Below are positions 1 through 64,000 of a stretch of DNA of 64,000 nucleotides, piece after piece. Both the position numbers and the translations under genes were made by a program. How positions within the stretch are numbered: the first letter of the stretch is position 1; the number at the start of each line of letters is the position of its first letter. Source of the stretch: a candidate division WWE3 bacterium RIFCSPHIGHO2_02_FULL_38_14 (GTDB taxonomy: Bacteria > Patescibacteriota > WWE3 > UBA101185 > UBA10185); assembly GCA_001772865.1 (NCBI GenBank), contig MEVD01000003.1:62812-126811 (forward strand). Direction: 5' to 3'. The notes below the pieces were generated by a model. It searched no databases. It was given only the letters and a program-made list of their open reading frames with translations, and had not been told where the DNA came from.

Positions 1-115
1 ATATAGAGAAAGATGATTAAAAAAGTTAAAAGAAAAAATAAAGGAATATTTGCCTTAAGAAGCATTTTTATCTTTTCTACGGATTTTATCTCATACATAC
101 ATTTATGATAGTATT

Positions 116-691
116 TTGAGCAGTTATATGAAAGATTCTGAAAAATACAAAATATTCAAAAAATTTTTTATTGAGCTGCTGGAAACATTTTTAACCACTC
201 TTATTGTTCTTTTTATTATTTATGCAACCATTGCAATGCCAGAACAAGTAGTGGGGGCCAGTATGGAGCCTAATTTTCATACTGGGGAACGAATTTTAGT
301 GGAAAAACTGACCAGGCACTTTAAGCCTTTTGAAAGGGGCGATGTGGTTGTATTGAACCCGCCTGGAAATGAAAGTTCGGATTATATTAAAAGAATAATC
401 GGAATTCCGGGAGATATTATCAAAATATACGACTGCAGAGTATATGTTTCAACCGACGGTAAAAGATATATTTTGGACGAGACTTATCTTCCTGAAAGAA
501 CCTGTACATCAGAAGGTCCTAGACTTAAAGAGGGCAGATCGATTAAAATAGAAGAGAACGAATATTTGGTATTAGGTGACAACAGAGCCAGATCTTCGGA
601 TTCGAGGTTTTTTGGCCTGGTTGAGGCAAATAGTATTCTTGGAAGAGTAATATTCAGATTTTGGCCGCTGGGTAAACTGGGATTTATATAA
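116..691 (+). CDS. lepB: signal peptidase I (S26 family)
   Basis: 191 aa with an N-terminal TM segment. S26 catalytic boxes are present: GASMEPNF (Ser box), a Lys box region, and GDNRARSSDSR. Confidence 0.85.
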   Translation: MSSYMKDSEKYKIFKKFFIELLETFLTTLIVLFIIYATIAMPEQVVGASMEPNFHTGERILVEKLTRHFKPFERGDVVVLNPPGNESSDYIKRIIGIPGDIIKIYDCRVYVSTDGKRYILDETYLPERTCTSEGPRLKEGRSIKIEENEYLVLGDNRARSSDSRFFGLVEANSILGRVIFRFWPLGKLGFI

Positions 692-708
692 AAAGCAGTT
701 TGTTGCTA

Positions 709-737
709 TTGACACGCCATAAAAGATATGTTAACTT
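709..737 (+). promoter_or_regulatory. candidate sigma70-like promoter upstream of rpoB (TTGACA-17-TAACTT)
   Basis: TTGACA at 709-714, 17-nt spacer, TAACTT at 732-737. It is embedded in an inverted repeat (aaaagcag ... ctgcttttt) that may also terminate lepB. Confidence 0.3.
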
Positions 738-862
738 GCCTCTTGTCTTTGAGTATACAAAAGCTGCTTTTTGTTTTGACTGTTTATGAAGATCTGGCCG
801 GTAGAACTACCATATCTTCCATCTCATCCGGTCTTTGTGGGTGATTTTAAAAGTATAAAATA

Positions 863-3800
863 ATGCGACATAATTTTTCTAAAAGAAAAGTAACTTTATC
901 TTTGCCTAATCTTCTGGGTATTCAATTGGAGTCTTATCAGTGGCTAAGAGAAAAGGGATTAAATGAAATTTTAGAAGAATTGGGGCTGATAGAAGACTAT
1001 TCGGGAAGGGGTTGGGTATTAAAGCTTTCAAGCGCCGAAATTCAAAAGGAAAATATTTCCGTCAGCGAAGCTTTGCATTCCGGACGAACTTATGACGCCC
1101 CCTGGTACGTTTCGGCAGTTTTAGAAGATCCTCTAATTAAAAAATCCAAAAAGCAGCAAATTTATATGGGCGATATACCTCTCATGACGACAAGAGGTAC
1201 CTTTATTATTAACGGTGTAGAAAGGGTTATTGTAAACCAGCTAATTAGATCGGAAGGAGTCTTATTCACCGGTGCTCCGTCTCCCGTAACGGGACAGTTC
1301 TTAGGAGGGGCAAAGGTTTTGCCTAAAAACGGAGTCTGGCTGGAAATAGAAACATCACGCTCAGGAGTTATAAGCGTAAAAATAGACAGAAAAAGAAAAA
1401 TAACAATCTCGACTCTTTTAAGAGTTTTCGGCTTGGAAACGGATGACGATATTAGAAATGCTTTTAATGATGTTGAAACCAATCCGGAAACTAATTTTAC
1501 CGAATCTACTCTAGCCAAGGATCCCTCTTCTAATTATGATGAAGCTTGTCTTGAAATATACAGGAAAATGAGACCGGGGGAACCACTGGTTGTTGAGAAT
1601 GCCCGCGCGCTTGTGGATTCGATGTTTTTTAATAAGAGGCGCTACAGTTTAGGAGAAGTCGGAAGATTTAAAGTAAACCAGGTTTTAGGTTTAAACTTTC
1701 CGAATGATCCTAAACATAGATTATTACAACTGGAGGATTTGGTTAAAATAATTTCCAGAATAATAGAGCTTAATAACGGTTTGGGTGATCCCAGCGATGT
1801 AGACCATTTAAGTAACAGAAGAGTAAAAAGTGTAGGCGAGCTCCTTCAAAATCAAATCAGAATCGGATTTTTACAGATGGAAAAAAATATTAAGGAAAAA
1901 ATGAGTTTGGCTCCCAGAAACGAATTACCGGAGCCAAATTTGTTAGTATCGCCCAGAGCGGTAGCGGCTAAAATACACAGCTTCTTTGCTACCGGACAGT
2001 TATCTCAATTCCAAGATCAGCAAAACCCGTTAACTTCATTGGATCACTTAAGAAGGTTGTCGGTTATGGGTCCGGGGGGATTAACAAAAGAAAGAGCAAG
2101 CATGGCAGTGAGAGATGTGCATTATTCTTCATTTGGAAGAATTTGTCCGGTAAGAACACCAGAAGGTCCGAACATCGGATTAATCAACTATTTGGCTATG
2201 TACGCAAAAGTAAATCAATACGGTTTTTTGGAAACTCCGTATATTAAATTGGAGAAAGAGCCGGATGGAAGGATAAAGGTGACCGGAGAAGTAGTATACC
2301 TGGCGGCTTATGATGAAGAAGGAGTTTATATTACAGACTCATCCGTACAATTAGATGAAAACAATTATATTATTCAAAAGCAGGTTCCGTTAAGAATGGG
2401 GGGTAATTTTATTTTGGGAGATGTTTCACATGCACAGTATATGGAGCTAGTACCAAGGCAAATCGTCGGTATTTCGGCCGGTTTAATTCCGTTTTTATCA
2501 AACGATGATATTTCAAGAGCATTAATGGGTACACAGCAGATGTCTCAGGCAGTACCATTGGTAAAAGCTGAATCTCCAATTGTAGGAACTGATATTGAAA
2601 GAGAAATTTCCGAGAATGCTAATGCGGTTGTTTTTGCAGAAGACAGCGGAACCGTAATATTTGCTGATGCATCAAAAGTTATAGTAAGTTATGAAGGTAG
2701 AAAAGGAAAAGCCGAGTACAAGCCAACTAAATTTACAAAATCCAATTTGGATACGTGCTATAACCAATACGTTAGAGTATCCACAGAACAGAAAATTAAT
2801 AAAGGCGATATTTTAATCGAAGGACCGGGAGTGCAAAAAGGTGAACTGGCAATAGGAACTAATGTAATTGTAGGTTATATGATCTGGGAAGGTTATGAAT
2901 ATGAAGACGGTATTATTATTTCCGACAGACTTGTTAAAGAAGATATTCTAACCTCTATACATGTGTCCGACTACACTATTTCGGTATTGGAAACTAAATT
3001 GGGACCCGAAGAAATAACAAGGGATATTCCTAATTTGCCGGAAGATGCTTTAAGGAATCTGGATGAAGAAGGAATTGTTGCAATAGGTTCTAAAGTTAAG
3101 TCGGGAGATGTTCTGGTAGGTAAGGTCGCACCAAAAGGCGAAGCTGACTTGTCTGCTGAGGAGAGATTATTAAGAGCAATATTCGGGGAAAAGGCAAAAG
3201 ACGTACGTGATAATTCATTAGTTATGCCCCATGGCGAGCACGGTGTGGTAATAGGAGTTAAAAGAGTAAACAGAAAGCAAAATGACGAATTGCCAGCCGG
3301 TGTTTTGGAAGAAATAACCGTTTATGTTGCTCAGCAGAAAAAAATTGAAATAGGTGACAAGCTTGCGGGCAGGCACGGAAATAAAGGAGTAATTTCGGCA
3401 ATAGTATCAACCGTTGATATGCCTCATTTGGAAGACGGAACCCCGATAGATATAGTTTTTTCGTCGGAAGCTGTTTTGAAAAGAATGAATGTTGGCCAGA
3501 TTTTAGAAGCTCCGTTAGGGATGGCCGGAGAAAAGCTCGGTAGATTATATTCTATACCGGCTTTAGAAGCGGTAGATGAAAAAGAGATAGAAGCTGAATT
3601 GTTAAATGCAAATATTCCGGTAAATGGAAAAAGAAGACTTATTGACGGTAGAACGGGTGAGTATTTTGATAATGAAGTTGTAGTAGGTAATACCTATATT
3701 TTAAAACTTATTCATATGAGTGAGGAAAAAATGCACGCCAGGTCTACCGGCCCGTATTCTTTAATAACACAGCAACCGCTTGGCGGAAAGGCTCAATTCG

Positions 3801-4117
3801 GCGGGCAGAGATTTGGAGAGATGGAGGTTTGGGCGTTGGAAGCTTACGGTGCCGCCCATATTTTAAAGGAAATGCTTACGATAAAATCCGATGATTTAGT
3901 AGGCAGGACACAAGCTTACAGTGCGATCATCCAAAATAAGCCAATTCCTGAATCATCAATACCGGAGACTTTTAAATTACTTGTCAGAAAAATGAATGGT
4001 TTGGGATTAGGTCTTGAAGCCATAGGAGGAGAGACTGTAGAAGAGTCAGAGGCCGCTAGTACAGAAGCTGCCGGTGAGAATGAGGAAAATATAGTAGTTG
4101 AATCGGAGGTCAAGTGA
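863..4117 (+). CDS. rpoB: DNA-directed RNA polymerase subunit beta
   Basis: 1084 aa. Conserved beta-subunit motifs are present (FGRICPVRTPEGPNIGLI, GDKLAGRHGNKGVIS, RFGEMEVWALEAYGAA). TGA stop overlaps the rpoC GTG start. Confidence 0.97.
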   Translation: MRHNFSKRKVTLSLPNLLGIQLESYQWLREKGLNEILEELGLIEDYSGRGWVLKLSSAEIQKENISVSEALHSGRTYDAPWYVSAVLEDPLIKKSKKQQIYMGDIPLMTTRGTFIINGVERVIVNQLIRSEGVLFTGAPSPVTGQFLGGAKVLPKNGVWLEIETSRSGVISVKIDRKRKITISTLLRVFGLETDDDIRNAFNDVETNPETNFTESTLAKDPSSNYDEACLEIYRKMRPGEPLVVENARALVDSMFFNKRRYSLGEVGRFKVNQVLGLNFPNDPKHRLLQLEDLVKIISRIIELNNGLGDPSDVDHLSNRRVKSVGELLQNQIRIGFLQMEKNIKEKMSLAPRNELPEPNLLVSPRAVAAKIHSFFATGQLSQFQDQQNPLTSLDHLRRLSVMGPGGLTKERASMAVRDVHYSSFGRICPVRTPEGPNIGLINYLAMYAKVNQYGFLETPYIKLEKEPDGRIKVTGEVVYLAAYDEEGVYITDSSVQLDENNYIIQKQVPLRMGGNFILGDVSHAQYMELVPRQIVGISAGLIPFLSNDDISRALMGTQQMSQAVPLVKAESPIVGTDIEREISENANAVVFAEDSGTVIFADASKVIVSYEGRKGKAEYKPTKFTKSNLDTCYNQYVRVSTEQKINKGDILIEGPGVQKGELAIGTNVIVGYMIWEGYEYEDGIIISDRLVKEDILTSIHVSDYTISVLETKLGPEEITRDIPNLPEDALRNLDEEGIVAIGSKVKSGDVLVGKVAPKGEADLSAEERLLRAIFGEKAKDVRDNSLVMPHGEHGVVIGVKRVNRKQNDELPAGVLEEITVYVAQQKKIEIGDKLAGRHGNKGVISAIVSTVDMPHLEDGTPIDIVFSSEAVLKRMNVGQILEAPLGMAGEKLGRLYSIPALEAVDEKEIEAELLNANIPVNGKRRLIDGRTGEYFDNEVVVGNTYILKLIHMSEEKMHARSTGPYSLITQQPLGGKAQFGGQRFGEMEVWALEAYGAAHILKEMLTIKSDDLVGRTQAYSAIIQNKPIPESSIPETFKLLVRKMNGLGLGLEAIGGETVEESEAASTEAAGENEENIVVESEVK

Positions 4118-7100
4118 AATATTTAAGCGATTTAAAAAAGTTTGATGCAATAAAAATTTACTTAGCTTCTAGTGAAGAAATACTCTCATGGTCGTTCGGG
4201 GAAATTACCAAACCGGAAACAATAAACTACAGGACATTTAAACCCGAAAGAGAAGGATTATTTGATGAAAGAATCTTCGGCCCGTCCAAAAACTACGAGT
4301 GTTATTGCGGAAAATATAAAGGAATAAGATATAAAGGAGTAATCTGCGACAAATGCGGTGTTGAAGTAACTACTTCGAGAGTAAGAAGAGAAAGAATGGG
4401 GCACATCAGTCTGGCTTCTCCGGTGGCCCATGTGTGGTTTTTCAGAGGAATCCCCTCAAAAATGGCTTTACTTTTAGATATAACTCCCAGAAATATTGAG
4501 TCGATAATCTACTTCTCATCTTTTATTGTTATTCAAGTTGACGGAGCCAAGAAAGCTCAGGCAATATCTAATGTAAATAAGGATATGGATAAAGCTTTGA
4601 AGGAGCTGGAAAAAGAAATGGAAGAGCAAGTCAAAGGTTTGGAAAAAGAAATAAACACATTGACTAAAAATAAGGATGATTTGAAAAATCAGGAGCAGGA
4701 AATCAAAATCAGACAGAAAATCCAGCAAATTCGAAACGGCTTTGAAAAGAAAAAGGAGGAAAAAGAAAAAGAATTTAAAATTGTCGAAAAAAAGATTGAA
4801 AGTATTGAACTGTTTACAGTTTTATCGGATACCGAGTATTTAAACATGAGCCAGTATGTTGATATTTTCTGCAAGGTTGAAATCGGAGCCGAATCGCTGG
4901 AGAAGATCCTGGCAAGTATTGATTTGAACAAGCTGTCATCGGAACTAAGAAGGGGGCTGGAAAGTTCAAAGGGGCAGAAAGCGGCTAAGCTCACAAAAAG
5001 ATTAAAAGTAGTTGAACAGTTCAGAAGGGCTAAAATCGGACCTGAAAGAATGATATCAAGTGTGGTTCCGGTTATTCCTCCTGACCTTAGACCGTTAGTT
5101 CAGCTGGAAGGAGGAAGATTCGCTTCTTCGGATTTAAATGAGTTATATAGAAGAGTCATAAACAGAAATAATAGGTTAAGCAGACTTTTGGAACTAGGTG
5201 CTCCTGAAATAATAATAAGAAATGAAAAAAGAATGCTGCAGGAATCGGTAGACGCATTATTTGATTCCTCTAAACAAAGGCAAAAGCTTAGGACTGCAAG
5301 AGGTAAAAAAGAATTAAGATCTCTCGCGGACATGCTTAAGGGAAAGCAAGGTATATTCAGGCTTAATCTTTTAGGTAAGAGAGTGGATTATTCCGGAAGA
5401 GGGGTTATTATAAATGGACCTACGTTGAAATTAAATGAATGCGGAATTCCGAAAGAAATGGCAATAGAGTTATTTAAGCCGTTTATATTGAGAGAACTTC
5501 TGATAAAAGGATTTGCTCCCAATGTGAAAAGCGCGAAATTTGTTTTGGAGAACAGAGGACCCGAAGTTTGGGATATATTAGAAGAACTTGTAAAAGATCA
5601 TCCCGTTCTATTAAACAGAGCGCCAACTTTATGGAGGCTTGGAATTCAGGCATTCTATCCCAAGCTGATTGAGGGTAACGCCATAAGGCTTCATTTATGC
5701 GTTTGTGCCGGGTTTAATGCAGACTTTGACGGAGATCAGATGGCGGTTCATTTGCCATTATCGGAGGCTGCCAAGGATGAAGCCAGAAATGTATTAATCT
5801 CAACCAGCAATTTGCTGAATCCTTCCGACGGTTCACCTATGTCGGTTCCGAATAAAATAATATTATTCGGTATTTACTACATAACATCAATTGATGATAA
5901 GCTTCCTTTAGTTGAAAGAATATTTACGGATAAGGATGAAGTTTTATATGCGCTAAATACTTCAGATTCACTTAAACTTAGGCAGAGGGTAAAAGTGAAG
6001 GTCCAAAACGACATTATTGAAACGACTCCCGGTAGAATAATATTTAACCAAATAGTTCCGGTTTCGTTCGGATTTGTAAATGATGAAATGCCAAAGAAAA
6101 AAGTTAATGCTCTTATAGCCAGAGCTTTTGAAGAAGAATCCAACGAAGTAATTGTAAAGCTGATTGACGATCTTAAAGACATTGGACTAAAGTTTGGCAC
6201 TATATCCGGGCTGTCAGTTTCATTGTCGGATATTGATATTCCGGCCGAGAGAGAGCCTCTAATTGAAAAAGGTAGAAATTCCGTAATGGAAATCGACAAG
6301 AATTATAGGAGAGGCTTAATAACTAAATCGGAAGCTCATAGGTTGACGGAAGATGTGTGGAATCAAGTGACAGCTGAGGTGGATGAAGCGGTTTGGAATA
6401 ACTTAAAAGCTGATAATCCTGTAAAAGTGCTGGTTAAATCCGGTGCTACCAGAGCTTCTAGAGACCAGGTGAAACAGATTGCGGGAATTAAAGGATTGGT
6501 TTCGGACCCGACCGGAAAAATAGTAGAGATGCCTATTTTGGGGAATTATAAAATCGGGCTTTCCGGCTCGGAGTACTTTGTCGGTGCGAGAGGTGCAAGA
6601 AAAGGTTTAGTGGATAAAGGATTAAAAACTGCTGACGCCGGGTATTTGACCAGAAGACTGGTAGATGTTTCTCAAGATGTTTTGATCAGAGAGGAAAACT
6701 GTGGGACCACAAAAGGCAGGGAAGTGTTTTTAAATGATACCACTGTATTGCAGGCCTTTGCGGACAGGATTTCCGGCAGATATTTAGCCCAGGACGTTAA
6801 GGCGGAAAACAAAGTTGTTATGAAAAAGGGTACTTTGATTGGAATAAATGAAGCTAAAGAAATAGAAAAAGCTAAGGTGGAAAAAATTGTAATAAGGTCG
6901 CCTATGACATGTGAAACCAGAAGGGGAATTTGCGAAAAGTGCTACGGAATGGATTTGGTCACTAAAAAAGATGTTAGGGTTGGAACCGCGGTAGGTGTTG
7001 CAGCTGCTCAATCCATCGGTGAGCCGGGAACACAGTTAACAATGAGGACATTCCATACTGGAGGTATTGCTGGAAAAGACATTACTCAAGGTTTACCCAG

Positions 7101-7788
7101 AGTAGAAGAATTGGTGGAAGCAAGAGCGCCCAAATTTTTAGCAATTATGAGCGAAATAACCGGTACGGTAAAAATCTCTAAGAACGGAGATGAAAGAAAG
7201 ATTACGATTATAGCAACCGATCCGAATGAGGATCAGCAGACCGCCGATTATTTTGTTGATCCGGTTTCCGAAATACTGGTTGAGGACGGACAGTTGGTAG
7301 CCAAAGGCGAGAAACTAACCGGAGGAAATTTGGATTTGACTGACTTGTTCAGAACTGTGGGAGCTGAAGAAACTAAAAGGTATATATTAAATGAAATACA
7401 AAAGGTTTATGCCTCTCAGGGAGTTTCTTTAAACGACAAGCACGTTGAAGTAATAGTCAGGCAGATGTTTAACAATGTTAAGATAGAAGACCGGGGAGAT
7501 ACCGACTTTTTGGTAGGAGAAATAGTAACAAAAGCTAGATTTGAAGAGGAAAACGAAAAAACGATCGCGGAAGGCGGAGCCCCCGCAACAGCCAAACTCA
7601 CTTTACTGGGTATAACTAAGGCCTCGCTTTTTTCCGACAGTTTCTTATCGGCAGCATCTTTTATTCAAACCAGCAATGTGTTGACCGACGCAGCAGCTTC
7701 TGGTAGAGTCGATAAGCTGTTGGGGCTGAAAGAAAACGTTATATTAGGAAGATTAATCCCGACAGGAGAAACCGCGAGGTTGGATTAA
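4114..7788 (+). CDS. rpoC: DNA-directed RNA polymerase subunit beta'
   Basis: 1224 aa. N-terminal zinc finger [23 protein letters not shown]; catalytic [14 protein letters not shown]; C-terminal conserved region. Contains a Lys/Glu-rich coiled-coil insert (about aa 150-235). Confidence 0.97.
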
Positions 7789-7792
7789 AAAG

Positions 7793-8218
7793 ATGCCTAC
7801 TGTAAATCAATTACTTAGATATGGCCGAAAAGTGAAGAGATCAAAAATGAAGACGGTTGCTTTATCAGAAGTTTATAACTCCAGAAAGAGGACTGTTAAA
7901 ATGCACAACTCCCCCTTTAAAAAAGGGGTTTGTCTGCTTGTTAAAACCGCCACTCCCAGAAAACCGAATTCAGCATTAAGAAAAGTAGCCAGAGTAAGAC
8001 TATCGAATAAAAGGGAAGTGACGGCTTATATACCGGGTGAAGGTCACAACTTGCAGGAGCATTCAGTTGTACTTGTAAGAGGCGGAAGAGTTAAAGATCT
8101 GCCGGGAATAAAGTACACTATAGTTAGGGGATCTTTTGATTTGTTCGGAGTGCAGAATAGAAAAACCTCAAGGTCGATTTACGGAACTAAACTGCAAAAA
8201 GGAGCAGTGAAGGTTTAA
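7793..8218 (+). CDS. rpsL: 30S ribosomal protein S12
   Basis: 141 aa. [12 protein letters not shown] ... [13 protein letters not shown] ... [11 protein letters not shown] are hallmark S12 motifs. Confidence 0.97.
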
Positions 8219-8236
8219 AAATTTTATTATTTTAAT

Positions 8237-8704
8237 ATGAGATCAGGGAAAACAGACAAAAGACAGGTTCAAAGCGACTTGCTCTATAAATCAAGAGTAG
8301 TTACTCGTATGATTAATACGGTAATGCTAAACGGCAATAAATCATTAGCCGAAAAAATAGTTTACGGAGCTTTAAGCAAACTCGCGGAAGAAAGAAAAGA
8401 TGCTCTAACAGCGTTTGAACAGGCAGTGAAAAACGTAATGCCGGTTCAGGAAGTAAGGTCAAGAAGAATAGGTGGAGCTACCTATCAGGTCCCCGTTCCG
8501 CTAAAACACGACAGGTCAGAAGCCCTGGCTGTAAGATGGATAGTTCAAACGGCAAGATCAAGAAAAGGTAAACCGATGCTGGAGAAATTGTTTGAAGAGA
8601 TAAAAAATGCTCAGTCAAATACAGGAAGCGCCATTAAGAAAAAGGAAGATACTCATAGAATGGCCGAAGCGAACAAAGCATTTGCACATTTTGGAAAATT
8701 TTAA
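8237..8704 (+). CDS. rpsG: 30S ribosomal protein S7
   Basis: 155 aa. S7 signature region EVRSRRIGGATYQVPV. Position after rpsL matches the str operon. Confidence 0.95.
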   Translation: MRSGKTDKRQVQSDLLYKSRVVTRMINTVMLNGNKSLAEKIVYGALSKLAEERKDALTAFEQAVKNVMPVQEVRSRRIGGATYQVPVPLKHDRSEALAVRWIVQTARSRKGKPMLEKLFEEIKNAQSNTGSAIKKKEDTHRMAEANKAFAHFGKF

Positions 8705-8716
8705 TTAGGCGTTTTT

Positions 8717-10804
8717 ATGTCTGAGAAGTCCCCTGTAATTTCTTACCCCATAGATAAAATCAGAAATATAGGTATTATTGCCCATATTGATGCCGGAAAA
8801 ACTACCACGACCGAAAGAATTCTATTTTATACCGGAAAAACTCATAAGATTGGAGAAGTCCACGAAGGCGCCACCCAAATGGACTGGATGGCTCAGGAAA
8901 GAGAAAGAGGTATTACAATTACTTCCGCAGCAACTACATGTTACTGGAAGGATTATAGAATTAACATTATTGACACTCCCGGTCATGTTGACTTCACGGC
9001 TGAAGTAGAAAGATCTTTGAGAGTGCTGGACGGAGGAGTTGTAGTTTTTGACGGTTCACAAGGGGTAGAGCCGCAAAGCGAAACCGTTTGGAGGCAGGCG
9101 GAAAAATATAATGTACCGTTAATCGCGTTCGTAAATAAACTGGACAAAATCGGTGGCGATTTTTACATGTCTCTGAATTCGATTCAGGAAAGACTTTCTC
9201 CTAATGCATACGCTGTTCAATTGCCTGTAGGCGTAGAAAATGATTTTAATCAGGTGATTGATCTTGTAGAAAGAAAAGCATATTTATTCGAAGGGAAACT
9301 AGGTTCGGAAATAATAGAAGTCGAAGTTCCTGAGAACATGAAAGAAAAAGTTGAGGAGTACAGGACAAAATTAGTAGAAAAAGTTGCGGAATCTGATGAG
9401 AAATTGATCGAAAAATATTTGTCGGGAGAACCACTGACAATTGAAGAAATAAAAAAAGGTATGCGGAAGCTTACTTTGGAAACAAAACTGTATCCTGTTT
9501 TTTGCGGTGCTTCTTTGGGTAATATCGGAGTTCAAAAAGTATTGGACGGAGTAATTGATTATCTGCCATGTCCGGCCGATGTAGCCGACGAGACAGGAAT
9601 TATTCCGGACAGCGGTGAAAAAATAGTATTAAAAGCCGACGAAAATGAGCCTTTTACGGCTTTGGCATTTAAAATCCAGACCGATCCGTATGTAGGAAGG
9701 TTGATATATTTCAGGGTGTATTCGGGAAAGGTCAGCTCCGGTTCGTATATTCTAAATTCAACTAAAAATAAAAAAGAAAGAATAGGAAGAATTTTATTAA
9801 TGCACGCGAATCATAGAGAAGAAGTTAAAGAAGTTAAAGCAGGAGAGATAGCAGCGGCGGTTGGCCTGGAAGCTACAACCGGAGATACTATTTGTATGGA
9901 AAGCAAACCTATCATTTTGGAAACCATCCATTTTGCCGAACCGGTCATTGGTCTTGTGGTTGAGCCGAAAACCAAGGCAGACAGAGACAAATTAAGCGAA
10001 TCTCTGAAAAAGTTTATAGAAGAAGATCCCACGCTTAAAATAAAAACAGATGCGGAGACGGCACAGACTATTTTATATGGTATGGGAGAGTTACATTTGG
10101 AAATTATTGTAGATAGAATGAAAAGAGAATTCGGAGTTGAGGTTATAACTGGTAAACCCCAAGTAGCGTACAGGGAAACAGTAAAAAATTCCGTCGATCA
10201 GGAAGGAAAATATATCAGGCAGACCGGGGGTCGTGGTCAGTACGGCCATGTATTTATAAAAGTTGAACCGTTGGAAAGAGGAAAAGGAGTTGAATTTGTA
10301 AATAAAGTTGTCGGGGGCGCGATACCACGTGAATATATTCCGGCGGTTGAAAAAGGTATTAAAGAATCGTGTGAGTCGGGTGTTTTGGCTGGATATCCGG
10401 TTGTAGATGTGAGAATCACATTGTTTGATGGTTCTTTCCACGAGGTAGATTCATCCGAAATAGCTTTTAAAATGGCAGCCAGCGAAGCTTTTAAGAGTGC
10501 GCAGAGAAATGCCCAGGCTTATCTTCTTGAGCCAATTATGAATATTGAAGTGGTGACTCCTGAGGATTTTATGGGTGATATAATAGGCGATTTATCAGGT
10601 AAAAGAGGCAGGATAGAAGGTACTGAAACCAGAGGTACTGCCAGAGTAATCAGCGCAAAAGTGCCTTTGGCTGAAATGTTTGGGTATGCAACTGAACTGA
10701 GGGGTATGTCCCAGGGTCGCGCCAGCTTTACAATGGAGCCCAGCCATTATGAAGAAGTACCGGCAAACGTGACCGAATTGATAATTAAAGGTTCAAACAG
10801 GTAG
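8717..10804 (+). CDS. fusA: elongation factor G
   Basis: 695 aa. GTPase G1-G4 motifs ([24 protein letters not shown]), and domain IV/V motifs. Confidence 0.97.
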
Positions 10805-10823
10805 ATATTAACCTATAGTACAT

Positions 10824-10848
10824 AGGATGAAAAACATCCTTGCTTTTA
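10824..10848 (+). terminator. putative intrinsic terminator after fusA
   Basis: Hairpin aggatg-aaaaa-catcct followed by tgcttttat. A second small palindrome (cctatagtacatagg) lies just upstream. Confidence 0.4.
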
Positions 10849-10955
10849 TGTTAGGTTTCTGGTTTACTTCATACCTGTAATTTGTTATAAATAACTTCAC
10901 AAATAGGACTTTATATATTAATATACAAAGGTCAAATGGAAGAAAAAGTATAAAG

Positions 10956-10984
10956 TTGTAGATTGTTTGCATACTTTAAATAAT
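10956..10984 (+). promoter_or_regulatory. candidate tuf promoter (TTGTAG-17-AATAAT)
   Basis: Weak -35/-10 pair in the 213-nt fusA-tuf spacer. An SD-like gaaagga lies before the ATG at 11018. Confidence 0.25.
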
Positions 10985-11017
10985 CTTAAGGTATCCAAAT
11001 AGTTCGAAAGGACTAAA

Positions 11018-12196
11018 ATGGCAGAATTCGTTAGAAATAAAGAGCATGTAAATGTCGGAACCATCGGGCACGTTGACCATGGTAAAACCACACTTACTGC
11101 AGCTATTACAAAGGTTTTAGCCGGAAAAGGCAAAGCCGAATACCGGGCTTATGAATCTATAGATAAAGCTCCCGAAGAAAGAGAAAGAGGAATCACAATT
11201 AATATTACTCACGTCGAATATGAAACCGACAAGAGGCATTACGCGCATATAGACGCTCCCGGGCATGCCGATTATATAAAAAACATGATTACCGGCGCAG
11301 CCCAAATGGATGGCGCAATATTGGTAGTATCCGCGCCCGACGGACCGATGCCTCAGACCCGAGAACATATTTTACTAGCTAAACAGGTAAACGTGCCTGC
11401 AATGGTCGTTTTCATGAATAAATGCGATATGGTTCAGGATAAAGAAATTCTTGATTTAGTAGAGCTTGAAATCAGGGAACTGTTGACCAAGTATGGTTTT
11501 GACGGAGAAAAAGTTCCTGTGATAAAAGGATCGGCTACAAAAGCTTTGGAAGGTGATGCCGAATCAGTTAAAGCTATTGAAGAACTGATGGAAGCAGTAG
11601 ACAACTATATTCCCTCACCGGTAAGAGATTTAGACAAACCGTTTTTAATGCCTGTAGAAGATGTTTTCTCTATCAGTGGTAGAGGAACTGTGGCTACCGG
11701 GAGAGTTGAAAGAGGATCAGTTAAATTGAGTGAAGAAGTGGAAATTGTAGGAATAAAAGACACCGTAAAAACGGTTGTAACCGGTATTGAAATGTTTAAG
11801 AAATCAATGCAGCAGACTCAGGCTGGGGATAATGTAGGGGTTTTACTGAGAGGCGTCGAAAGAGAAGGAATAGAAAGAGGTCAGGTATTAGCTAAACCAG
11901 GCAGCGTAAAACCTCACACCGAATTTGAAGCACAAGTTTATGTCCTTTCTAAAGAAGAAGGCGGAAGACATAAGCAGTTCTTTAGCGGCTACAGACCGCA
12001 GTTTTATTTAAGAACTACGGATGTTACAGGTGAAATTACTCTTCCCGAAGGTGTAGAAATGGTTATGCCCGGAGATGACGTAAAAATTAAAGTTAAATTA
12101 ATAACCCCGGTTGCATTGGAAGAAGGTCTTAGATTTGCTGTCAGAGAAGGTGGACATACGGTTGGTGCTGGAGTAATCACCAAGATCAACGCTTAA
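11018..12196 (+). CDS. tuf: elongation factor Tu
   Basis: 392 aa. [27 protein letters not shown] and the C-terminal beta-barrel domains are present. Confidence 0.97.
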
Positions 12197-12213
12197 GTTG
12201 AAGAGTGAACTTT

Positions 12214-12246
12214 GGATGCCCTCAATAACATGAGGGCATCTTGATT
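12214..12246 (+). terminator. stem-loop / weak terminator between tuf and rpsJ
   Basis: Perfect hairpin gatgccctc-aataacat-gagggcatc followed by ttgatt. The T-tract is poor, so this may be a partial terminator or attenuator. Confidence 0.4.
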
Positions 12247-12253
12247 AATAGTT

Positions 12254-12577
12254 ATGGCAAAGTCACAGAGCAAAGAGTCAAAAATCAGAATAAAGCTTAA
12301 ATCTTATGACAGCAGAATCATGGATTTAAGCTGCACAAAAATTGTTGATACAGCTATAAGAACCGGTGCAAAAGTTGTAGGGCCGGTACCTTTGCCTACA
12401 AAAATAGAGAAGTTTACAGTTATTAGAGGACCGCATATTGACAAAAGGTCGAGGGAGCAATTTGAGCTTAGAACTCACAAAAGAGTGTTGGATATTTTAA
12501 ATCCTACCGGTTCTACGATAGAAAGTCTTTCTCATTTAAGCTTACCGGCAGGTGTAGATATCTCTATAAAGATGTAA
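12254..12577 (+). CDS. rpsJ: 30S ribosomal protein S10
   Basis: 107 aa. RIKLKSYD ... GPVPLPT ... [18 protein letters not shown] are S10 hallmarks. Confidence 0.95.
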
Positions 12578-12820
12578 AAGCTTGCTCACCGCCAAGGCGG
12601 TTGCGCTTCCTTTTGCATTTTCTCTATACAAAAATGTGATGATTTCATCATCCGTACGCTTTCGCGAACTAGAAGCGTATAATACAGTTTTCATTTTCGC
12701 TACGCGAAAAAGTGACGTAACTGGGTAGATTGGTTTTTAGGCGTTTTATTGATAAAATGGGCAAGATGCATAACAGCAGAAGTTAAAAAAGCAAAAAGGG
12801 CACTTTACTATTGACGTTAA

Positions 12821-12841
12821 GGCGCCCCGGCGCCTTTTTTT
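12821..12841 (+). terminator. intrinsic terminator inside the rpsJ-rplC spacer
   Basis: GGCGCC-CCG-GCGCC GC-rich hairpin immediately followed by TTTTTTT. Confidence 0.6.
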
Positions 12842-12872
12842 ATTGATTGAATTAGAGAAATTATGAGGAACT

Positions 12873-13301
12873 ATGGAACAAATTATAAAAGGAATAAAAC
12901 AGAATATGTCACAGATTTTTCTCGAAAGCGGAAATGTAATTCCTGTCACTATTATTAAAACCGAATCGGATATTTCCGAAGATTTGTTAAATAAATCAGT
13001 AGTTCTTACAGGCAAGTCTAAAGGAAAAGGATTTGCAGGAGTAATGAAGAGATGGAATTTTGCAGGTGTCGGTGAGGCTACTAGAGGCCAGTCGAATAAA
13101 CAAAGATCGGGCGGATCAATAGGCAGTCAGACACCGGGAAGAGTGTTAAAAGGGAAAAAAATGGCAGGTAGGCTTGGAAATAAAAAAGTTACTGTAAAAG
13201 GTTTGAGAATAGTGGAAATTGCAATAGATAAAAAGGAATTAAAAGTTTCTGGACCGGTGCCTGGGGCTAGAAATTCCACAATATTTTTAAGGATATTATG
13301 A
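12873..13301 (+). CDS. rplC: 50S ribosomal protein L3 (unusually short, 142 aa)
   Basis: N-terminal region (SQIFLESGNVIPVTIIK) and C-terminal core (GKGFAGVMKRWNF, GSIGSQTPGRVLKGKKMAGRLG) match L3. About 60-70 central residues of typical L3 are absent. TGA stop overlaps the rplD ATG. Confidence 0.85.
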   Translation: MEQIIKGIKQNMSQIFLESGNVIPVTIIKTESDISEDLLNKSVVLTGKSKGKGFAGVMKRWNFAGVGEATRGQSNKQRSGGSIGSQTPGRVLKGKKMAGRLGNKKVTVKGLRIVEIAIDKKELKVSGPVPGARNSTIFLRIL

Positions 13302-13927
13302 AGTCACAAGTTTTGGATAACAAAGGAATAAAAATTGAAGACATTATATTAAGTGATGATGTATTCGGTGTTAAGCCAAAAGCGGATTTAATTGCTCAGT
13401 ATGTAAGAGTATATTTATCAAATAACAGGCAAGGTACCTCTTCTGCCAAAACAAGGGCGGAAGTATCGGGAGGCGGTAAGAAACCCTGGAAACAAAAGGG
13501 TACGGGAAGAGCCAGAGTAGGGTCTTCCAGAAATCCGCTTTGGAGACATGGGGGAATTTCCCACGGTCCCAAACCTAAAGATTGGACCTTGTATATGCCT
13601 AAAAAAATGAAGAGACTCGCAACCGTTATGGCACTTTCCTCTAAAGCACTTTCCGAAAATTTAAAAATACTTTCAGAAATAAATTTAAATAAAATTAAAA
13701 CAAAAAATATCAAAGACCTGCTGGACACTTTAAAACTAAGCGGCAGAACTTTGATAGTCACGGAAAAAAAGAATGACAACATACTAAAAAGCGTTTCCAA
13801 TTTAAAATATGTGGATTTAAGTTTTGTTGGAACTCTCAATGCTTATGAAATATTAAAGTCAAAGAACCTGGTTATATTAAAAGATGCTGTGAAAAATTTA
13901 GAGAAAAAATACCATGCAGCTAAATAA
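13298..13927 (+). CDS. rplD: 50S ribosomal protein L4
   Basis: 209 aa. Motif region GGGKKPWKQKGTGRAR and position after rplC fit L4. Confidence 0.9.
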   Translation: MKSQVLDNKGIKIEDIILSDDVFGVKPKADLIAQYVRVYLSNNRQGTSSAKTRAEVSGGGKKPWKQKGTGRARVGSSRNPLWRHGGISHGPKPKDWTLYMPKKMKRLATVMALSSKALSENLKILSEINLNKIKTKNIKDLLDTLKLSGRTLIVTEKKNDNILKSVSNLKYVDLSFVGTLNAYEILKSKNLVILKDAVKNLEKKYHAAK

Positions 13928-14213
13928 TGTTTTGCAAAAACCGGTGATTACTGAAAAAAGTGTTGCTTTAACCGACACGCAGAACAGGTATGTTTTTAAA
14001 GTTAGAAGTGATGCCACAAAAGGAAAAATAGCGGATGAAGTAGAAAAAACATTTAAAGTCGATGTTCTGGACGTTAAAACAATTATGATGCCCGGCAAAA
14101 AAAGAAGGATAGCGAAAACTTTTAGATTCAGAAAAACTAAGGGATGGAAAAAAGCGATAGTGAAAATAAAAGCAGATCAAAAAATTGACATAGTTTCCAA
14201 AGAAGGCAAGTAA
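13914..14213 (+). CDS. rplW: 50S ribosomal protein L23
   Basis: 99 aa. VLQKPVITEKS ... YVFKV fit L23. 14-nt overlap with rplD. Confidence 0.9.
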   Translation: MQLNNVLQKPVITEKSVALTDTQNRYVFKVRSDATKGKIADEVEKTFKVDVLDVKTIMMPGKKRRIAKTFRFRKTKGWKKAIVKIKADQKIDIVSKEGK

Positions 14214-14217
14214 AAAA

Positions 14218-15036
14218 ATGATAAAAACATACAACCCTACCAGCGCAGGAATAAGAACCAGAAAATCTCTCGTGAGAGAATTGTCTTTTGACAAACCCGA
14301 AAAAAAGTTAATAAAAAGTTTAAAAGGACCGGCCGGCAGAAATAAAGGTAGGATTTCAAGCAGGCACAGAGAGCGTGGCTCAAAAAAACATTACCGGATT
14401 ATTGATTTTAAGAGGAATAAGATTAATATACCGGCAAGAATCGCCTCTATTGAATATGATCCCAACAGAGGACCGAATATAGCCTTGCTTAATTATGCCG
14501 ACGGCGAAAAAAGATATATTCTTGCACCGGAGGGGTTGAAAGTTGGGATGACAGTAGTTTCAAGCGAAAAAGCCGAAGCTAATTTAGGTAATTCGCTTCC
14601 CATAGGAAATATACCTTTGGGGGTATTTGTTCATAATATAGAAATCAATCCCGGTCGGGGAGGGCAAATAGTAAGAGGAGCGGGAAATTATGCCCAAATA
14701 ATGGCTAAAGAAGGCGGTTATGTAAATATTAAGCTACCGAGCGGTGAGATTAAAAAAGTTATGGTATCATGTTATGCTACTGTTGGAGTGTTGAGTAATC
14801 CGGACTTAAGAAATGTAAGACTGGGAAAAGCAGGTAGGAATCGACATTTAGGGAACAGACCTCACATAAGAGGTGTAGCAATAGCTAATCCTTCAGATCA
14901 TCCGCACGGCGGTTCATATAAAGATTCAGGAATAGGTATGCCTTCTCCTAAATCACCGTGGGGATGGAAAACCAGAGGTGTGAGAACCAGAAAAAGAGCG
15001 CATACAAACAAGTTTATAGTGAAAAGGAGGAAATAA
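14218..15036 (+). CDS. rplB: 50S ribosomal protein L2
   Basis: 272 aa with L2 signature regions ([17 protein letters not shown]). Confidence 0.95.
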
Positions 15037-15311
15037 TGAGATCTCTGAAAAAAGGTGTCTATTTAGATGCCGGATTAATGGAAAAAGTAGTTAAAATGAA
15101 AGCTTCCAAAGCAAATAAACCCATTAAAACCTGGGCCAGAAGATCTACAGTTACCCCTGAAATGGTTGGAATGACCTTTGAAGTTCACAACGGAAAGCAG
15201 CATTTGCCTGTATATATTACCGAAGCTATGGTAGGACACAAATTAGGTGAATTTGCGCCGACCAGAAAATTTAGAGCTCATTCATCAAAGAAAGGAACCT
15301 CGGAAGCGTGA
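15036..15311 (+). CDS. rpsS: 30S ribosomal protein S19
   Basis: ATG at 15036 overlaps the rpl[15 protein letters not shown] ... [28 protein letters not shown] is the S19 core. The ORF-track extension back to 14958 lies inside rplB and is rejected. Confidence 0.92.
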
Positions 15312-15673
15312 ACAATAAAGCATTAGTTTATTCAAAATTTAATAATGCGGGAATATCGCCAAAAAAGGTTGCCCCAGTGATGGATTTAGTAAGGGGGAAA
15401 AATGCAAACGAAGCCAAACTGGTGCTTTTATTTGACAGGACAAAGGCGGGGGCGTTGCTTCTGAAAACGCTAAAATCGGCGATAGCTAACGCAAAAAATA
15501 ATTTGAATATTAATGTTGATGATTTATTTATTTCACATCTGCAAGTAAATGAAGGCCGTAAAATGAAAACGGGCATGTTTGCCGCTAAGGGCAGGTTCAG
15601 GCCATTATTAAAAAGAAGAAGCCATATAATACTGGGTTTATCTAAAAAGGAAGGTTCCAAAGGAGAAAAGTAA
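15308..15673 (+). CDS. rplV: 50S ribosomal protein L22
   Basis: 121 aa. Position and L22-like composition fit. Confidence 0.9.
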
Positions 15674-15675
15674 AA

Positions 15676-16308
15676 ATGGGACAGAAAATAAATCCTTACG
15701 GATACAGGCTAGGAATATCAAAAAACTGGATGTCCAGATGGTACTCAGACAAAAAGCAATATGGGGACATTGTGCTGGAGGATATGAAAATCAGAAAATA
15801 TTTAGAAAAAAAGTTTGAAATGGCAGGTGTTAAATCAATAGAAATTGAAAGGTCGGTTAACGAGGTAAATATTATTGTAAAAGTGGCAAAGCCGGGTGTA
15901 GTTATCGGAAAAGGCGGATCGGGAGTAGAAGATGCTGAAAAGGAACTTAAGAAAATTACCAAATCTAAAATAAGATTGACTGCAGAGGAAGTGAAAAATC
16001 CCGAAGTGGAAGCCCAGCTTGTCGCCGATTATATTTCAAGGCAGTTAAAGAGAAGACTGCCCTATAGAAGGATAGTTATAGCGGCAATTTCTTCAGCAAG
16101 AGATAAAGGCGCCAAGGGAATTAAAATAAAGCTTGCGGGACTTTTAAGCGGAGGAAACTCAATATCCAGATCTGAAACATTTTTAGACGGATCAATTCCG
16201 TCTCAAACACTAAGAGCTGATGTAGATTATGCGCAGGTTCACTGTCAGATGCTTTTCGGAACCATCGGGATTAAAGTGTGGATTTTCAAGGGAGAAGCGG
16301 TAATTTAA
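15676..16308 (+). CDS. rpsC: 30S ribosomal protein S3
   Basis: 210 aa. [14 protein letters not shown] start; KH domain; [10 protein letters not shown]. Confidence 0.95.
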
Positions 16309-16324
16309 ATACAGCTTTATATTT

Positions 16325-16732
16325 ATGTTATTACCGAAAAAGGTTAAGTTTAGAAAACAGCAGAGAGGTACAAATAGAGGGCTTGCGATCAGAGGTTCTT
16401 TTATTTCCTTCGGTGATTATGCCTTAAAATCAGTAGACAGAGGTCTTCTGACTTCCAGACAAATTGAGGCCGCCCGAAAAGCTATAAGCCATGAAACTAA
16501 AAGGGGAGGGAAGCTTTGGATAAGAGTATTTCCAGATAAAGCGGTATCAAAAAAGCCGAACGAAACAAGAATGGGGAGCGGAAAATCCCCCACGGATCAT
16601 TATGCTGCTGTCATTAAGCCGGGGAAAATAGTTTTTGAATTGGGGGGAGTTACCGAAGAAACCGCCAGAAATGCTTTTTATAAAGCATCTGCTAAACTTC
16701 CCTTAAAAATGAGGTTTATATCAAAAGAATAA
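16325..16732 (+). CDS. rplP: 50S ribosomal protein L16
   Basis: 135 aa. [15 protein letters not shown] start; RMGSGKSP. Confidence 0.95.
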
Positions 16733-16733
16733 T

Positions 16734-16949
16734 ATGAAAAGCTCTGATTTAAGAAATAAAAGTGAAAAAGAATTAAAAGATTTGATACAAAAAACCGCTA
16801 AAGAACTGGAAGATGTGGTGACTGACGTAATTAAAGGAAAAGAAAAAAATATTAGAAAAATAAGACCGCTCAAAAAAGATATTGCAAGATTAAAAACATT
16901 ACTTAGTGAAAAAGAGTTTTTGAGCAAGGGAGGAAATATTAATGCCTAA
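16734..16949 (+). CDS. rpmC: 50S ribosomal protein L29
   Basis: 71 aa helical, KE-rich. Position between rplP and rpsQ supports L29. Confidence 0.85.
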   Translation: MKSSDLRNKSEKELKDLIQKTAKELEDVVTDVIKGKEKNIRKIRPLKKDIARLKTLLSEKEFLSKGGNINA

Positions 16950-17190
16950 AAAAATGTTTAAAGGAAAAATAGTTTCGGAAAAAATGAATAAAACAGTAAT
17001 AGTTGCGGTTGAATTTCCCAAGAGACATCCCAAGTATGCAAAAAGTATTAAAAATACAAAAAGGTTTAAGGCCAGAAATGAAAAAAACATAAAATTAGGG
17101 GATATTGTTTTAATAGAAGAATCCAGACCCTACGCCAAAAATGTTAACTGGAAAGTTATAGAAATAAATCCTACCAAGAAAGAAAAATAA
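16942..17190 (+). CDS. rpsQ: 30S ribosomal protein S17
   Basis: 82 aa. GKIVSEKMNKTVIVAVE, KYAKSIKNTKRFKA. Confidence 0.9.
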   Translation: MPKKMFKGKIVSEKMNKTVIVAVEFPKRHPKYAKSIKNTKRFKARNEKNIKLGDIVLIEESRPYAKNVNWKVIEINPTKKEK

Positions 17191-17191
17191 T

Positions 17192-17557
17192 ATGTTGCAG
17201 AGAGGATCAATTATTGTACCAGCAGACAACTCGGGAGCTAAAGTGTTAAAAATCATCGGGATTCCGGGAACAAATAGAAAATCCGCGGGATTGGGCGATA
17301 TTATAACTGCAGCTGTAAACGGAGCTTCTTCTACTGGGTATGTTAAGGATCACTCGATTGTGAAAGCAATAATTGTTCGTACTAAAAAAGAAGTTAGAAG
17401 AAAGGACGGAAGCTATATCAGATTTTCGGATAATGCTGCAGTTGTAATTGATAAAGATGAAAATATGATAGGAACCAGGATTTTTGGTCCGATTGCGAGA
17501 GAAATCAGGGACAGAGGAATGCTGAAAATAGTTTCACTTGCCAAGGAGGTTTGGTAA
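17192..17557 (+). CDS. rplN: 50S ribosomal protein L14
   Basis: 121 aa. MLQRGSIIVPADNSGAKV, IFGPIAREIR. Confidence 0.95.
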   Translation: MLQRGSIIVPADNSGAKVLKIIGIPGTNRKSAGLGDIITAAVNGASSTGYVKDHSIVKAIIVRTKKEVRRKDGSYIRFSDNAAVVIDKDENMIGTRIFGPIAREIRDRGMLKIVSLAKEVW

Positions 17558-17565
17558 AAATTCTT

Positions 17566-17883
17566 ATGAGGATACATAAAGGAGATAAAGTAAAAGTTAT
17601 AACAGGAAAAGATAAAGGGAAAGAAGGTAAAGTTCTCGCGGTATATTTATCTAAAAATAAGGTGCTGATTGAAGGAGTCAACAAAGTAAAAAGGCATGTA
17701 AAGCCCGGGACAGTATCAAAAGAGGGAGGAATTGTTGTGGTTGAAAAACCGATAAATGTATCAAATGTAATGTTTATAGACAGCACGTCGGGCAATCCCG
17801 TAAGAATAGGTTTTAAGATAGTCGACGGAAAAAAATATAGAATTAACAAAAAATCGGAGGAGATTATAGGAAAGGCAAAATAA
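17566..17883 (+). CDS. rplX: 50S ribosomal protein L24
   Basis: ATG at 17566 after the rplN stop. IHKGDKVKVITGKDKGKEGKV (KOW motif). Confidence 0.9.
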   Translation: MRIHKGDKVKVITGKDKGKEGKVLAVYLSKNKVLIEGVNKVKRHVKPGTVSKEGGIVVVEKPINVSNVMFIDSTSGNPVRIGFKIVDGKKYRINKKSEEIIGKAK

Positions 17884-17924
17884 AGTTTTATTCAGCGGGA
17901 TTCGCTACTGAGGTTTTGAATAAT

Positions 17925-18470
17925 ATGGAAAACAGGTTATATAAAACATATAAAGAAAAAATGGCGCAGGATCTTAAAAAACAGTTGAGTCTGGAGAATA
18001 TTATGCAAGTGCCTAAAATAAAGAAAATTAATATTAATGCTGGTATAGGCGGTTTCAAGGAAAATCGAGAAGCAACCGAGTCTTTTATAAATGAGCTGGC
18101 TGACATAACAAGTCAAAAACCTTATTACAGGAAAGCGAGGCTTTCAGAAGCGGGTTTTAAGATAAAAAAAGGCGATGTAGTAGGGTATTCAGTAACATTA
18201 AGAGGATATAAAATGTGGGCTTTCCTCGATAAACTGATAAATATAGTGCTGCCCCGCGTCAGGGATTTCAGGGGGTTAAGCAGAGATTCTTTCGATAACA
18301 GCGGGAACTACTCGCTTGGAATTAGAGAACATGTTATATTTCCCGAAGTTAATCCTAACGCGACCAGGGGAATCAGAAGCCTGCAAGTGACAATAGTAAT
18401 GAATTCTAATAACAAAGAGAGAAATACAGCTTTGTTGGAGAAAATGGGATTTCCGTTTAAAAAGGTATAA
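17925..18470 (+). CDS. rplE: 50S ribosomal protein L5
   Basis: L5 core (RLYKTYKE..., [15 protein letters not shown]). ATG 17925 has better SD spacing than the in-frame 17916. Confidence 0.93.
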
Positions 18471-18472
18471 AA

Positions 18473-18658
18473 ATGGCAAGAAAATCTTTTATTGAAAGAC
18501 ACAAAAAACCTAAAAAATTTAAAGTGAGAGAATATAACAGGTGTTCGGTCTGCGGCAATCCCCGCGGTTATATGCGTAAATTTAAAATGTGCAGAAAATG
18601 TTTTAGGGAGCTTGTTCACAAAGGATTTCTGCCCGGAGTAAAAAAGTCAAGCTGGTAA
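18473..18658 (+). CDS. rpsN: 30S ribosomal protein S14, zinc-binding type Z
   Basis: 61 aa with [10 protein letters not shown]...CRKCFRE CxxC pairs. This is the short Zn-ribbon S14. Confidence 0.9.
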
Positions 18659-18662
18659 ATAT

Positions 18663-19061
18663 ATGTTAAATGATAGATTGGCAAATATGCTAAGTACAAT
18701 TAAAAATGCGTATGCTGTAAGCAAACCTTCTGTTGAAGTAGCGCATTCTAAACAAATTGAGGAGGTTGCAAAAGTACTTGAAAAGGCCGGTTTTCTGAAA
18801 AGTGTAAAGGTGTTTAAAGAAAGCGGGGAATCTTTTAAAAAGCTTCATATTGATTTGATATATGAGGATGGAAGGGCAAAAGTTTCAGATATTAGTCGTG
18901 TTTCAAAGCCCGGGAGAAGAGTTTACAAAAACTATCGGGATATGAAACCTGTATTAGGAGGTTTTGGAGTTTCCGTCGTATCAACTTCCAGAGGCATAAT
19001 GTCTGGTTCAGACGCTAAAAAGAGAAAGCTGGGTGGGGAAATTATTTGTACTGCCTGGTAA
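18663..19061 (+). CDS. rpsH: 30S ribosomal protein S8
   Basis: 132 aa. DRLANMLSTIKNA start region; GGEIICTAW end. Confidence 0.95.
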   Translation: MLNDRLANMLSTIKNAYAVSKPSVEVAHSKQIEEVAKVLEKAGFLKSVKVFKESGESFKKLHIDLIYEDGRAKVSDISRVSKPGRRVYKNYRDMKPVLGGFGVSVVSTSRGIMSGSDAKKRKLGGEIICTAW

Positions 19062-19068
19062 TAAAAAT

Positions 19069-19608
19069 ATGTCAAGGATAGGAAAGAAAAACATTTTGAT
19101 ACCTCATGGAGTTACGGTTTCGGTAAACGGCCAAAATGTTGAGGTAAAAGGTGTAAAAGGAAATCTTTTAGTAAAAGTGAGGCCGGAAATTAAAGTGCAG
19201 GTGGAGGACAATCTGATAAAATCCAGCATTTTAAGAGAAACTAAGGAAACGAACGCATTTTGGGGAACAACAAATGCAACTATTTTGAATGCAATAAAAG
19301 GAGTAAGCGAGGGATTTGAGAAAAAACTTGAGCTGGTAGGAGTTGGCTACAGAGCTAAATTGGACGGCAATAATCTCTCTCTTTCTTTGGGTTTTTCTCA
19401 TCCGATTGTTTTTGAGCCTATAGAGGGGATAAAATTTGTAGTTCCGGATCAGCAAAACGTAATTATAACCGGCATTGATAAACAAAAAGTTGGTTTGGTT
19501 GCTTCAAAAATTAGAAAAATAAGAAAGCCGGAACCTTACAAAGGCAAAGGTATAAAATATACAAACGAAGTTATAAGAAGAAAAGCCGGCAAGTCGGGAA
19601 AGGCGTAA
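19069..19608 (+). CDS. rplF: 50S ribosomal protein L6
   Basis: MSRIGKK start at ATG 19069 just after rpsH. Two-repeat L6 fold motifs. The upstream extension to 19033 overlaps rpsH and is rejected. Confidence 0.92.
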   Translation: MSRIGKKNILIPHGVTVSVNGQNVEVKGVKGNLLVKVRPEIKVQVEDNLIKSSILRETKETNAFWGTTNATILNAIKGVSEGFEKKLELVGVGYRAKLDGNNLSLSLGFSHPIVFEPIEGIKFVVPDQQNVIITGIDKQKVGLVASKIRKIRKPEPYKGKGIKYTNEVIRRKAGKSGKA

Positions 19609-19609
19609 T

Positions 19610-19969
19610 ATGTATAAAGTAATTTTAAGAAAAGACAGAAGAATAAAAAGAAAACTAAAAATAAGAAGCAAAATATTAGGCACATCCAAAAAACCCAGAC
19701 TGTCGGTATTCAGGTCGCTACGATATACATATGCGCAGTTAATAGATGACTCTAAAGGTAAAACTATTGTTGATATTTCCAATTCTATAAAGAAATACCA
19801 TGACGGGAAAAATAAATCACAGGCAGCCTATGAGTTGGGTAAGTTAATAGCAGAAAAAGCACTTAAAAAAGGTATTATTGAAGCAGTATTTGACAGAAAT
19901 GGTTATAGATATCACGGCAGAATCAAAAGACTAGCCGAAGGGGCGAAGGAAGGCGGTTTAAAAGTATGA
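19610..19969 (+). CDS. rplR: 50S ribosomal protein L18
   Basis: 119 aa. RLSVFRS...HIYAQLIDD-like region, C-terminal GYRYHGR. Confidence 0.92.
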   Translation: MYKVILRKDRRIKRKLKIRSKILGTSKKPRLSVFRSLRYTYAQLIDDSKGKTIVDISNSIKKYHDGKNKSQAAYELGKLIAEKALKKGIIEAVFDRNGYRYHGRIKRLAEGAKEGGLKV

Positions 19970-20412
19970 AAGAAACAAGAGAATTTAGAGAATTTGAAGA
20001 GAAAGTCATTCAAATTAAAAGAGTTTCAAAAAAAACCAGCGGCGGAAACAGTATCGGATTCAGCGCACTTGTCGTGGTGGGCGATAAAAAGGGTAGAGCA
20101 GGAGTGGGGTTAGGTAAAGCTAAAGATGTGAGTTCTGCAGTGCAGAAGGCAGTTACTCAAGCTAAAAGGAATATGGTTAAAATAAATTTAAAAAACACCA
20201 CAATTGCACACGAAGTTCATTCAAAATTCGGATCAGCGGTGGTATTTTTAAAGCCCGCCCCCAAAGGTTCGGGAATAATTGCAGGAGGAGCCGTAAGAGT
20301 AGTACTGGAATTGGTAGGCATAAAGGATATTTCGGCTAAAATGCTTGGGTCCAATAACAGATCCAGCAACTTAAATTGCGCTTTGGAGGCATTAAAAAAG
20401 CTGAAATCATAA
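19966..20412 (+). CDS. rpsE: 30S ribosomal protein S5
   Basis: 148 aa. dsRBD-like N-terminus, GSGIIAGGAVR. Confidence 0.95.
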   Translation: MKETREFREFEEKVIQIKRVSKKTSGGNSIGFSALVVVGDKKGRAGVGLGKAKDVSSAVQKAVTQAKRNMVKINLKNTTIAHEVHSKFGSAVVFLKPAPKGSGIIAGGAVRVVLELVGIKDISAKMLGSNNRSSNLNCALEALKKLKS

Positions 20413-20430
20413 AATTTCAGGAATTAATAT

Positions 20431-20880
20431 ATGAATCTAAATGAATTAAGAAAAATAAGCGGAAATAAAAGACCATCTAAAAGGATCGGCCGCGGCAGAG
20501 GCAGCGGTAAAGGAATGCATACTGTCGGAAGAGGAAATAAAGGCCAGAAATCCAGAAAAGGCTATAATTTACCAATAGGATTTGAAGGAGGACAGGTGCC
20601 TTTATATAAGCGTCTTCCCACTATGGGAGGTTTTAAAAATCCGTTGTCAAAAGATATAATAATTGTAAAACTCTCTATGTTGAATGACTTTAAGGAAGGA
20701 AGTGAAATTACGCCTCAGCTTTTATTAAAGAGCGGGATTATAAAAAGAATCCCTAAATTCGGAGTTAAACTGCTGGGCAACGGAAAACTAACTAAAAAAT
20801 TGACACTAAAAGGATTTTTAGTTTCAGACTCTGCCGGTAAGAAAATACAAAAAGCCGGAGCAATACTGTTAAATGCTTAA
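20431..20880 (+). CDS. rplO: 50S ribosomal protein L15
   Basis: 149 aa. KRIGRGRGSGKG, GFEGGQVPLYKRLP. It directly follows rpsE; no L30 gene intervenes. Confidence 0.92.
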   Translation: MNLNELRKISGNKRPSKRIGRGRGSGKGMHTVGRGNKGQKSRKGYNLPIGFEGGQVPLYKRLPTMGGFKNPLSKDIIIVKLSMLNDFKEGSEITPQLLLKSGIIKRIPKFGVKLLGNGKLTKKLTLKGFLVSDSAGKKIQKAGAILLNA

Positions 20881-22129
20881 ATTTTTAAAAATTCCCGAAA
20901 TCCGCAGGAGGATTTTATTTACTCTGGGTGTTATTTTCGTTTTTAGGTTACTTGCTCATATACCTGTTCCCGGTGTTGATTCCAGTGCTCTGAAAAGTTA
21001 TTTAGAAGGCAGTACATTATTCGGACTTTTTGACCTTTTCAGCGGAGGCGGTTTTCAGAATTTTTCTATTGTTACAATGGGCTTAAACCCATATATTAAT
21101 GCTTCAATTATTATTCAGCTGTTTACAATGATGGTTCCCAGCCTGGAGGAACTGTCAAAAGAAGGCGAAACCGGGAGAGAAAAAATCAACATGTATACCA
21201 GGCTTCTTTCGGTACCAATTGCTCTACTGCAGTCATATGGTGTATATTTTCTGCTTTCGAAACAAGGTGTTATAAATACACTTAATCCTATTCAGCTTAT
21301 AGTTCTGGTTCTGACACTTTCAGCCGGGACCATGATTCTAATGTGGATCGGCGAGTTGGTTACTGAGTATGGAGTGGGAAACGGAATTTCTTTATTAATA
21401 TTTGTAGGTATTATAAGCAGACTGCCGTTAACATCTGCCCAGTTTGTTACCACCTTAAATCCTGAAAACCTTCCGAACTTAATTATATTTTTAGCTATAT
21501 CACTGTTTATAATTATGGGGGTTGTGATTGTGAATGAGGGAACGAGAAATATTCCATTGGAATATGGCAGATCGGGCCAGAAGTCCCAGAAAGTTACTAA
21601 TTACTTGCCTATTAAAATTAATCAAGCCGGAGTTATTCCGATTATTTTTGCTGTTTCCGTTGTATTGATTCCGTCGCTGATAAGCACTCCTATGCAGTCT
21701 TCGTCTAATGCTTTTTTAAGTAATTTAGGAACTTATTTAACAGCTAACTTTAACCCGAACTCGGTTTTATATAACGTTATTTATTTTGTTCTTGTGGTGG
21801 GATTTACTTATTTTTATACTACCGTTCAATTCAATCCCGAAAAAATATCAGATGATATTAAGAAGCGCGGTGGGTTTGTTCCGGGAATTAGGCCGGGAAA
21901 AAACACCACGGACTATTTAAAAGCCGTAATAACCAGAATAACCCTGGCAGGCGCATTATTTTTAGGTGCAATCGCCATCCTTCCCTATTTGGTGAACCAA
22001 TTTACAGGTGTGTCCACTTTTTCCGTCGGCGGTACCGGGCTTTTAATTGTAGTGTCGGTTATCTTGGAAACAATCAGACAAATGGAATCGATGGTTGTAA
22101 CCAAAAATTATAATAAGTTTCTGGAATAA
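20873..22129 (+). CDS. secY: preprotein translocase subunit SecY
   Basis: 418 aa, 10 TM. SecY-type motifs (GLNPYINASII, GISLLIF). Confidence 0.95.
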   Translation: MLKFLKIPEIRRRILFTLGVIFVFRLLAHIPVPGVDSSALKSYLEGSTLFGLFDLFSGGGFQNFSIVTMGLNPYINASIIIQLFTMMVPSLEELSKEGETGREKINMYTRLLSVPIALLQSYGVYFLLSKQGVINTLNPIQLIVLVLTLSAGTMILMWIGELVTEYGVGNGISLLIFVGIISRLPLTSAQFVTTLNPENLPNLIIFLAISLFIIMGVVIVNEGTRNIPLEYGRSGQKSQKVTNYLPIKINQAGVIPIIFAVSVVLIPSLISTPMQSSSNAFLSNLGTYLTANFNPNSVLYNVIYFVLVVGFTYFYTTVQFNPEKISDDIKKRGGFVPGIRPGKNTTDYLKAVITRITLAGALFLGAIAILPYLVNQFTGVSTFSVGGTGLLIVVSVILETIRQMESMVVTKNYNKFLE

Positions 22130-22149
22130 TCTCGTAGTATAATTATAAA

Positions 22150-22416
22150 ATGCTCGATAAACTTAAAGATTTAAACAAATTAAGAAAAGCTCAGTCAGAA
22201 ATCAAAAAACAACTTGAACAGATATATATATCCTCAGAAAAAAATGATATGTCTGTTTTAATCAGAGGAGACAAAAAAATCGAGAGACTGGTTGTGGACG
22301 GGGAAGAAAACAAGGAATTAAAAGATTTTTTAAATGTAGCTTTAAAAGAAGTTGACAAAAAAGTAGAAAAACAGATGAGAGGCCAGCTAGGTGATTTGGG
22401 AATTCCGGGTCTTTAA
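22150..22416 (+). CDS. YbaB/EbfC family nucleoid-associated DNA-binding protein
   Basis: 88 aa, helical. C-terminal GDLGIPGL tail is typical of the YbaB family. Confidence 0.65.
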   Translation: MLDKLKDLNKLRKAQSEIKKQLEQIYISSEKNDMSVLIRGDKKIERLVVDGEENKELKDFLNVALKEVDKKVEKQMRGQLGDLGIPGL

Positions 22417-22433
22417 TTTTTAAAATTATATTT

Positions 22434-23057
22434 ATGAAGTTTTTAATAGTAGGTCCGCAGGGCTCGGGCAAAGGAACAATCGGAGAAATGCTTAGCAAGC
22501 GCCTGGGTATTCCGCTGATTTCGGTCGGAGATATACTTAGAGATCTGCCGAAAGACCACCCAAAATATCAAGAAGTTCAAGATACAATAAACGGAGGGAA
22601 TTTAGCTCCGGTGGAAATTGTAGGGGAATTACTTAAGGAAAGGGTTTCTAAATCTGATTGTACTAACGGCTTTATTTTTGATGGCTGGGCGCGAAGACTT
22701 AAAGATATAGAATATTTTGATCCTGGTTTTGATAAAGTTATTTTATTAAATATTTCCCCCGGTACGTCGGTTAAAAGACTCTCTTCTAGGCGTACTTGTG
22801 AAAATTGTGGCAGTATTTTCAACATTGAAACGGTAAAGCCAAAAGTTGAAAACGTATGTGATGTATGCGGTGGAATGTTATTGCAAAGAGATGATGATAA
22901 GCCTGAAGCAATAATAAAAAGACTTGATATTTTTAATGAGGAGACAATGCCGGTAATTGATTACTTTCGAAAGAAAGGAGTGCTTTTAGAAATTAATGCC
23001 GAAACCTTACCCGAAGAAATTTTTGAAAATGTACTAAGAGCACTGAATAAAAATTGA
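22434..23057 (+). CDS. adk: adenylate kinase (zinc-binding lid type)
   Basis: P-loop GPQGSGKGT. LID with CxxC...CxxC (CENCGS...CDVCGG). Confidence 0.93.
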   Translation: MKFLIVGPQGSGKGTIGEMLSKRLGIPLISVGDILRDLPKDHPKYQEVQDTINGGNLAPVEIVGELLKERVSKSDCTNGFIFDGWARRLKDIEYFDPGFDKVILLNISPGTSVKRLSSRRTCENCGSIFNIETVKPKVENVCDVCGGMLLQRDDDKPEAIIKRLDIFNEETMPVIDYFRKKGVLLEINAETLPEEIFENVLRALNKN

Positions 23058-23803
23058 TTTCAATAAAAACCCCTGAACAGCTTGATAAAATGAAAGAGGG
23101 TGGAATGATATCCGCAAATGCAGTAAAAGAAGTTTTAAACTATTTGAAACCGGGAGTAAAGACAATAGAATTAGAAAGGATTGCGGAGAAATATATTTTA
23201 AGCAAAGGAGGCAAACCGTCTTTTAAAACCGTGCCGGGCTATAATTATACTACCTGTATTAATATAAATGAAGGTATAGTACACGGTCTGCCGAATAATT
23301 ACGAAATTAAACGAGGCGATATAGTAAGTATAGATTTAGGAGTTTATTTTAAGGGATTTCATACCGATATTTCCTATACGTCAGAAGTTGAAACTCAAAA
23401 GGAAAAGGAATTTCTTAACACCGGCAAAAAGGCTTTAGACGGAGCGATTTCAAAATGCGTCGAAGGAAACACCTTGGGCGATATAGGATATGTAATACAA
23501 AATGTTGTAAAGAGTCATAATTGTTCGGTTTCAAGAGAATTAGTAGGACACGGGATAGGAAAAGAACTTCACGAGTCTCCATATGTCCCGGGATATGGAA
23601 AAAGAGGTCACGGGTCTAAATTGAAAGAGGGAATGGTTTTTGCGATAGAAGTTATATATCAAAAGGGCAAACCCGACTTAGCGCTGGATAAAGACGGCTG
23701 GACTTTAATAACAAAAGATCACAGCCTCTCAGCTCTATTTGAACATACCGTGATTATAGGGAAAAACAACCCTCTGGTGATAACCGATTCACATTTTACC
23801 TAA
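23054..23803 (+). CDS. map: type I methionine aminopeptidase
   Basis: 249 aa. Metal-ligand context (D..D..H..E..E pita-bread fold motifs: DIVSIDLG, HGIGKELHE, FAIE). Confidence 0.93.
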   Translation: MISIKTPEQLDKMKEGGMISANAVKEVLNYLKPGVKTIELERIAEKYILSKGGKPSFKTVPGYNYTTCININEGIVHGLPNNYEIKRGDIVSIDLGVYFKGFHTDISYTSEVETQKEKEFLNTGKKALDGAISKCVEGNTLGDIGYVIQNVVKSHNCSVSRELVGHGIGKELHESPYVPGYGKRGHGSKLKEGMVFAIEVIYQKGKPDLALDKDGWTLITKDHSLSALFEHTVIIGKNNPLVITDSHFT

Positions 23804-23823
23804 ATTTAAATATAATTTTAAAG

Positions 23824-24771
23824 ATGTATAATACTCTGCCTATTGAGAAATACATGTTCATTCATAATTTTCTGCCTCACCCCGTTCATCGTACGAGGGC
23901 TCGGCTTCTTTCACACAGAGCTCTAATGATGTATAACTTTCTGCTAATTCTGTTTTTTATTATTACTCAGTACGCTCCAAAATTATATCCGGGAGTTTTA
24001 GGTTATGCCTCGGATATCAAAGTCAGCGAATTATTAAATTTAACTAATAAAAAACGTACTTCAGACGGTCTTCCTGCATTAACATTAAATGAAGCTCTTT
24101 CTAAAGCTGCATATAAAAAAGCGCAGGATATGTTTGCCAAGGATTATTGGGCACATGTTTCACCGGATGGTATAGAACCATGGGATTTTATTTTAGCCGA
24201 AAAATATGATTATTCTTATGCAGGTGAAAACTTGGCCAAAAACTTTAATTCATCCAAAGAAGTGGTGGATGCATGGATAAGCTCCCCATCCCATAAAGAT
24301 AATATGATAAGTAAAAATTATGATGAAATAGGTTTTGCTGTAGTGAACGGAACTTTAGATGGGTATAAAACCACATTGGTAGTGCAATTTTTCGGAAAAC
24401 CTAGAACACCTTCGTATTTGGCAGAAGCCGACAAAGAAACCGTCAATGAGAAAATTCTTGAAAGTGTAAGTGAAGAATCGGAAACAGAAATTACAGCAGA
24501 AATTCCAAAACCGGTTGGATCTGAATCGGGTTTAAATTTGCGTACATTATCGTACGAATCTTTTCCAACCTTAATTGATGTTTCAGCTGTGCAGAAAATA
24601 GTAGGATTAACGTTCGGGGGTTTTATTTCGGGTTTGTTGGCGGTTGATATTTGGTATTCAAAAAAGAAATCCATTCCAAAGTTTACCGGGCACACCCTGG
24701 CGCATCTGTCAATTTTAGCAATAGCTGTTATTGGTATCTGGCTGGCTCTATCACCCGGGAAAATATTATAG
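23824..24771 (+). CDS. CAP/SCP (PR-1/YkwD-like) domain protein with membrane anchors
   Basis: Central CAP-domain motifs (YWAHVSPDG, GENLAKNF, SPSHKDNMIS..EIGFAVV), flanked by hydrophobic TM segments. The true start may be an internal Met. Confidence 0.6.
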   Translation: MYNTLPIEKYMFIHNFLPHPVHRTRARLLSHRALMMYNFLLILFFIITQYAPKLYPGVLGYASDIKVSELLNLTNKKRTSDGLPALTLNEALSKAAYKKAQDMFAKDYWAHVSPDGIEPWDFILAEKYDYSYAGENLAKNFNSSKEVVDAWISSPSHKDNMISKNYDEIGFAVVNGTLDGYKTTLVVQFFGKPRTPSYLAEADKETVNEKILESVSEESETEITAEIPKPVGSESGLNLRTLSYESFPTLIDVSAVQKIVGLTFGGFISGLLAVDIWYSKKKSIPKFTGHTLAHLSILAIAVIGIWLALSPGKIL

Positions 24772-24781
24772 GAAATAATAT

Positions 24782-25039
24782 ATGCGTGAAGAAGAAAAAC
24801 ATCTAAAACATTATTTAATATTGGTATTAGGTATAGTGATATTTATGTTATTTATAGCCTATTTTAAATATTATAATAATGTTCAAATACTTTTGTCGGC
24901 TGGTTTGTCGGCGTTTTACTGCTTATGGGGTATAATACACCATGCTGTGGAAGGAAGGCTTTCACGACTGATCTTTCTGGAATACATTCTTATAGGTTTT
25001 CTGGTGTTTTTGCTTTTATTTACTGCTCTAAGCATATAA
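24782..25039 (+). CDS. small 2-TM membrane protein (DUF2304-like, often paired with GT2)
   Basis: 85 aa, two hydrophobic helices. Sits immediately upstream of the GT2-GtrA gene. Confidence 0.4.
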   Translation: MREEEKHLKHYLILVLGIVIFMLFIAYFKYYNNVQILLSAGLSAFYCLWGIIHHAVEGRLSRLIFLEYILIGFLVFLLLFTALSI

Positions 25040-25067
25040 GGCATATGATTCTCAAAAAAGCAATTTT

Positions 25068-26186
25068 ATGAAGATTGTAATTGTAATACCAACATATAAC
25101 GAAGCTTTAAATATAGGAAGATTAATAGACTCATTAAATGAAGTTTTCAAGTTAAAACCTGACGAGGATTTTCATATTTTAATCGTAGATGCAAATTCTC
25201 CGGATGGAACCGCCGGGGTAGTAAAGCAGAAAATGGATACTTTTGGAAATGTTCATATTCTTATTGAGGAAAAGAAAGCCGGATTGGGTGCAGCATATAT
25301 TGCGGCTTTTAAATATGCTCTTCAAAACTTGAGTCCTGATGTAATAATGGAGATGGATGCAGATTTTCAGCATAATCCTGATGATTTGATGAAGATTGTC
25401 AATGAAATTCAGAACGGAAATGATTATGTAATCGGGTCCAGATTTACTGAGGGTGGAAGTATTCCAAAAGATTGGGCACTTTATAGAAAAATTCTAAGCT
25501 ATGGCGGAAATCTGTTCACAAAGCTTGTCTTAGGAATTTATCAGGTAAATGATTTTACCTCAGGATTTAAAGCTTCGAGAGTAAAAAACTTTGTGGACAG
25601 AATAGATTTAGTTTCTGTTTTATCCGGTGGCTTTGCTTATAAAATAGATCTTTTATTCAAAATGTACAAGCTGGGGGCGAAAATAAAAGAAGTTCCCATA
25701 ACTTTCGGACTGCGGGACAGGGGTGATTCCAAAATGGAGAGAAATAATTTTATCGATTCTCTTAGGGTGGTACTTTCAATCAGATATAATGAGAATTCCA
25801 GTTTTTTTAAATTTGCCTTGGTTGGATTTGTTGGATTGTTCGTTGACGGCGGATTGTTTAATATTTTAAGGCTTACACCCCTACGTTCAAGTTTAGCCAC
25901 ACCCGTGTCCGGTTTTATTGCTATGATGACTACTTATTTGTTGAATAATTACTGGTCGTTTTCCGACCGCAAAATAGATAGCATTAATAAAAAGCTGGTC
26001 GGGTTTATAGTTTATGTAATATCGTCTACAATACCAATATTAGTACGATCCAAGTTGGTCATTATTGCTACATCAGCATTCGGAGACACTTTTTTTGTTT
26101 CCAATACAGCGTTTTTTATTGGCATAGTTTTCGGTCTAGTGTGGAATTTCCTGGTTTATAGTAAAATAATCTGGAGAAAAAGGTAA
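25068..26186 (+). CDS. family 2 glycosyltransferase (polyprenyl-phosphate sugar synthase-like) fused to a GtrA-like membrane domain
   Basis: N-terminal GT-A (IVIPTYNE, DAN-SPDGT, EMDADFQH). C-terminal 4-TM GtrA-like region ending YLLNNYWSFSDRK. Confidence 0.8.
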   Translation: MKIVIVIPTYNEALNIGRLIDSLNEVFKLKPDEDFHILIVDANSPDGTAGVVKQKMDTFGNVHILIEEKKAGLGAAYIAAFKYALQNLSPDVIMEMDADFQHNPDDLMKIVNEIQNGNDYVIGSRFTEGGSIPKDWALYRKILSYGGNLFTKLVLGIYQVNDFTSGFKASRVKNFVDRIDLVSVLSGGFAYKIDLLFKMYKLGAKIKEVPITFGLRDRGDSKMERNNFIDSLRVVLSIRYNENSSFFKFALVGFVGLFVDGGLFNILRLTPLRSSLATPVSGFIAMMTTYLLNNYWSFSDRKIDSINKKLVGFIVYVISSTIPILVRSKLVIIATSAFGDTFFVSNTAFFIGIVFGLVWNFLVYSKIIWRKR

Positions 26187-26188
26187 TT

Positions 26189-26947
26189 ATGATTGAATAC
26201 TCTGTTGTAATACCGGCATTTAATGAAGCCGATAAAATAACAACTTCCCTTACTCAAGTGCTTTCTTATATGAGGTCCTTTTCTAACTCGTTTGAAGTAA
26301 TTATTGTAGACGACGGCAGTAAGGATAACACCGCTGACATAGTGGAGAAATATCTGGAAAGTAATTCCTGCCCGGAAATTAAGTTAATTAAAAATCCTCA
26401 TAAAGGTAAAGGACCGGCGGTATGGACAGGAGTTATGAATGCGGAAGGAGAATATATATATACGGCTGATGCAGACTTATCAACTCCTATGACAGAATTA
26501 AAAAAACTGAGTCTTTGGATTAAAGAACATAATTTCGACATAGTGATAGCATCTCGTGAAGGTGCAGGTGCTCAAAGAATTAATGAACCATTTTACAGAC
26601 ATCTGCTGGGAAGAGTGTTTAATTATGTTGTTCAATTATTTGCTCTTCCGGGGATTAGAGACTCCCAATGTGGGTTTAAATTATTCAAAAAAGAAGCAGC
26701 TAAAACTACATTCAAAAAACTTAAATTATATGGAGAAACTGCAAAAACAACAGATAAAGCGTACTTAGGAGCCTGGGATGTTGAGGTTTTATATTTAGCT
26801 AGGAAGCTGGGCTATAAAATCAAAGAAATACCTGTTACCTGGGTTTATGTAAAAACGACCCGTCTAAACCCATTTAAAGATTCACTTAAGATGCTTATGG
26901 ATGTAATGAGAGTTCGAATTAATTATTTAAAAGGGGTTTATAAGTAA
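26189..26947 (+). CDS. family 2 glycosyltransferase
   Basis: 252 aa. SVVIPAFNEADKI, IIVDDGSKDNT, TADADL. Confidence 0.8.
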   Translation: MIEYSVVIPAFNEADKITTSLTQVLSYMRSFSNSFEVIIVDDGSKDNTADIVEKYLESNSCPEIKLIKNPHKGKGPAVWTGVMNAEGEYIYTADADLSTPMTELKKLSLWIKEHNFDIVIASREGAGAQRINEPFYRHLLGRVFNYVVQLFALPGIRDSQCGFKLFKKEAAKTTFKKLKLYGETAKTTDKAYLGAWDVEVLYLARKLGYKIKEIPVTWVYVKTTRLNPFKDSLKMLMDVMRVRINYLKGVYK

Positions 26948-26994
26948 ACCTGATTTTTAGGATTGCCGGACAATATTGAAGGAGTATAAAAAGT

Positions 26995-27260
26995 ATGAAC
27001 TTATGTGTTATTAGGACAGGTTATGTCGGCCTTGTAGGGGCCGCTATTTTTGCCGAAAGAGAAAATAATGTTGCTGGAGTACGGTCTGCATATTGACTGA
27101 ATGGGACGAGTTTAAAGAACTGGATTTGGCTAGAACTAAATCTTTGATGAAAAAGCCCATTTTATTTGACGGAAGGAATTTGCTAAAACAAAAGGAGGTA
27201 GAGGGAGCAGGTTTCGTTTATTTCGCTTTCGGAAAAAAGATACGGAAGAAGCGGATATAA
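26995..27260 (+). pseudogene. ugd: UDP-glucose 6-dehydrogenase (ugd) remnant: N-terminal about 30 aa plus C-terminal about 53 aa, internal deletion and frameshift
   Basis: MNLCVIRTGYVGLVGAAIFAE is the Ugd N-terminal NAD-binding motif. After a TGA at 27094, a different frame reads EWDEFKELDL...KKPILFDGRNLL...GFVYFAFGKK, which is the Ugd C-terminus. The roughly 330-aa middle is missing. Confidence 0.7.
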
Positions 27261-27281
27261 TAAGAACAGCGGTGCTTCAGA

Positions 27282-28499
27282 ATGGAGGAAATAAACGCCA
27301 GTAAAAAAAGAATACTGTATTTTATACCTACATTTCCTGTATTAACGGAAACTTTTATTGCGCGTGAAGTAATAAAGGTTATAGAAATCGGAGAGGTTGA
27401 TGTTCGTATTTTGTCCCTTAGTAAAGATAGAGGATCTATTGAAGAATTTGTAAAAGACAGGGTGACTTATAAACGTATCGGTATACCCGACTGTATTTTT
27501 GCTCTTTCATACCTTTTCCAAAACTCTAAAATGGTTTTTAGAATTTATAAGGAAATATTTTTTTCGTCAGGATTGTGGAATATTTCAAATTTGTATTTGT
27601 TTTTTAAATCTCTTGCGTATGCAAATATCATAAAGCAGTTTAACCCCGATCACATTCACTGCCACTTTTTATCAGATCCTTCTACTATTATTCTCATAGT
27701 ATCGAGAATTTTAAATATTCCTTTCAGTGTATCCGGCCACGCTAAAGACGTTTTTTTAACCGGTACATTAATAAAAGAGAAAGTAAAATATTCTAAATTT
27801 ACAACTATATGTAATTCTTTTGCTTTTGGTAAGGCGTTGGAAAAAGTTGATAAGGAAGACCGCGACAAATTGAAATTACTTTTTCATGGAATAGATATCA
27901 ATCTGTTTTCAGATCCTCCAAAAAAACATAAACCAAATCGTCCCGCGATTTTTTTGGGTGGTACACGTTTGATTGAAAAAAAAGGAATCAAATATTTAAT
28001 TGAGGCTTCGGCTATTTTGAAGTCTAAAGGGATTTCCCATCAAATTGATATAGTCGGTCCCGGCCCACAATTCAATGAATTTAAAAACTTAATTAAGCAA
28101 AAAGAGCTTAGAAATTACGTTTTTATTCACGGGGAGGGAAATGGCACCCCTTTTGAGGAAGTTAAAGAGTTTTACAAAATAGCTGATATTTTTGTTCTGC
28201 CAAGTATTGAAACCGTTGAAGGGGATGTCGACGGTGTTCCGACGGTAGTAATAGAAGCAGCCATAGCTAAGCTTCCAATAATTACTACAAATGCTGGGGG
28301 AATCACAGATTTAATAAATGAAACTACCGGTTTGATTGTGCCTCAAAGAGATGCCGATTCTCTGGCTTTGGCAATAGAGAAACTGATTTTAAACCCGGAA
28401 CTGAGAGTTAAACTAGGAAAAACCGCTTATGAAAAAGCATCCGTAATGTTTGATATAAATATAAATGCAAGAAAGCTGCAGGAGGAATTTTTGGTATGA
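27282..28499 (+). CDS. GT4 family glycosyltransferase (GT-B)
   Basis: 405 aa. C-terminal GT4 signature region (FVLPS..E..VPTVVIEAAIAKLPIITTNAGGITDLI). Confidence 0.8.
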   Translation: MEEINASKKRILYFIPTFPVLTETFIAREVIKVIEIGEVDVRILSLSKDRGSIEEFVKDRVTYKRIGIPDCIFALSYLFQNSKMVFRIYKEIFFSSGLWNISNLYLFFKSLAYANIIKQFNPDHIHCHFLSDPSTIILIVSRILNIPFSVSGHAKDVFLTGTLIKEKVKYSKFTTICNSFAFGKALEKVDKEDRDKLKLLFHGIDINLFSDPPKKHKPNRPAIFLGGTRLIEKKGIKYLIEASAILKSKGISHQIDIVGPGPQFNEFKNLIKQKELRNYVFIHGEGNGTPFEEVKEFYKIADIFVLPSIETVEGDVDGVPTVVIEAAIAKLPIITTNAGGITDLINETTGLIVPQRDADSLALAIEKLILNPELRVKLGKTAYEKASVMFDININARKLQEEFLV

Positions 28500-29695
28500 A
28501 TATAGCAGTTTTTGTAAAAGCTTCTACTTTTCACTCCGGATATGGCGGGTTGGAAACTCAAAATAAAGCACTTTGTGAAAAGCTTGCGGAAAGGGGGCAT
28601 AATGTTACGGTGTTTTCGCCTAAAAAAGAATTAGATTCAGATACGCGAAGTTTAAATAGGGTTAATTATGTGTTTGTGCCGTGTAAATTTAAAATGGGAA
28701 TGTTATTGGGATTCGGTGGCCGTTTGGATAAAAATAACTGGCTTAATAAATCTTATGATGCTTTTAAGTCTTATCATGAAAATAACAAGTATGATTTAGT
28801 TCTTGGGCATAGTTCGGCGGCGTTAGGAATTATATTTAAAAAAAATGATTTAGGAATAAAAGTGGTTTCTGTAGCTCACGGCAGCATAATTGGGGAATTA
28901 AAAACATATTATAAGGAAATGAGTTCTTTTTCGGATTATATTACTGCAATTCCTAATACAGCCTTTGCGGTAAAAAATTTCTTTTCAAGACAACGGGAAT
29001 ATGTTTTGGGGAGTGATAAAGTTATAGCTGTTTCCGGTGCTGTAAAAAACGCCTTAATAGACGAAACATTTTCACCAGAGGAAAAATTTGTTGTAATACA
29101 CAACGGTATTAATCCTCCTCCTCAAATTGAAAAAAATAAATCAGGAGAAACATTAAATTTAATATATGTGGGTAAAATGATCAAATCTAAAGGTGTATTC
29201 AATCTTATAAATGTTTTGTCCGATCCTCTTTTTGTAGATATAAAACTAAATATGGTGGGCAGCGGAAGAAACCTGGAAGAACTTAAAAAACATTCGAATT
29301 CGAAAAACCTTTCCGTGAAAGTAGTATTTCACGGGAATGTTCCGCCAGAGAGAGTTATGCCATTAATGCAGAACAGTGATTTATTTGTGCTGCCTACACT
29401 TAGATTTGAAGGATTTCCTATGACATTAGTTGAGGCGATGTTTGCAGGCCTTCCCATAATTGCAAATGATATGGGAGGAAACTCGGACGCGGTAGTAAAC
29501 GGAGAAACAGGATTTTTAACGGATCCTTTAAACCTAAACGATTTTAAGGAAAAATTGCTAAAATTAGTCAGCAATAGGGATTTGATTAGAGAAATGAGCA
29601 TAAAAGCGCGGAAAAGAGCCGAAAAAGAGTTTACTACAGATATTATGGCTGATAAATACGAATCTGTATTTGAGCAGGTATTAAAGTTGCAGTGA
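28496..29695 (+). CDS. GT4 family glycosyltransferase (GT-B)
   Basis: 399 aa. FVLPTLRFEGFPMTLVEAMFAGLPIIANDMGGNSDAV (E-x7-E motif region). Confidence 0.8.
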   Translation: MNIAVFVKASTFHSGYGGLETQNKALCEKLAERGHNVTVFSPKKELDSDTRSLNRVNYVFVPCKFKMGMLLGFGGRLDKNNWLNKSYDAFKSYHENNKYDLVLGHSSAALGIIFKKNDLGIKVVSVAHGSIIGELKTYYKEMSSFSDYITAIPNTAFAVKNFFSRQREYVLGSDKVIAVSGAVKNALIDETFSPEEKFVVIHNGINPPPQIEKNKSGETLNLIYVGKMIKSKGVFNLINVLSDPLFVDIKLNMVGSGRNLEELKKHSNSKNLSVKVVFHGNVPPERVMPLMQNSDLFVLPTLRFEGFPMTLVEAMFAGLPIIANDMGGNSDAVVNGETGFLTDPLNLNDFKEKLLKLVSNRDLIREMSIKARKRAEKEFTTDIMADKYESVFEQVLKLQ

Positions 29696-29780
29696 AGTTT
29701 ATTTATGGTACTTAGTATGTTTAAAATACAATCAAAATTACTGATCCAGGAGTTTTAATTTATACTTTTATTAAAGAACT

Positions 29781-30986
29781 ATGAGGATATTAAGAATTAT
29801 ATATGAATGGCCTCCTCCCTGGCACGGATTAGCCCCTCACCCATATGAACTCAGTATATCGCAGGCTAATATGGGTCAAAAAATTGATGTTTTCTGCGGT
29901 TGGTGGCCTAAATCCGGTCCTGTAGAGAAGTATCCTAATATAGAGATACACCCGTTTATAAGAGAACCGCTGCCTGCTACTGTGTCATTTACAACTTCAA
30001 TCCTAATGTTTATTTTCTTTTTAATGTGGCCGTTTAAAAACAAAGTGGATATAATCCATTGCCATGGACATTTTGCAATTTGGATTTATCTTTATAGACT
30101 AATGCTGCAGAAATTCTCAAAAGATTCGGATGATCTGAGTATTCCTCTGGTAGTTCATTTTCATAATACTGTAGCCGGCAGGTGGAAAGCAGCAGAAGAA
30201 AAAGAGATTAAATTAAAATGGTATACACGATACATACAATGGCCAATTGAAAAGCTGGCAAACAAATGGGCTGTCAAAGCAGCTAATGCAATGATTTTTG
30301 TAAGTGAGGAAAATAAAAAAGAGGCAATCGAATATTATAAAGCTGATGCCGATAAGTGTTTTATTGTGGAAACCGGTGTCAATATAAACACCTTTAAGCC
30401 GACGACTTTGGAAGAAAGGGAAAAATCAAGGAATGAACTGGGTTTTGATCCCTTTGAAAAAATTATTCTGAATAACGGTTCAATGGTAGAAAGGAAAAAT
30501 ATTCATTTATTGGTGGAATCGCTTTCCTATTTACCTTCTAACTTCAGACTTTTGCTGGTAGGACCGGGAGATGTTGATTATCTTAATAAAATTAACGAAA
30601 TAATTGAAACTAATCATCTGGAAGGCCGGGTTACTAAAATAGGATATACACCATATCCTCAAATTCCTATAGCCTTTCAGGTTGCTGATATATTTGTGCT
30701 TCCTTCCGGCTTTGAAGGTCTTCCAAAAGTTGTAATGCAGAGCTTAGCTTGCGAAGTACCGGTTCTGGCATCAGGATTTAAATTAATGGATCATATTGAC
30801 GGTCTTTATTATCTGGAAAATCTCGAGCCGAAATTTATTGCCGAAAGTATTTTGCAAATAATAGAAAATCCTCGAAAGGTAGACAGATTTAAAATAATTC
30901 ATTCTTACTCATGGGAAGTGAAAGCAAAGCAGATTGATGAAATATATAAATTTGTAATAAAAAATATGGCAAATGCCGGAGTATAA
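29781..30986 (+). CDS. GT4-like glycosyltransferase (GT-B)
   Basis: 401 aa. FVLPSGFEGLPKVVMQSLACEVPVLAS region. Confidence 0.75.
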   Translation: MRILRIIYEWPPPWHGLAPHPYELSISQANMGQKIDVFCGWWPKSGPVEKYPNIEIHPFIREPLPATVSFTTSILMFIFFLMWPFKNKVDIIHCHGHFAIWIYLYRLMLQKFSKDSDDLSIPLVVHFHNTVAGRWKAAEEKEIKLKWYTRYIQWPIEKLANKWAVKAANAMIFVSEENKKEAIEYYKADADKCFIVETGVNINTFKPTTLEEREKSRNELGFDPFEKIILNNGSMVERKNIHLLVESLSYLPSNFRLLLVGPGDVDYLNKINEIIETNHLEGRVTKIGYTPYPQIPIAFQVADIFVLPSGFEGLPKVVMQSLACEVPVLASGFKLMDHIDGLYYLENLEPKFIAESILQIIENPRKVDRFKIIHSYSWEVKAKQIDEIYKFVIKNMANAGV

Positions 30987-30988
30987 GT

Positions 30989-32533
30989 GTGCGTAACCTG
31001 TTTTTTCTTTCTATAGTTTCATTTATAGCCTTACATATTTTCCTGATTAATTTTAATTACGCGGAATGGGGGGATACTTACAGGATTCTGAGAGCTTCTG
31101 AATTTATAAGAAATCTTTCATACCCGGAAGATGAAAAAAGACCGCCATTATTTTCAGCGGTTTTGGCTGTCAGACCTGAAAATGTAGATCAGATATTTTG
31201 GGGCAGAGTGGTAATGTTTTTCATGTCGATATCTGCTTTTATTGTTTTTTTTAAACTGACAGAAATTTATTTGAAGTCGGATTTTGAAAAAGTTTTAGCA
31301 GTTATTTTATTTATCCTAAATCCCGTCTATTTATATTGGTCGATAAGAATTTATGCTGACGTTCCATTTAGTATTTTATGTATGCTGGCATTGCTTTTGT
31401 ATTCTAAATGGAGATTGACATTAAACTTGGCCAAAGTGTTCATCCTGTCACTGGTAGCCAGCATGGCAATTTTGACAAGATTTGAAGGTTTTATACTATT
31501 TGCCGCTTTAGGTGTAGCTTTATTGTTCAATGGACGCTTTCAATTTAAGATTCCGGATTTAAGTAGTTTAAACTTGAAGCAGTTTTTCATGTATTCATTT
31601 ACTACTATGATATTAACAATGCCCTATCTGGTTGTTAAAAATCCTCTTGATTCGAAATATTTAGAAGAAACTGCCGGCAGGTCTTATGACTTAAAAATGG
31701 TCGCTATATTCATGCTGTCGTTTTTATTTGTGCTTGGTTTAAATATGGCAGTTTATTTTTTTGTCAGATCCAAACGCAATTTATTCGGTTTTCTCAAAGA
31801 AAATATTCATATTTTTGCTTTTTTAATATTGGAAATGCTTCTGATTCTGGTTTGGCCGGCGGCTATTCCTAGGCTTTTTGTACCATTAATTCCCGTATTC
31901 ATCATACTTTTTTCAAAAGCAATAAATGATTATTATACTTCAGATGAGAGAGCTCCTAAGTTAATATTTTTTAGTTTAACAATATTATTATTGATTATTC
32001 ATTTGGCTGGCCAATATACTTTTCGACTTCAATTTCTGGTTAATATAAAGTATTTATTGACAGCAACAATATTACTACAATTGGCTGTTTCCGCAGTTTT
32101 ATATTTTAAAAAGAAATATATATTTCTAATGGTACTGGTCATAAGTTTGTCTGTATGGTCTTTAGGGGTTTTATATGTTCATAAAGACATTTACAGATCT
32201 ATAAAAGAGGCCTCTATTTATGCAGCAGAGAATTTTGAAGGAAATGTCGGTTATAACGATGTTAGCAGTATTAGCGATTGGTATTTAAATTATTATGACG
32301 GAGGAAAAAATAATACTGGAACATATCTGTATTACTCTAAAAAAGCCGATTTGAATTACGAAAATCTGACAAAAAAGAAATTAAGCTACCTTTTAATGAC
32401 GAATGAGCATAATACGGATACAACACTGGATATCGAGCAAAGACCTTATTTAAAGCAACTAAAGGAATTCAACTATATAATAAATAACAAAGAATTCTGG
32501 ACTAAGGTATTGGAGATTAAAGAAAATGAGTAA
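30989..32533 (+). CDS. polytopic membrane glycosyltransferase, GT-C (ArnT/PMT family-39-like)
   Basis: 514 aa, GTG start. Many TM helices. N-terminal loop with Asp/Glu after TM1 and a soluble C-terminal domain. Confidence 0.55.
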   Translation: MRNLFFLSIVSFIALHIFLINFNYAEWGDTYRILRASEFIRNLSYPEDEKRPPLFSAVLAVRPENVDQIFWGRVVMFFMSISAFIVFFKLTEIYLKSDFEKVLAVILFILNPVYLYWSIRIYADVPFSILCMLALLLYSKWRLTLNLAKVFILSLVASMAILTRFEGFILFAALGVALLFNGRFQFKIPDLSSLNLKQFFMYSFTTMILTMPYLVVKNPLDSKYLEETAGRSYDLKMVAIFMLSFLFVLGLNMAVYFFVRSKRNLFGFLKENIHIFAFLILEMLLILVWPAAIPRLFVPLIPVFIILFSKAINDYYTSDERAPKLIFFSLTILLLIIHLAGQYTFRLQFLVNIKYLLTATILLQLAVSAVLYFKKKYIFLMVLVISLSVWSLGVLYVHKDIYRSIKEASIYAAENFEGNVGYNDVSSISDWYLNYYDGGKNNTGTYLYYSKKADLNYENLTKKKLSYLLMTNEHNTDTTLDIEQRPYLKQLKEFNYIINNKEFWTKVLEIKENE

Positions 32534-33044
32534 GAGTGCATTGGATAAGGATTCAGATAATTTTCTAAATGTTTTAAAACTGATTTCTGACAGGATGAAT
32601 GGATTAATGTATGCTTTCAGAGGAACTGCCGGACTGGTTATACAGGGGTTGGAAATGAAAATGGAAGATATTGATATTGTATGCAGCAAAGATACAGCAG
32701 TTGCGTCAAATACTTTGTTTAAGGATTTTCTAAAAGAGAAAGTTGAGTATAAAATATCGGATAAATTTAAATCGTATTTTGGTAAATTTAATATAAAAGG
32801 AGTTTTGGTGGAAATTTACGGAGACTGGCAGATACTTGATGCCAAAGGGGTTTGGAGTAAAATCTTTGATGGAAGCGACCGAATTAAAGTAAAATTTAGA
32901 GGTGAGGATTTTTATGTAGTTCCAGCTGATACTGAATTGTTAATGTTTGCATTAATGGGAAGGTGGAGTGCGTTTCATAAAATAAAGAAGCAAGCTTCTT
33001 CTTTTCTCGCAGGAGAGAACTCCCGCTCCAAAATAAAAATATGA
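32526..33044 (+). CDS. hypothetical protein with minimal nucleotidyltransferase-fold motif
   Basis: 172 aa. GTAGLVIQGLEMKMEDIDIV fits the Pol-beta-like hG[GS]...[DE]h[DE]h motif. Translationally coupled (overlapping) with both neighbours. Confidence 0.35.
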   Translation: MSKSALDKDSDNFLNVLKLISDRMNGLMYAFRGTAGLVIQGLEMKMEDIDIVCSKDTAVASNTLFKDFLKEKVEYKISDKFKSYFGKFNIKGVLVEIYGDWQILDAKGVWSKIFDGSDRIKVKFRGEDFYVVPADTELLMFALMGRWSAFHKIKKQASSFLAGENSRSKIKI

Positions 33045-33733
33045 AGTTATCCGTAGTTATACCAGTTTATAATGAAAAAAACACAATACAAGAGATTGTG
33101 AAAATGGTTAAAAATGTTGAAATACCCGATGTAGAAAAAGAATTAATTCTCGTTGAAGACGGTTCTAAGGACGGTACTCTGGATATATTGAAAAAAATGA
33201 AAGAAGAGCAAAAAGATTTGAATGTTTATTTTCATAAGGTAAACAGCGGAAAAGGCGCATCGCTTCGTGACGGATTTAAGCTTTCCACTGGAGATTATGT
33301 AATTGTCCAGGATGCTGATTTAGAATACGATCCCCAAGATTATAAAAAGTTAATTAATGCTTTGAAAGATTATAATGCCAAAGTGGTTTATGGCTCCAGA
33401 TTTGCAGGAGATTATAAAGATATGACGAGCCTTCATTATATAGGTAACAAAGTTCTTACTTTACTTACAAATATTCTTTTCGGGGTTAAATTAAATGATA
33501 TGGAGACTTGTTATAAACTTATACCTGGAGATTTTATTAGAAAAATGAATATTAGGTCGAACCGTTTTAATTTCGAGCCCGAAATAACAGCTAAAATTCT
33601 TAAGTCAGGGATGAAAATAGTGGAAGTCCCGATTTCATATAAAGGACGTACATGGAGCGAAGGAAAAAAAATTACCTGGAAAGATGGGATTTCCGCGTTG
33701 CTGACTCTAATTAAATTCAGATTTTTAGATTGA
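33041..33733 (+). CDS. family 2 glycosyltransferase (polyprenyl-phosphate sugar synthase-like)
   Basis: 230 aa. SVVIPVYNE, LVEDGSKDGT, VQDADLEYDP. Confidence 0.8.
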   Translation: MKLSVVIPVYNEKNTIQEIVKMVKNVEIPDVEKELILVEDGSKDGTLDILKKMKEEQKDLNVYFHKVNSGKGASLRDGFKLSTGDYVIVQDADLEYDPQDYKKLINALKDYNAKVVYGSRFAGDYKDMTSLHYIGNKVLTLLTNILFGVKLNDMETCYKLIPGDFIRKMNIRSNRFNFEPEITAKILKSGMKIVEVPISYKGRTWSEGKKITWKDGISALLTLIKFRFLD

Positions 33734-33734
33734 T

Positions 33735-35897
33735 ATGCTTAAGAAAATTTTCGATAATTTTTTACTGATAATTATAATATTTTTTTCTATTGGAGTATTT
33801 CTCGTTAATTTGCGAATGAATATTTTCAGATACGAAAACTTTGACTTCGGTAAGTTTGATTTGGGGAATATGACACAAATGGTATGGAATACCTTAAACG
33901 GACGATTTATGTATTTAACCGATTATTTCGGTACAAACCTCCCAAGGTGGTCCATGAGCCACGTAGATCCTATTTTGGTTCTATTTGTTCCTACCTTTGC
34001 TTTATGGCAGCATTCTTTAAACTTAGTAATTTCTCAGCTGATCCTGGTTATTTTTAGTTCAGTTTTAATATTTAAAATTACCGAACACAAACTCAGATCA
34101 AAATTGGCTGCTTTCTTTTTTGGCCTTTCTTATCTATTTTATCCTGCTGTTGGCTATTTAACGGCCTGGACGGGTTTTCACGGCGTTACAGTTGCAATTC
34201 CGTTTTTCCTTGGAGCTGTATATGTTTTTGAAAGGATGTATAAGTCAAATAATTACCCGCGAAGAAATCTCGTTTTATTCTGGGTGCTATTAGTAGTTAC
34301 AATGATGGGAAAGGAACAGCTACCGTTATATGTGGCGCTGTATGGTATTTTTATAGTTTTATGCCGGTCGGGAATCTGGGACTTTTTAAAAGAAAAATCA
34401 AAACTAACCGAATTGAGTGCCATTGAGGTTTTAAAGATCCTGCTTTTATCTAAAAACGTAAAGCTGGGTTTAGGTGTTTTTAGCGCTGGTGTTCTGTGGT
34501 TTATAACCGCATTTTTTGTAATAATCCCTCTATTTGCCAAATACAGAATTGAAGGATTCGATAAATTTTCCAAGTCATTAGGTCTTGATACTGATATTGT
34601 TCGGGATGTTGCCAGACCAAACTATTTTATCAGCAGATACGAAGAATTTGGCGAATCTTATACTGAAGTATTTTTTAATTTGTTCATGGACCCCCAAAAA
34701 CTAGTGAGAGTAATATTTGGGGGTGATAGGGTAGATAATTTTAGGAAGACATTTGAGCCGCTGGGGTATCTGCCGTTTGCAAACCCTCTGTTTACTATGC
34801 TTGCTGTCCCTGATTTATTGATTAACTACTCTACTACGGCAGGAGGAATCGGAACTTCGGAAATTACCAATCACAGAATTTCCATGATAATACCGGTTCT
34901 CTTTATTTCAACTATTTATGCTGTCGGTTTTATTTCAAACTATTTGTCAGTACTTTTAGTTAAAATTAAAGTTACTCGTTCCTATTTAGTATTAGTTTTA
35001 AGTCTTTTTATTCTCTCTTTAAATGTTTGGAAGACATTTGAATATAATAACCCGGTTTATTTATGGATTACTCAAGCCGTCCAAAAAAGAATCAGTTCTG
35101 TAGCTTATGCAAAGGAAGATATGGAAACCGCTAGGAGTGATAAAGTAAAAGTCGGAGATGTTTTAAGACTCTCCAAGCTGGAAAATAAAGACAGAGAATG
35201 CGCGAATAAAATAATAAAAATGATTCCCGGAGATTCTTCTATTTCGGGGCCCGACTATTTAGGAGCCCATTTAGCCAAAAGAGAAACATACGCTATATTT
35301 CCGGCTTTATACAATGAAGCAGATTATGTAATAGTGGACGTCTTCTCTAAAAAAATATTGAATATCTTAGACGTTGATTTATCTCTGGTAAAAGATGTAA
35401 TAGAAGAACTAATCAAAAGCCCGAATTATAGATTGATGACCGGTTGCGGTAATTTATTTGTATTCAAAAACGTCGGAAATTACGGAAAAGAACAGCTGCT
35501 GCCCTTGCAGGAGAAATTCATTTATCCGGAAAAGTTCAATTACGAAATATTTTTGTCTTTACATATGGTTGACTATGACTATCCTTTGATATTAAAGCGC
35601 GGGGAAAGCGGTGATGCTAAGTTTGTTTATATAAAAAGAGAGGACTCTTCCATTGATGACTATGTGTTATTTTTAACTCTTATCAACGAAAACACAGGTG
35701 AAATATACCAAGTCGCCAACCTTCCGTCATTTGCTATAAAACAGCTTCGGGACTGGAAAGAGGATATTTATTATGAAGAAACTATTGATATAACCCTTCC
35801 CGGATATTTGGATCCGGGCTCCTATAAAGTATTCGTGGGAATGTCGAATATTATAAGGACTAGGAGTATTTATTTGGGGGATATTGAAGTATTATGA
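33735..35897 (+). CDS. large integral membrane protein (DUF2079-like N-terminus; possible GT-C) with C-terminal soluble domain
   Basis: 720 aa. N-terminal FDFGKFDLGNMTQMVW...SMSHVDPIL motif block; at least 10 TM helices; soluble C-terminal third. Confidence 0.45.
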   Translation: MLKKIFDNFLLIIIIFFSIGVFLVNLRMNIFRYENFDFGKFDLGNMTQMVWNTLNGRFMYLTDYFGTNLPRWSMSHVDPILVLFVPTFALWQHSLNLVISQLILVIFSSVLIFKITEHKLRSKLAAFFFGLSYLFYPAVGYLTAWTGFHGVTVAIPFFLGAVYVFERMYKSNNYPRRNLVLFWVLLVVTMMGKEQLPLYVALYGIFIVLCRSGIWDFLKEKSKLTELSAIEVLKILLLSKNVKLGLGVFSAGVLWFITAFFVIIPLFAKYRIEGFDKFSKSLGLDTDIVRDVARPNYFISRYEEFGESYTEVFFNLFMDPQKLVRVIFGGDRVDNFRKTFEPLGYLPFANPLFTMLAVPDLLINYSTTAGGIGTSEITNHRISMIIPVLFISTIYAVGFISNYLSVLLVKIKVTRSYLVLVLSLFILSLNVWKTFEYNNPVYLWITQAVQKRISSVAYAKEDMETARSDKVKVGDVLRLSKLENKDRECANKIIKMIPGDSSISGPDYLGAHLAKRETYAIFPALYNEADYVIVDVFSKKILNILDVDLSLVKDVIEELIKSPNYRLMTGCGNLFVFKNVGNYGKEQLLPLQEKFIYPEKFNYEIFLSLHMVDYDYPLILKRGESGDAKFVYIKREDSSIDDYVLFLTLINENTGEIYQVANLPSFAIKQLRDWKEDIYYEETIDITLPGYLDPGSYKVFVGMSNIIRTRSIYLGDIEVL

Positions 35898-37387
35898 AAG
35901 AACTTACCAAATGGCAGATCATAAGTTTTTTTTCCCGCGGCGCAGCTATGGCGTTGGGCATTTTTCAGAGCTTTTTCATTGTCCGGTTGCTGACTGTCGG
36001 TGAGTATGGGGTTGTTCAACTGGCGGCTTCTATCGGCGGGGCTTTCGGTATTTATCAGCACTTAGGACTTGCTTCGGGGAGTACCAGAGAAATATCGGCG
36101 GCAAAAGACGACACCGAAATTTTTAAAATTTTTATTACTGCCTTAGTTATTAGGTATGTAGTTACCATTCCGCTGGTACTGTTTCTTTTCTTCTCAGCCA
36201 ATAGCTTAGCGGTTGACACATATAATGATGAGTCATTGATACTCCCGATTAAGATCTATGCTCTGGTATTATTATTTCAAGGTGTACAGAGCATTCTTAA
36301 TTCGGTAATATCCGGAACAAAAAGATTTAAGCATTTATTTCTGTTTCAGTCGGGAATAGCAGTTGTCAGTGTTCTGATTTTTATTCCTCTGGTATATTAT
36401 TATAGTGTTAATGGGTATTTTTACGCTCTGGCTTTTTTTAATTTGATTTCTTCTACAATACTCTCATATTTGGCGTTTAAACCTTTAAGAGGAAAATTGG
36501 TTTTTCCGAGTAAAAGCGATTTCAAGGCATTGTTAAAAGAATTGCTTTCTATCAGCCTGGCGATATATTTTGTAAAGATTCTTTATACGTGGTGGGAAAA
36601 GTCGGGACCTCTGCTTTTAGGTTTGGAAGTATCTAAAGAAACTGTAGGTATTTTTGCATTTGGATTGCTTTATGCAAAAAAACTCATGAATATTTCCGAC
36701 GCAGTGACTGATGTTAATCTTCCAGTTCTGTCGGAAAAATTTGTGAAGGATACAGCAGCGTTTAAAGAAATTTTCAGTAGTAATTTTAATAAAATATATA
36801 TTCTGATCATTTTTGTAGCCGCAAGTGCTGTTTACTGGAGCAAGGATGTAATAACTCTTTTAGTTGGAGGGAATAAATATGATGAATCTTTTCCTTATGT
36901 TCTGCCGTTGGTTTTCGCTTTTGTATTTTATTCATTTATAAATATTATTAAGTCGTCTGTCATAGTTCCGGCTAAGCTGGTAAAAGAACTTATTGCGAGC
37001 TTTGTGGTGCTTTTAGTTGGTACGGTTTTGTTTTTTATTTTGACTAATGAGAACCTTGGTAGTCTTTCTTCTATGTCTTATGCAATGTTAATTGGAGCAG
37101 CTCTAAGTACCGGATTTATGGTTATTATTTCACAGTTCAAATTAAAATTTAAATTTATTACACACGACCATTTTCTATTGATGATTCAGGGATTTACAAT
37201 CGCCTGGGTAGGTGCAGGATATGTTTTATTAAGTGGCCAACCTGCCAGTTTGATTTTAAAAGCCGTCTTATACGTTATATTTATGCTACTATTGTTTTTT
37301 GGCGCGCGAATATCCAATTTTATTTCCAAAGAAGATTTGGAATTTGCTGTTAACATATTTAATAAAATAAACGAAAAAATTAAATAA
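35894..37387 (+). CDS. MOP-superfamily polysaccharide/oligosaccharide flippase (Wzx-like)
   Basis: 497 aa, about 12-14 TM. Polysaccharide-biosynthesis-protein-like topology. Confidence 0.65.
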   Translation: MKELTKWQIISFFSRGAAMALGIFQSFFIVRLLTVGEYGVVQLAASIGGAFGIYQHLGLASGSTREISAAKDDTEIFKIFITALVIRYVVTIPLVLFLFFSANSLAVDTYNDESLILPIKIYALVLLFQGVQSILNSVISGTKRFKHLFLFQSGIAVVSVLIFIPLVYYYSVNGYFYALAFFNLISSTILSYLAFKPLRGKLVFPSKSDFKALLKELLSISLAIYFVKILYTWWEKSGPLLLGLEVSKETVGIFAFGLLYAKKLMNISDAVTDVNLPVLSEKFVKDTAAFKEIFSSNFNKIYILIIFVAASAVYWSKDVITLLVGGNKYDESFPYVLPLVFAFVFYSFINIIKSSVIVPAKLVKELIASFVVLLVGTVLFFILTNENLGSLSSMSYAMLIGAALSTGFMVIISQFKLKFKFITHDHFLLMIQGFTIAWVGAGYVLLSGQPASLILKAVLYVIFMLLLFFGARISNFISKEDLEFAVNIFNKINEKIK

Positions 37388-37388
37388 T

Positions 37389-38180
37389 ATGACTTCAAAA
37401 AATGCCTTCGATATAATGAAAGATCAAATAAGGGATAAATATGAAGGAGATCCAGAGTGGAAAGCCGAGTCGGATCGACTTTTTGGTCCTGAGGAAGCTT
37501 CTGCGCTGTGGCATGAATTGGAAAAATCTCATATAATTCCGGAGCCGGAAGCTGATGTAAATATTGTGAGTGTTTCCGCGAACATACCCACTCATGAGTT
37601 AGCGATGTTTAAGGCTGATTTGTTAACCAGAAAGGGTAAAAGCAGATTCGTTATTGGAGATATTTCTGAATTAAGAGTTAAGACATTTATAGATGAATTG
37701 GTTGAACCATATACAACATTCAGAAATAGATTTGCGTATATAAGGTGGGATGCATATAATTTACCGGTTCCGGATAGTTCTGCTGATGTTATATTTGATA
37801 GGAAAGGAGCTCTTTGGCATATTGCTCATAATTATAGGGATACCCAAAAACTTATTGAAACCTTTAAGGAATATCATAGAATACTTAAACCGGGTGGTAG
37901 TTTAGTTGTAGATAATATTGGCGGTTTTGAGGCATATTTAAAAGGGCTTTCACGAGAGCGTCAATTAGAAATAGCTTTAAAGACTTTATCAGGAATACGT
38001 TTTTCAGATATCTATCCTGATGCTCCTATGCAGTACGAGCCTTCAACAATAGATAAAATTAGAACACTAGCCCTTGCTGTGTCAGATAATACGGAATTAA
38101 TAATAACTATTGAAGATCTTTTCGAAATTCAAGACATTGGTGAAGGAGCGTTATCAGTAAAAATATTTACTAAAAAGTAA
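37389..38180 (+). CDS. hypothetical cytoplasmic protein (possible SAM-MTase-like fold)
   Basis: 263 aa, soluble. VIGDISEL...ILKPGGSLVVDN is weakly methyltransferase-like. Confidence 0.3.
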   Translation: MTSKNAFDIMKDQIRDKYEGDPEWKAESDRLFGPEEASALWHELEKSHIIPEPEADVNIVSVSANIPTHELAMFKADLLTRKGKSRFVIGDISELRVKTFIDELVEPYTTFRNRFAYIRWDAYNLPVPDSSADVIFDRKGALWHIAHNYRDTQKLIETFKEYHRILKPGGSLVVDNIGGFEAYLKGLSRERQLEIALKTLSGIRFSDIYPDAPMQYEPSTIDKIRTLALAVSDNTELIITIEDLFEIQDIGEGALSVKIFTKK

Positions 38181-38274
38181 GTATATTCTGGAAAGTAATG
38201 ACCAAAGAAATTAAATGGTTAATATAATGATACAAATATTTGAAAAAAACTGTGCAATCATTTAAGCTATTTTT

Positions 38275-39879
38275 ATGCATATTTTAAGTAAAAAATGGCT
38301 TTTATTAGGTTTGTTTGTCATTTTATTTTTTGTTACAAGAATTCCAAGGCTGAATAACGACACAATCAACCCCGACGGAGTTAATTGGCATTTCAGGACG
38401 GAGCAGTTTATTGTCGGTTTAAAATTCCGCCAGTTCGAAAGAACATATCAGCATTATCATCCTGGTGTAACTTTAATGTGGATTTCCGGAGTTCCTATAG
38501 AATTTTATAAGCAACTGAATCCGGCAGAGGTGGTTTACAGCCAGTTTAATTTTTCTACTTATGATTATATTGCAAAGCTTTCTCTGGTTTTAGTGCAGTT
38601 TTTTTTGTCACTAGTAACTATATATCTTCTGAACAGAGTTTTATCAGTTTTATATTCAAAGCATTCCTTATTGTTATCAATTGTCAGCGTTGTATTGTTT
38701 TCCATAGAACCATTTTTTATTGGGAATTCGCGTTTATATCATCTTGATATACTTCTGGCTTTGTTTTTATTCGACGGTCTTTTGTTTACTATTTTACATT
38801 TAAGGGAATTTAAATGGATATATGCAGTATTGTCCGGACTGTTTTTATCCTTGGCTTTTTTGACTAAAACACTAGGTTTAGGTGGGATTTTGTTTTATAT
38901 AATTTTTGGCGGATTATTTGCATTTAAGACTTATGGGAAACGGGAAGCGTTAAAGTATTTGTTTTCGGTGCTGGCTCCTTTCTTGATTTTTACTTTTTTG
39001 CTGTTTCCGGCGCTTTGGGTTAAACCTTTGGAAGTGATAATGGAATTGTATAAAGAAGGGGAAAGAGTAGGTGTGAGAAAAGGTCACGGCCAAATTATTT
39101 TAGGCGAATATACCCGTGACGGAGGTCTGTTTTTTTATCCGCTGGTTTTGTTAATGAAAGTTACACCATTTTTGCTGGCGGGAGTTTTTATTTTTACAGG
39201 TTTAGTGGCGCGTAATAATTTAATCAAAAAAAACAATACTATATTGAATTTAATTAAATCCGTTTTTAAAAGTACAAATCTTTCAAATCCTGTAATATAT
39301 TTATCCGTTTTGTATCTGGGATATATACTTGTCATGACGTATCCCACCAAAAAATTAGACAGATATATGATTCCGGTTTTTCCGTATTTGTCACTTATTT
39401 CTGTTTTAGGATTTTATTCTGTCAGAAATTACCTGAATAAATACACTTTGATTACCTTACTGGCTGTATCGGCTATTGTTTTTTATACTATTCCTCTAGC
39501 CAATCTCTACCCGTACTATTTTTTGTATACGAGTCCGGTGTTCGGCTCTTCTCAAAATGCCAATTCAATTCTTGCACAAAAGCCGTTCGGAATAGGCATT
39601 TATGATTTGAAAGATTTTATTAGGGATAATTATGCCGCCGTTTACGGTGACGAACCGAAGCTGGGTTTTATTGATATAAAGCCGATGAAATCTATTTATT
39701 CCAACTCGAAGATATTTGATATCCGCGAAATTAGTTCGTCTAAAATTGATCTTCTGATTTTGGGAGTTAACGAAGAATTTCCCGAAAAAGTGCTGGACAG
39801 CGACATTAAATGGGTAAAAGATAAAGTGTTATTTATAAACGGGCTGGAGTATTGGAGAGTTTATGTTAAAGAAAATTAA
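38275..39879 (+). CDS. GT-C membrane glycosyltransferase (ArnT/PMT-like), paralog A
   Basis: 534 aa. YHPGVTLMWI and PTKKLDRYMIP blocks are shared with the 41341 gene. Confidence 0.65.
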   Translation: MHILSKKWLLLGLFVILFFVTRIPRLNNDTINPDGVNWHFRTEQFIVGLKFRQFERTYQHYHPGVTLMWISGVPIEFYKQLNPAEVVYSQFNFSTYDYIAKLSLVLVQFFLSLVTIYLLNRVLSVLYSKHSLLLSIVSVVLFSIEPFFIGNSRLYHLDILLALFLFDGLLFTILHLREFKWIYAVLSGLFLSLAFLTKTLGLGGILFYIIFGGLFAFKTYGKREALKYLFSVLAPFLIFTFLLFPALWVKPLEVIMELYKEGERVGVRKGHGQIILGEYTRDGGLFFYPLVLLMKVTPFLLAGVFIFTGLVARNNLIKKNNTILNLIKSVFKSTNLSNPVIYLSVLYLGYILVMTYPTKKLDRYMIPVFPYLSLISVLGFYSVRNYLNKYTLITLLAVSAIVFYTIPLANLYPYYFLYTSPVFGSSQNANSILAQKPFGIGIYDLKDFIRDNYAAVYGDEPKLGFIDIKPMKSIYSNSKIFDIREISSSKIDLLILGVNEEFPEKVLDSDIKWVKDKVLFINGLEYWRVYVKEN

Positions 39880-41344
39880 TTTGATTCTGTTCGGGATTGT
39901 TGTATTGGCGTTATTGTTACGGATTGTAGGAATCACACACAGTTTTCCGTTTATTTTTCATCCTGACGAGCCTACTGTTGTTAGATCCGCTTTGGGAATA
40001 AGGTTCGATCCAAATCCGGGGCATTTTGACTGGCCTCATCTTTTTATATATCAAAATTATTTCCTTTTTATGTTTTTTTCAAAAATAAGAGATATTTTAG
40101 CTGCTGTCGGGCTAAAAAGTGTTGTTTCTTCCCTGTCGCCTATTATTTGGGATGATTATCTGATATTTTATTTACTGACTCGTCTTTTTGCCGCACTTCT
40201 CGGAGCTTTTACTGTAATTCCGGTATTTTATGCTGCCAAAAACCTTTTCGGCATAAAGGCGGGGTATTTTTCGGCTCTAGCGATGTCTATAATGCCTTTT
40301 CATGTCTGGCATTCCCATTATTCTCTTGTAGATGTCCCCATGGCTTTTTGGGTGGCATCAGCAATGTATTTCTGCACAAGGATACTTAAGGAAGAATCCC
40401 TGAAAAATTACCTGCTTGCCGGAGTATTAATAGGATTTGCGGCTTCAACAAAATATAATGGTGGATTGGCAGTATTAATGATATCTTTGGCCCATTTTTA
40501 CCGGGTTAAAAAGATTGATAAGAGTTTATTGTTGGTGGTATATTCAGGGTTGGTAGCAATTGTCGGATTTATATTGGGTACTCCGTACTCATTGCTGGAT
40601 TTTGATACATTTATAAGAACCGACAGTCCGCGGGGGGCGCTATGGCAGTTTACCAATGTCGGAAGTCTTCCTTTAGGAGATCATATATTTTCGTTTGTCA
40701 GATCCCTATTTTCGACTTTATTTGAAGATATGGGATATACTTTTACCGCTGTCTTTATAGGATTTTTTATTTATCTTTTAGCTGATAAGTTTATTCTGAA
40801 AAAATATAAACCGGCGAATTATATTTTGTTTTTTTATGTCGTAGCATTATTTTTAATTTATTATATTTCAGGATTTGAAAAAGCCAGGTCGCACTATTTT
40901 TTGTTTATCGTTCCTTTTATTACGGTAATATTAGGGTATTTCTCAAAATTTCTTTATGAGATAGTTGTGAACAAAAAACTGGTAAATTTAATTCTGGTGA
41001 TAGTTTTTTTCCTCCCGATGTTATTTTCGCTTAAAAACACAATTACATTTTATCGAAAGGATACCAGAGTAATTGCGTATGAGTGGCTTAAAAATAGTAT
41101 TAAAGATAATAACTATCTCTTATATGATTCGTCTCAATTTGAACCGGTTTTAAATAAATTTAAAAATACCCAGAAGGAAAAGGGATACCAGAAAGCTAAT
41201 GAAATAAAAAATTTAAACGGCTCGGGATATATTATATATAATTATGAAAATGGTGAGTCTTTAATTGAAGGGGCGTATACAGAGGTTTTTAGAATTGGAA
41301 ATTATTTAAGAAACGGTCCGAATATAATTATCTACGAAATATGA
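39863..41344 (+). CDS. GT-C membrane glycosyltransferase, family 39/83 (ArnT/PMT-like)
   Basis: 493 aa. N-terminal HPDEP...RFDP loop motif after TM1; multiple TMs; C-terminal soluble domain. Confidence 0.7.
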   Translation: MLKKINLILFGIVVLALLLRIVGITHSFPFIFHPDEPTVVRSALGIRFDPNPGHFDWPHLFIYQNYFLFMFFSKIRDILAAVGLKSVVSSLSPIIWDDYLIFYLLTRLFAALLGAFTVIPVFYAAKNLFGIKAGYFSALAMSIMPFHVWHSHYSLVDVPMAFWVASAMYFCTRILKEESLKNYLLAGVLIGFAASTKYNGGLAVLMISLAHFYRVKKIDKSLLLVVYSGLVAIVGFILGTPYSLLDFDTFIRTDSPRGALWQFTNVGSLPLGDHIFSFVRSLFSTLFEDMGYTFTAVFIGFFIYLLADKFILKKYKPANYILFFYVVALFLIYYISGFEKARSHYFLFIVPFITVILGYFSKFLYEIVVNKKLVNLILVIVFFLPMLFSLKNTITFYRKDTRVIAYEWLKNSIKDNNYLLYDSSQFEPVLNKFKNTQKEKGYQKANEIKNLNGSGYIIYNYENGESLIEGAYTEVFRIGNYLRNGPNIIIYEI

Positions 41345-42969
41345 TAACTGTTAAACTGAAATTACTTAAATGGGAACTTGCCGCTGTATTTTTTATTTTT
41401 CTTTTTTCCAGGATGCCATATTTGGGGTTTGATACGTTTAATACTGATGTCTGGAAGTGGAAGTCCAGGATTTATGATTTCGGAACCGGAGTATTTACTT
41501 TAAATTTTGAAAAAACTATTCAAAAATACCACCCTGGAGTTACTTTAATGTGGATCGGATCAGGCGCGGTGAAAGTATACAATTTTTATTACGAAACAGT
41601 TAGAAAGGTTTTGCCTCCCGACAATGATGTCCAGACAATTTTTGAATTGAATTTTGTCCAGAAGCTTTTTATTGTTATTTTTTTGGGAGTAATTTTAACT
41701 TCGATTTATTATGTTCTGGGGAATATGTTTGGAAGGCGGTATGCGGTAATTGTATTTGCGCTGATTGTGTTTGACCCCTTTTACACGGCATTATCAAGGG
41801 AAATTCATTTAGAAGGACTGCTTTCAACATTAATGCTGGGGTCGTTTTTGTGGTTTTATTATTATCTTGAAAATACCAAAGATTCTTCAAGATTTGTAAT
41901 ATCGGGAGTTTTAGGAGCTTTAGCAGTTTTAACCAAAACAACAGCCGCATTTATTGTTCCGTTTTCCTTTATATTGGCTTTTGTATTTTATTACTTACAT
42001 AATAAAAGACTTCAGGATTCACTTAAACTGGCTTTGACGCCTTTTTACAAGTGGCTGATGGTTTTTACTACCTGCTTTATTTTGTTTTGGCCGGCAATGT
42101 GGGTAATGCCTGAACAGGCACTGCAGTCACTGGTTAAAGGAGTTTTTGACGTTGGAATAGAAGAAGGACACGAGCAGCTGTATTTTGGCCGCTTGGTTGA
42201 GGATCCAGGACCAGTTTATTATTTAGTAGTTTTTGCTTTTCGAAGCTCTATTTTGCTGGTAATAGGTGTTTTTGGATTTTTAATATTTTCCAGAAAATCT
42301 TACAACTCCGAAACTAAAAAGTTTATATTTATTTCGCTGTTGTATTCAATTTTATATTTGGTTGAAATTACCCTGCCTTCTAAAAAACTGGACCGGTATA
42401 TACTTCCGGGTATGCTTGGTTTAATGCTGACCGCCGGGTTTTTTTATGACTGGCTGTTGGGAAAGTTAAAAAGTTTTCACAACTTTGCATTTTTATGGAT
42501 ATTTCTGCCTTCATTTATTTTATTCGTCCAATTGGTCCCGGACTATTTTTCGTATTATAATCCTATGCTGGGAGGGTTACCTAAAGGAATTTTCGTTTTA
42601 GAACCGAAATGGATGATCGGGCAAAAGCAGATTCAAAATTATTTCTCCGCCCTCAAAGAAAAAGAAAAGCTTATAAATTTCGGAAATAATGAATCTTTGG
42701 ATTCAGCTATTATGAAACCGGATATTAATACAAGATTGACGGTTGGATTTCAGGAAAAATATTATACACAAATACATCCGTTTATAAATGTAATAGGAGG
42801 TAGGGCGGTAATACAGGACCTGACTCCCCACGCAGTTCGGACAAAATATTTTGTATATCCGGTTTGGGATGATAAATCTAAAGAAGAAAACAGATTTAAA
42901 TTAAAATATCTGGATTCGATTTTTTTAAGAAATGTTGAAATTTACAGAGTTTATGCCAGAACCAATTAA
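41341..42969 (+). CDS. GT-C membrane glycosyltransferase (ArnT/PMT-like), paralog B
   Basis: 542 aa. Shares YHPGVTLMWI and PSKKLDRYILP with the 38275 gene. Confidence 0.65.
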   Translation: MITVKLKLLKWELAAVFFIFLFSRMPYLGFDTFNTDVWKWKSRIYDFGTGVFTLNFEKTIQKYHPGVTLMWIGSGAVKVYNFYYETVRKVLPPDNDVQTIFELNFVQKLFIVIFLGVILTSIYYVLGNMFGRRYAVIVFALIVFDPFYTALSREIHLEGLLSTLMLGSFLWFYYYLENTKDSSRFVISGVLGALAVLTKTTAAFIVPFSFILAFVFYYLHNKRLQDSLKLALTPFYKWLMVFTTCFILFWPAMWVMPEQALQSLVKGVFDVGIEEGHEQLYFGRLVEDPGPVYYLVVFAFRSSILLVIGVFGFLIFSRKSYNSETKKFIFISLLYSILYLVEITLPSKKLDRYILPGMLGLMLTAGFFYDWLLGKLKSFHNFAFLWIFLPSFILFVQLVPDYFSYYNPMLGGLPKGIFVLEPKWMIGQKQIQNYFSALKEKEKLINFGNNESLDSAIMKPDINTRLTVGFQEKYYTQIHPFINVIGGRAVIQDLTPHAVRTKYFVYPVWDDKSKEENRFKLKYLDSIFLRNVEIYRVYARTN

Positions 42970-44251
42970 GGATGTAATTTATATGGAAAGAATTAAAGCA
43001 GTATTAAAAGACCAAACAGTTTCGGGAACTATTGTAGTTACAACAGGATTGTTTGTTTCTTCAATTTTCAGTTATTTTTTGCAGTTTTCGCTGGGACGTT
43101 TTTTACCGGTCAGGGAGTACGGTGATTTTAACGCTTTATTGTCTGTTTATTATATTGTTGGAGTTCCGTCGACAGTATTAGGAATTTCTATAATAAAAGT
43201 AGTTTCGGAACTCAAAGCAGAAAAAGAACATGAAAAGGTTTCGGGATTGTTCTGGAATTTAAGCTTATTTTCTCTTATTTTCGGTGCGGTTTTGGCAGCG
43301 GTATTTTTAATATTACAAAAAAATATCGGATCGTATTTAAATATTACGGACGGAACAGTATTAAAAATTTACTCTGCATTGATAATGCTATCCTTTTTAT
43401 CTCTTATACCTCAGTCTTTTTTACAGGGTCTGTTAAAATTTAACTCTTATGCATTTTTTGTAGTTATTCTCGGACTTCTCCGACTTGTAATTCCGGTATT
43501 ATTTGTAATAGTAGGTTATGGGGTAGCCGGGGCTTATGGGGGTATTTCAATAGTTATAGTACTGACTTACTTTATATCACTCCTTCTTCTTAGATCGGAT
43601 TTTGTAATTAAAGTTCATAGAATTTCATTTAATAAATACTATAAAAGAATACTGACATTTTCCGCTTCGGTTTTGCTGGTAAACCTTGCACTTATGATGC
43701 TGAATAATATAGACGTTTTGCTGGTAAAACGGTTTTTTCTGCCCGAAGTGGCCGGTTACTACGCCGGTGTTGTAACTGTAGGAAAAATTCTGCTTTTTGG
43801 AGCGGGCACTGTTTCAGTGGTTATGTTTCCTCAGATTTCCCAGGCGCATATAAAAAATCAAAATGTTTATGAAAAACTGAAAAAATTTCTCGCACTTCAA
43901 CTTATTATTGTAATTTTGGGATTGGTTGTATTCAGTGTGTTTCCGAAATTGATTGTACGAATTATGTTTGGCAATCCTTTTTTGCCGACAGTACCTTTTA
44001 TACCGTCTTTTGCAATATTTATGTGCCTGTATGTTTTAATAACTTTTATGGTTAATTTTTTCCTCGCTGTTAATCAAACCAAAGTTTTTCTTTTTCTGCT
44101 TCCGGCAGTTACAGTTCAGTTTATTGCATTGAATATATTTAACGACTCGCTATTTACAATAATAAGAGTTAATATATCAGTTGCAGCGATGCTCCTGATA
44201 GCACTATTTGTATTTGGCTATTGGATTAAGCAAAGTGAGACAAGTAAATAA
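42932..44251 (+). CDS. MOP-superfamily flippase (Wzx-like), second copy
   Basis: 439 aa polytopic, with similar architecture to the 35894 gene. Confidence 0.6.
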   Translation: MLKFTEFMPEPIKDVIYMERIKAVLKDQTVSGTIVVTTGLFVSSIFSYFLQFSLGRFLPVREYGDFNALLSVYYIVGVPSTVLGISIIKVVSELKAEKEHEKVSGLFWNLSLFSLIFGAVLAAVFLILQKNIGSYLNITDGTVLKIYSALIMLSFLSLIPQSFLQGLLKFNSYAFFVVILGLLRLVIPVLFVIVGYGVAGAYGGISIVIVLTYFISLLLLRSDFVIKVHRISFNKYYKRILTFSASVLLVNLALMMLNNIDVLLVKRFFLPEVAGYYAGVVTVGKILLFGAGTVSVVMFPQISQAHIKNQNVYEKLKKFLALQLIIVILGLVVFSVFPKLIVRIMFGNPFLPTVPFIPSFAIFMCLYVLITFMVNFFLAVNQTKVFLFLLPAVTVQFIALNIFNDSLFTIIRVNISVAAMLLIALFVFGYWIKQSETSK

Positions 44252-44274
44252 TATAGATTCAAAATAAATTTAAA

Positions 44275-45087
44275 ATGGCTAGAAAATTAGTATCAATAAT
44301 TGTACCCGCCTATAAAAAACAAGACACTATAAAACACGATATAGAAAACATATATGATGCTATGTGCCAGAGCAGATGGGACTTTGAAATTATTGTAGTG
44401 GTTGATGGTTTTGTTGATAGTACCTTTAAGCTGGCAAAAGAACTGGAAAAGAATGTTATTAGGGTGTTCGGGTATAAGACAAATAGAGGAAAAGGGTATG
44501 CTGTGAAATACGGAATGGCCAGAGCATTAGGGGATTATTTGGCTTTTATCGACGCGGGATTGGAAATAAATCCGAATGGAATTTCAATGATATTAGAACA
44601 TATGGAATGGTATGATGCGGATATTATTGTAGCCAGTAAACGACATCCGGTATCTAAAGTTCATTATCCTTTTACGAGAAAGTTATACAGCTGGGGATAC
44701 TTTACAATTATAAAATTATTATTTGGAGTAAAAGTACGCGATACCCAGACCGGTTTAAAAGTATATAGAAGAGAAGTACTGGAAGCGGTTATTCCCAGGC
44801 TGGTAATTAAAGAGTATGCCTTTGATATTGAATTACTGGCGGTGTCACACTATTTAGGATTCAGGAGAATATATGAAGCACCTGTCGAAGTGAAGTTTGA
44901 TTTTACTACTTCAAGAATTAAAGGATTTTTGATTTTTGATGAGTTTATCAGGAGAATGCTTCACGACACATTTGCGATATTTTACAGAATGCATATACTT
45001 AAGTATTACCACGATAATAATAAAAGGAAATGGGTTTATGATAAGGAATTGGAGATGCAGTTAAATACTGGTGAATCGGAAAAATAA
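44275..45087 (+). CDS. family 2 glycosyltransferase
   Basis: 270 aa. SIIVPAYKKQD, VVVDGFVDST, IDAG..; DxD context. Confidence 0.8.
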   Translation: MARKLVSIIVPAYKKQDTIKHDIENIYDAMCQSRWDFEIIVVVDGFVDSTFKLAKELEKNVIRVFGYKTNRGKGYAVKYGMARALGDYLAFIDAGLEINPNGISMILEHMEWYDADIIVASKRHPVSKVHYPFTRKLYSWGYFTIIKLLFGVKVRDTQTGLKVYRREVLEAVIPRLVIKEYAFDIELLAVSHYLGFRRIYEAPVEVKFDFTTSRIKGFLIFDEFIRRMLHDTFAIFYRMHILKYYHDNNKRKWVYDKELEMQLNTGESEK

Positions 45088-45100
45088 AATTATTAAGTCT

Positions 45101-46111
45101 ATGAAATTCAGCATAATTATTCCGGTCAGGTCTATAAACGATCATTTAAGAGAAAATATTGCGAATTTAAAACTGTTAAAATATGAAGATTTTGAAGTGA
45201 TTATCCTTACCGATAACACCGAATCTTATGATTTCGGCGACGGCAGGTTTAAACTGTTGGCTACGGGAAGTGTGGGTCCGGGAGAAAAAAGAAATGTCGG
45301 AGCGAATACTTCAACCGGCGATATTCTGGCTTTTCTGGACGATGATGCTTATCCCAAAGACGACTGGCTGAATAAAGCTTACGAAATATTTAAAGATAAG
45401 AGTATATATGCTCTTGGGGCACCGGCTATTACACCATTAAATGCCGGTTTTCTTGAAAGATGTTCGGGGAGGGTGTTGGAGTCGATTCTTTCTAGCGCTG
45501 GTACTGTTTACAGGTACGTGCCAATGTCTCGCAGAATTATTAACGATTATCCCACTGTAAACTTTTTGGTAAAAAAAGAAGCATTTTTGAGTGTGGGAGG
45601 ATTTATAAAAGATTTTTGGCCGGGAGAAGATACCAAACTATGTCTGGATTTAATTAATAAATTTGGAAAGGAGTTTATTTATGACCCTGCGCTTATTGTT
45701 TATCATCACAGAAGAAACTTATTCAGACCGCATTTAAAACAAATTTCAAGGTACGGTCAGCACCGCGGGCACTTCGCGAGAATATTTCCTGAAAATTCCA
45801 GGAATCCTTCATATTTTGTTCCATCTTTGTATATTTTGGGACTTGTGGCCGGACCGTTAGTATGTTTATTGATTCCTATTTTGTGGTTTGTTTATTTACC
45901 GGTTGTACTTATATATTTTATGTTAATATCGATTGAGGTTGTTCGTGTTTCAATAAAAGACAAATCTTTAAAAGTAGGGTTATATGTTGCCGGAGGGATA
46001 GTTTTAACACACATAGTTTATGGTGTAAACTTTATTATTGGATTATTGAAAAAGCCGGAATTGAAATTGAAAAAATTCGGGGGTAAGGCCGGGAATTACG
46101 TAGAAGGTTAA
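45101..46111 (+). CDS. family 2 glycosyltransferase with C-terminal TM helices
   Basis: MKFSIIIPV start at ATG 45101. LDDDAYP (DxD). Three or four C-terminal TM helices. Confidence 0.75.
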   Translation: MKFSIIIPVRSINDHLRENIANLKLLKYEDFEVIILTDNTESYDFGDGRFKLLATGSVGPGEKRNVGANTSTGDILAFLDDDAYPKDDWLNKAYEIFKDKSIYALGAPAITPLNAGFLERCSGRVLESILSSAGTVYRYVPMSRRIINDYPTVNFLVKKEAFLSVGGFIKDFWPGEDTKLCLDLINKFGKEFIYDPALIVYHHRRNLFRPHLKQISRYGQHRGHFARIFPENSRNPSYFVPSLYILGLVAGPLVCLLIPILWFVYLPVVLIYFMLISIEVVRVSIKDKSLKVGLYVAGGIVLTHIVYGVNFIIGLLKKPELKLKKFGGKAGNYVEG

Positions 46112-46188
46112 AGAGATTCCGTATTTAGAAAGTAATTTTTTACAAGTCTTGTTAGTTTATTTTAGGGAATTAGTAGGAGGATTTATAA

Positions 46189-46455
46189 ATGGCAAGAGGG
46201 CAAAATGAGTTTACAACCGATCCGAAATCAAAAGTGAAAATTAAAGTGATAAATGAGCTTTGTATCAGCGCCGGGACTTGCATTATAAAAGCTCCTGGCA
46301 CATTTGACCTGGATGAAGCCGGTATTGCTTATGTTAAAGACGGCACTTGGGATGATGCTCTTGATATTATAGAAGCTGCCAAATCATGCCCAACCACAGC
46401 GATAATTATTGAAGATATGAATGGTAATCAGATTTGGCCGGCTAAAAAAGAATAA
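46189..46455 (+). CDS. small mono-cluster ferredoxin
   Basis: 88 aa. CISAGTCIIKAP...SCPTTAI Cys pattern of divergent 4Fe-4S/3Fe-4S ferredoxins. Strong SD (aggagg) upstream. Confidence 0.7.
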   Translation: MARGQNEFTTDPKSKVKIKVINELCISAGTCIIKAPGTFDLDEAGIAYVKDGTWDDALDIIEAAKSCPTTAIIIEDMNGNQIWPAKKE

Positions 46456-46456
46456 T

Positions 46457-47443
46457 ATGCATAAATCTACATTTTTCCTTATGAAACCGGATGGAAATAG
46501 TATTGGTAAAGCCAAAGAGTTGAACTTGGATTCTGTTTTTGCGAGTCACAAAAATTTGGATGAAATCGTTATAAAAACGTTGCGGGAAAATTTGAAGTCG
46601 GGTATTGAAATAAATGCGGAGGTTGGAGTATTTGCAGGAAAAGATTTGTGGGATAAATTTCCCGATGTCATTCCGGTTGAAGCAGGCGGAAAAGAACCTG
46701 CGAGAGGATGGTATTACGGAGTTTGTCCTTCACACGAAGGAGTAAGAAATGAATGTTTGCAGAATGTTAAAGCACTTTTAGAAAGAGACTTAAACGGAAT
46801 TTGGCTGGATTTTATAAGATATCCTACCAAATGGGAAGAACCTGAACCATATATATTAGATGTATGCTATTGCGACAGATGTCTGAAAAAATTCAGCGAA
46901 TATTTGGGTGAACCTATAGAAGGAAACACTTTGGAAGATAAAGTGCTACTAATTGACGGAAGTTATTATATTGAATGGATCGAATTTAAAACTGAAATGA
47001 TCACTTCAATGGTAAGAGAAGTCAGGAAGTTGATTGATGATCATAATAGAAATGTTCAAAATGATAAAAAGGTAAAGCTGGGATTTTTCGCTATTCCATG
47101 GCAGGATAAAGAACATAGTGCAGGAATTAAAAGAATAGTTGCGCAGGATTTTGGAGCGTTAAGTACTTTGGTGGATATTTACAGCCCGATGTTATACCAC
47201 AAAATGTGCGGAAAAGAAGTTTCGTGGATAAAGGAAATGGTTAATTATTTTTGGGAAGTAGGTAAACCTCAGCTGCCTTTGATTCAAACCGAGCCCCGCG
47301 AAAGTGAAATAAAAGTTGATGAATTTAAGCAGGCATTGGATTTTGCAGGTGCAAGCCCTTCAACCGGAGTATGTGTATTCTTTTTGGAAGATTTGATGAA
47401 ACAGCCTGAAAAGTTTGATACAGTAAAAGAGTATTTTAAGTGA
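46457..47443 (+). CDS. hypothetical protein, GHL10/DUF187-like (glycoside-hydrolase-like TIM barrel)
   Basis: VCPSHEGVRNECL...LNGIWLDFIRYP resembles the conserved GHL10 block. Start taken at ATG 46457 after the ferredoxin stop. Confidence 0.4.
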   Translation: MHKSTFFLMKPDGNSIGKAKELNLDSVFASHKNLDEIVIKTLRENLKSGIEINAEVGVFAGKDLWDKFPDVIPVEAGGKEPARGWYYGVCPSHEGVRNECLQNVKALLERDLNGIWLDFIRYPTKWEEPEPYILDVCYCDRCLKKFSEYLGEPIEGNTLEDKVLLIDGSYYIEWIEFKTEMITSMVREVRKLIDDHNRNVQNDKKVKLGFFAIPWQDKEHSAGIKRIVAQDFGALSTLVDIYSPMLYHKMCGKEVSWIKEMVNYFWEVGKPQLPLIQTEPRESEIKVDEFKQALDFAGASPSTGVCVFFLEDLMKQPEKFDTVKEYFK

Positions 47444-47449
47444 AAATCT

Positions 47450-48328
47450 TTATACTTTTTTAGCCACTACCAGCATAATATCGTATAAATTAATATTCAG
47501 GTTCGGTTTTAGAATTCCGGTTTTTTTAAGAAGTTTATAAAAGCTAAAAGCATATTTAATCTTATAAAAGGTAACTAATCTAAATAACAAATAATCCAGG
47601 GATAGTTGGATTGACGGGTATATAATCTCAACTACCTCAAAGCCTGACTCATTAAATATTCTGGTTATAGTGTTTTTGTCAAAATAAGAAAGGTGTTGTG
47701 GTATGTTGTATAAATGCCAGTATTTACCGCTAATTTTTGCAACAGTGCTTCCGACGTCTCCGGTAGTTAATGCGACTACACTGCCCTGTTTAGTCATTTC
47801 ACTAAGCTGCTGTAAAGTTTCTAACGGGTCCGAAACATGCTCAATAGTATCCCAAAGGGTAACAACATCAAATATTTGATTTATATAAGGCGAATCTTTA
47901 ATAACTCCCGCAAAAGCTTTTAAGTTTTTTTTCTTTGCCTGCTCAACTGCATATTCTGAAACGTCAACACCATAAACTTCCCACCTGGAAGATGCAACCT
48001 CCATAAAAGCACCTGTAGCACATCCTACATCGAGCAAGTTGCCGCCGCTATTATATTTACTCAAAATATCTACCCGGAATTTAAATGAATTCTTTAAACT
48101 TTCAGCTTCTTTTTCATAATCGCTGTAGGCATGTTTTATGCCGGGATCATTGAAAAAATCTTCAGCATAATAATTGGAAAAAAACTCATCGTCCGGATCA
48201 AAATTAAGAAAAGTCAGGCTGCATTCATTGCATTTCGCCAGTTCGTATCCGTATTTTATAAATAAAACATTGTAATTATTAGATTTGCAAAGCCGGCATT
48301 TATTTAGCTTTTTTATTGTAGTTTCCAT
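47450..48328 (-). CDS. class I SAM-dependent methyltransferase with N-terminal zinc-ribbon
   Basis: CRLCKS...CNEC zinc ribbon; LLDVGCATGAFM (motif I); VYGVDVSE (motif II). Start trimmed to the internal Met to limit overlap with the upstream GT2. Confidence 0.7.
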   Translation of the reverse strand: METTIKKLNKCRLCKSNNYNVLFIKYGYELAKCNECSLTFLNFDPDDEFFSNYYAEDFFNDPGIKHAYSDYEKEAESLKNSFKFRVDILSKYNSGGNLLDVGCATGAFMEVASSRWEVYGVDVSEYAVEQAKKKNLKAFAGVIKDSPYINQIFDVVTLWDTIEHVSDPLETLQQLSEMTKQGSVVALTTGDVGSTVAKISGKYWHLYNIPQHLSYFDKNTITRIFNESGFEVVEIIYPSIQLSLDYLLFRLVTFYKIKYAFSFYKLLKKTGILKPNLNINLYDIMLVVAKKV

Positions 48329-49040
48329 AATAATAGTTAAATAAAATTGAAGCCAGATCTTTTGATGACCGCCAAGTATCAATTATGGTAGAAACAGTAC
48401 TTCCTTCTATATGATACCAGCTCACTGGCAGCTCTTTGATTGAAAAGCCCAGTTTTTTTGCAAGAAATAATGTTTCAGAATCATATGCGAACCTGTTTAT
48501 TCTTTGTTTTTCAAAAACTGATTTAGCGGCGTTTGCTTTAAACCCTTTGAAGCCGCAAGTTATATCGGTAAAGTTTAATCCAAGAAAAATATTAGTAATA
48601 AGTGTATACCCTTTACCCAGAATCCTTCGCGGTGCATTTTGGCTTTTTTTTGTTTGAGTTAAAAAATGTTTTTTTGAACCAATAACTATATCATATTCGT
48701 CTAATTCCTTAATAAATTTATGCATTTCTGCTAAATCTATAGAAATATCAGCATCCATTACAATAATTTTCCCTCCCTTGCTGGCAAGAACGCCTAATTT
48801 TACCGCGTGTCCTTTACCCTGATTTTGTGAATAACTTACGATTTGAATTGGAATGTCGGAATACTGATTTTTCAAATCTTCGAGTAAATTAATAGTGTTG
48901 TCTGTAGATCCGTCATTAGCCAATACCAACTCAAACGGGTCTTTTAACTCTTTTAACATGTAGTCGATGGCTGTGGTCATCCTGCTTTCGGATTTCATTC
49001 TTTTTTCTTCGTTATAAAATGGTATTACTACGCTTAGCAT
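48300..49040 (-). CDS. family 2 glycosyltransferase (polyprenyl-phosphate sugar synthase-like)
   Basis: 246 aa. LSVVIPFYNEE, LVLANDGSTDNT, VMDADIS. Confidence 0.8.
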   Translation of the reverse strand: MLSVVIPFYNEEKRMKSESRMTTAIDYMLKELKDPFELVLANDGSTDNTINLLEDLKNQYSDIPIQIVSYSQNQGKGHAVKLGVLASKGGKIIVMDADISIDLAEMHKFIKELDEYDIVIGSKKHFLTQTKKSQNAPRRILGKGYTLITNIFLGLNFTDITCGFKGFKANAAKSVFEKQRINRFAYDSETLFLAKKLGFSIKELPVSWYHIEGSTVSTIIDTWRSSKDLASILFNYYYGNYNKKAK

Positions 49041-49212
49041 ATCAAACCGTTTAAATTGTTAACGTAAAATAGTATATCACGCGCAAATGGGGTTTTTTAT
49101 TATTCTTTTTGGATGAATTAATCGAATAACCTTATAGTACTGTTTACATGTTATTTATATTAATTCAAAATATGATAATTCTACAGAGTAGACACCTCGA
49201 AAGGAGAGGAAG

Positions 49213-49983
49213 GTGACTGAGATTATCTTTAATGTGGCAAACGCTTTTCCTATTGGGGCGTTCAGGATGGGGAAGGTGATAGAGATCGTACTAGCTGATG
49301 GGTACGATCGCGTAAGTGTACTGCCCACATGGGGTTTACCAGCCCAGAATTTCAAATTAAGCCCCTGGATTCGATGCGCGGAACAGCCTTGGAACCCCGG
49401 ATCGCCTTGGGCATGGTTTCATGGTTTTATGACGCGCAACTTAAAAAGTCCGAGGCTTCATGATGTGCTCCTTTTTCCTTGATATAAAGAGTGGTGGATG
49501 CCACTTTGGGAGCGGATCAAGAGGTGGGGTGCAACTCCATTTGTTCACTCATATGCGGAGGTACCTGGGCTAGTTGAAGTTCACCCTGCAATGAGATTGA
49601 GTGGCGAATCCGCCGTTGCGATGGCTGAGGTGACTAACAGGCTGCTTGTTTTCGACACGATGCATGCTGTCCGTGGGCTTCGACCGGGAGATTTGAAGCC
49701 TGGTGAATCTCTGGATAGTAAGCTTGGGGATTGGTGATTGTGGATGGGAGTCGCCGTGGCGACTAACAGACTCGGATTATTCGATTTTCACCCGACTCCT
49801 ACACAATTAGCCAAAGGCGAGTTGGATGAGCCGCTTTCAATGCTCAGATTCGCCCTGAACCGCGGGTACAAAGGTCCCATACGCGTCGAAGCGGTGTTAC
49901 CCAGGCTTGTCGACCAAGCGGTTCACTGGCGTCTAGTTGCCCACCGAATGCTCAACCTTGTACACAACGAGCTCGAATCCTAA
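49213..49983 (+). other. GC-rich island ORF: 257-codon frame with strong SD and GTG start, interrupted only by two in-frame TGA codons (49480-49482, 49735-49737). Candidate UGA-recoded gene, very recent pseudogene, or structured RNA.
   Basis: Three consecutive ORF-track ORFs (49213-49482, 49498-49737, 49738-49983) lie in the same frame. AAGGAGAGG sits 6 nt before the GTG. An upstream TAG closes the frame at 49189. Local GC is far above the flanking sequence. No recognisable protein family. Confidence 0.3.
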
Positions 49984-49991
49984 TCTCGATT

Positions 49992-50026
49992 CCTCCCCGC
50001 AAATGCCCCTTGCGTGGAGGTTTCTA
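49992..50026 (+). terminator. rho-independent terminator closing the GC-rich island
   Basis: CCUCC-C-CGCAA-AUGCCCC-UUGCG-U-GGAGG nested hairpin followed by UUUCU, 9 nt after the TAA at 49981-49983. Confidence 0.55.
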
Positions 50027-50109
50027 ATATCAAATCATAGGTAAATCTAAAGGATTTTCAGTGAAAATAAAATAAATTTATATACATATTTATAACTATC
50101 TATACAACC

Positions 50110-50138
50110 TTGCCACACATAAATTAATCATGTATTAT
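50110..50138 (+). promoter_or_regulatory. candidate promoter TTGCCA-17-TATTAT for the radical SAM gene
   Basis: The -10 element overlaps the annotated ATG at 50137. If this promoter is used, the transcript would begin near the second in-frame ATG (50146), giving a leaderless mRNA. Confidence 0.3.
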
Positions 50139-51828
50139 GACAAATATGTTCAAAATAGCTGTAGGCTATCCGCCCATCGAAACTAACAAAGGTGTTCCGC
50201 TTCTTTCCCAAAACCGACAATTTCAGTATTTCAATGCACCTACTTATATCTATCCAATGGTGCCTGCATATGCTGCATCACAAGCTAAAGCTAAAGGATA
50301 CAATGTTGTATGGGTAGACGGTATCGCGGCTAAACAAACTTATTCACAATGGCTTGAACAGCTTGATCGGGAAAAACCCGACCTTTTAATGATTGAAACA
50401 AAATCGCCAGTAGTAAAACAACACTGGAGAATAATAACTGATCTCAAACAAAAATTCCCGAATATGCTCATAACTTTAGTAGGTGATCACGTTACTTATG
50501 CTCCAAAAGAAACAATGGACAACAGTCCGGTTGATTATATAATTACTGGTGGTGATTACGATTTTATGCTTTCAGATTTGGCCAATTCAATAACCAAAGG
50601 TGATAAACTTGTGGGTGGTATTTGGGGGCGCAAAAGCGACCAAAAAGTTTCTTTGGGAGAATTAATTAAGTACGAAGATTCTCAAGTGAACGGAAATGAA
50701 GCATATTGGGTTTCCGGACCATTAAAACAAACTCACAATCTAGACGAACTGCCGTTTGTTGACCGCGACCTCACTCATTGGGAGTACTATGCCTATGAAA
50801 ACGGAAATTATAAGTACACTCCCGCCACATATATGTACTCCGGTAAGGACTGCTGGTGGAACAGATGTACTTTCTGTGTGTGGGATCATACGATAAATGC
50901 GATTGGAACTTATAGAAGATTCACTCCCGAAAGATTGTTTGCCGAGGTTAAACATGTAGTTGACAAATACGGTGTCCGCGAAATATTTGATGATGCCGGA
51001 ACTCTTTTTGTAGGTCCTCCTCTTAAAAAATTCTGTAACATGCTAATTGAATCCGGCTACAATAAAAAAGTGATTTACGGCTGCAATATGAGATTAAACG
51101 CTTTAACACAGGAGTATTATGATTTAATGGGTAAGGCTAATTTCAGGTTTATATTGTATGGTATGGAATCCGGTAACCAAAAAACTCTGGACATGCTGGA
51201 TAAAGGATTAAAAATTCACCAAATAGAAGAAGGAGTAAGAATGGCTAAAAAAGCCGGCCTCGAACCACATTTAACAATTATGCTTGGGTATCCATGGGAA
51301 TCTGAGGAAGACGCCAAAAATACTATTGCCTTATCAAAAAGACTTTTCAAAGAGGGTTATGTAGATACTATGCAGGCTACAATTGTAATTCCATATCCTG
51401 GAACGCCTCTTTACAAACAATGTATAGAAAACAACTGGTTATTGGTTGATCCTACCGACTACGAAGCCTTTGATATGAGAGGTCCAGTTATGAAGATACC
51501 TTTTGCACATGAAAGACTTTATGAACTTACACAGGAACTATATTCTTCGTTTTTTACGCCTCAGTATGCTTTGAGAAAGCTTAAGGCGGTACGCAAATGG
51601 GATGATATTAAGTTTTTAGTTTATTCAGCGAAGAAACTTATGGGTCATCTGCTTGACTTTGATGAAGAGCAGACCAAGGTAAGTATGTCTTCTCCTACGT
51701 TCTGGATAAACGCCTTTAAGAGTATGTTTACTCATTTGAAAGAGAAAAAAGAAGATAAAACTATTGAGGTAACAATTAAAGAAAGTGCTGAAGCAGAAGT
51801 TAAAGCTAAATCCGAAGTTAAAATATAA
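50137..51828 (+). CDS. cobalamin (B12)-binding domain / radical SAM enzyme (class B rSAM-like, candidate C-methyltransferase)
   Basis: 563 aa. N-terminal Rossmann-like B12-binding domain. rSAM core with Cys triad DCWWNRCTFC (Cx4Cx2C spacing, not Cx3Cx2C). GMESGNQ SAM-binding region. Confidence 0.75.
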   Translation: MTNMFKIAVGYPPIETNKGVPLLSQNRQFQYFNAPTYIYPMVPAYAASQAKAKGYNVVWVDGIAAKQTYSQWLEQLDREKPDLLMIETKSPVVKQHWRIITDLKQKFPNMLITLVGDHVTYAPKETMDNSPVDYIITGGDYDFMLSDLANSITKGDKLVGGIWGRKSDQKVSLGELIKYEDSQVNGNEAYWVSGPLKQTHNLDELPFVDRDLTHWEYYAYENGNYKYTPATYMYSGKDCWWNRCTFCVWDHTINAIGTYRRFTPERLFAEVKHVVDKYGVREIFDDAGTLFVGPPLKKFCNMLIESGYNKKVIYGCNMRLNALTQEYYDLMGKANFRFILYGMESGNQKTLDMLDKGLKIHQIEEGVRMAKKAGLEPHLTIMLGYPWESEEDAKNTIALSKRLFKEGYVDTMQATIVIPYPGTPLYKQCIENNWLLVDPTDYEAFDMRGPVMKIPFAHERLYELTQELYSSFFTPQYALRKLKAVRKWDDIKFLVYSAKKLMGHLLDFDEEQTKVSMSSPTFWINAFKSMFTHLKEKKEDKTIEVTIKESAEAEVKAKSEVKI

Positions 51829-51869
51829 TACATTTTTAACTACCTCCTAATGTATGTAATAATATCCTT

Positions 51870-54164
51870 ATGCCGCGAAAATTACTTCCTTATGCCGCAA
51901 TAATTGCTTTTATAGGCTTGGTATATATTAGAAATATTCTCCCGGTAAAAGGATTTCAAACCTTCATTTTCGGGGATTCTGCTATATATGCCCTGCAAGT
52001 TACAGGGTTGGCTAAAAACTTTTCGTCTGTTTTCGGATATAAGGATAATATTTTATTTTGGAATCCTTCTTATTTATCTGTAGGTATTCCTACAGCTTCG
52101 GTTATTGATTTTGGGGTTTTTTATCCGATTAACATTTTTATTGCCTTTATAGCTTTCTTAATCAAGAACCTTTTTATTACCTTTGACCTTTATACATTTT
52201 CGATATTTGCTCACCTGGTTTTTGGCAGCACTTTTGTTTATAAAATATTGAAAGACTTTTGGAAACTTAATCCGAAAATCGCTTTAATAGGCGCCTTTAT
52301 CTGGTCATTTAACGGTTATAATACTGAGTTTATGTCGGCCTCAGCAATTTTTCTTGCAGCTTCGTATCTTCCTGCATGTTTTTATTTCACCCTAAAATTG
52401 TTGGAATCAAACAAGTTTAAGTATTTTCTTATTTATCATTTGCTTCTTGCTTTTAGCTTTTTGTCCGGTTATGTCATTGTTCCTGTGATTATATTATTAT
52501 TTTGTTCTTTTTATTATATTTTTGCACAGTCTGCCTTAAGCAAGAAGAAAAAAGCAATAAAGTTGCTAATAGGATTACTTCTAATAACACTACCTTTAAT
52601 TGCTCCATTATATTTTTCTACATATATTAACTTTCCTTATAGTTTGAGGTCATTAAATTTAGATTTGGAAAGTTTTTTATTTAATTCGGCAAAAATTAGA
52701 AATTTAAAAGAATCAGTGTTTCCTACAAACACACCGTTTAATGACTTAAGTAAAACTAACCAAGTATTTTTATATTTTAGTCTTACTGGTCTTTTGTTGC
52801 TGATTTTGAATCGTAGTTATAGAAATATATTTTCCGATAATAGAAACAAGTTGCTGTTAATTTTTGGATTTTTAGGTTTATTAATTGCAATTGGTAAATA
52901 CGGACTGATTTCTTACTTGTTGTATTATATTCCCGGCATCGGGCTTTTTAGAAGATTGTCTGTTTTTTCTTTAGTTCCGTTATTTACTTATTCTATATTA
53001 ATTCCACAGATATTAAGAAATATATATGAACTTAAGAACTTTAAATTTACTTCTGTATTTAAAGTAATTCTCATTGTTAGTGTTTTTATCTTTTTTATTA
53101 CTTCTTATTTATATTTAACAAGACAGCCTTTAGAGATTGAAGTATCTTCTTTTTATACGTCATTTATTACAGGATTCGCTGTTCTTGTAATTGTGGCAGT
53201 TTCTTACAAACTAAGACGGCTTAATAATAACTATTTATTATACGGGCTAATATTGGCACTGTTTATTGAAGCATTGATAAATATATCCTCAAAAGCATTT
53301 ATAAATTCAAAAATTAATCCTAAAGACATGTTTATACCCAATTCTCTTATGACAAGTTTAATGAATATGGTAGAAGAAGGTGAAAGAGTTAATGTTTTGC
53401 ATACTCATTACAACTACAGCACGAGTCATATAAATTTGGATCAGACAGCCGGATATGTTTCACTCGCAAGCCTTTATGGTGGAAAAATAAATGAATATCT
53501 TGAGTCTGCCGATTCGGAGAATAAAAATTTGAAGGATCTGCTCGGAGTTAAATATGTAATAAATAAAGTCAGTAAAACTGATTCGAACCTAAAAATAATT
53601 GAAAAAGAAGATTCATCAGAATTTTACGAATTCAACTATTTAAACCTCGAATGGGAAAAAGAGAAATCCCAGGATGTTTATGCACTATATTCGCGGGAAA
53701 CCAATTTGCCACGCTTGTATGTTGCTTCACAGGTGGAAAAATCAGATCAATCAGTTCTATTATTGGATAAAATACGCAGTTCTAAAGAAAATGCAGTTGT
53801 TTTTATTGATGAGGAAGTGCCTGCTGATATAACCAGATCTTCAGAGGTTAAAATACTGGAAATTAAAAGAAATTATCTTCGGGCTGAAGTAAAAAGCGGT
53901 GGAAGTGTATTTTTAGCAAATTCAACGGGGTATTATCCCGGGTGGAAAGTAAAAATTAACGGAGAATGGCATAATCCCATTCAAACTAATTGGTTTATGC
54001 AGGGGATATTTTTAAATTCCGGATTTAATGTTGTGGAATTTTACTATATACCATATGGTATTATATTGGGGTCGATTTATTTATTTACAGCTTTGTTTAT
54101 TTGGATTTTATATTTTGCTTTAAGGGTAAGACTAAATGCATTTATTAAAAAGAAGTCTGACTAG
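51870..54164 (+). CDS. large polytopic membrane protein (YfhO/GT-C-like)
   Basis: 764 aa. About 13 N-terminal TM helices, a large extracytoplasmic domain, and a C-terminal TM anchor. Confidence 0.4.
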   Translation: MPRKLLPYAAIIAFIGLVYIRNILPVKGFQTFIFGDSAIYALQVTGLAKNFSSVFGYKDNILFWNPSYLSVGIPTASVIDFGVFYPINIFIAFIAFLIKNLFITFDLYTFSIFAHLVFGSTFVYKILKDFWKLNPKIALIGAFIWSFNGYNTEFMSASAIFLAASYLPACFYFTLKLLESNKFKYFLIYHLLLAFSFLSGYVIVPVIILLFCSFYYIFAQSALSKKKKAIKLLIGLLLITLPLIAPLYFSTYINFPYSLRSLNLDLESFLFNSAKIRNLKESVFPTNTPFNDLSKTNQVFLYFSLTGLLLLILNRSYRNIFSDNRNKLLLIFGFLGLLIAIGKYGLISYLLYYIPGIGLFRRLSVFSLVPLFTYSILIPQILRNIYELKNFKFTSVFKVILIVSVFIFFITSYLYLTRQPLEIEVSSFYTSFITGFAVLVIVAVSYKLRRLNNNYLLYGLILALFIEALINISSKAFINSKINPKDMFIPNSLMTSLMNMVEEGERVNVLHTHYNYSTSHINLDQTAGYVSLASLYGGKINEYLESADSENKNLKDLLGVKYVINKVSKTDSNLKIIEKEDSSEFYEFNYLNLEWEKEKSQDVYALYSRETNLPRLYVASQVEKSDQSVLLLDKIRSSKENAVVFIDEEVPADITRSSEVKILEIKRNYLRAEVKSGGSVFLANSTGYYPGWKVKINGEWHNPIQTNWFMQGIFLNSGFNVVEFYYIPYGIILGSIYLFTALFIWILYFALRVRLNAFIKKKSD

Positions 54165-55371
54165 GAAAGAAAAAAAGTTAGTTGCGTTTTTATCTATACT
54201 ATTGGTACTGTTTTCGTCTCTTTATATATTCTTAATTGAACCTGTTATCACAATTTATAAATACGCAAATAAAATTCCGGCTAAAATAGCCTTTGTAGAA
54301 CGAGCGGTGAGATCGCAGGATTTCAGGTTTCTGCCCTTTGAAATTGAATATTTAAAGGAAGATTTTGTAGTAATAGACCAGGCGGCAACCCGTCTTTCGG
54401 TTTTCAAGCCGGTTCCGTTTATTGGTTCATATGTGTCGGATGTAAAAGTTTTCACTTCGGTAGCTGTAGATATGATTGATACTACCTACGGCATGCTTTT
54501 ATATATGGATGATGTAATTCCGAATCTTTCATTTACAGGATGGAGTGACAATTCTGTCTCGCAGGAAGTAGTAATAAACCAACTCAGCTCCTTTTTAACT
54601 GAATACCTGCCGTTGTATAAAGAAAGAATTAAAACAATTAATGAGAGGGTAATGACAGTTGATACTTCAAAATATCCGGAAGTAATAAAAGGTATAGAAG
54701 TCAGGTCAAGCCTTGAACAGATAAAAGGATTAACAATCAATTTTACAAATTCATTTGATGTACTTGGTGAATTAGTCGGTGATTTTCCCAGTTTAACGGG
54801 AACATCAGTTCCGAAGAATTATTTATTTCTGCTTTCTTATGGATCCAAACCCCAAACTGAAAAATTTGTGGCGTATGCGGTGTTCAGAGTTAACGGTACA
54901 AATGTAAGTATAGTTAGAACAGGCGATGTCGGTCTACTGGGACAGCAATTAACTAAATTTATAGAACCGGGTAAAGAACTTGAAGCTATATGGGAAAAGG
55001 CTTTAAGTGATGTTGGACTGGAAGGAATAGTTGTCATTAACGATCAGGTTATTAAATCCATTGTTGGGGTGATCGGAAAAGTCAATGCTAATGAACTTGG
55101 TGATATTACCGCCGAAAATGTTCAGGAGAACTTGCTGAAATTTTATGAAAATGCTGGAAAAAGGGATCTGCAGAGTAAAAAAGAGAAAAGTTCGGTGGGT
55201 ACCCTGCTATTTAACTTAATTAAAGAAGCCATTTCAACCGCAAGTTTGCACAAAAAAGCCGAGCTTATAAAGGCATTAATTAATGAAAGAAATAACGGAA
55301 ATATTTCATTTTATTTTGAAAACGAAAAACTTCAGAATTTGGTAGAGTTTAAGAATTTTGAATATAATTGA
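54136..55371 (+). CDS. membrane-anchored extracytoplasmic protein (DUF4012-like)
   Basis: 411 aa. Single N-terminal TM, then a soluble domain. Overlaps the upstream gene by 29 nt. Confidence 0.35.
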   Translation: MHLLKRSLTRKEKKLVAFLSILLVLFSSLYIFLIEPVITIYKYANKIPAKIAFVERAVRSQDFRFLPFEIEYLKEDFVVIDQAATRLSVFKPVPFIGSYVSDVKVFTSVAVDMIDTTYGMLLYMDDVIPNLSFTGWSDNSVSQEVVINQLSSFLTEYLPLYKERIKTINERVMTVDTSKYPEVIKGIEVRSSLEQIKGLTINFTNSFDVLGELVGDFPSLTGTSVPKNYLFLLSYGSKPQTEKFVAYAVFRVNGTNVSIVRTGDVGLLGQQLTKFIEPGKELEAIWEKALSDVGLEGIVVINDQVIKSIVGVIGKVNANELGDITAENVQENLLKFYENAGKRDLQSKKEKSSVGTLLFNLIKEAISTASLHKKAELIKALINERNNGNISFYFENEKLQNLVEFKNFEYN

Positions 55372-55421
55372 ATAGTGGTTGAATTGAAATATTAATTATT
55401 TTATAGGAGTATATAAATCAC

Positions 55422-56387
55422 ATGTACAACCAGTTTTGGAAAAATAGATCTGTATTAGTGACCGGTGGTACTGGTCTTCTAGGTTCGGAGTTAGTTAAAC
55501 AGTTGGTTGAGAGTGAGGCTAATGTAGTAACTGCGGTTAGGGACAACGTTTCTAAATCCCGTTTTTTTATAGAAAATCTTCATGAGAAGGTCACGGTTGT
55601 TCATGGAGATGTTATTGATTTTCCATTTTTAGAAAGAGTAATTGGTGAATATGAAATTGACACTGTTTTCCATTTGGCGGCTCAAACAATTGTAAGGATT
55701 GCAAATAACTCACCGTTGTCTACATTTGAAAGTAACATGCGAGGCACCTGGAATGTTCTTGAAGCCGCAAGACTGCACTCTAAAAAAATCAGATCAGTAG
55801 TAGTGGCTTCATCTGATAAAGCATATGGAGAGAGTAAAACCCTTCCATATGACGAAGAGACCCCGCTAAAAGGAAAATACCCATATGACGTTTCAAAAAC
55901 ATGCACGGATTTAATTGCTCAAAGTTACTGGTATACCTTTAAAATGCCGGTAAATATTACAAGGTGCGGAAATCTATTCGGTCCGGGAGATTTAAATTTC
56001 AGTAGAATTATTCCTGGTACGATACTTTCGGTTAAAAGAAATGAACCTCCAATAATAAGAAGCGACGGAAAATTTATTAGAAATTATTTCTATACCAAAG
56101 ACGCGGCTTCGGGATATTTGACTATTTCTGAAAATGTTGAAAATCATGCGGGCGAAGCATTTAATTTGGGAACTGAAGAACGATTTTCGGTAATTGATAT
56201 TACAAAGATGATTTTAAAATTAATGGGTTCAAGCCTTGAACCTGTGATTAAAAATGAGGCGACAAATGAAATATACGAGCAGTATTTAAATATTAATAAA
56301 GCAAAAGAAAAGCTGAGGTGGACTGCTAAATACTCTACTGAAGAAGCCTTAAAAGAAACTATCAACTGGTACACAAAATATGTCTAA
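55422..56387 (+). CDS. rfbG: CDP-glucose 4,6-dehydratase-like NAD-dependent dehydratase
   Basis: N-terminal FWKNRSVLVTGGTGLLGS, HLAAQTIVR, SSDKAYGE, and the YPYDVSKTC catalytic YxxxK region parallel RfbG/DdhB. Confidence 0.7.
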   Translation: MYNQFWKNRSVLVTGGTGLLGSELVKQLVESEANVVTAVRDNVSKSRFFIENLHEKVTVVHGDVIDFPFLERVIGEYEIDTVFHLAAQTIVRIANNSPLSTFESNMRGTWNVLEAARLHSKKIRSVVVASSDKAYGESKTLPYDEETPLKGKYPYDVSKTCTDLIAQSYWYTFKMPVNITRCGNLFGPGDLNFSRIIPGTILSVKRNEPPIIRSDGKFIRNYFYTKDAASGYLTISENVENHAGEAFNLGTEERFSVIDITKMILKLMGSSLEPVIKNEATNEIYEQYLNINKAKEKLRWTAKYSTEEALKETINWYTKYV

Positions 56388-57714
56388 TCATCTAAGAGAA
56401 GAAATTCTTTCTCTTGTTAAAAAATACCATGACGAGAACTTTAATAAGGTATTAATAGCGGGTGAAAGTTATATACCTCCGTCAGGGAAAGTTTTCGGTT
56501 TTGAGGAAGTGCGTAATCTTGTAGATGCATCCTTAGACTTCTGGCTTACTGAGGGAAGATTCAACGAACAGTTTGAAAAAGAACTGGCGGAATTTATAAG
56601 TGTGAATTTCTGTGCTACTGTTAATTCCGGATCATCAGCGAATTTGCTGGCATTTTATGCCTTAACATCAAGGGAATTCGGCTCGAGGGCAATTAAAAAA
56701 GGCGACGAAATTATTGAAGTTGCTACGTGTTTTCCAACAACTTTAAACCCTGTTTTACAGTTTGGATGTATACCTGTATTAGTTGATGTAGAAATCCCAG
56801 CTTATAATGCTTCTGCTAAAAATGTTTTAAGTGCTGTTACAGACAAAACAAAGGCGATATTTCTTGCCCATACTTTAGGTAATCCTTACGAAGTGGAAGA
56901 AATTGCCAAATTCTGCAAAGAAAAAGGTATTTGGCTGATTGAGGACTGCTGTGACGCTTTAGGAGCTGAATATGGCGGCAAAAGAGTCGGGTCTTTTGGA
57001 GATGTGGCAACTTTGAGTTTTTATCCCGCTCATCAAATTACCTGCGGTGAAGGTGGCGCTGTTTTAACCAACAATGCTCTGCTAAATAAAATGGTAAGGT
57101 CTTTTAGAGACTGGGGCCGCGATTGCTGGTGCGCACCGGGGAACGAGAATACATGCGGTATTAGATTTAACTGGCAGTTGGGAACATTACCTCGGGGGTA
57201 TGACCACAAATACATTTATAGTCATATCGGTTTCAATTTAAAAATGACTGATTTGCAGGCATCTGTAGGTTTAGCTCAAATGCAAAGGGTTGGGGGATTC
57301 ATAAAAAAAAGAAGAGAAAATCATAATCTTCTAATTGAATATTTAAAAAAATATGAAGATTATTTTATTATGCCCGAGGCTACTGAAAATAGTAATCCGT
57401 CATGGTTCGGTTTTGTAATTACGATAAAAGACGGAGCACCGTTTACGAGGACAGATTTGATCAGATATTTAGAAAATCATAAAATAGGTACGCGGCTACT
57501 TTTTGCCGGTAATATAACAAGACAGCCCGCCTATAAAGATATTGAATTTATAGTACACGATAAGTTAGTTAATGCCGATAAAGTAATGAATGACACTTTT
57601 TGGATAGGTTGCTATCCGGCAATTAATGAAGATATTATAAAATATGTTAGTAAAACTTTTGAAGAATTTATATCACTTTCCGAGAAAGGAATTATAAATG
57701 CCAAAGCCAATTAA
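56380..57714 (+). CDS. rfbH: CDP-4-keto-6-deoxy-D-glucose-3-dehydrase (E1; RfbH/DdhC family, DegT-type PMP enzyme)
   Basis: 444 aa. SGSSANLLA, CFPTTLNP, AHTLGNP, IEDCCDALG, FYPAHQITCGEGGAV, FRDWGRDCWCAPG..NTCG (E1 Cys cluster), HKYIYSHIGFNLKMTD. A His occupies the usual PLP-Lys position, as in E1. Confidence 0.8.
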   Translation: MSNHLREEILSLVKKYHDENFNKVLIAGESYIPPSGKVFGFEEVRNLVDASLDFWLTEGRFNEQFEKELAEFISVNFCATVNSGSSANLLAFYALTSREFGSRAIKKGDEIIEVATCFPTTLNPVLQFGCIPVLVDVEIPAYNASAKNVLSAVTDKTKAIFLAHTLGNPYEVEEIAKFCKEKGIWLIEDCCDALGAEYGGKRVGSFGDVATLSFYPAHQITCGEGGAVLTNNALLNKMVRSFRDWGRDCWCAPGNENTCGIRFNWQLGTLPRGYDHKYIYSHIGFNLKMTDLQASVGLAQMQRVGGFIKKRRENHNLLIEYLKKYEDYFIMPEATENSNPSWFGFVITIKDGAPFTRTDLIRYLENHKIGTRLLFAGNITRQPAYKDIEFIVHDKLVNADKVMNDTFWIGCYPAINEDIIKYVSKTFEEFISLSEKGIINAKAN

Positions 57715-57748
57715 GACAAAGGTTTCTAAAGCTATTACAAAATCTAAA

Positions 57749-58471
57749 ATGGCAGAGATGCCCGTAGTTATATTTTGCGGAGGGATGGGAAGCAGAATTA
57801 GAGAAGAAACCATAGATAAACCCAAGCCTATGATAAATGTAGGTGGAAAGCCAATATTATGGCATATAATGAAAATGTACAATCATCAAGGTTATAATAA
57901 CTTTATTTTAACTTTGGGTTACAAAGGTGACTATATTAGGGATTTTTTAAAAAGTACCCAGGGGAAGATTTTTGAACCTTTTAATATAACTTTAGCTGAA
58001 ACCGGTGTGGATACACCTACGGGCGGGCGGCTTCTTAGATCCGCGGATTTTATTAAGACAGACACATTTTTATGCACATATGGGGACGGATTCAGTGATG
58101 TGGATTTAAATAAGGTCTTGGATTTTCATAATAACAGGGATATGGTGGCTACATTGACTAGTGTCTGTATACCTCATAAATTCGGAATAATATCATTTTC
58201 CAAGGCAGGACAATTGAAAAATTATAAAAAAGGACATTTAATGAAGGAACCCATTAACGCCGGATTTTTTGTTTTCACTAAAAAATATTTTGATTACTTA
58301 ACCGACGACATGATGATTGAGGACCCGTTTAATGCCGTTGCAAAAGATAAAAAATTCGGAGTCTATTTTCATGACGGATATTTTGGTGCTGTAGATACAT
58401 ATAAAGATTTAGAAGATTTAAACGACTTGTGGAATAATAAAAATCCACCTTGGAAGGTTTGGGAGGACTAA
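57749..58471 (+). CDS. rfbF: glucose-1-phosphate cytidylyltransferase
   Basis: MPVVIFCGGMGSRIREETIDKPKPMINVGGKPILWHIMKMY closely parallels the RfbF/DdhA N-terminus. Start taken at the internal Met (57749). Confidence 0.8.
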   Translation: MAEMPVVIFCGGMGSRIREETIDKPKPMINVGGKPILWHIMKMYNHQGYNNFILTLGYKGDYIRDFLKSTQGKIFEPFNITLAETGVDTPTGGRLLRSADFIKTDTFLCTYGDGFSDVDLNKVLDFHNNRDMVATLTSVCIPHKFGIISFSKAGQLKNYKKGHLMKEPINAGFFVFTKKYFDYLTDDMMIEDPFNAVAKDKKFGVYFHDGYFGAVDTYKDLEDLNDLWNNKNPPWKVWED

Positions 58472-58474
58472 TCA

Positions 58475-59488
58475 GTGAAAAATTCTCATCTCTCGGTTTC
58501 TATTGTAATGCCTACTTTAAACTCAATGAGAACTTTGGATGCCTGTTTGAAATCTATTCGTAGTCAGAATTATTCTCAGGAAAAAATAGAGATTTTAATT
58601 GTCGACGGTGGTTCAACAGATGCTACTAAACAGACAGCAGAAAAGTATAATTGCAGATTTATAGAAGGTGAATATAGAGATAATCAAGAACCGAGAAAAG
58701 GAATCGGTCTTTTAAATGCTAAAAATGATTTGGTTGCATATATTGATTCAGATAACATCCTTCCGGATAAAGAATGGATAAACCAATCTATAAAACCATT
58801 TTCAGAGGTTTCAGACTTAACCGGCACTGAAACTTTGAGGTATGGTTTAATGCCGGGTTTTGCCTATTTTAACAGATATTGTGCTTTGATTGGAGCAAAT
58901 GATCCGGTAGCTTTATATTTAGGGAAAAGCGAAAAACTGTCGTGGCTTTATAATGAGTGGCAAATAACTCCAGTAAAAGAAAAACACGACGGATATTTTA
59001 TAGTCGAGTTTAATGAGAGTAATATGCCTACCTTGGGTGGAAACGGATATTTTTCATGGAGGGAATTGATGCTCAAGTCCAATTGTCAGCCCGACCAGTA
59101 TTTTCATATTGACGTTGTAATGGATCTGGTGAAACTCGGGTATACTAAGTTTGCTATGGTAGAAAATGAAATTTACCATGATACCGCTGCAAGTTTGAAT
59201 AAATTAACTTCAAGAAGAAAAACATATTTTAAAACCCACAATCCAATGTATGGGAACAGAAGATATTTGTTGTTTAATCCTGCTAAAAAGAGTGATGTGT
59301 ACAATCTTTTTCTATTCGTTGTTTATTCTGCAACTTTTATTCAGCCTATTTTGTTTTCATTGAGAGGCTTTTTCAAAAAAAGGGATTTAGCTTGGTTTTT
59401 GCACCCTGCGGTATGTTTTTCCTTTATGTGGGCTTATTCTGTAGCTACAATTTCTCTTATTTCAAATCGGTTGAATAAAAATAAGTAA
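58475..59488 (+). CDS. family 2 glycosyltransferase with C-terminal TM segments
   Basis: SIVMPTLNS, LIVDGGSTDAT, IDSDN. Confidence 0.75.
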   Translation: MKNSHLSVSIVMPTLNSMRTLDACLKSIRSQNYSQEKIEILIVDGGSTDATKQTAEKYNCRFIEGEYRDNQEPRKGIGLLNAKNDLVAYIDSDNILPDKEWINQSIKPFSEVSDLTGTETLRYGLMPGFAYFNRYCALIGANDPVALYLGKSEKLSWLYNEWQITPVKEKHDGYFIVEFNESNMPTLGGNGYFSWRELMLKSNCQPDQYFHIDVVMDLVKLGYTKFAMVENEIYHDTAASLNKLTSRRKTYFKTHNPMYGNRRYLLFNPAKKSDVYNLFLFVVYSATFIQPILFSLRGFFKKRDLAWFLHPAVCFSFMWAYSVATISLISNRLNKNK

Positions 59489-60628
59489 CTATTCAGGTTT
59501 ATTCAATTTAGATAAATTCCCTTTTATAACCCCCTTAATGTCATATATTTTAGCCATATCAAGGCATTTTGATTGAAGTGATATCAAATTTTCCTTTGAG
59601 ATAAATATTTTCAGGACTTCGTCATCTGGCATTTTGTTATCAGCCTTTAATTGTAAAGCAATACCTTCATTAATAATTTCTTTATTTAGAGAAGGTTCGA
59701 GAGATATTATAAAAGGCAACCCACACATCATATATTCCCATATTTTTATAGGTTCAATATATTTAGTTGAGCCGAAGTCTTTATCATAAACCGCTAATCC
59801 CAGATCGCATTGAGAAACGAGTCTGCTTGACGCGTCTTGCCCGTTAACATCAAAAATCTGGGTGTTTTTTAGATTGTTTTTTTCAATTAATTGCCGGAAT
59901 AAATCGACTTTATTGGATGGAATAAACCAGAACTCCATTTCCGGCCTGATTTTCTGAATTTTTAAACAGATGTCTACTATATCATGGATCTGTTTATCGG
60001 TTAAAATGCTTCCAGTCCAAACTACGCGCTTGCCTGTTCTGGAATTTTGATTTGACTTGTAGTAAGTATCATTAAATATAAAGGAATTAGGTGTATATAT
60101 TGAATCACTATTATAATGTTTCTTTTTGTAATCAGCCAAGGATTCACATACAACCCAGGTTATATCAGATTTTAATGAGGCAATTCTGTCAAAATATTCG
60201 TATATTTTTTGCATAAATTTAATTGAAAATCTGTTTTCGCTAAAATCTACGCTGTAAAATACCAGTTTAAAATTCAGCAGAAACTTTAGAAAAACTGCCG
60301 GAACCGTGGATAATGGGTCAATACCGATTACAACTGAATTTCTGCTATCTAATGTTAAAAGCCTGATCAATAATGAAAATGTTAAAATAAAATCTGTTAA
60401 ATATTTTATTGGGGTGATTCTTCCGAATACTTTTGGAATTTTGATCTTTATTTGTTTATCGTGTTTGCCGTAAAAAACGGGATTCTCATAGCCGTTTAAA
60501 GGTATCTCTAGCACTAAAACGTCTAGGTTGTTCTGAACTAATCCATTGATTATAGAAAAGTAAGGGCCGGAAACTTTTTTATTATTTTTATAAAGTACGT
60601 GAGTAATTATTATGTATTTATCTTCCAT
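59489..60628 (-). CDS. GT-B glycosyltransferase (GT4/GT1-like)
   Basis: 379 aa. C-terminal Rossmann half with the EPIKIWEYMMCGLPFI region. Only minus-strand gene in this part of the island. Confidence 0.5.
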   Translation of the reverse strand: MEDKYIIITHVLYKNNKKVSGPYFSIINGLVQNNLDVLVLEIPLNGYENPVFYGKHDKQIKIKIPKVFGRITPIKYLTDFILTFSLLIRLLTLDSRNSVVIGIDPLSTVPAVFLKFLLNFKLVFYSVDFSENRFSIKFMQKIYEYFDRIASLKSDITWVVCESLADYKKKHYNSDSIYTPNSFIFNDTYYKSNQNSRTGKRVVWTGSILTDKQIHDIVDICLKIQKIRPEMEFWFIPSNKVDLFRQLIEKNNLKNTQIFDVNGQDASSRLVSQCDLGLAVYDKDFGSTKYIEPIKIWEYMMCGLPFIISLEPSLNKEIINEGIALQLKADNKMPDDEVLKIFISKENLISLQSKCLDMAKIYDIKGVIKGNLSKLNKPE

Positions 60629-60709
60629 TTCTATGTTATTATACAGCAGACATTGGGATTAACATCGGTGCCTGTTAAATATCATGCCTGATGGAATTAA
60701 ATTAGATAT

Positions 60710-61606
60710 ATGCTTGAAAAAATAAAGTGGTTTATAAATGCTTCGATTTCTTTAGACTTAGGGTTTTGGAAAGTTTCAGTCTGGAGTGTTGATAAAAAAC
60801 TGGAGTTTATTGTATTAAAATATCTCGAAATCTTCCTCAATTTATCACGAGTAAAAGTTTTTAATCTTGGAGATAGTAGCTTAAAGTTGTTCGGTAAAGA
60901 AATATTTTATGATACTGTTTTCGGTATCGCCGGGTATCAAAGCATGCTTTCGAGGCACCAGAAAATGTTAAAATTCGCAAAAATCGAAAAAGTGTATAAC
61001 ATTATTGATATAGGTGCGAATGTAGGCTTTTTTTCACTGGTATGCAGAGATTTATATAAAGATGCCGAAGTATTTGCTGTTGAGCCTGTTGTTAGCGCTT
61101 ATAAATGTTTAAAAAAGAACTTAAATAATCCTAAAGATCATATATTCCAACTGGCAATATCCGATAAAAATGGAAAAGAAAGAATGGAATTCACCGAAGA
61201 TAATACAGCAGTAAGTAGTGTCATAAGAAATGAAACTGGTTTTAATAAAATTAACAATAATGGTAAAAACACACAATTTGTGGAGGTTGAAGCAAAAACA
61301 TTGGATACTTTTGTAAATGAAAATAAACTGGAAATAATAGACATTTTGAAAGTTGATACTGAATCGTTTGAATATAATGTGCTTAAATCCGCATACAATA
61401 CACTTAAAAATACCAGATACCTTCACTTAGAAATAAGCATAGAAAATAATTCAAACTATACGTTTACCCAGATTAATAGTTTACTATTTTCTAATGACTT
61501 CAATTTTCAGCTGCTTTGTTTTAGGAATTTTACAGATAGAGGAGATGGCCCGATTCCGGTTGGGGATTTTTTATTTAAAAATATTATGATGGAGTTTTAT
61601 GGATAA
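60710..61606 (+). CDS. FkbM-family methyltransferase
   Basis: IIDIGANVGFFSLV ... FAVEP is the FkbM domain signature. Confidence 0.7.
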   Translation: MLEKIKWFINASISLDLGFWKVSVWSVDKKLEFIVLKYLEIFLNLSRVKVFNLGDSSLKLFGKEIFYDTVFGIAGYQSMLSRHQKMLKFAKIEKVYNIIDIGANVGFFSLVCRDLYKDAEVFAVEPVVSAYKCLKKNLNNPKDHIFQLAISDKNGKERMEFTEDNTAVSSVIRNETGFNKINNNGKNTQFVEVEAKTLDTFVNENKLEIIDILKVDTESFEYNVLKSAYNTLKNTRYLHLEISIENNSNYTFTQINSLLFSNDFNFQLLCFRNFTDRGDGPIPVGDFLFKNIMMEFYG

Positions 61607-63785
61607 CTCTAATAACAAAAACTTGGCATTTTTAATATTAGCATTTTTACTTGGAATGGCGTTAACTCTGCCTGTATTTACAAAAGTTCCACCACATGCA
61701 GACGAACATCAGTTTTATTTTAATGCGTTCAGTATTATGGGTGGAGAAGCCCTTCATAATTATGTTCATGTAGCTTTCACTGAATATCTGCTGGCTGCTT
61801 TTTTTACGGTAGTTAATATGTTTACAGTTTCAGGTGTTAATTTTCCACAGGCCGGTCCAACTATGGTAACGGTTTATTTTGCCAGATATTTTGGATTGAT
61901 GCTTTATATTTTGGCATTTATTTTCTGCGTTATTGTACTCCAAAAAGGAGAAAGGAAAATTAAGCTTAGAAGCGTTATTTTTACTTTTTTATATTTCGGT
62001 TCAATCGGAGTGTTTGAAAGGTTTTTCAGAGTTAATTCCGATTCAATGCTAGTTCTAATATTTCTGAATTATCTGATACTTTCATTTTGGTTTCATAAGA
62101 AAAAGGCTTCTGTTTTTAAGTTTTTTATTCTGAACTTGGTATTTTTATTTATTGCTACTTTTACAAATCTGAAATCACTTTATTTAATATTTCCAATGTT
62201 CATTCTTAATGTGGTTTGTCCTTTCTTTTTCTATAACAGAACTGAAAAACCCGTTGAAAATGGAATAAACTTGGGAAGAAACCTACCGAAAATATACCTT
62301 CTGATTTTCTACTTTGTCGGGCTCATCTTGGGAGTAATAGTCTTATGGACGGTATTTATTCCGCAGCCTCACAATACCAGAAATTTCTGGTATTCAGTCA
62401 AAAAGACTATTGTTCATGGTACTCAGTTTGATTTCGATTTTCCTGGGCAGTCATATGGAAGCTGGAAAGTATATATTTACGACCTGTTTTCAGAATATAC
62501 AGGATTTGGCGTCTTATTGGCACTTATATTATTATTTTTTGTTTATAGACGGATCGGTAAATTAAGGATTCAGCAAATATTTGATGCAATAAAGGAACAA
62601 GTTGGTTTTCATATTCTGAGTAGTGGCGAATTAATAAAATCGACCGAATTAATTCTATTATTAAGTCTTTTTGCATACTACATAGGTGTGTCTATGGCGG
62701 TCGTACACTGGTCCAGATGGGGAATACCGTTGGGAATCATTACATTAATGCTTTTTTCAGTATGGGGAGAGTATTTTTTGGAAAGAATTTTTGTAAACTA
62801 TAAATCAGCAAATCTGCCTTTAGCCAGAATTATAGTCGTTCTTCTTTTTTTAACTTTGGTGTTAAGAGTTGCCATGACAATAGATATTTACAAAACAAAT
62901 TATCCGGAATTGGATGGATGGAAACAGACATATAAGGATGTAGAAAAGTATTTAGAACAAGAAAATATACCACCCGCTGACTGGATGAAATATGCCACAT
63001 GGTTTACAGGTTATACACAAAATATAAAAACTATGTCGCTTGAGCAGATTGCCAATGTGGAAAATTCAGATATAAAATATGTTTTTGTTCCCTATTGGAA
63101 TATCGGATTTTTGCATACTAATAAGAATATTGACTTAGGTACCCACAACCAGAGAGCTATTATAGACAAATACGCGGAAAGCATTATATATAGAACTCCG
63201 TCATTAACTTCCAGTTATAGTCATATTTCAAAATTTATAGCCTGGAGAGTTTTCGGTCTGTCATATACCCCTGAATTTGAGGGGATGACGGAACCGCAAT
63301 ATGCTATTGTTAAGCTCAAGGAAAATCCCGGTGAAATAAATCTGAATTATGAAGTGGGATTTAACGATATGTCTCATTACGACTCCCCATATTCCTTGAT
63401 TTTTAACATGAAAAATCTTACTGATAGCTATATGTTTGCGCCGTGCTATTCATTTCCGGATACTGTTGATGAAAAAGAGGGGAAATCGGTACTGCCTCCA
63501 AAAGAATTCGGCATAGGTGGAAGAACTTCAGGATTATACTGTCATAGCATAAGGTTCAGGCTTTTGTTTAAAGGAAGTTATCGAATACGAGTAGAGAACT
63601 TGCCTGATGATTCTGATGGGCTGCAAAGGGTGTATTCAAATATGGCTGGATATAAATGGGACTCTGAAACAGATACTCTATCATTTGAGAATCCTACAAC
63701 AATGATTCCGGGTGAATTCGGAGTTGCCACTAAGGAAAAGTATCTTCCTGACCTGAAATTCCGGGTTTTTTATAAGCATGATTGA
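61599..63785 (+). CDS. large membrane protein, polytopic N-terminus plus soluble C-terminal domain (possible GT-C)
   Basis: 728 aa. At least 10 TM helices in the first 420 aa, then a hydrophilic domain. Confidence 0.4.
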   Translation: MDNSNNKNLAFLILAFLLGMALTLPVFTKVPPHADEHQFYFNAFSIMGGEALHNYVHVAFTEYLLAAFFTVVNMFTVSGVNFPQAGPTMVTVYFARYFGLMLYILAFIFCVIVLQKGERKIKLRSVIFTFLYFGSIGVFERFFRVNSDSMLVLIFLNYLILSFWFHKKKASVFKFFILNLVFLFIATFTNLKSLYLIFPMFILNVVCPFFFYNRTEKPVENGINLGRNLPKIYLLIFYFVGLILGVIVLWTVFIPQPHNTRNFWYSVKKTIVHGTQFDFDFPGQSYGSWKVYIYDLFSEYTGFGVLLALILLFFVYRRIGKLRIQQIFDAIKEQVGFHILSSGELIKSTELILLLSLFAYYIGVSMAVVHWSRWGIPLGIITLMLFSVWGEYFLERIFVNYKSANLPLARIIVVLLFLTLVLRVAMTIDIYKTNYPELDGWKQTYKDVEKYLEQENIPPADWMKYATWFTGYTQNIKTMSLEQIANVENSDIKYVFVPYWNIGFLHTNKNIDLGTHNQRAIIDKYAESIIYRTPSLTSSYSHISKFIAWRVFGLSYTPEFEGMTEPQYAIVKLKENPGEINLNYEVGFNDMSHYDSPYSLIFNMKNLTDSYMFAPCYSFPDTVDEKEGKSVLPPKEFGIGGRTSGLYCHSIRFRLLFKGSYRIRVENLPDDSDGLQRVYSNMAGYKWDSETDTLSFENPTTMIPGEFGVATKEKYLPDLKFRVFYKHD

Positions 63786-63832
63786 TATGTATAATTAATT
63801 TAAACGCAGGTTTCATTTTTTACGGAGGTATT

Positions 63833-64000
63833 ATGAAATATTTTATAACTGGTGCTTCGGGTATGCTGGGAACAACCTTGTACAAATTATTTACAAAGGC
63901 TGGTCATCAGGTAGTTTCTACTGATTTAAATCCTTTAGATAAGTGGACTATTAAATTAGACGTTCGTGATAAAGATAAAGTTCACTCGATGATAAAAGAA
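63833..64000 (+). CDS. NAD(P)-dependent sugar-nucleotide reductase (RmlD-like extended SDR), 5' partial at window end
   Basis: MKYFITGASGMLG Rossmann motif. Sits downstream of the CDP-dideoxyhexose genes; truncated by the window edge. Confidence 0.5.
   Translation, partial: MKYFITGASGMLGTTLYKLFTKAGHQVVSTDLNPLDKWTIKLDVRDKDKVHSMIKE

Follow-up and report, generated by a model that had tools for sequence, protein, structure and literature searches.

The question raised by this locus is which reaction a radical SAM enzyme of a WWE3 bacterium might perform and which of the surrounding genes are its partners. The window, that is, the whole analysed stretch of 64,000 nucleotides, contains three neighbouring genes on the plus strand that a first-pass annotation had put forward, and these were confirmed at 50137-51828 (563 aa), 51870-54164 (764 aa) and 54136-55371 (411 aa). 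They had been read, together with an adjacent sugar-nucleotide module, as a pathway to a possibly C-methylated or otherwise radical-modified glycan component. The genomes of CPR bacteria are minimal, and it is through their surfaces that the cells attach to hosts; despite this reduction, WWE3 genomes retain the cofactor-hungry enzyme with a private ferredoxin. No account of this family was found in the literature on CPR/Patescibacteria dealing with radical SAM, glycan or B12.

Family and cluster motif of the radical SAM protein

The likely start codon of the radical SAM gene is at 50146, giving a protein of 560 aa that begins with MFKIAVGYPP and matches NCBI protein P0002. The product scored 62.1 bits with the Pfam family Radical_SAM (PF04055, gathering threshold 29.5), and it has the partial TIM-barrel fold that characterises this family. 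Canonically, radical SAM enzymes carry their cluster motif as Cx3Cx2C in the barrel loop that follows beta-1. Here, the motif read from the translation is C239-WWNR-C244-TF-C247 (50851..50877, plus strand), that is, Cx4Cx2C; this spacing is kept in 120 of the 120 best homologues, and the three cysteines are invariant in an alignment of 65 sequences (A1). The spacing, singled out earlier as atypical, is real and conserved but not unprecedented, since OxsB carries CDYSRCTFC in place of CWWNRCTFC (PMC9204698). Relatives scoring higher on the HpnJ model carry Cx3Cx2C.

The best match among curated families was HpnJ (TIGR03471, 154.7 bits), followed by BchE (TIGR02026, 88.7 bits), and HpnJ was also the top curated family for every relative tested. 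These scores are far under the respective cut-offs of 577.6 (an equivalog model) and 481.35, as are those for the AprD4 family (NF033070, 38.6 versus 500) and for the B12/radical SAM family of ladderane-type lipid biosynthesis (TIGR04072, 45.8 versus 360). The protein is therefore ruled out as a BchE, HpnP or HpnJ orthologue, and any chemistry derived from HpnJ or AprD4 stands by analogy only. The hopanoid genes shc, hpnH, hpnI and hpnK were absent from the annotated parts of the window and from the related loci. A look-up of cluster members returned only generic database names for the distant relatives ('YgiQ', 'BchE-like', 'radical SAM protein'). Judged by these comparisons, the enzyme is a member of an uncharacterised, very conserved HpnJ-like subfamily with class-B architecture.

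Conserved operon and variable neighbours

Synteny was compared over 25 WWE3 loci and two DPANN loci (L026, L027); the locus of strain RBG_16_37_10 (L038) was fetched later. The conserved block begins upstream with three GT-C paralogues, PMT_2-like by Pfam (38275-39879, 39863-41344 and 41341-42969), and a MOP-family flippase (42932-44251), all on the plus strand, with 8-12 predicted transmembrane (TM) segments each and syntenic in 12-16 WWE3 loci. They are followed on the same strand by a soluble family-2 glycosyltransferase (GT2a, 44275..45087) resembling the polyprenyl-phosphate sugar synthases ArnC, PgfS, PpgS and AglJ, which is 58-66% identical in 17 WWE3 loci and has a 30% homologue in the two DPANN loci, and by a membrane-anchored one with two C-terminal TM segments (GT2b, 45071..46111; Pfam GT2 and Glyco_trans_2_3), which is MftF- and AglG-like. 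GT2b had no HpnI match at E <= 0.001 and was rejected as an HpnI orthologue. Next come an 88-aa single-cluster ferredoxin (46189..46455, plus strand; CxxAxxC...CP; Fer4_13 36.7 bits, Fer4_15 33.1 bits) and, as an optional member, a DUF4015/GHL10-type glycoside-hydrolase-like protein (46421..47443, plus strand), homologues of which carry PF13200, PF02638 and PF14871; its gene lies between those of the ferredoxin and the radical SAM enzyme in 11 loci. Downstream, the conserved partner is a further GT2 (GT2c, 58475..59488, plus strand), present in 13 loci and located immediately after the radical SAM gene in L005, L012, L013, L015 and L024.

Conservation within the block is highest for the radical SAM enzyme (72-97% identity), above every neighbouring glycosyltransferase; its most widely conserved partner is GT2b, found in 20 WWE3 loci and in 22 of the 27 loci overall. 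Homologues of the two proteins are encoded side by side in bacterial loci of three other lineages (L029, L032, L035); in the DPANN loci the GT2b homologue lies 0.8-1.3 kb upstream, separated by one or two small ORFs. The ferredoxin, probably the reductant of the radical SAM cluster, has a homologue (60-78% identity) upstream of the enzyme in 21 of the 25 WWE3 loci, directly adjoining it in L006, L016, L018, L019 and L025. Around the homologues in DPANN and other distant lineages, tblastn found none; in L037, a FAD_binding_6 redox protein abuts the radical SAM gene where WWE3 has the ferredoxin. Distant homologues are always located in glycan clusters (GT2, GT-C/PMT, Wzy, Bac_transf, NDP-sugar enzymes), those of L029 and L036 holding four or five paralogous radical SAM genes. 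In several lineages (L001/L023, L032, L036) a class-I methyltransferase gene comes immediately after the radical SAM gene. On the evidence of gene order, the enzyme and its own small ferredoxin are part of an envelope glycosylation operon conserved across WWE3. The general idea of a radical-modified glycan component stands, the enzyme being found in glycan-biosynthesis clusters in every lineage that could be examined.

The two genes that follow the radical SAM gene at this locus are strain-specific cargo which, like the CDP-sugar genes beyond them, this genome has in common only with its closest strains. The first encodes a 764-aa, YfhO-like and GT-C-like membrane protein, for which the earlier label holds in part: the protein is polytopic (about 10 predicted TM segments) and reaches the gathering threshold of YfhO (PF09586, 29.4 versus 28.5 bits), but the match covers only residues 657-736, aligned with the last 80 profile positions; a PMT_2 match scored 20.7 bits. 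The second product (411 aa), with a single predicted N-terminal TM segment, is nearly an orphan, having only 4 homologues among 5.8 billion proteins. Its likeness to DUF4012 is remote, with 18.6 bits against a gathering threshold of 28 (PF13196), although one distant homologue (P0425, 21% identity) carries this domain. Beyond them lies a variable CDP-hexose cassette (55422..58471, plus strand) of a 4,6-dehydratase-like protein, RfbH and a glucose-1-phosphate cytidylyltransferase-like protein. The ORF 56380-57714 exceeded the cut-off for RfbH, CDP-6-deoxy-D-xylo-4-hexulose-3-dehydrase (NF011936, 683.5 versus 423 bits), and the dehydratase (195.5 bits) and cytidylyltransferase (217.3 bits) were under theirs.

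The radical SAM, YfhO-like and DUF4012-like proteins and the CDP-dideoxyhexose cassette might form one functional module, given their common strand and short gaps (51828 to 51870, with an overlap at 54136/54164), the same arrangement in L038, and a faint or weak YfhO-like gene near distant radical SAM homologues in L029 and L036. However, none of the 27 loci first compared has a YfhO-like homologue within 10 kb of the radical SAM gene, the protein being common only to the 96%-identical strain L038, whose orthologue also has a YfhO match. A homologue of the nearly orphan DUF4012-like protein occurs in 1 of the 27 loci, as a weak match (29% identity), and CDP-sugar genes adjoin the radical SAM gene only in L011 (again 1 of 27) and L038. 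The radical SAM protein itself is 72-84% identical across genomes without these genes. Synteny thus largely refutes the single-module reading, which we regard as highly improbable, and the partners first assigned to the enzyme were the wrong ones. Because GT2c directly follows the radical SAM gene in many genomes, the YfhO-like, DUF4012-like and CDP-dideoxyhexose genes are, as far as synteny can tell, a separate strain-variable glycan cassette inserted between the two.

On its other side, the radical SAM gene is separated from the ancestral operon by a minus-strand pair encoding a class-I methyltransferase (47450-48382) and a PgfS/CsbB-like GT2 (48300-49040), which is not at this position in other loci. 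Since the 3.7 kb between the ferredoxin and the radical SAM gene include these two opposite-strand genes, co-expression is not assured here. A GC-rich insertion of about 0.87 kb (49160..50045, plus strand, about 52% GC), missing from L004, contains an ORF (49213-49983) with two in-frame TGA codons that is intact in L038. In this 96%-related strain the two TGA positions read TGG and CGA, so the window copy is a pseudogene, and an alternative code with TGA as a sense codon was rejected. The ORF had no Pfam match and no phage match by tblastn, and Rfam returned no match (whole window at gathering, 49000-50200 at E <= 1), so the stretch is not a known RNA. What had been called an island terminator is a stable hairpin at the end of the insertion (49992-50020, -17.6 kcal/mol, z -4.9), but its U-tract is poor and it belongs to the strain-specific insertion. 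The adjoining region (50086..50138, plus strand) holds a degenerate clade-specific 20-nt element (50086-50105) and a promoter-like site, TTGCCA-17-TATTAT (50110-50138). The generic sigma-70/terminator scan was not above the shuffled expectation (32 promoter-like sites versus 37.7 in shuffled sequence) and by itself gives no support to the gene having its own promoter; however, a TTGACN-17-TA(G/A)TCT element directly upstream of the radical SAM gene is conserved in relatives.

Candidate substrate and reaction

Our favoured reading, held tentatively, is that the enzyme belongs to the core of a WWE3-wide envelope glycosylation operon and performs a radical change of a sugar without methyl transfer. 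That a sugar on a membrane-linked glycan undergoes radical modification appears well supported, because the pair of GT2b and radical SAM genes recurs in DPANN archaea and other bacterial glycan clusters. The data show the fold, the motif, the family placement, the synteny and the link to the ferredoxin; substrate, chemistry and cofactor use are what we infer. In the order GT-C (three genes), flippase, GT2a, GT2b, ferredoxin, optional DUF4015 protein, radical SAM enzyme and GT2c, GT2a would charge polyprenyl phosphate with a sugar, and the membrane-anchored GT2b would extend this lipid-linked sugar or glycosylate a lipid acceptor. With C239, C244 and C247 as its ligands, the [4Fe-4S] cluster would be reduced by the 88-aa ferredoxin, and the substrate radical might be resolved without methyl transfer, either in the way proposed for HpnJ, Cds and OxsB, by rearranging the sugar or contracting its ring, or in the way of AprD4, by dehydration or deoxygenation. 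The modified lipid-linked sugar would then be flipped and passed by the three GT-C paralogues to envelope acceptors. The C-terminal TM helices of GT2b and the resemblance of GT2a to polyprenyl-phosphate sugar synthases speak for this reading; the substrate could be a nucleotide sugar instead of a lipid-linked one. A more specific proposal, speculative and rather doubtful, is that the module of GT2 and HpnJ-like radical SAM enzyme, present in WWE3, some DPANN archaea and other uncultivated bacteria and provided with a dedicated ferredoxin in WWE3, makes a carbocyclic (cyclitol-type) or carbon-skeleton-rearranged sugar from a polyprenyl-phosphate-linked hexose, which the tandem GT-C enzymes would put on the envelope.

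The N-terminal domain (about aa 1-160, 50137..50616, plus strand) is a Rossmann domain, probably of the cobalamin-binding type, judged by PF02310, the structure model and profile alignment. The first-pass annotation had it as cobalamin-binding; the Rossmann domain is clear in the model, with five parallel strands, but the PF02310 match is just under gathering (30.6 versus 32.1 bits). In class B enzymes, the DMB tail is held by a 'Gly-Gly' on beta-4 and a 'Gly-Glu' where alpha-5 begins (PMC9204698). These motifs are partly kept, G116-D117 and G139-D140 occupying the 'GG' and 'GE' positions and aligning with GGPH and GEGE of TokK and MgmA. Cobalamin is at most a candidate cofactor; the similar domain of AprD4, the nearest relative in structure, does not bind it.

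It is possible, if somewhat doubtful, that the enzyme is a cobalamin-dependent C-methyltransferase acting in the same glycan pathway on an unactivated carbon of a lipid-linked or nucleotide-activated sugar. Such a role would suit the class-B architecture, the profile alignment through the cobalamin domain with OxsB, TsrM, TokK and CysS, and the placement of Gly116 and Gly139-Asp140. Characterised class-B enzymes are mostly methylases (PMC12931638), HpnJ groups with Fom3 and MoeK5 in a published similarity network (PMC9204698), and the glycan context is equal for both readings. The alignment of the N-terminal domain with OxsB, TsrM and CysS fits methylation as well as it fits a reaction without methyl transfer. 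However, HpnJ and BchE, the curated families closest in sequence, and AprD4, the closest in structure, are not methylases, and the C-methylation first suggested has no specific support. The sub-gathering PF02310 match also counts against it, as does the fact that no gene for cobalamin uptake or synthesis was seen within the 64-kb window; the separate class-I methyltransferase following the radical SAM gene in several lineages neither requires nor excludes a radical SAM methylase.

The substrate might also be non-carbohydrate, such as a membrane lipid (the polyprenyl carrier or some other) or a protein that is secreted or sits in the envelope, the location then reflecting general envelope biogenesis. 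The class-B-like relatives HpnP, HpnR and the ladderane and GDGT enzymes modify lipids (PMC13459092), the lipid-biosynthesis family TIGR04072 gave its 45.8-bit match, and the multiple paralogues in L029 and L036 resemble tailoring cascades. We consider this unlikely, since it is a GT2 glycosyltransferase gene, rather than any lipid or peptide gene, to which the linkage is tightest and widest, since the surroundings hold no conserved gene for a precursor peptide or for lipid synthesis, and since an aminoglycoside sugar is the ligand of the best structural relative.

Should a lipid-linked sugar be rearranged or methylated by the enzyme, this would define an unknown envelope sugar, and radical sugar chemistry of the HpnJ, Cds or AprD4 type, so far tied to specialised lipids and antibiotics, would extend to envelope glycosylation in general. 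Formation of a carbocyclic or rearranged product would be the first case of a radical SAM step within core envelope glycosylation, and the product an unknown surface sugar of ultra-small, host-dependent cells. The genes of GT2a, GT2b, the ferredoxin and the radical SAM enzyme make a compact four-gene set that can be expressed and assayed. The group containing WWE3 is generally credited with minimal biosynthetic capacity (PMC8672522); a need for cobalamin would, in our view, point to its scavenging.

Comparison with known systems

HpnJ aligns with the present protein from end to end (residues 38-502 against profile positions 32-464 of 472), shares its two-domain architecture and likewise has a GT2 partner making a membrane-bound glycoside, HpnI in hopanoid clusters and GT2b here. 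It differs in the low family score, in the Cx3Cx2C spacing of higher-scoring relatives, and in its hopanoid genes and HpnI, which have no counterpart in the annotated parts of the window. CPR bacteria, to which the host belongs, are not known as hopanoid makers. HpnJ, a hopanoid-associated B12-type radical SAM protein, is proposed to contract bacteriohopanetetrol-glucosamine to a cyclitol ether, a reaction known from genetics only (PMC13459092).

AprD4 (PDB 6FD2), the 1,2-diol dehydratase of apramycin biosynthesis, acts on the sugar ring of a glycoside and is both the best profile-to-PDB sequence match (168 bits) and the best structural match, although identity is about 15%, the NF033070 score is low, and its N-terminal domain, which binds no cobalamin, is unmatched at the sequence level. 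Its partner is the reductase AprD3, in secondary metabolism and not in an envelope operon. OxsB (PDB 5UL2-4), which is cobalamin-dependent and contracts a deoxyribose ring, has the same cluster spacing and a sugar substrate, and the alignment with it covers its cobalamin domain and barrel (query profile positions 38-362); unlike the present protein, it is 744 residues long, with additional domains at both termini, and has a nucleotide substrate and a natural-product context. Sulfolobus needs the radical SAM protein Cds (calditol synthase, Saci_1489) to form a cyclopentyl polyol head group from a lipid-linked hexose, and both Cds and HpnJ are proposed to contract lipid-linked hexoses (PMC13459092). 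Compared by description only, Cds would perform the kind of reaction suggested by the HpnJ-like reading, but it comes from an archaeon and has a tetraether lipid as its substrate.

A radical SAM enzyme with a ferredoxin is, to our knowledge, part of no three-component glycosylation system described. In its general plan, the conserved block resembles such systems (CsbB/GtcA/YfhO, Pgf and ArnC/ArnEF/ArnT), in which a cytoplasmic GT2 makes a polyprenyl-phosphate sugar, a flippase translocates it and an external GT-C transfers it, and it differs from them in having three GT-C paralogues in tandem.

Family, cluster motif and fold of the radical SAM protein

The observations of the first-pass annotation are largely correct. 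The three ORFs that it had linked, encoding a radical SAM (rSAM) protein (50137-51828, plus strand, 563 aa), a YfhO-like protein (51870-54164, plus strand, 764 aa) and a DUF4012-like protein (54136-55371, plus strand, 411 aa), are all present in the window at the coordinates given. The first scores 62.1 bits against Pfam Radical_SAM, over the gathering threshold. The window derives from a genome of candidate division WWE3 (Patescibacteria/CPR), and the rSAM protein matches A3F07_00855 of WWE3 RIFCSPHIGHO2_12_FULL_38_15 with 100% identity. The Cx4Cx2C motif was borne out (C239-WWNR-C244-TF-C247); its spacing is kept in all of the 120 best homologues, and C239, C244 and C247 are invariant in an alignment of 65 sequences. 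This spacing, described as atypical, is real but has a precedent in OxsB (CDYSRCTFC). In the clade at large, the loop enclosed by the first and second cysteines varies (Cx3, Cx4, Cx7 and longer), and some full-length members (P0143, P0144, P0148, P0151 and P0154, 31-38% identical to the query) lack all three cluster cysteines and may be catalytically dead paralogues.

The family is uncharacterised, and no curated family cut-off was reached in the family profile search. The top curated family was HpnJ, which aligned end to end at 154.7 bits against a cut-off of 577.6, followed by BchE (88.7 bits), then ApyD, PhpK and others; TIGR04072, proposed earlier as a classification check, gave 45.8 bits and did not reach its cut-off. 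HpnJ was also the best match, always under cut-off, for every more distant relative tested. The alignment-based AlphaFold model is confident (pLDDT 93.5, pTM 0.92) and predicts, from the N-terminus on, a Rossmann domain of five strands, the radical SAM barrel and a helical region at the C-terminus. The nearest solved structure on all three measures, including Foldseek (E 2.6e-20) and a profile-to-PDB sequence search (168 bits), is AprD4, a radical SAM 1,2-diol dehydratase whose target is the paromamine sugar; MgmA/QCMT, TsrM, CysS, TokK and OxsB are ranked behind it.

Conserved and variable neighbours

The genomic context was compared by ORF clustering in 25 WWE3 loci and two DPANN archaeal loci, and in this set the conserved neighbours lie on the upstream side of the rSAM gene. 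They are three GT-C/PMT_2-like membrane transferases and a MOP-family flippase (38275-44251 in the window), a GT2 resembling polyprenyl-phosphate sugar synthases (GT2a, 44275-45087), an MftF/AglG-like GT2 with two predicted C-terminal TM helices (GT2b, 45071-46111), an 88-aa ferredoxin whose three-Cys motif is CxxAxxC...CP (46189-46455) and, in roughly half the loci, a glycosidase-like protein of the DUF4015/GHL10 type (46421-47443). Another GT2 (GT2c, 58475-59488) is often located directly 3' of the rSAM gene. Homologues of the ferredoxin, at 60-78% identity, occur in 21 WWE3 loci; in five of these (L006, L016, L018, L019 and L025) the gene directly adjoins that of the rSAM protein, and in L005, L008, L014 and L015 the DUF4015-like gene is the sole separator. 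The ferredoxin is likely the electron donor of the rSAM protein. It did not figure in the first-pass annotation.

In the window, the rSAM gene is cut off from the ancestral operon by two minus-strand genes, one for a methyltransferase and one for a PgfS-like GT2, and by a GC-rich insertion just upstream of it (49160-50045, about 0.87 kb, about 52% GC versus roughly 35% for the genome). One reading frame (49213-49983) runs through the insertion, interrupted by two in-frame TGA codons. In strain RBG_16_37_10 (L038, 96%-related) these codons are TGG and CGA and the ORF, of 256 aa, is intact; in a 97%-related locus (L004) the insertion is entirely missing. It gave no Pfam, Rfam or phage matches. 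It resembles a recent acquisition, a gene of unknown function now in decay in the window strain.

The YfhO-like, DUF4012-like and sugar-nucleotide genes, previously regarded as partners of the rSAM gene, are not conserved: across the 27 loci there is no homologue of the YfhO-like protein, a single weak match to the DUF4012-like protein and one locus with the CDP-hexose genes. They are shared only with the 96%-identical strain L038 and make up a variable cassette, an insertion that separates the rSAM gene from GT2c. The 764-aa protein is a polytopic membrane protein (about 10 predicted TM segments) whose YfhO match is borderline and confined to the C-terminus, with a weak match to PMT_2. The 411-aa protein, with a single predicted N-terminal TM segment, is a near-orphan with four homologues among 5.8 billion proteins; it scores 18.6 bits for DUF4012 against a gathering threshold of 28, and one of the four homologues carries PF13196. 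The CDP-hexose genes (55422-58471, plus strand) include a clear RfbH and lower-scoring 4,6-dehydratase and cytidylyltransferase matches. Neither an E3 (RfbI/AscD-type) reductase nor a terminal 4-reductase or epimerase was seen in this cassette. Its 3,6-dideoxyhexose pathway looks incomplete or has unrecognised partners.

The rSAM gene is also flanked by a PgfS/CsbB-like GT2 (48300-49040, minus strand) and the YfhO-like GT-C protein (51870-54164, plus strand), both of which sit in strain-specific insertions. Together these two resemble a CsbB/YfhO-type three-component glycosylation system, and this system is a more natural partner of the YfhO-like protein than the rSAM protein is.

Sequence elements upstream of the gene

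The rSAM gene had been said to have its own promoter and to follow an island terminator. The hairpin is real (49992-50020, -17.6 kcal/mol) and sits where the inserted GC-rich element ends. As to the promoter, a generic promoter/terminator scan was not above chance, although comparison of loci did reveal an element upstream of the start codon. In 14 of 26 WWE3 loci, TTGACN-17-TA(G/A)TCT occurs no more than 110 nt ahead of the rSAM start, and a 20-nt motif mostly contained in TTGACN-17-TAGTCT, ATATTTATAATAGTCTATAT, lies immediately upstream of the gene in 16 WWE3 loci with at most 4 mismatches (window 50086-50105, L012 807-826, L017 9985-10004, L018 9943-9962, L025 9952-9971 and others). Comparably close matches elsewhere number only a handful in all locus sequence compared; the sole other one in the window (24852-24871, minus strand, 3 mismatches) lies in the gap that separates a CAP-domain gene from the first GT2 of the glycosylation island. 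Since the motif is often just 8-13 nt from the ATG, without a Shine-Dalgarno sequence, it may mark a near-leaderless transcript or a regulator site. The window copy is degenerate, and a different site, TTGCCA-17-TATTAT (50110-50138), adjoins the start codon. Given gene-specific upstream elements across WWE3 loci, it is plausible that the rSAM gene is served by an internal promoter.

Glycan context and the proposed reaction

A GT2b homologue (25-32% identical, full length) also accompanies the rSAM homologue elsewhere: it is the direct neighbour in three further bacterial lineages, and in the two DPANN loci it is 0.8-1.3 kb upstream, separated by one or two small ORFs. The DPANN rSAM homologues (Pacearchaeota and Woesearchaeota; L026 9929-11503 and L027 9227-10798) are 46-47% identical to the WWE3 enzyme and have GT2a- and GT2b-like genes nearby, suggesting that the module has been exchanged between ultra-small bacteria and archaea.

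Every distant homologue with usable context sits within a glycan cluster: four B12-type rSAMs with GT2, PMT, a faint YfhO-like match and NDP-sugar enzymes (L029); GT2, rSAM, methyltransferase and a PMT_2-like gene (L032); an rSAM gene followed by Bac_transf (L034); five rSAMs with YfhO-like proteins, methyltransferases and glycosyltransferases (L036); and FAD_binding_6, rSAM and GT2 within a cluster that resembles an O-antigen locus and has Wzy and heptose genes (L037). The earlier view of a glycan-associated radical enzyme was right in kind but wrong about its partners, and the rSAM protein probably belongs to a glycan pathway; a non-carbohydrate substrate is improbable. In L037 (7351-9515) the genes for the FAD_binding_6 protein (216 aa) and the rSAM homologue overlap by one base at the stop/start junction, and the former occupies the place that the ferredoxin has in WWE3. 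A redox partner beside the rSAM gene recurs, as a ferredoxin in WWE3 and a flavoprotein in L037. No description of a GT2–ferredoxin–rSAM unit within a core CPR glycosylation operon was found in the literature searched, and as far as that literature goes this conserved unit is undescribed.

The multi-rSAM clusters (L029 2252-12556 and L036 4549-14123) belong to other uncultivated bacteria; their rSAM genes are mostly paralogous and B12-type, one in L036 being SPASM-type, and are interleaved with GT2, GT1, PMT, YfhO-like and methyltransferase genes. These clusters look like radical tailoring cascades on glycans.

In the proposed pathway, GT2a and GT2b would make a membrane-bound glycoside, the ferredoxin would reduce the rSAM cluster, the radical would be resolved, and the product would be flipped and then transferred by the GT-C paralogues. 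Evidence on cobalamin points in both directions. Where an N-terminal cobalamin-binding domain was proposed earlier, the model has a Rossmann domain, and the B12-binding Pfam match (30.6 bits) is just under the gathering threshold of 32.1; the B12 part of the earlier interpretation is unsupported. AprD4 does not bind cobalamin (PMC12931638). The family profile aligns across the N-terminal domain with the true cobalamin domains of OxsB, TsrM and CysS, whereas the N-terminal domain of AprD4 gives no such alignment. The class-B 'GG' and 'GE' positions, as defined in PMC9204698, are G116-D117 and G139-D140.

The sequence families and the structure that come closest are without exception non-methylases, which leaves the C-methylation reading of the first-pass annotation unsupported; cobalamin-dependent C-methylation would agree with the likeness to true cobalamin domains and is ranked second, as somewhat less likely than a non-methylating outcome. 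In view of these non-methylase relatives a non-methylating outcome is tentatively favoured, which by analogy might be a rearrangement of the HpnJ/Cds/OxsB type or a dehydration of the AprD4 type.

Follow-up and report, generated by a model that had tools for sequence, protein, structure and literature searches.

A predicted 3,6-dideoxy sugar operon without a neighbouring E3 reductase in a candidate division WWE3 bacterium

The 64,000-nt stretch of DNA analyzed here (hereafter the window) comes from a member of candidate division WWE3, a CPR lineage, and we found that it carries a real, ordinary and previously uncharacterised member of the known 3,6-dideoxy sugar pathway. In Yersinia pseudotuberculosis and Salmonella enterica, the CDP-3,6-dideoxyhexose pathway is encoded by ddhA-ddhB-ddhC-ddhD, equivalent to rfbF-rfbG-rfbH-rfbI and to ascA-D. 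The WWE3 module places the first three of these enzyme families side by side and lacks the fourth, the E3 reductase (DdhD). We consider it probable that the operon yields an NDP-4-keto-3,6-dideoxyhexose, most likely the CDP form, and that it draws its electrons from a general ferredoxin or flavodoxin together with a reductase.

Three overlapping plus-strand genes span positions 55422-58471, encoding an RfbG-like NDP-glucose 4,6-dehydratase (55422..56387), the E1/RfbH 3-dehydrase (56380..57714) and an RfbF-like glucose-1-phosphate nucleotidyl(cytidylyl)transferase (57698..58471, with an alternative start at 57758). The first-pass annotation had described three adjacent genes of these families, and all three are indeed present and adjoining, in the order G-H-F and not F-G-H as listed there. 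The overlaps measure 8 nt (RfbG-like/RfbH) and 17 nt (RfbH/RfbF-like), and a fourth gene, for a GT2 glycosyltransferase (58475..59488, plus strand; Pfam Glycos_transf_2, 68.8 bits), starts 3 nt past the RfbF-like gene, making 55422-59488 a translationally coupled operon. This operon is embedded in a large cell-surface glycan locus that begins near 25 kb and continues past 64 kb. The SDR-RfbH-RfbF-GT2 module is kept in other CPR contigs, with GT2 orthologues at the same position in CPR loci L087 (52% identity) and L089. Dideoxyhexose synthesis in a CPR-like organism had been presented as noteworthy; RfbH as such is not new to the CPR, with GenBank annotation already existing in several WWE3 genomes, a Patescibacteria group MAG and a Saccharimonadales MAG. 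A literature search returned no report linking dideoxyhexoses with the CPR.

E1/RfbH is a clear match and the only one of the three to exceed its own curated family cutoff, scoring 683.5 bits against the NF011936 equivalog (cutoff 423). It shares 61% identity over its full length with the Yersinia E1 of known structure (PDB 3BCX; 559 bits), residues 3-433 being colinear with residues 4-435 of that structure. As had been anticipated for an E1 active site, a histidine stands in place of the PLP-binding lysine: His218, in the motif FYPAHQIT, occupies the position of His220 in 3BCX and of the lysine in the H220K mutant 3BB8. The PLP-Lys is thus replaced by His, and RfbH is therefore not a generic DegT aminotransferase. 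The [2Fe-2S] cysteines (Cys191, Cys249, Cys251 and Cys259, that is, Cys191 plus a C-x-C-x7-C motif) all align with those of the Yersinia enzyme, and together with His218 they are invariant across 10 diverse homologues; the unusual cysteine motif of E1 has been described previously (PMC8987622). ColD, the GDP-4-keto-6-deoxymannose 3-dehydratase, shares the fold and the His-for-Lys substitution, but has no Fe-S cluster and requires no reductase (PMC8987622). The presence of the cluster cysteines in the window protein, along with a match of 163 bits to ColD versus 559 to E1, led us to reject a ColD-type reductase-independent 3-dehydratase. The residues and family scores thus predict an E1-type enzyme that catalyzes PMP- and [2Fe-2S]-dependent C-3 deoxygenation of an NDP-4-keto-6-deoxyglucose.

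The two companion enzymes resemble their expected families less closely. TIGR02622 and TIGR02623 are the best family matches of the dehydratase and the transferase, yet both proteins fall below the equivalog cutoffs, so that the family assignments of the first-pass annotation held in full for RfbH and as resemblance for the other two. The dehydratase, an extended SDR with GxxGxxG and YxxxK motifs, is short (321 aa versus about 357 in the ddh pathway) and scored 195.5 bits against TIGR02622, the CDP-glucose 4,6-dehydratase family (cutoff 278.45), and 182.6 against the dTDP-glucose dehydratase family. Its PDB matches were nearly equal, with dTDP enzymes on top at 129 bits and CDP enzymes at 125 bits. 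At the active site, its SSDKAY aligns with TSDKCY of the CDP enzyme 1WVG, where dTDP enzymes carry TDE (STDEVY). The Asp-Lys pair, shared with the ddh-pathway dehydratase, is said in the papers on the 1WVG and 1RKX structures to set the CDP enzymes apart, the dTDP and GDP enzymes having Asp-Glu. The DK motif is common to 49 rfbH-adjacent SDRs of other loci, and the N-terminal motif of the WWE3 protein is also of the CDP-glucose dehydratase type. The transferase matched TIGR02623 at 217.3 bits in two stretches (cutoff 300.25), and its top PDB match was RfbF (1TZF, 185 bits), the next family reaching 77 bits. A deletion of about 20 residues relative to RfbF interrupts full-length colinearity, and the GenBank version of the protein has 237 aa. 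CDP is likely to be the nucleotide, as judged from these motifs and matches; the assignment carries uncertainty because neither enzyme reaches its equivalog cutoff and the dehydratase is, overall, equally close to dTDP and CDP enzymes.

A downstream RmlD-like reductase had been put forward as the 4-reductase, and it does exist, but the window holds only its 5′ end (63833..64000, plus strand), comprising the start and a Rossmann motif. On the parent contig (L002, 12235-14205), the complete protein is a 656-aa fusion of an N-terminal RmlD domain (RmlD_sub_bind, 229 bits) and a C-terminal GT2 domain (77 bits). The RmlD half marginally exceeds the TIGR01214 equivalog cutoff for dTDP-4-dehydrorhamnose reductase (224.4 versus 224.05 bits), and the GT2 half weakly resembles WbbL-type rhamnosyltransferases, from both of which the WWE3 protein differs in joining the two domains in one chain. 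It also differs from the stand-alone Prt/Abe/AscF type of 4-reductase. The fusion may instead belong to a rhamnose branch; we saw no rmlA, rmlB or rmlC in the 74 kb examined, and no 5-epimerase was visible. An RmlD-like SDR with 42% identity occurs in a Burkholderiales RfbH locus.

We next turn to the electron donor. The E3 architecture sought consists of a plant-type Fer2 domain at the N terminus and, after it, FAD_binding_6 and NAD_binding_1; the search profile was derived from nine DdhD-type proteins in the ddhD position, and these proteins were checked for their BenC/MmoC-class architecture. A six-frame search with this profile across the 64-kb window and the 10 kb downstream gave a best E-value of 0.89, and motif and phmmer searches of the same regions likewise found no match, while as a positive control the profile detected Fer2-less FNR-like proteins at 64-73 bits. 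The reported absence of E3 from the window was therefore borne out, and ddhD does not lie in the 10 kb just beyond its end. What did not survive comparison is the view that this absence is remarkable. Among RfbH loci drawn from many phyla and flanked on each side by 8 kb or more, 41 of 49 had no E3 nearby, and where E3 was present, it lay within about 3 kb of rfbH. A cluster-encoded E3 is thus the exception, found mostly in Gammaproteobacteria, and is therefore not family-defining in practice. Clustering of 1,386 neighbouring ORFs revealed no alternative conserved reductase at the E3-less loci; the recurrent families were SDRs, RfbF, GT2, YerE-like ThDP enzymes and split transketolases, none of which is a redox partner. 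There is also precedent in SpnQ, an E1 homologue whose gene cluster lacks an E3 and which is reduced by general ferredoxin/ferredoxin reductase or flavodoxin/flavodoxin reductase pairs (PMC8987622). Because most RfbH loci lack E3, and by analogy with SpnQ, a general cellular donor appears most likely here as well.

A more specific donor had been hinted at in a stand-alone ferredoxin (46189..46455, plus strand) 9 kb upstream of the module. The protein is real: it matches Pfam Fer4_13 and Fer4_15, and its three cysteines, in a CxxAxxC...CP arrangement, predict a single [3Fe-4S] cluster. We think it unlikely that this ferredoxin, charged by a reductase from another locus, is a dedicated stand-in for the E3 iron-sulfur domain and feeds E1 directly. 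In favour of that role, the ferredoxin lies in the same glycan locus, a homologue is found 6-9 kb from rfbH in four of six CPR-clade RfbH loci (the window, L090, L087 and L177), an FNR-like flavoprotein sits beside the ferredoxin in L087, and ferredoxins can serve E1-type enzymes, as in SpnQ (PMC8987622). However, in every case it adjoins a B12-radical-SAM gene and never rfbH. The corresponding gene in the window (50137..51828, plus strand; Pfam Radical_SAM and B12-binding) is part of the same glycan locus as the module and encodes an HpnJ/BchE-like enzyme that scored 154.7 bits against TIGR03471 (cutoff 577). When 80 loci centred on this radical-SAM family were compared, the ferredoxin occurred in 31, and in 26 of these it was roughly 100 bp or less away from the radical-SAM gene; RfbH was present in just three of the 80. 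Where the ferredoxin-bearing loci had complete 10-kb flanks (13 loci), RfbH was missing from 11. CPR RfbH loci L088 and L089, moreover, have no ferredoxin within 10 kb, and the FNR-like protein likewise neighbours radical-SAM genes where RfbH is absent. The ferredoxin is thus the genetic partner of the B12-radical-SAM gene and not of RfbH; it is possible that it also supplies electrons to E1. An extension of this idea, to which we assign little probability, is that in WWE3 and related CPR the three-Cys ferredoxin serves both enzymes, supporting a minimal, E3-free form of C-3 deoxygenation, and that the radical-SAM enzyme then alters the 3,6-dideoxy-4-keto product further, perhaps through C-methylation, to give an undescribed sugar. 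A 340-aa protein whose gene overlaps that of the ferredoxin was considered as a reductase and set aside, as it matched no flavin or NAD family and showed a weak GH42-like match.

Could the genome carry a canonical DdhD/AscD-type [2Fe-2S] flavoprotein at another site, beyond the 74 kb read? The E3 search covered the window plus 10 kb, contigs bearing this locus reach 527 kb, and the Yersinia E1, 61% identical to the WWE3 protein, works with E3, all of which leave room for such a gene. We nonetheless regard it as decidedly unlikely, given the proximity of E3 to rfbH wherever it was found, the prevalence of loci that lack it, and the finding that the only FNR-type proteins encountered in the CPR in this analysis were of 216-219 aa, Fer2-less and attached to radical-SAM genes. 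Very improbable, in our view, is a product other than a CDP-3,6-dideoxyhexose, whether through another NDP-sugar (dTDP, for example, as for SpnQ) or through RfbH acting as a reductase-free, ColD-like dehydratase or aminotransferase. The sub-cutoff scores of the RfbF-like and RfbG-like enzymes and the dTDP enzyme at the top of the dehydratase PDB matches would fit such a reading, as would the adjacent reductase, whose RmlD family belongs to dTDP pathways, and SpnQ has transaminase activity without a reductase (PMC8987622). On the other side stand the DK pair and N-terminal motif of the dehydratase, RfbF as by far the nearest nucleotidyltransferase, and the E1-like score and four retained cluster cysteines of RfbH. 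SpnQ itself, a TDP-4-keto-2,6-dideoxyglucose 3-dehydrase, is likewise a PMP/[2Fe-2S] enzyme of the E1 type, but it takes a dTDP-2,6-dideoxy substrate and belongs to the spinosyn forosamine pathway, a natural-product route of an actinomycete. The window protein, by contrast, is closely orthologous to RfbH and has RfbF-like and RfbG-like enzymes as its partners.

Under the preferred reading, that of a CDP-type pathway supplied by a general donor, glucose-1-phosphate would be activated by the RfbF-like enzyme and the product 4,6-dehydrated by the short RfbG-like SDR by means of its Asp-Lys pair. E1/RfbH would then form a PMP-sugar Schiff base, from which His218 is predicted to abstract a proton with expulsion of the 3-OH, and the resulting glucoseen intermediate would be reduced through the [2Fe-2S] cluster of E1 in two one-electron transfers, the electrons most likely arriving from a reductase by way of a general ferredoxin or flavodoxin of the cell. 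Reduction at C-4 would probably fall to the RmlD-like part of the fusion protein, most of which is encoded beyond the end of the window, and the finished sugar may be transferred to a surface glycan by the neighbouring GT2, GT-B and GT-C enzymes. This differs from the Yersinia and Salmonella systems in its setting as well, since the WWE3 host is a monoderm-like CPR bacterium with no LPS.

A genome-reduced CPR bacterium would thus bear the high cost of making a 3,6-dideoxy sugar, presumably destined for the cell surface, which matters for attachment and recognition. Because a cluster-encoded E3 is exceptional, the spread of this route is understated wherever annotation pipelines or pathway models make E3 a requirement. 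Neither a dideoxy sugar in the CPR nor the rarity of a cluster-encoded E3 overturns current understanding.

Between the operon and the RmlD-GT2 fusion lie three further genes. Convergent with the operon is a gene for a 379-aa, weakly GT1-like (GT-B) protein (59489..60628, minus strand; Pfam Glyco_trans_1_4, E = 4e-4). A hydrophobic 728-aa protein (61599..63785, plus strand), with many hydrophobic stretches in its translation, had no match in Pfam and NCBIfam searches and is, from its context, possibly a glycan polymerase or transferase. Just upstream of it is an FkbM-family methyltransferase (60710..61606, plus strand; TIGR01444, 102.6 bits versus a cutoff of 37.7), with further Pfam matches to Methyltransf_21 and V_cholerae_RfbT, which is likely a sugar O-methylase. 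The GT-B family accompanies the module elsewhere in the CPR, in the same position and on the minus strand in L007, L089 and L090.

The window opens with rpoB/rpoC, a ribosomal protein operon, secY, adk and map, and continues into a long glycan-biosynthesis locus that begins near 25 kb and runs beyond the window end. This locus contains many GT2 and GT4 glycosyltransferases, two Wzx-like flippases, several methyltransferases and PMT_2/YfhO/DUF2079-type membrane proteins; a CAP (cysteine-rich secretory protein) domain protein (23824–24771) lies between map and its start. Towards the window end we found an RfbG-like SDR (55422–56387, 321 aa), RfbH (56380–57714, 444 aa), an RfbF-like nucleotidyltransferase (57698–58471, 257 aa) and a GT2 (58475–59488, 337 aa), followed by a GT-B-like gene on the minus strand (59489–60628, 379 aa), an FkbM-family methyltransferase (60710–61606, 298 aa), a hydrophobic protein (61599–63785, 728 aa) and the 5′ end of an RmlD-like reductase gene, which begins at 63833 and is truncated where the window stops. 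Because the first four ORFs overlap by 8 and 17 nt and are then separated by a 3-nt gap, the genes from 55422 to 59488 look like one translationally coupled operon.

Judged by its sequence, the 444-aa protein is unambiguously E1, the RfbH 3-dehydrase. It scored 683.5 bits against NCBIfam NF011936 (cutoff 423) and aligned end to end with Yersinia pseudotuberculosis E1 (PDB 3BCX; 559 bits, residues 3–433 on 4–435), and it scored just 163 bits with ColD, a reductase-independent relative without an Fe-S cluster. His218 (FYPAHQIT) occupies the position of the Schiff-base lysine of DegT aminotransferases and aligned with E1 His220 and, in the H220K mutant (3BB8), with the substituted lysine, and Cys191, Cys249, Cys251 and Cys259 reproduce the C...C-x-C-x7-C layout of the E1 [2Fe-2S] site; all five residues were unchanged across ten diverse homologues that we aligned. 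A generic DegT protein retaining the PLP-lysine, the alternative that the first-pass annotation had raised against its own reading, is ruled out by the histidine at that position.

The two flanking enzymes are less typical. The 257-aa protein is most similar to the glucose-1-phosphate cytidylyltransferase family (PDB 1TZF, 185 bits; next family, 77 bits), with about 20 residues of RfbF absent and a TIGR02623 score of 217.3 bits, under the equivalog cutoff of 300.25. By overall score alone the 321-aa SDR would be ambiguous: it reached 195.5 against TIGR02622, the CDP enzyme (cutoff 278.45), versus 182.6 for the dTDP enzyme, with roughly equal PDB matches to both. Its motif SSDKAY aligned to TSDKCY of 1WVG, the Salmonella CDP-glucose 4,6-dehydratase, at a position where dTDP-glucose dehydratases have STDEVY. 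In the best 80 RfbH loci of other organisms, the Asp-Lys motif was present in 49 SDRs directly adjoining rfbH, and Asp-Glu SDRs were found solely far from it. From the scores, the motif and this survey, we read the two proteins as divergent, shortened relatives of RfbF and RfbG, and the nucleotide as most likely CDP.

The window sequence was found by exact match on several public contigs, including MEVE01000008.1 (NCBI GCA_001772885.1, 163 kb). On the parent contig, the ORF starting at 63833, of which 168 nt lie inside the window, encodes a 656-aa fusion (12235–14205 of L002, the stretch reaching past the window end). Its N-terminal 300 residues matched RmlD_sub_bind at 229 bits and were barely at the rmlD equivalog cutoff (224.4 vs 224.05), and residues 320–590 form a GT2 domain weakly like rhamnosyltransferases; a Burkholderiales RfbH locus encodes an RmlD-like SDR 42% identical. 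The RmlD-like part is the sole candidate 4-ketoreductase within the window and the downstream stretch read, and the fusion could serve either a dideoxyhexose or a rhamnose branch. Because reductase and transferase are joined in one protein, the arrangement suggests that the freshly reduced NDP-sugar is handed straight to its transferase. Further downstream lie an AftD-like GT-C protein (1179 aa) and then small membrane proteins, one classical SDR and proteins without an assigned family. The module described in the first-pass annotation, including its downstream reductase, is thus real, and the enzymology proposed for it was largely right, being clear for E1 and less so for the sub-cutoff RfbF-like and RfbG-like proteins and the CDP assignment.

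We then considered the source of electrons for E1. As a reference for E3, the DdhD-type [2Fe-2S] flavoprotein reductase that partners E1 in Yersinia, we used a 329-aa ORF that occupies the ddhD position in Yersinia aleksiciae and combines an N-terminal plant-type ferredoxin domain with an FNR module of the BenC/MmoC class, and built a profile from nine such ddhD-position proteins. Searching the complete window and the 22-kb parent-contig stretch in six frames gave no E3 (best E = 0.89); as a control, the profile picked up two Fer2-less FNR-like proteins at 64 and 73 bits. Neither the 55 kb upstream of rfbH nor the 10 kb downstream of it therefore encodes an E3. The earlier remark that E3 is not in the window was correct, also for 10 kb downstream of it, and its absence had been considered noteworthy. 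The RfbH family is both very large and highly conserved (at least 8000 matches at E < 1e-50), and we surveyed its 80 best loci on one-genome-per-species contigs, spanning Pseudomonadota, Bacteroidota, Acidobacteriota, Chloroflexota, Planctomycetota, Actinomycetota, Deinococcales, a Methanoregula and a WWE3. Of the 76 loci with a called rfbH, just 11 carried a flanking E3-type gene, and so did just 8 of the 49 with 8 kb or more on each side; the E3-positive loci were mainly those of Yersinia, Pseudomonas, Aeromonas, Francisella, Corallincola and two Bacteroidota. A missing E3 is thus the norm for RfbH loci. When all 1,386 neighbouring ORFs were clustered, the loci without E3 showed no other redox partner that was conserved; the families that recurred were RfbF, SDRs, GT2s, a YerE-like ThDP enzyme (31 loci) and split transketolases. 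SpnQ, an E1 homologue, accepts ferredoxin/ferredoxin reductase or flavodoxin/flavodoxin reductase pairs in place of E3 (review, PMC8987622), and the most economical reading would be that here, as in most organisms, E1 draws on a general cellular donor.

The nearby ferredoxin to which the first-pass annotation had drawn attention belongs elsewhere. This 88-aa protein (46189–46455) is a single-cluster Fer4_13-type ferredoxin with just three cysteines (CxxAxxC...CP), for which the established motif rule predicts a [3Fe-4S] cluster. Of six CPR-clade RfbH loci, four (the window, L090, L087 and L177) have a homologue 6–9 kb upstream of rfbH, each time adjoining a B12-binding radical-SAM gene homologous to that at 50137–51828. 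In the CPR RfbH loci L088 (Saccharimonadales) and L089, no ferredoxin was present within 10 kb. Among 80 metagenome loci centred on this radical-SAM family, 31 carried the ferredoxin (in 26 of them on the same strand as the radical-SAM gene and no more than about 100 bp away) and just three carried RfbH; of the 13 loci that had both the ferredoxin and complete 10-kb flanks, 11 lacked RfbH. From these counts and the four CPR loci, we conclude that the radical-SAM enzyme is the one to which the ferredoxin is genetically tied. The ferredoxin could still reduce E1 too, but no observation points to it in particular as the E1 donor.

The radical-SAM enzyme is HpnJ/BchE-like, well under every equivalog cutoff, and may act on a sugar or lipid carrier. 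In other CPR lineages, in loci with no RfbH, an FNR-like flavoprotein of 216–219 aa (FAD_binding_6 plus NAD_binding_1, no Fe-S domain; L171, 5001–5660; L174, 5001–5654) immediately precedes a related radical-SAM gene and looks like an alternative or additional dedicated reductant of that enzyme. Over 1,300 proteins belong to this flavoprotein family at E ≤ 1e-10, and in L087 such a protein (1530–2186) and the ferredoxin are both present. The three-cysteine ferredoxin and the B12-binding radical-SAM gene form a conserved pair in CPR glycan loci. A 340-aa protein (46421–47443) with a weak GH42-like match overlaps the end of the ferredoxin gene; a 48% identical homologue stands at the same position, between ferredoxin and radical-SAM gene, in L177, and the protein is present in 4 of the 80 radical-SAM loci.

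Two further observations came from the RfbH survey. A YerE-like ThDP enzyme in 31 of the 80 loci and split transketolases in 11–14, mostly without E3, suggest that yersiniose-type branched-chain 3,6-dideoxy sugars may occur widely across phyla. In an Acidaminobacteraceae MAG (L069, 8030–8728), a 232-aa FNR-like protein without a ferredoxin domain, which may be a truncated E3, starts at the rfbH stop codon.

We found no paper linking dideoxyhexoses with CPR, and GenBank, which lists the source as a candidate division WWE3 bacterium, already names the 444-aa protein RfbH. Among the matches listed, its closest relatives form a small CPR group at 65–86% identity, all others dropping to about 60%; throughout this group the genes run SDR-RfbH-RfbF-GT2, accompanied by a GT-B-like gene in convergent orientation. 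A Saccharimonadales homologue (57% identity) has the canonical F-G-H order and is probably a separate acquisition. CPR bacteria thus carry dideoxyhexose genes repeatedly, and these have been annotated, if never studied; the present locus adds a new and still uncharacterised example of a well-known pathway, from a lineage that is itself understudied. A 411-aa protein (54136–55371) encoded immediately before the dehydratase has only a faint DUF4012 match, and clear DUF4012 proteins occupy the equivalent position in the CPR loci L089, L090 and L177.
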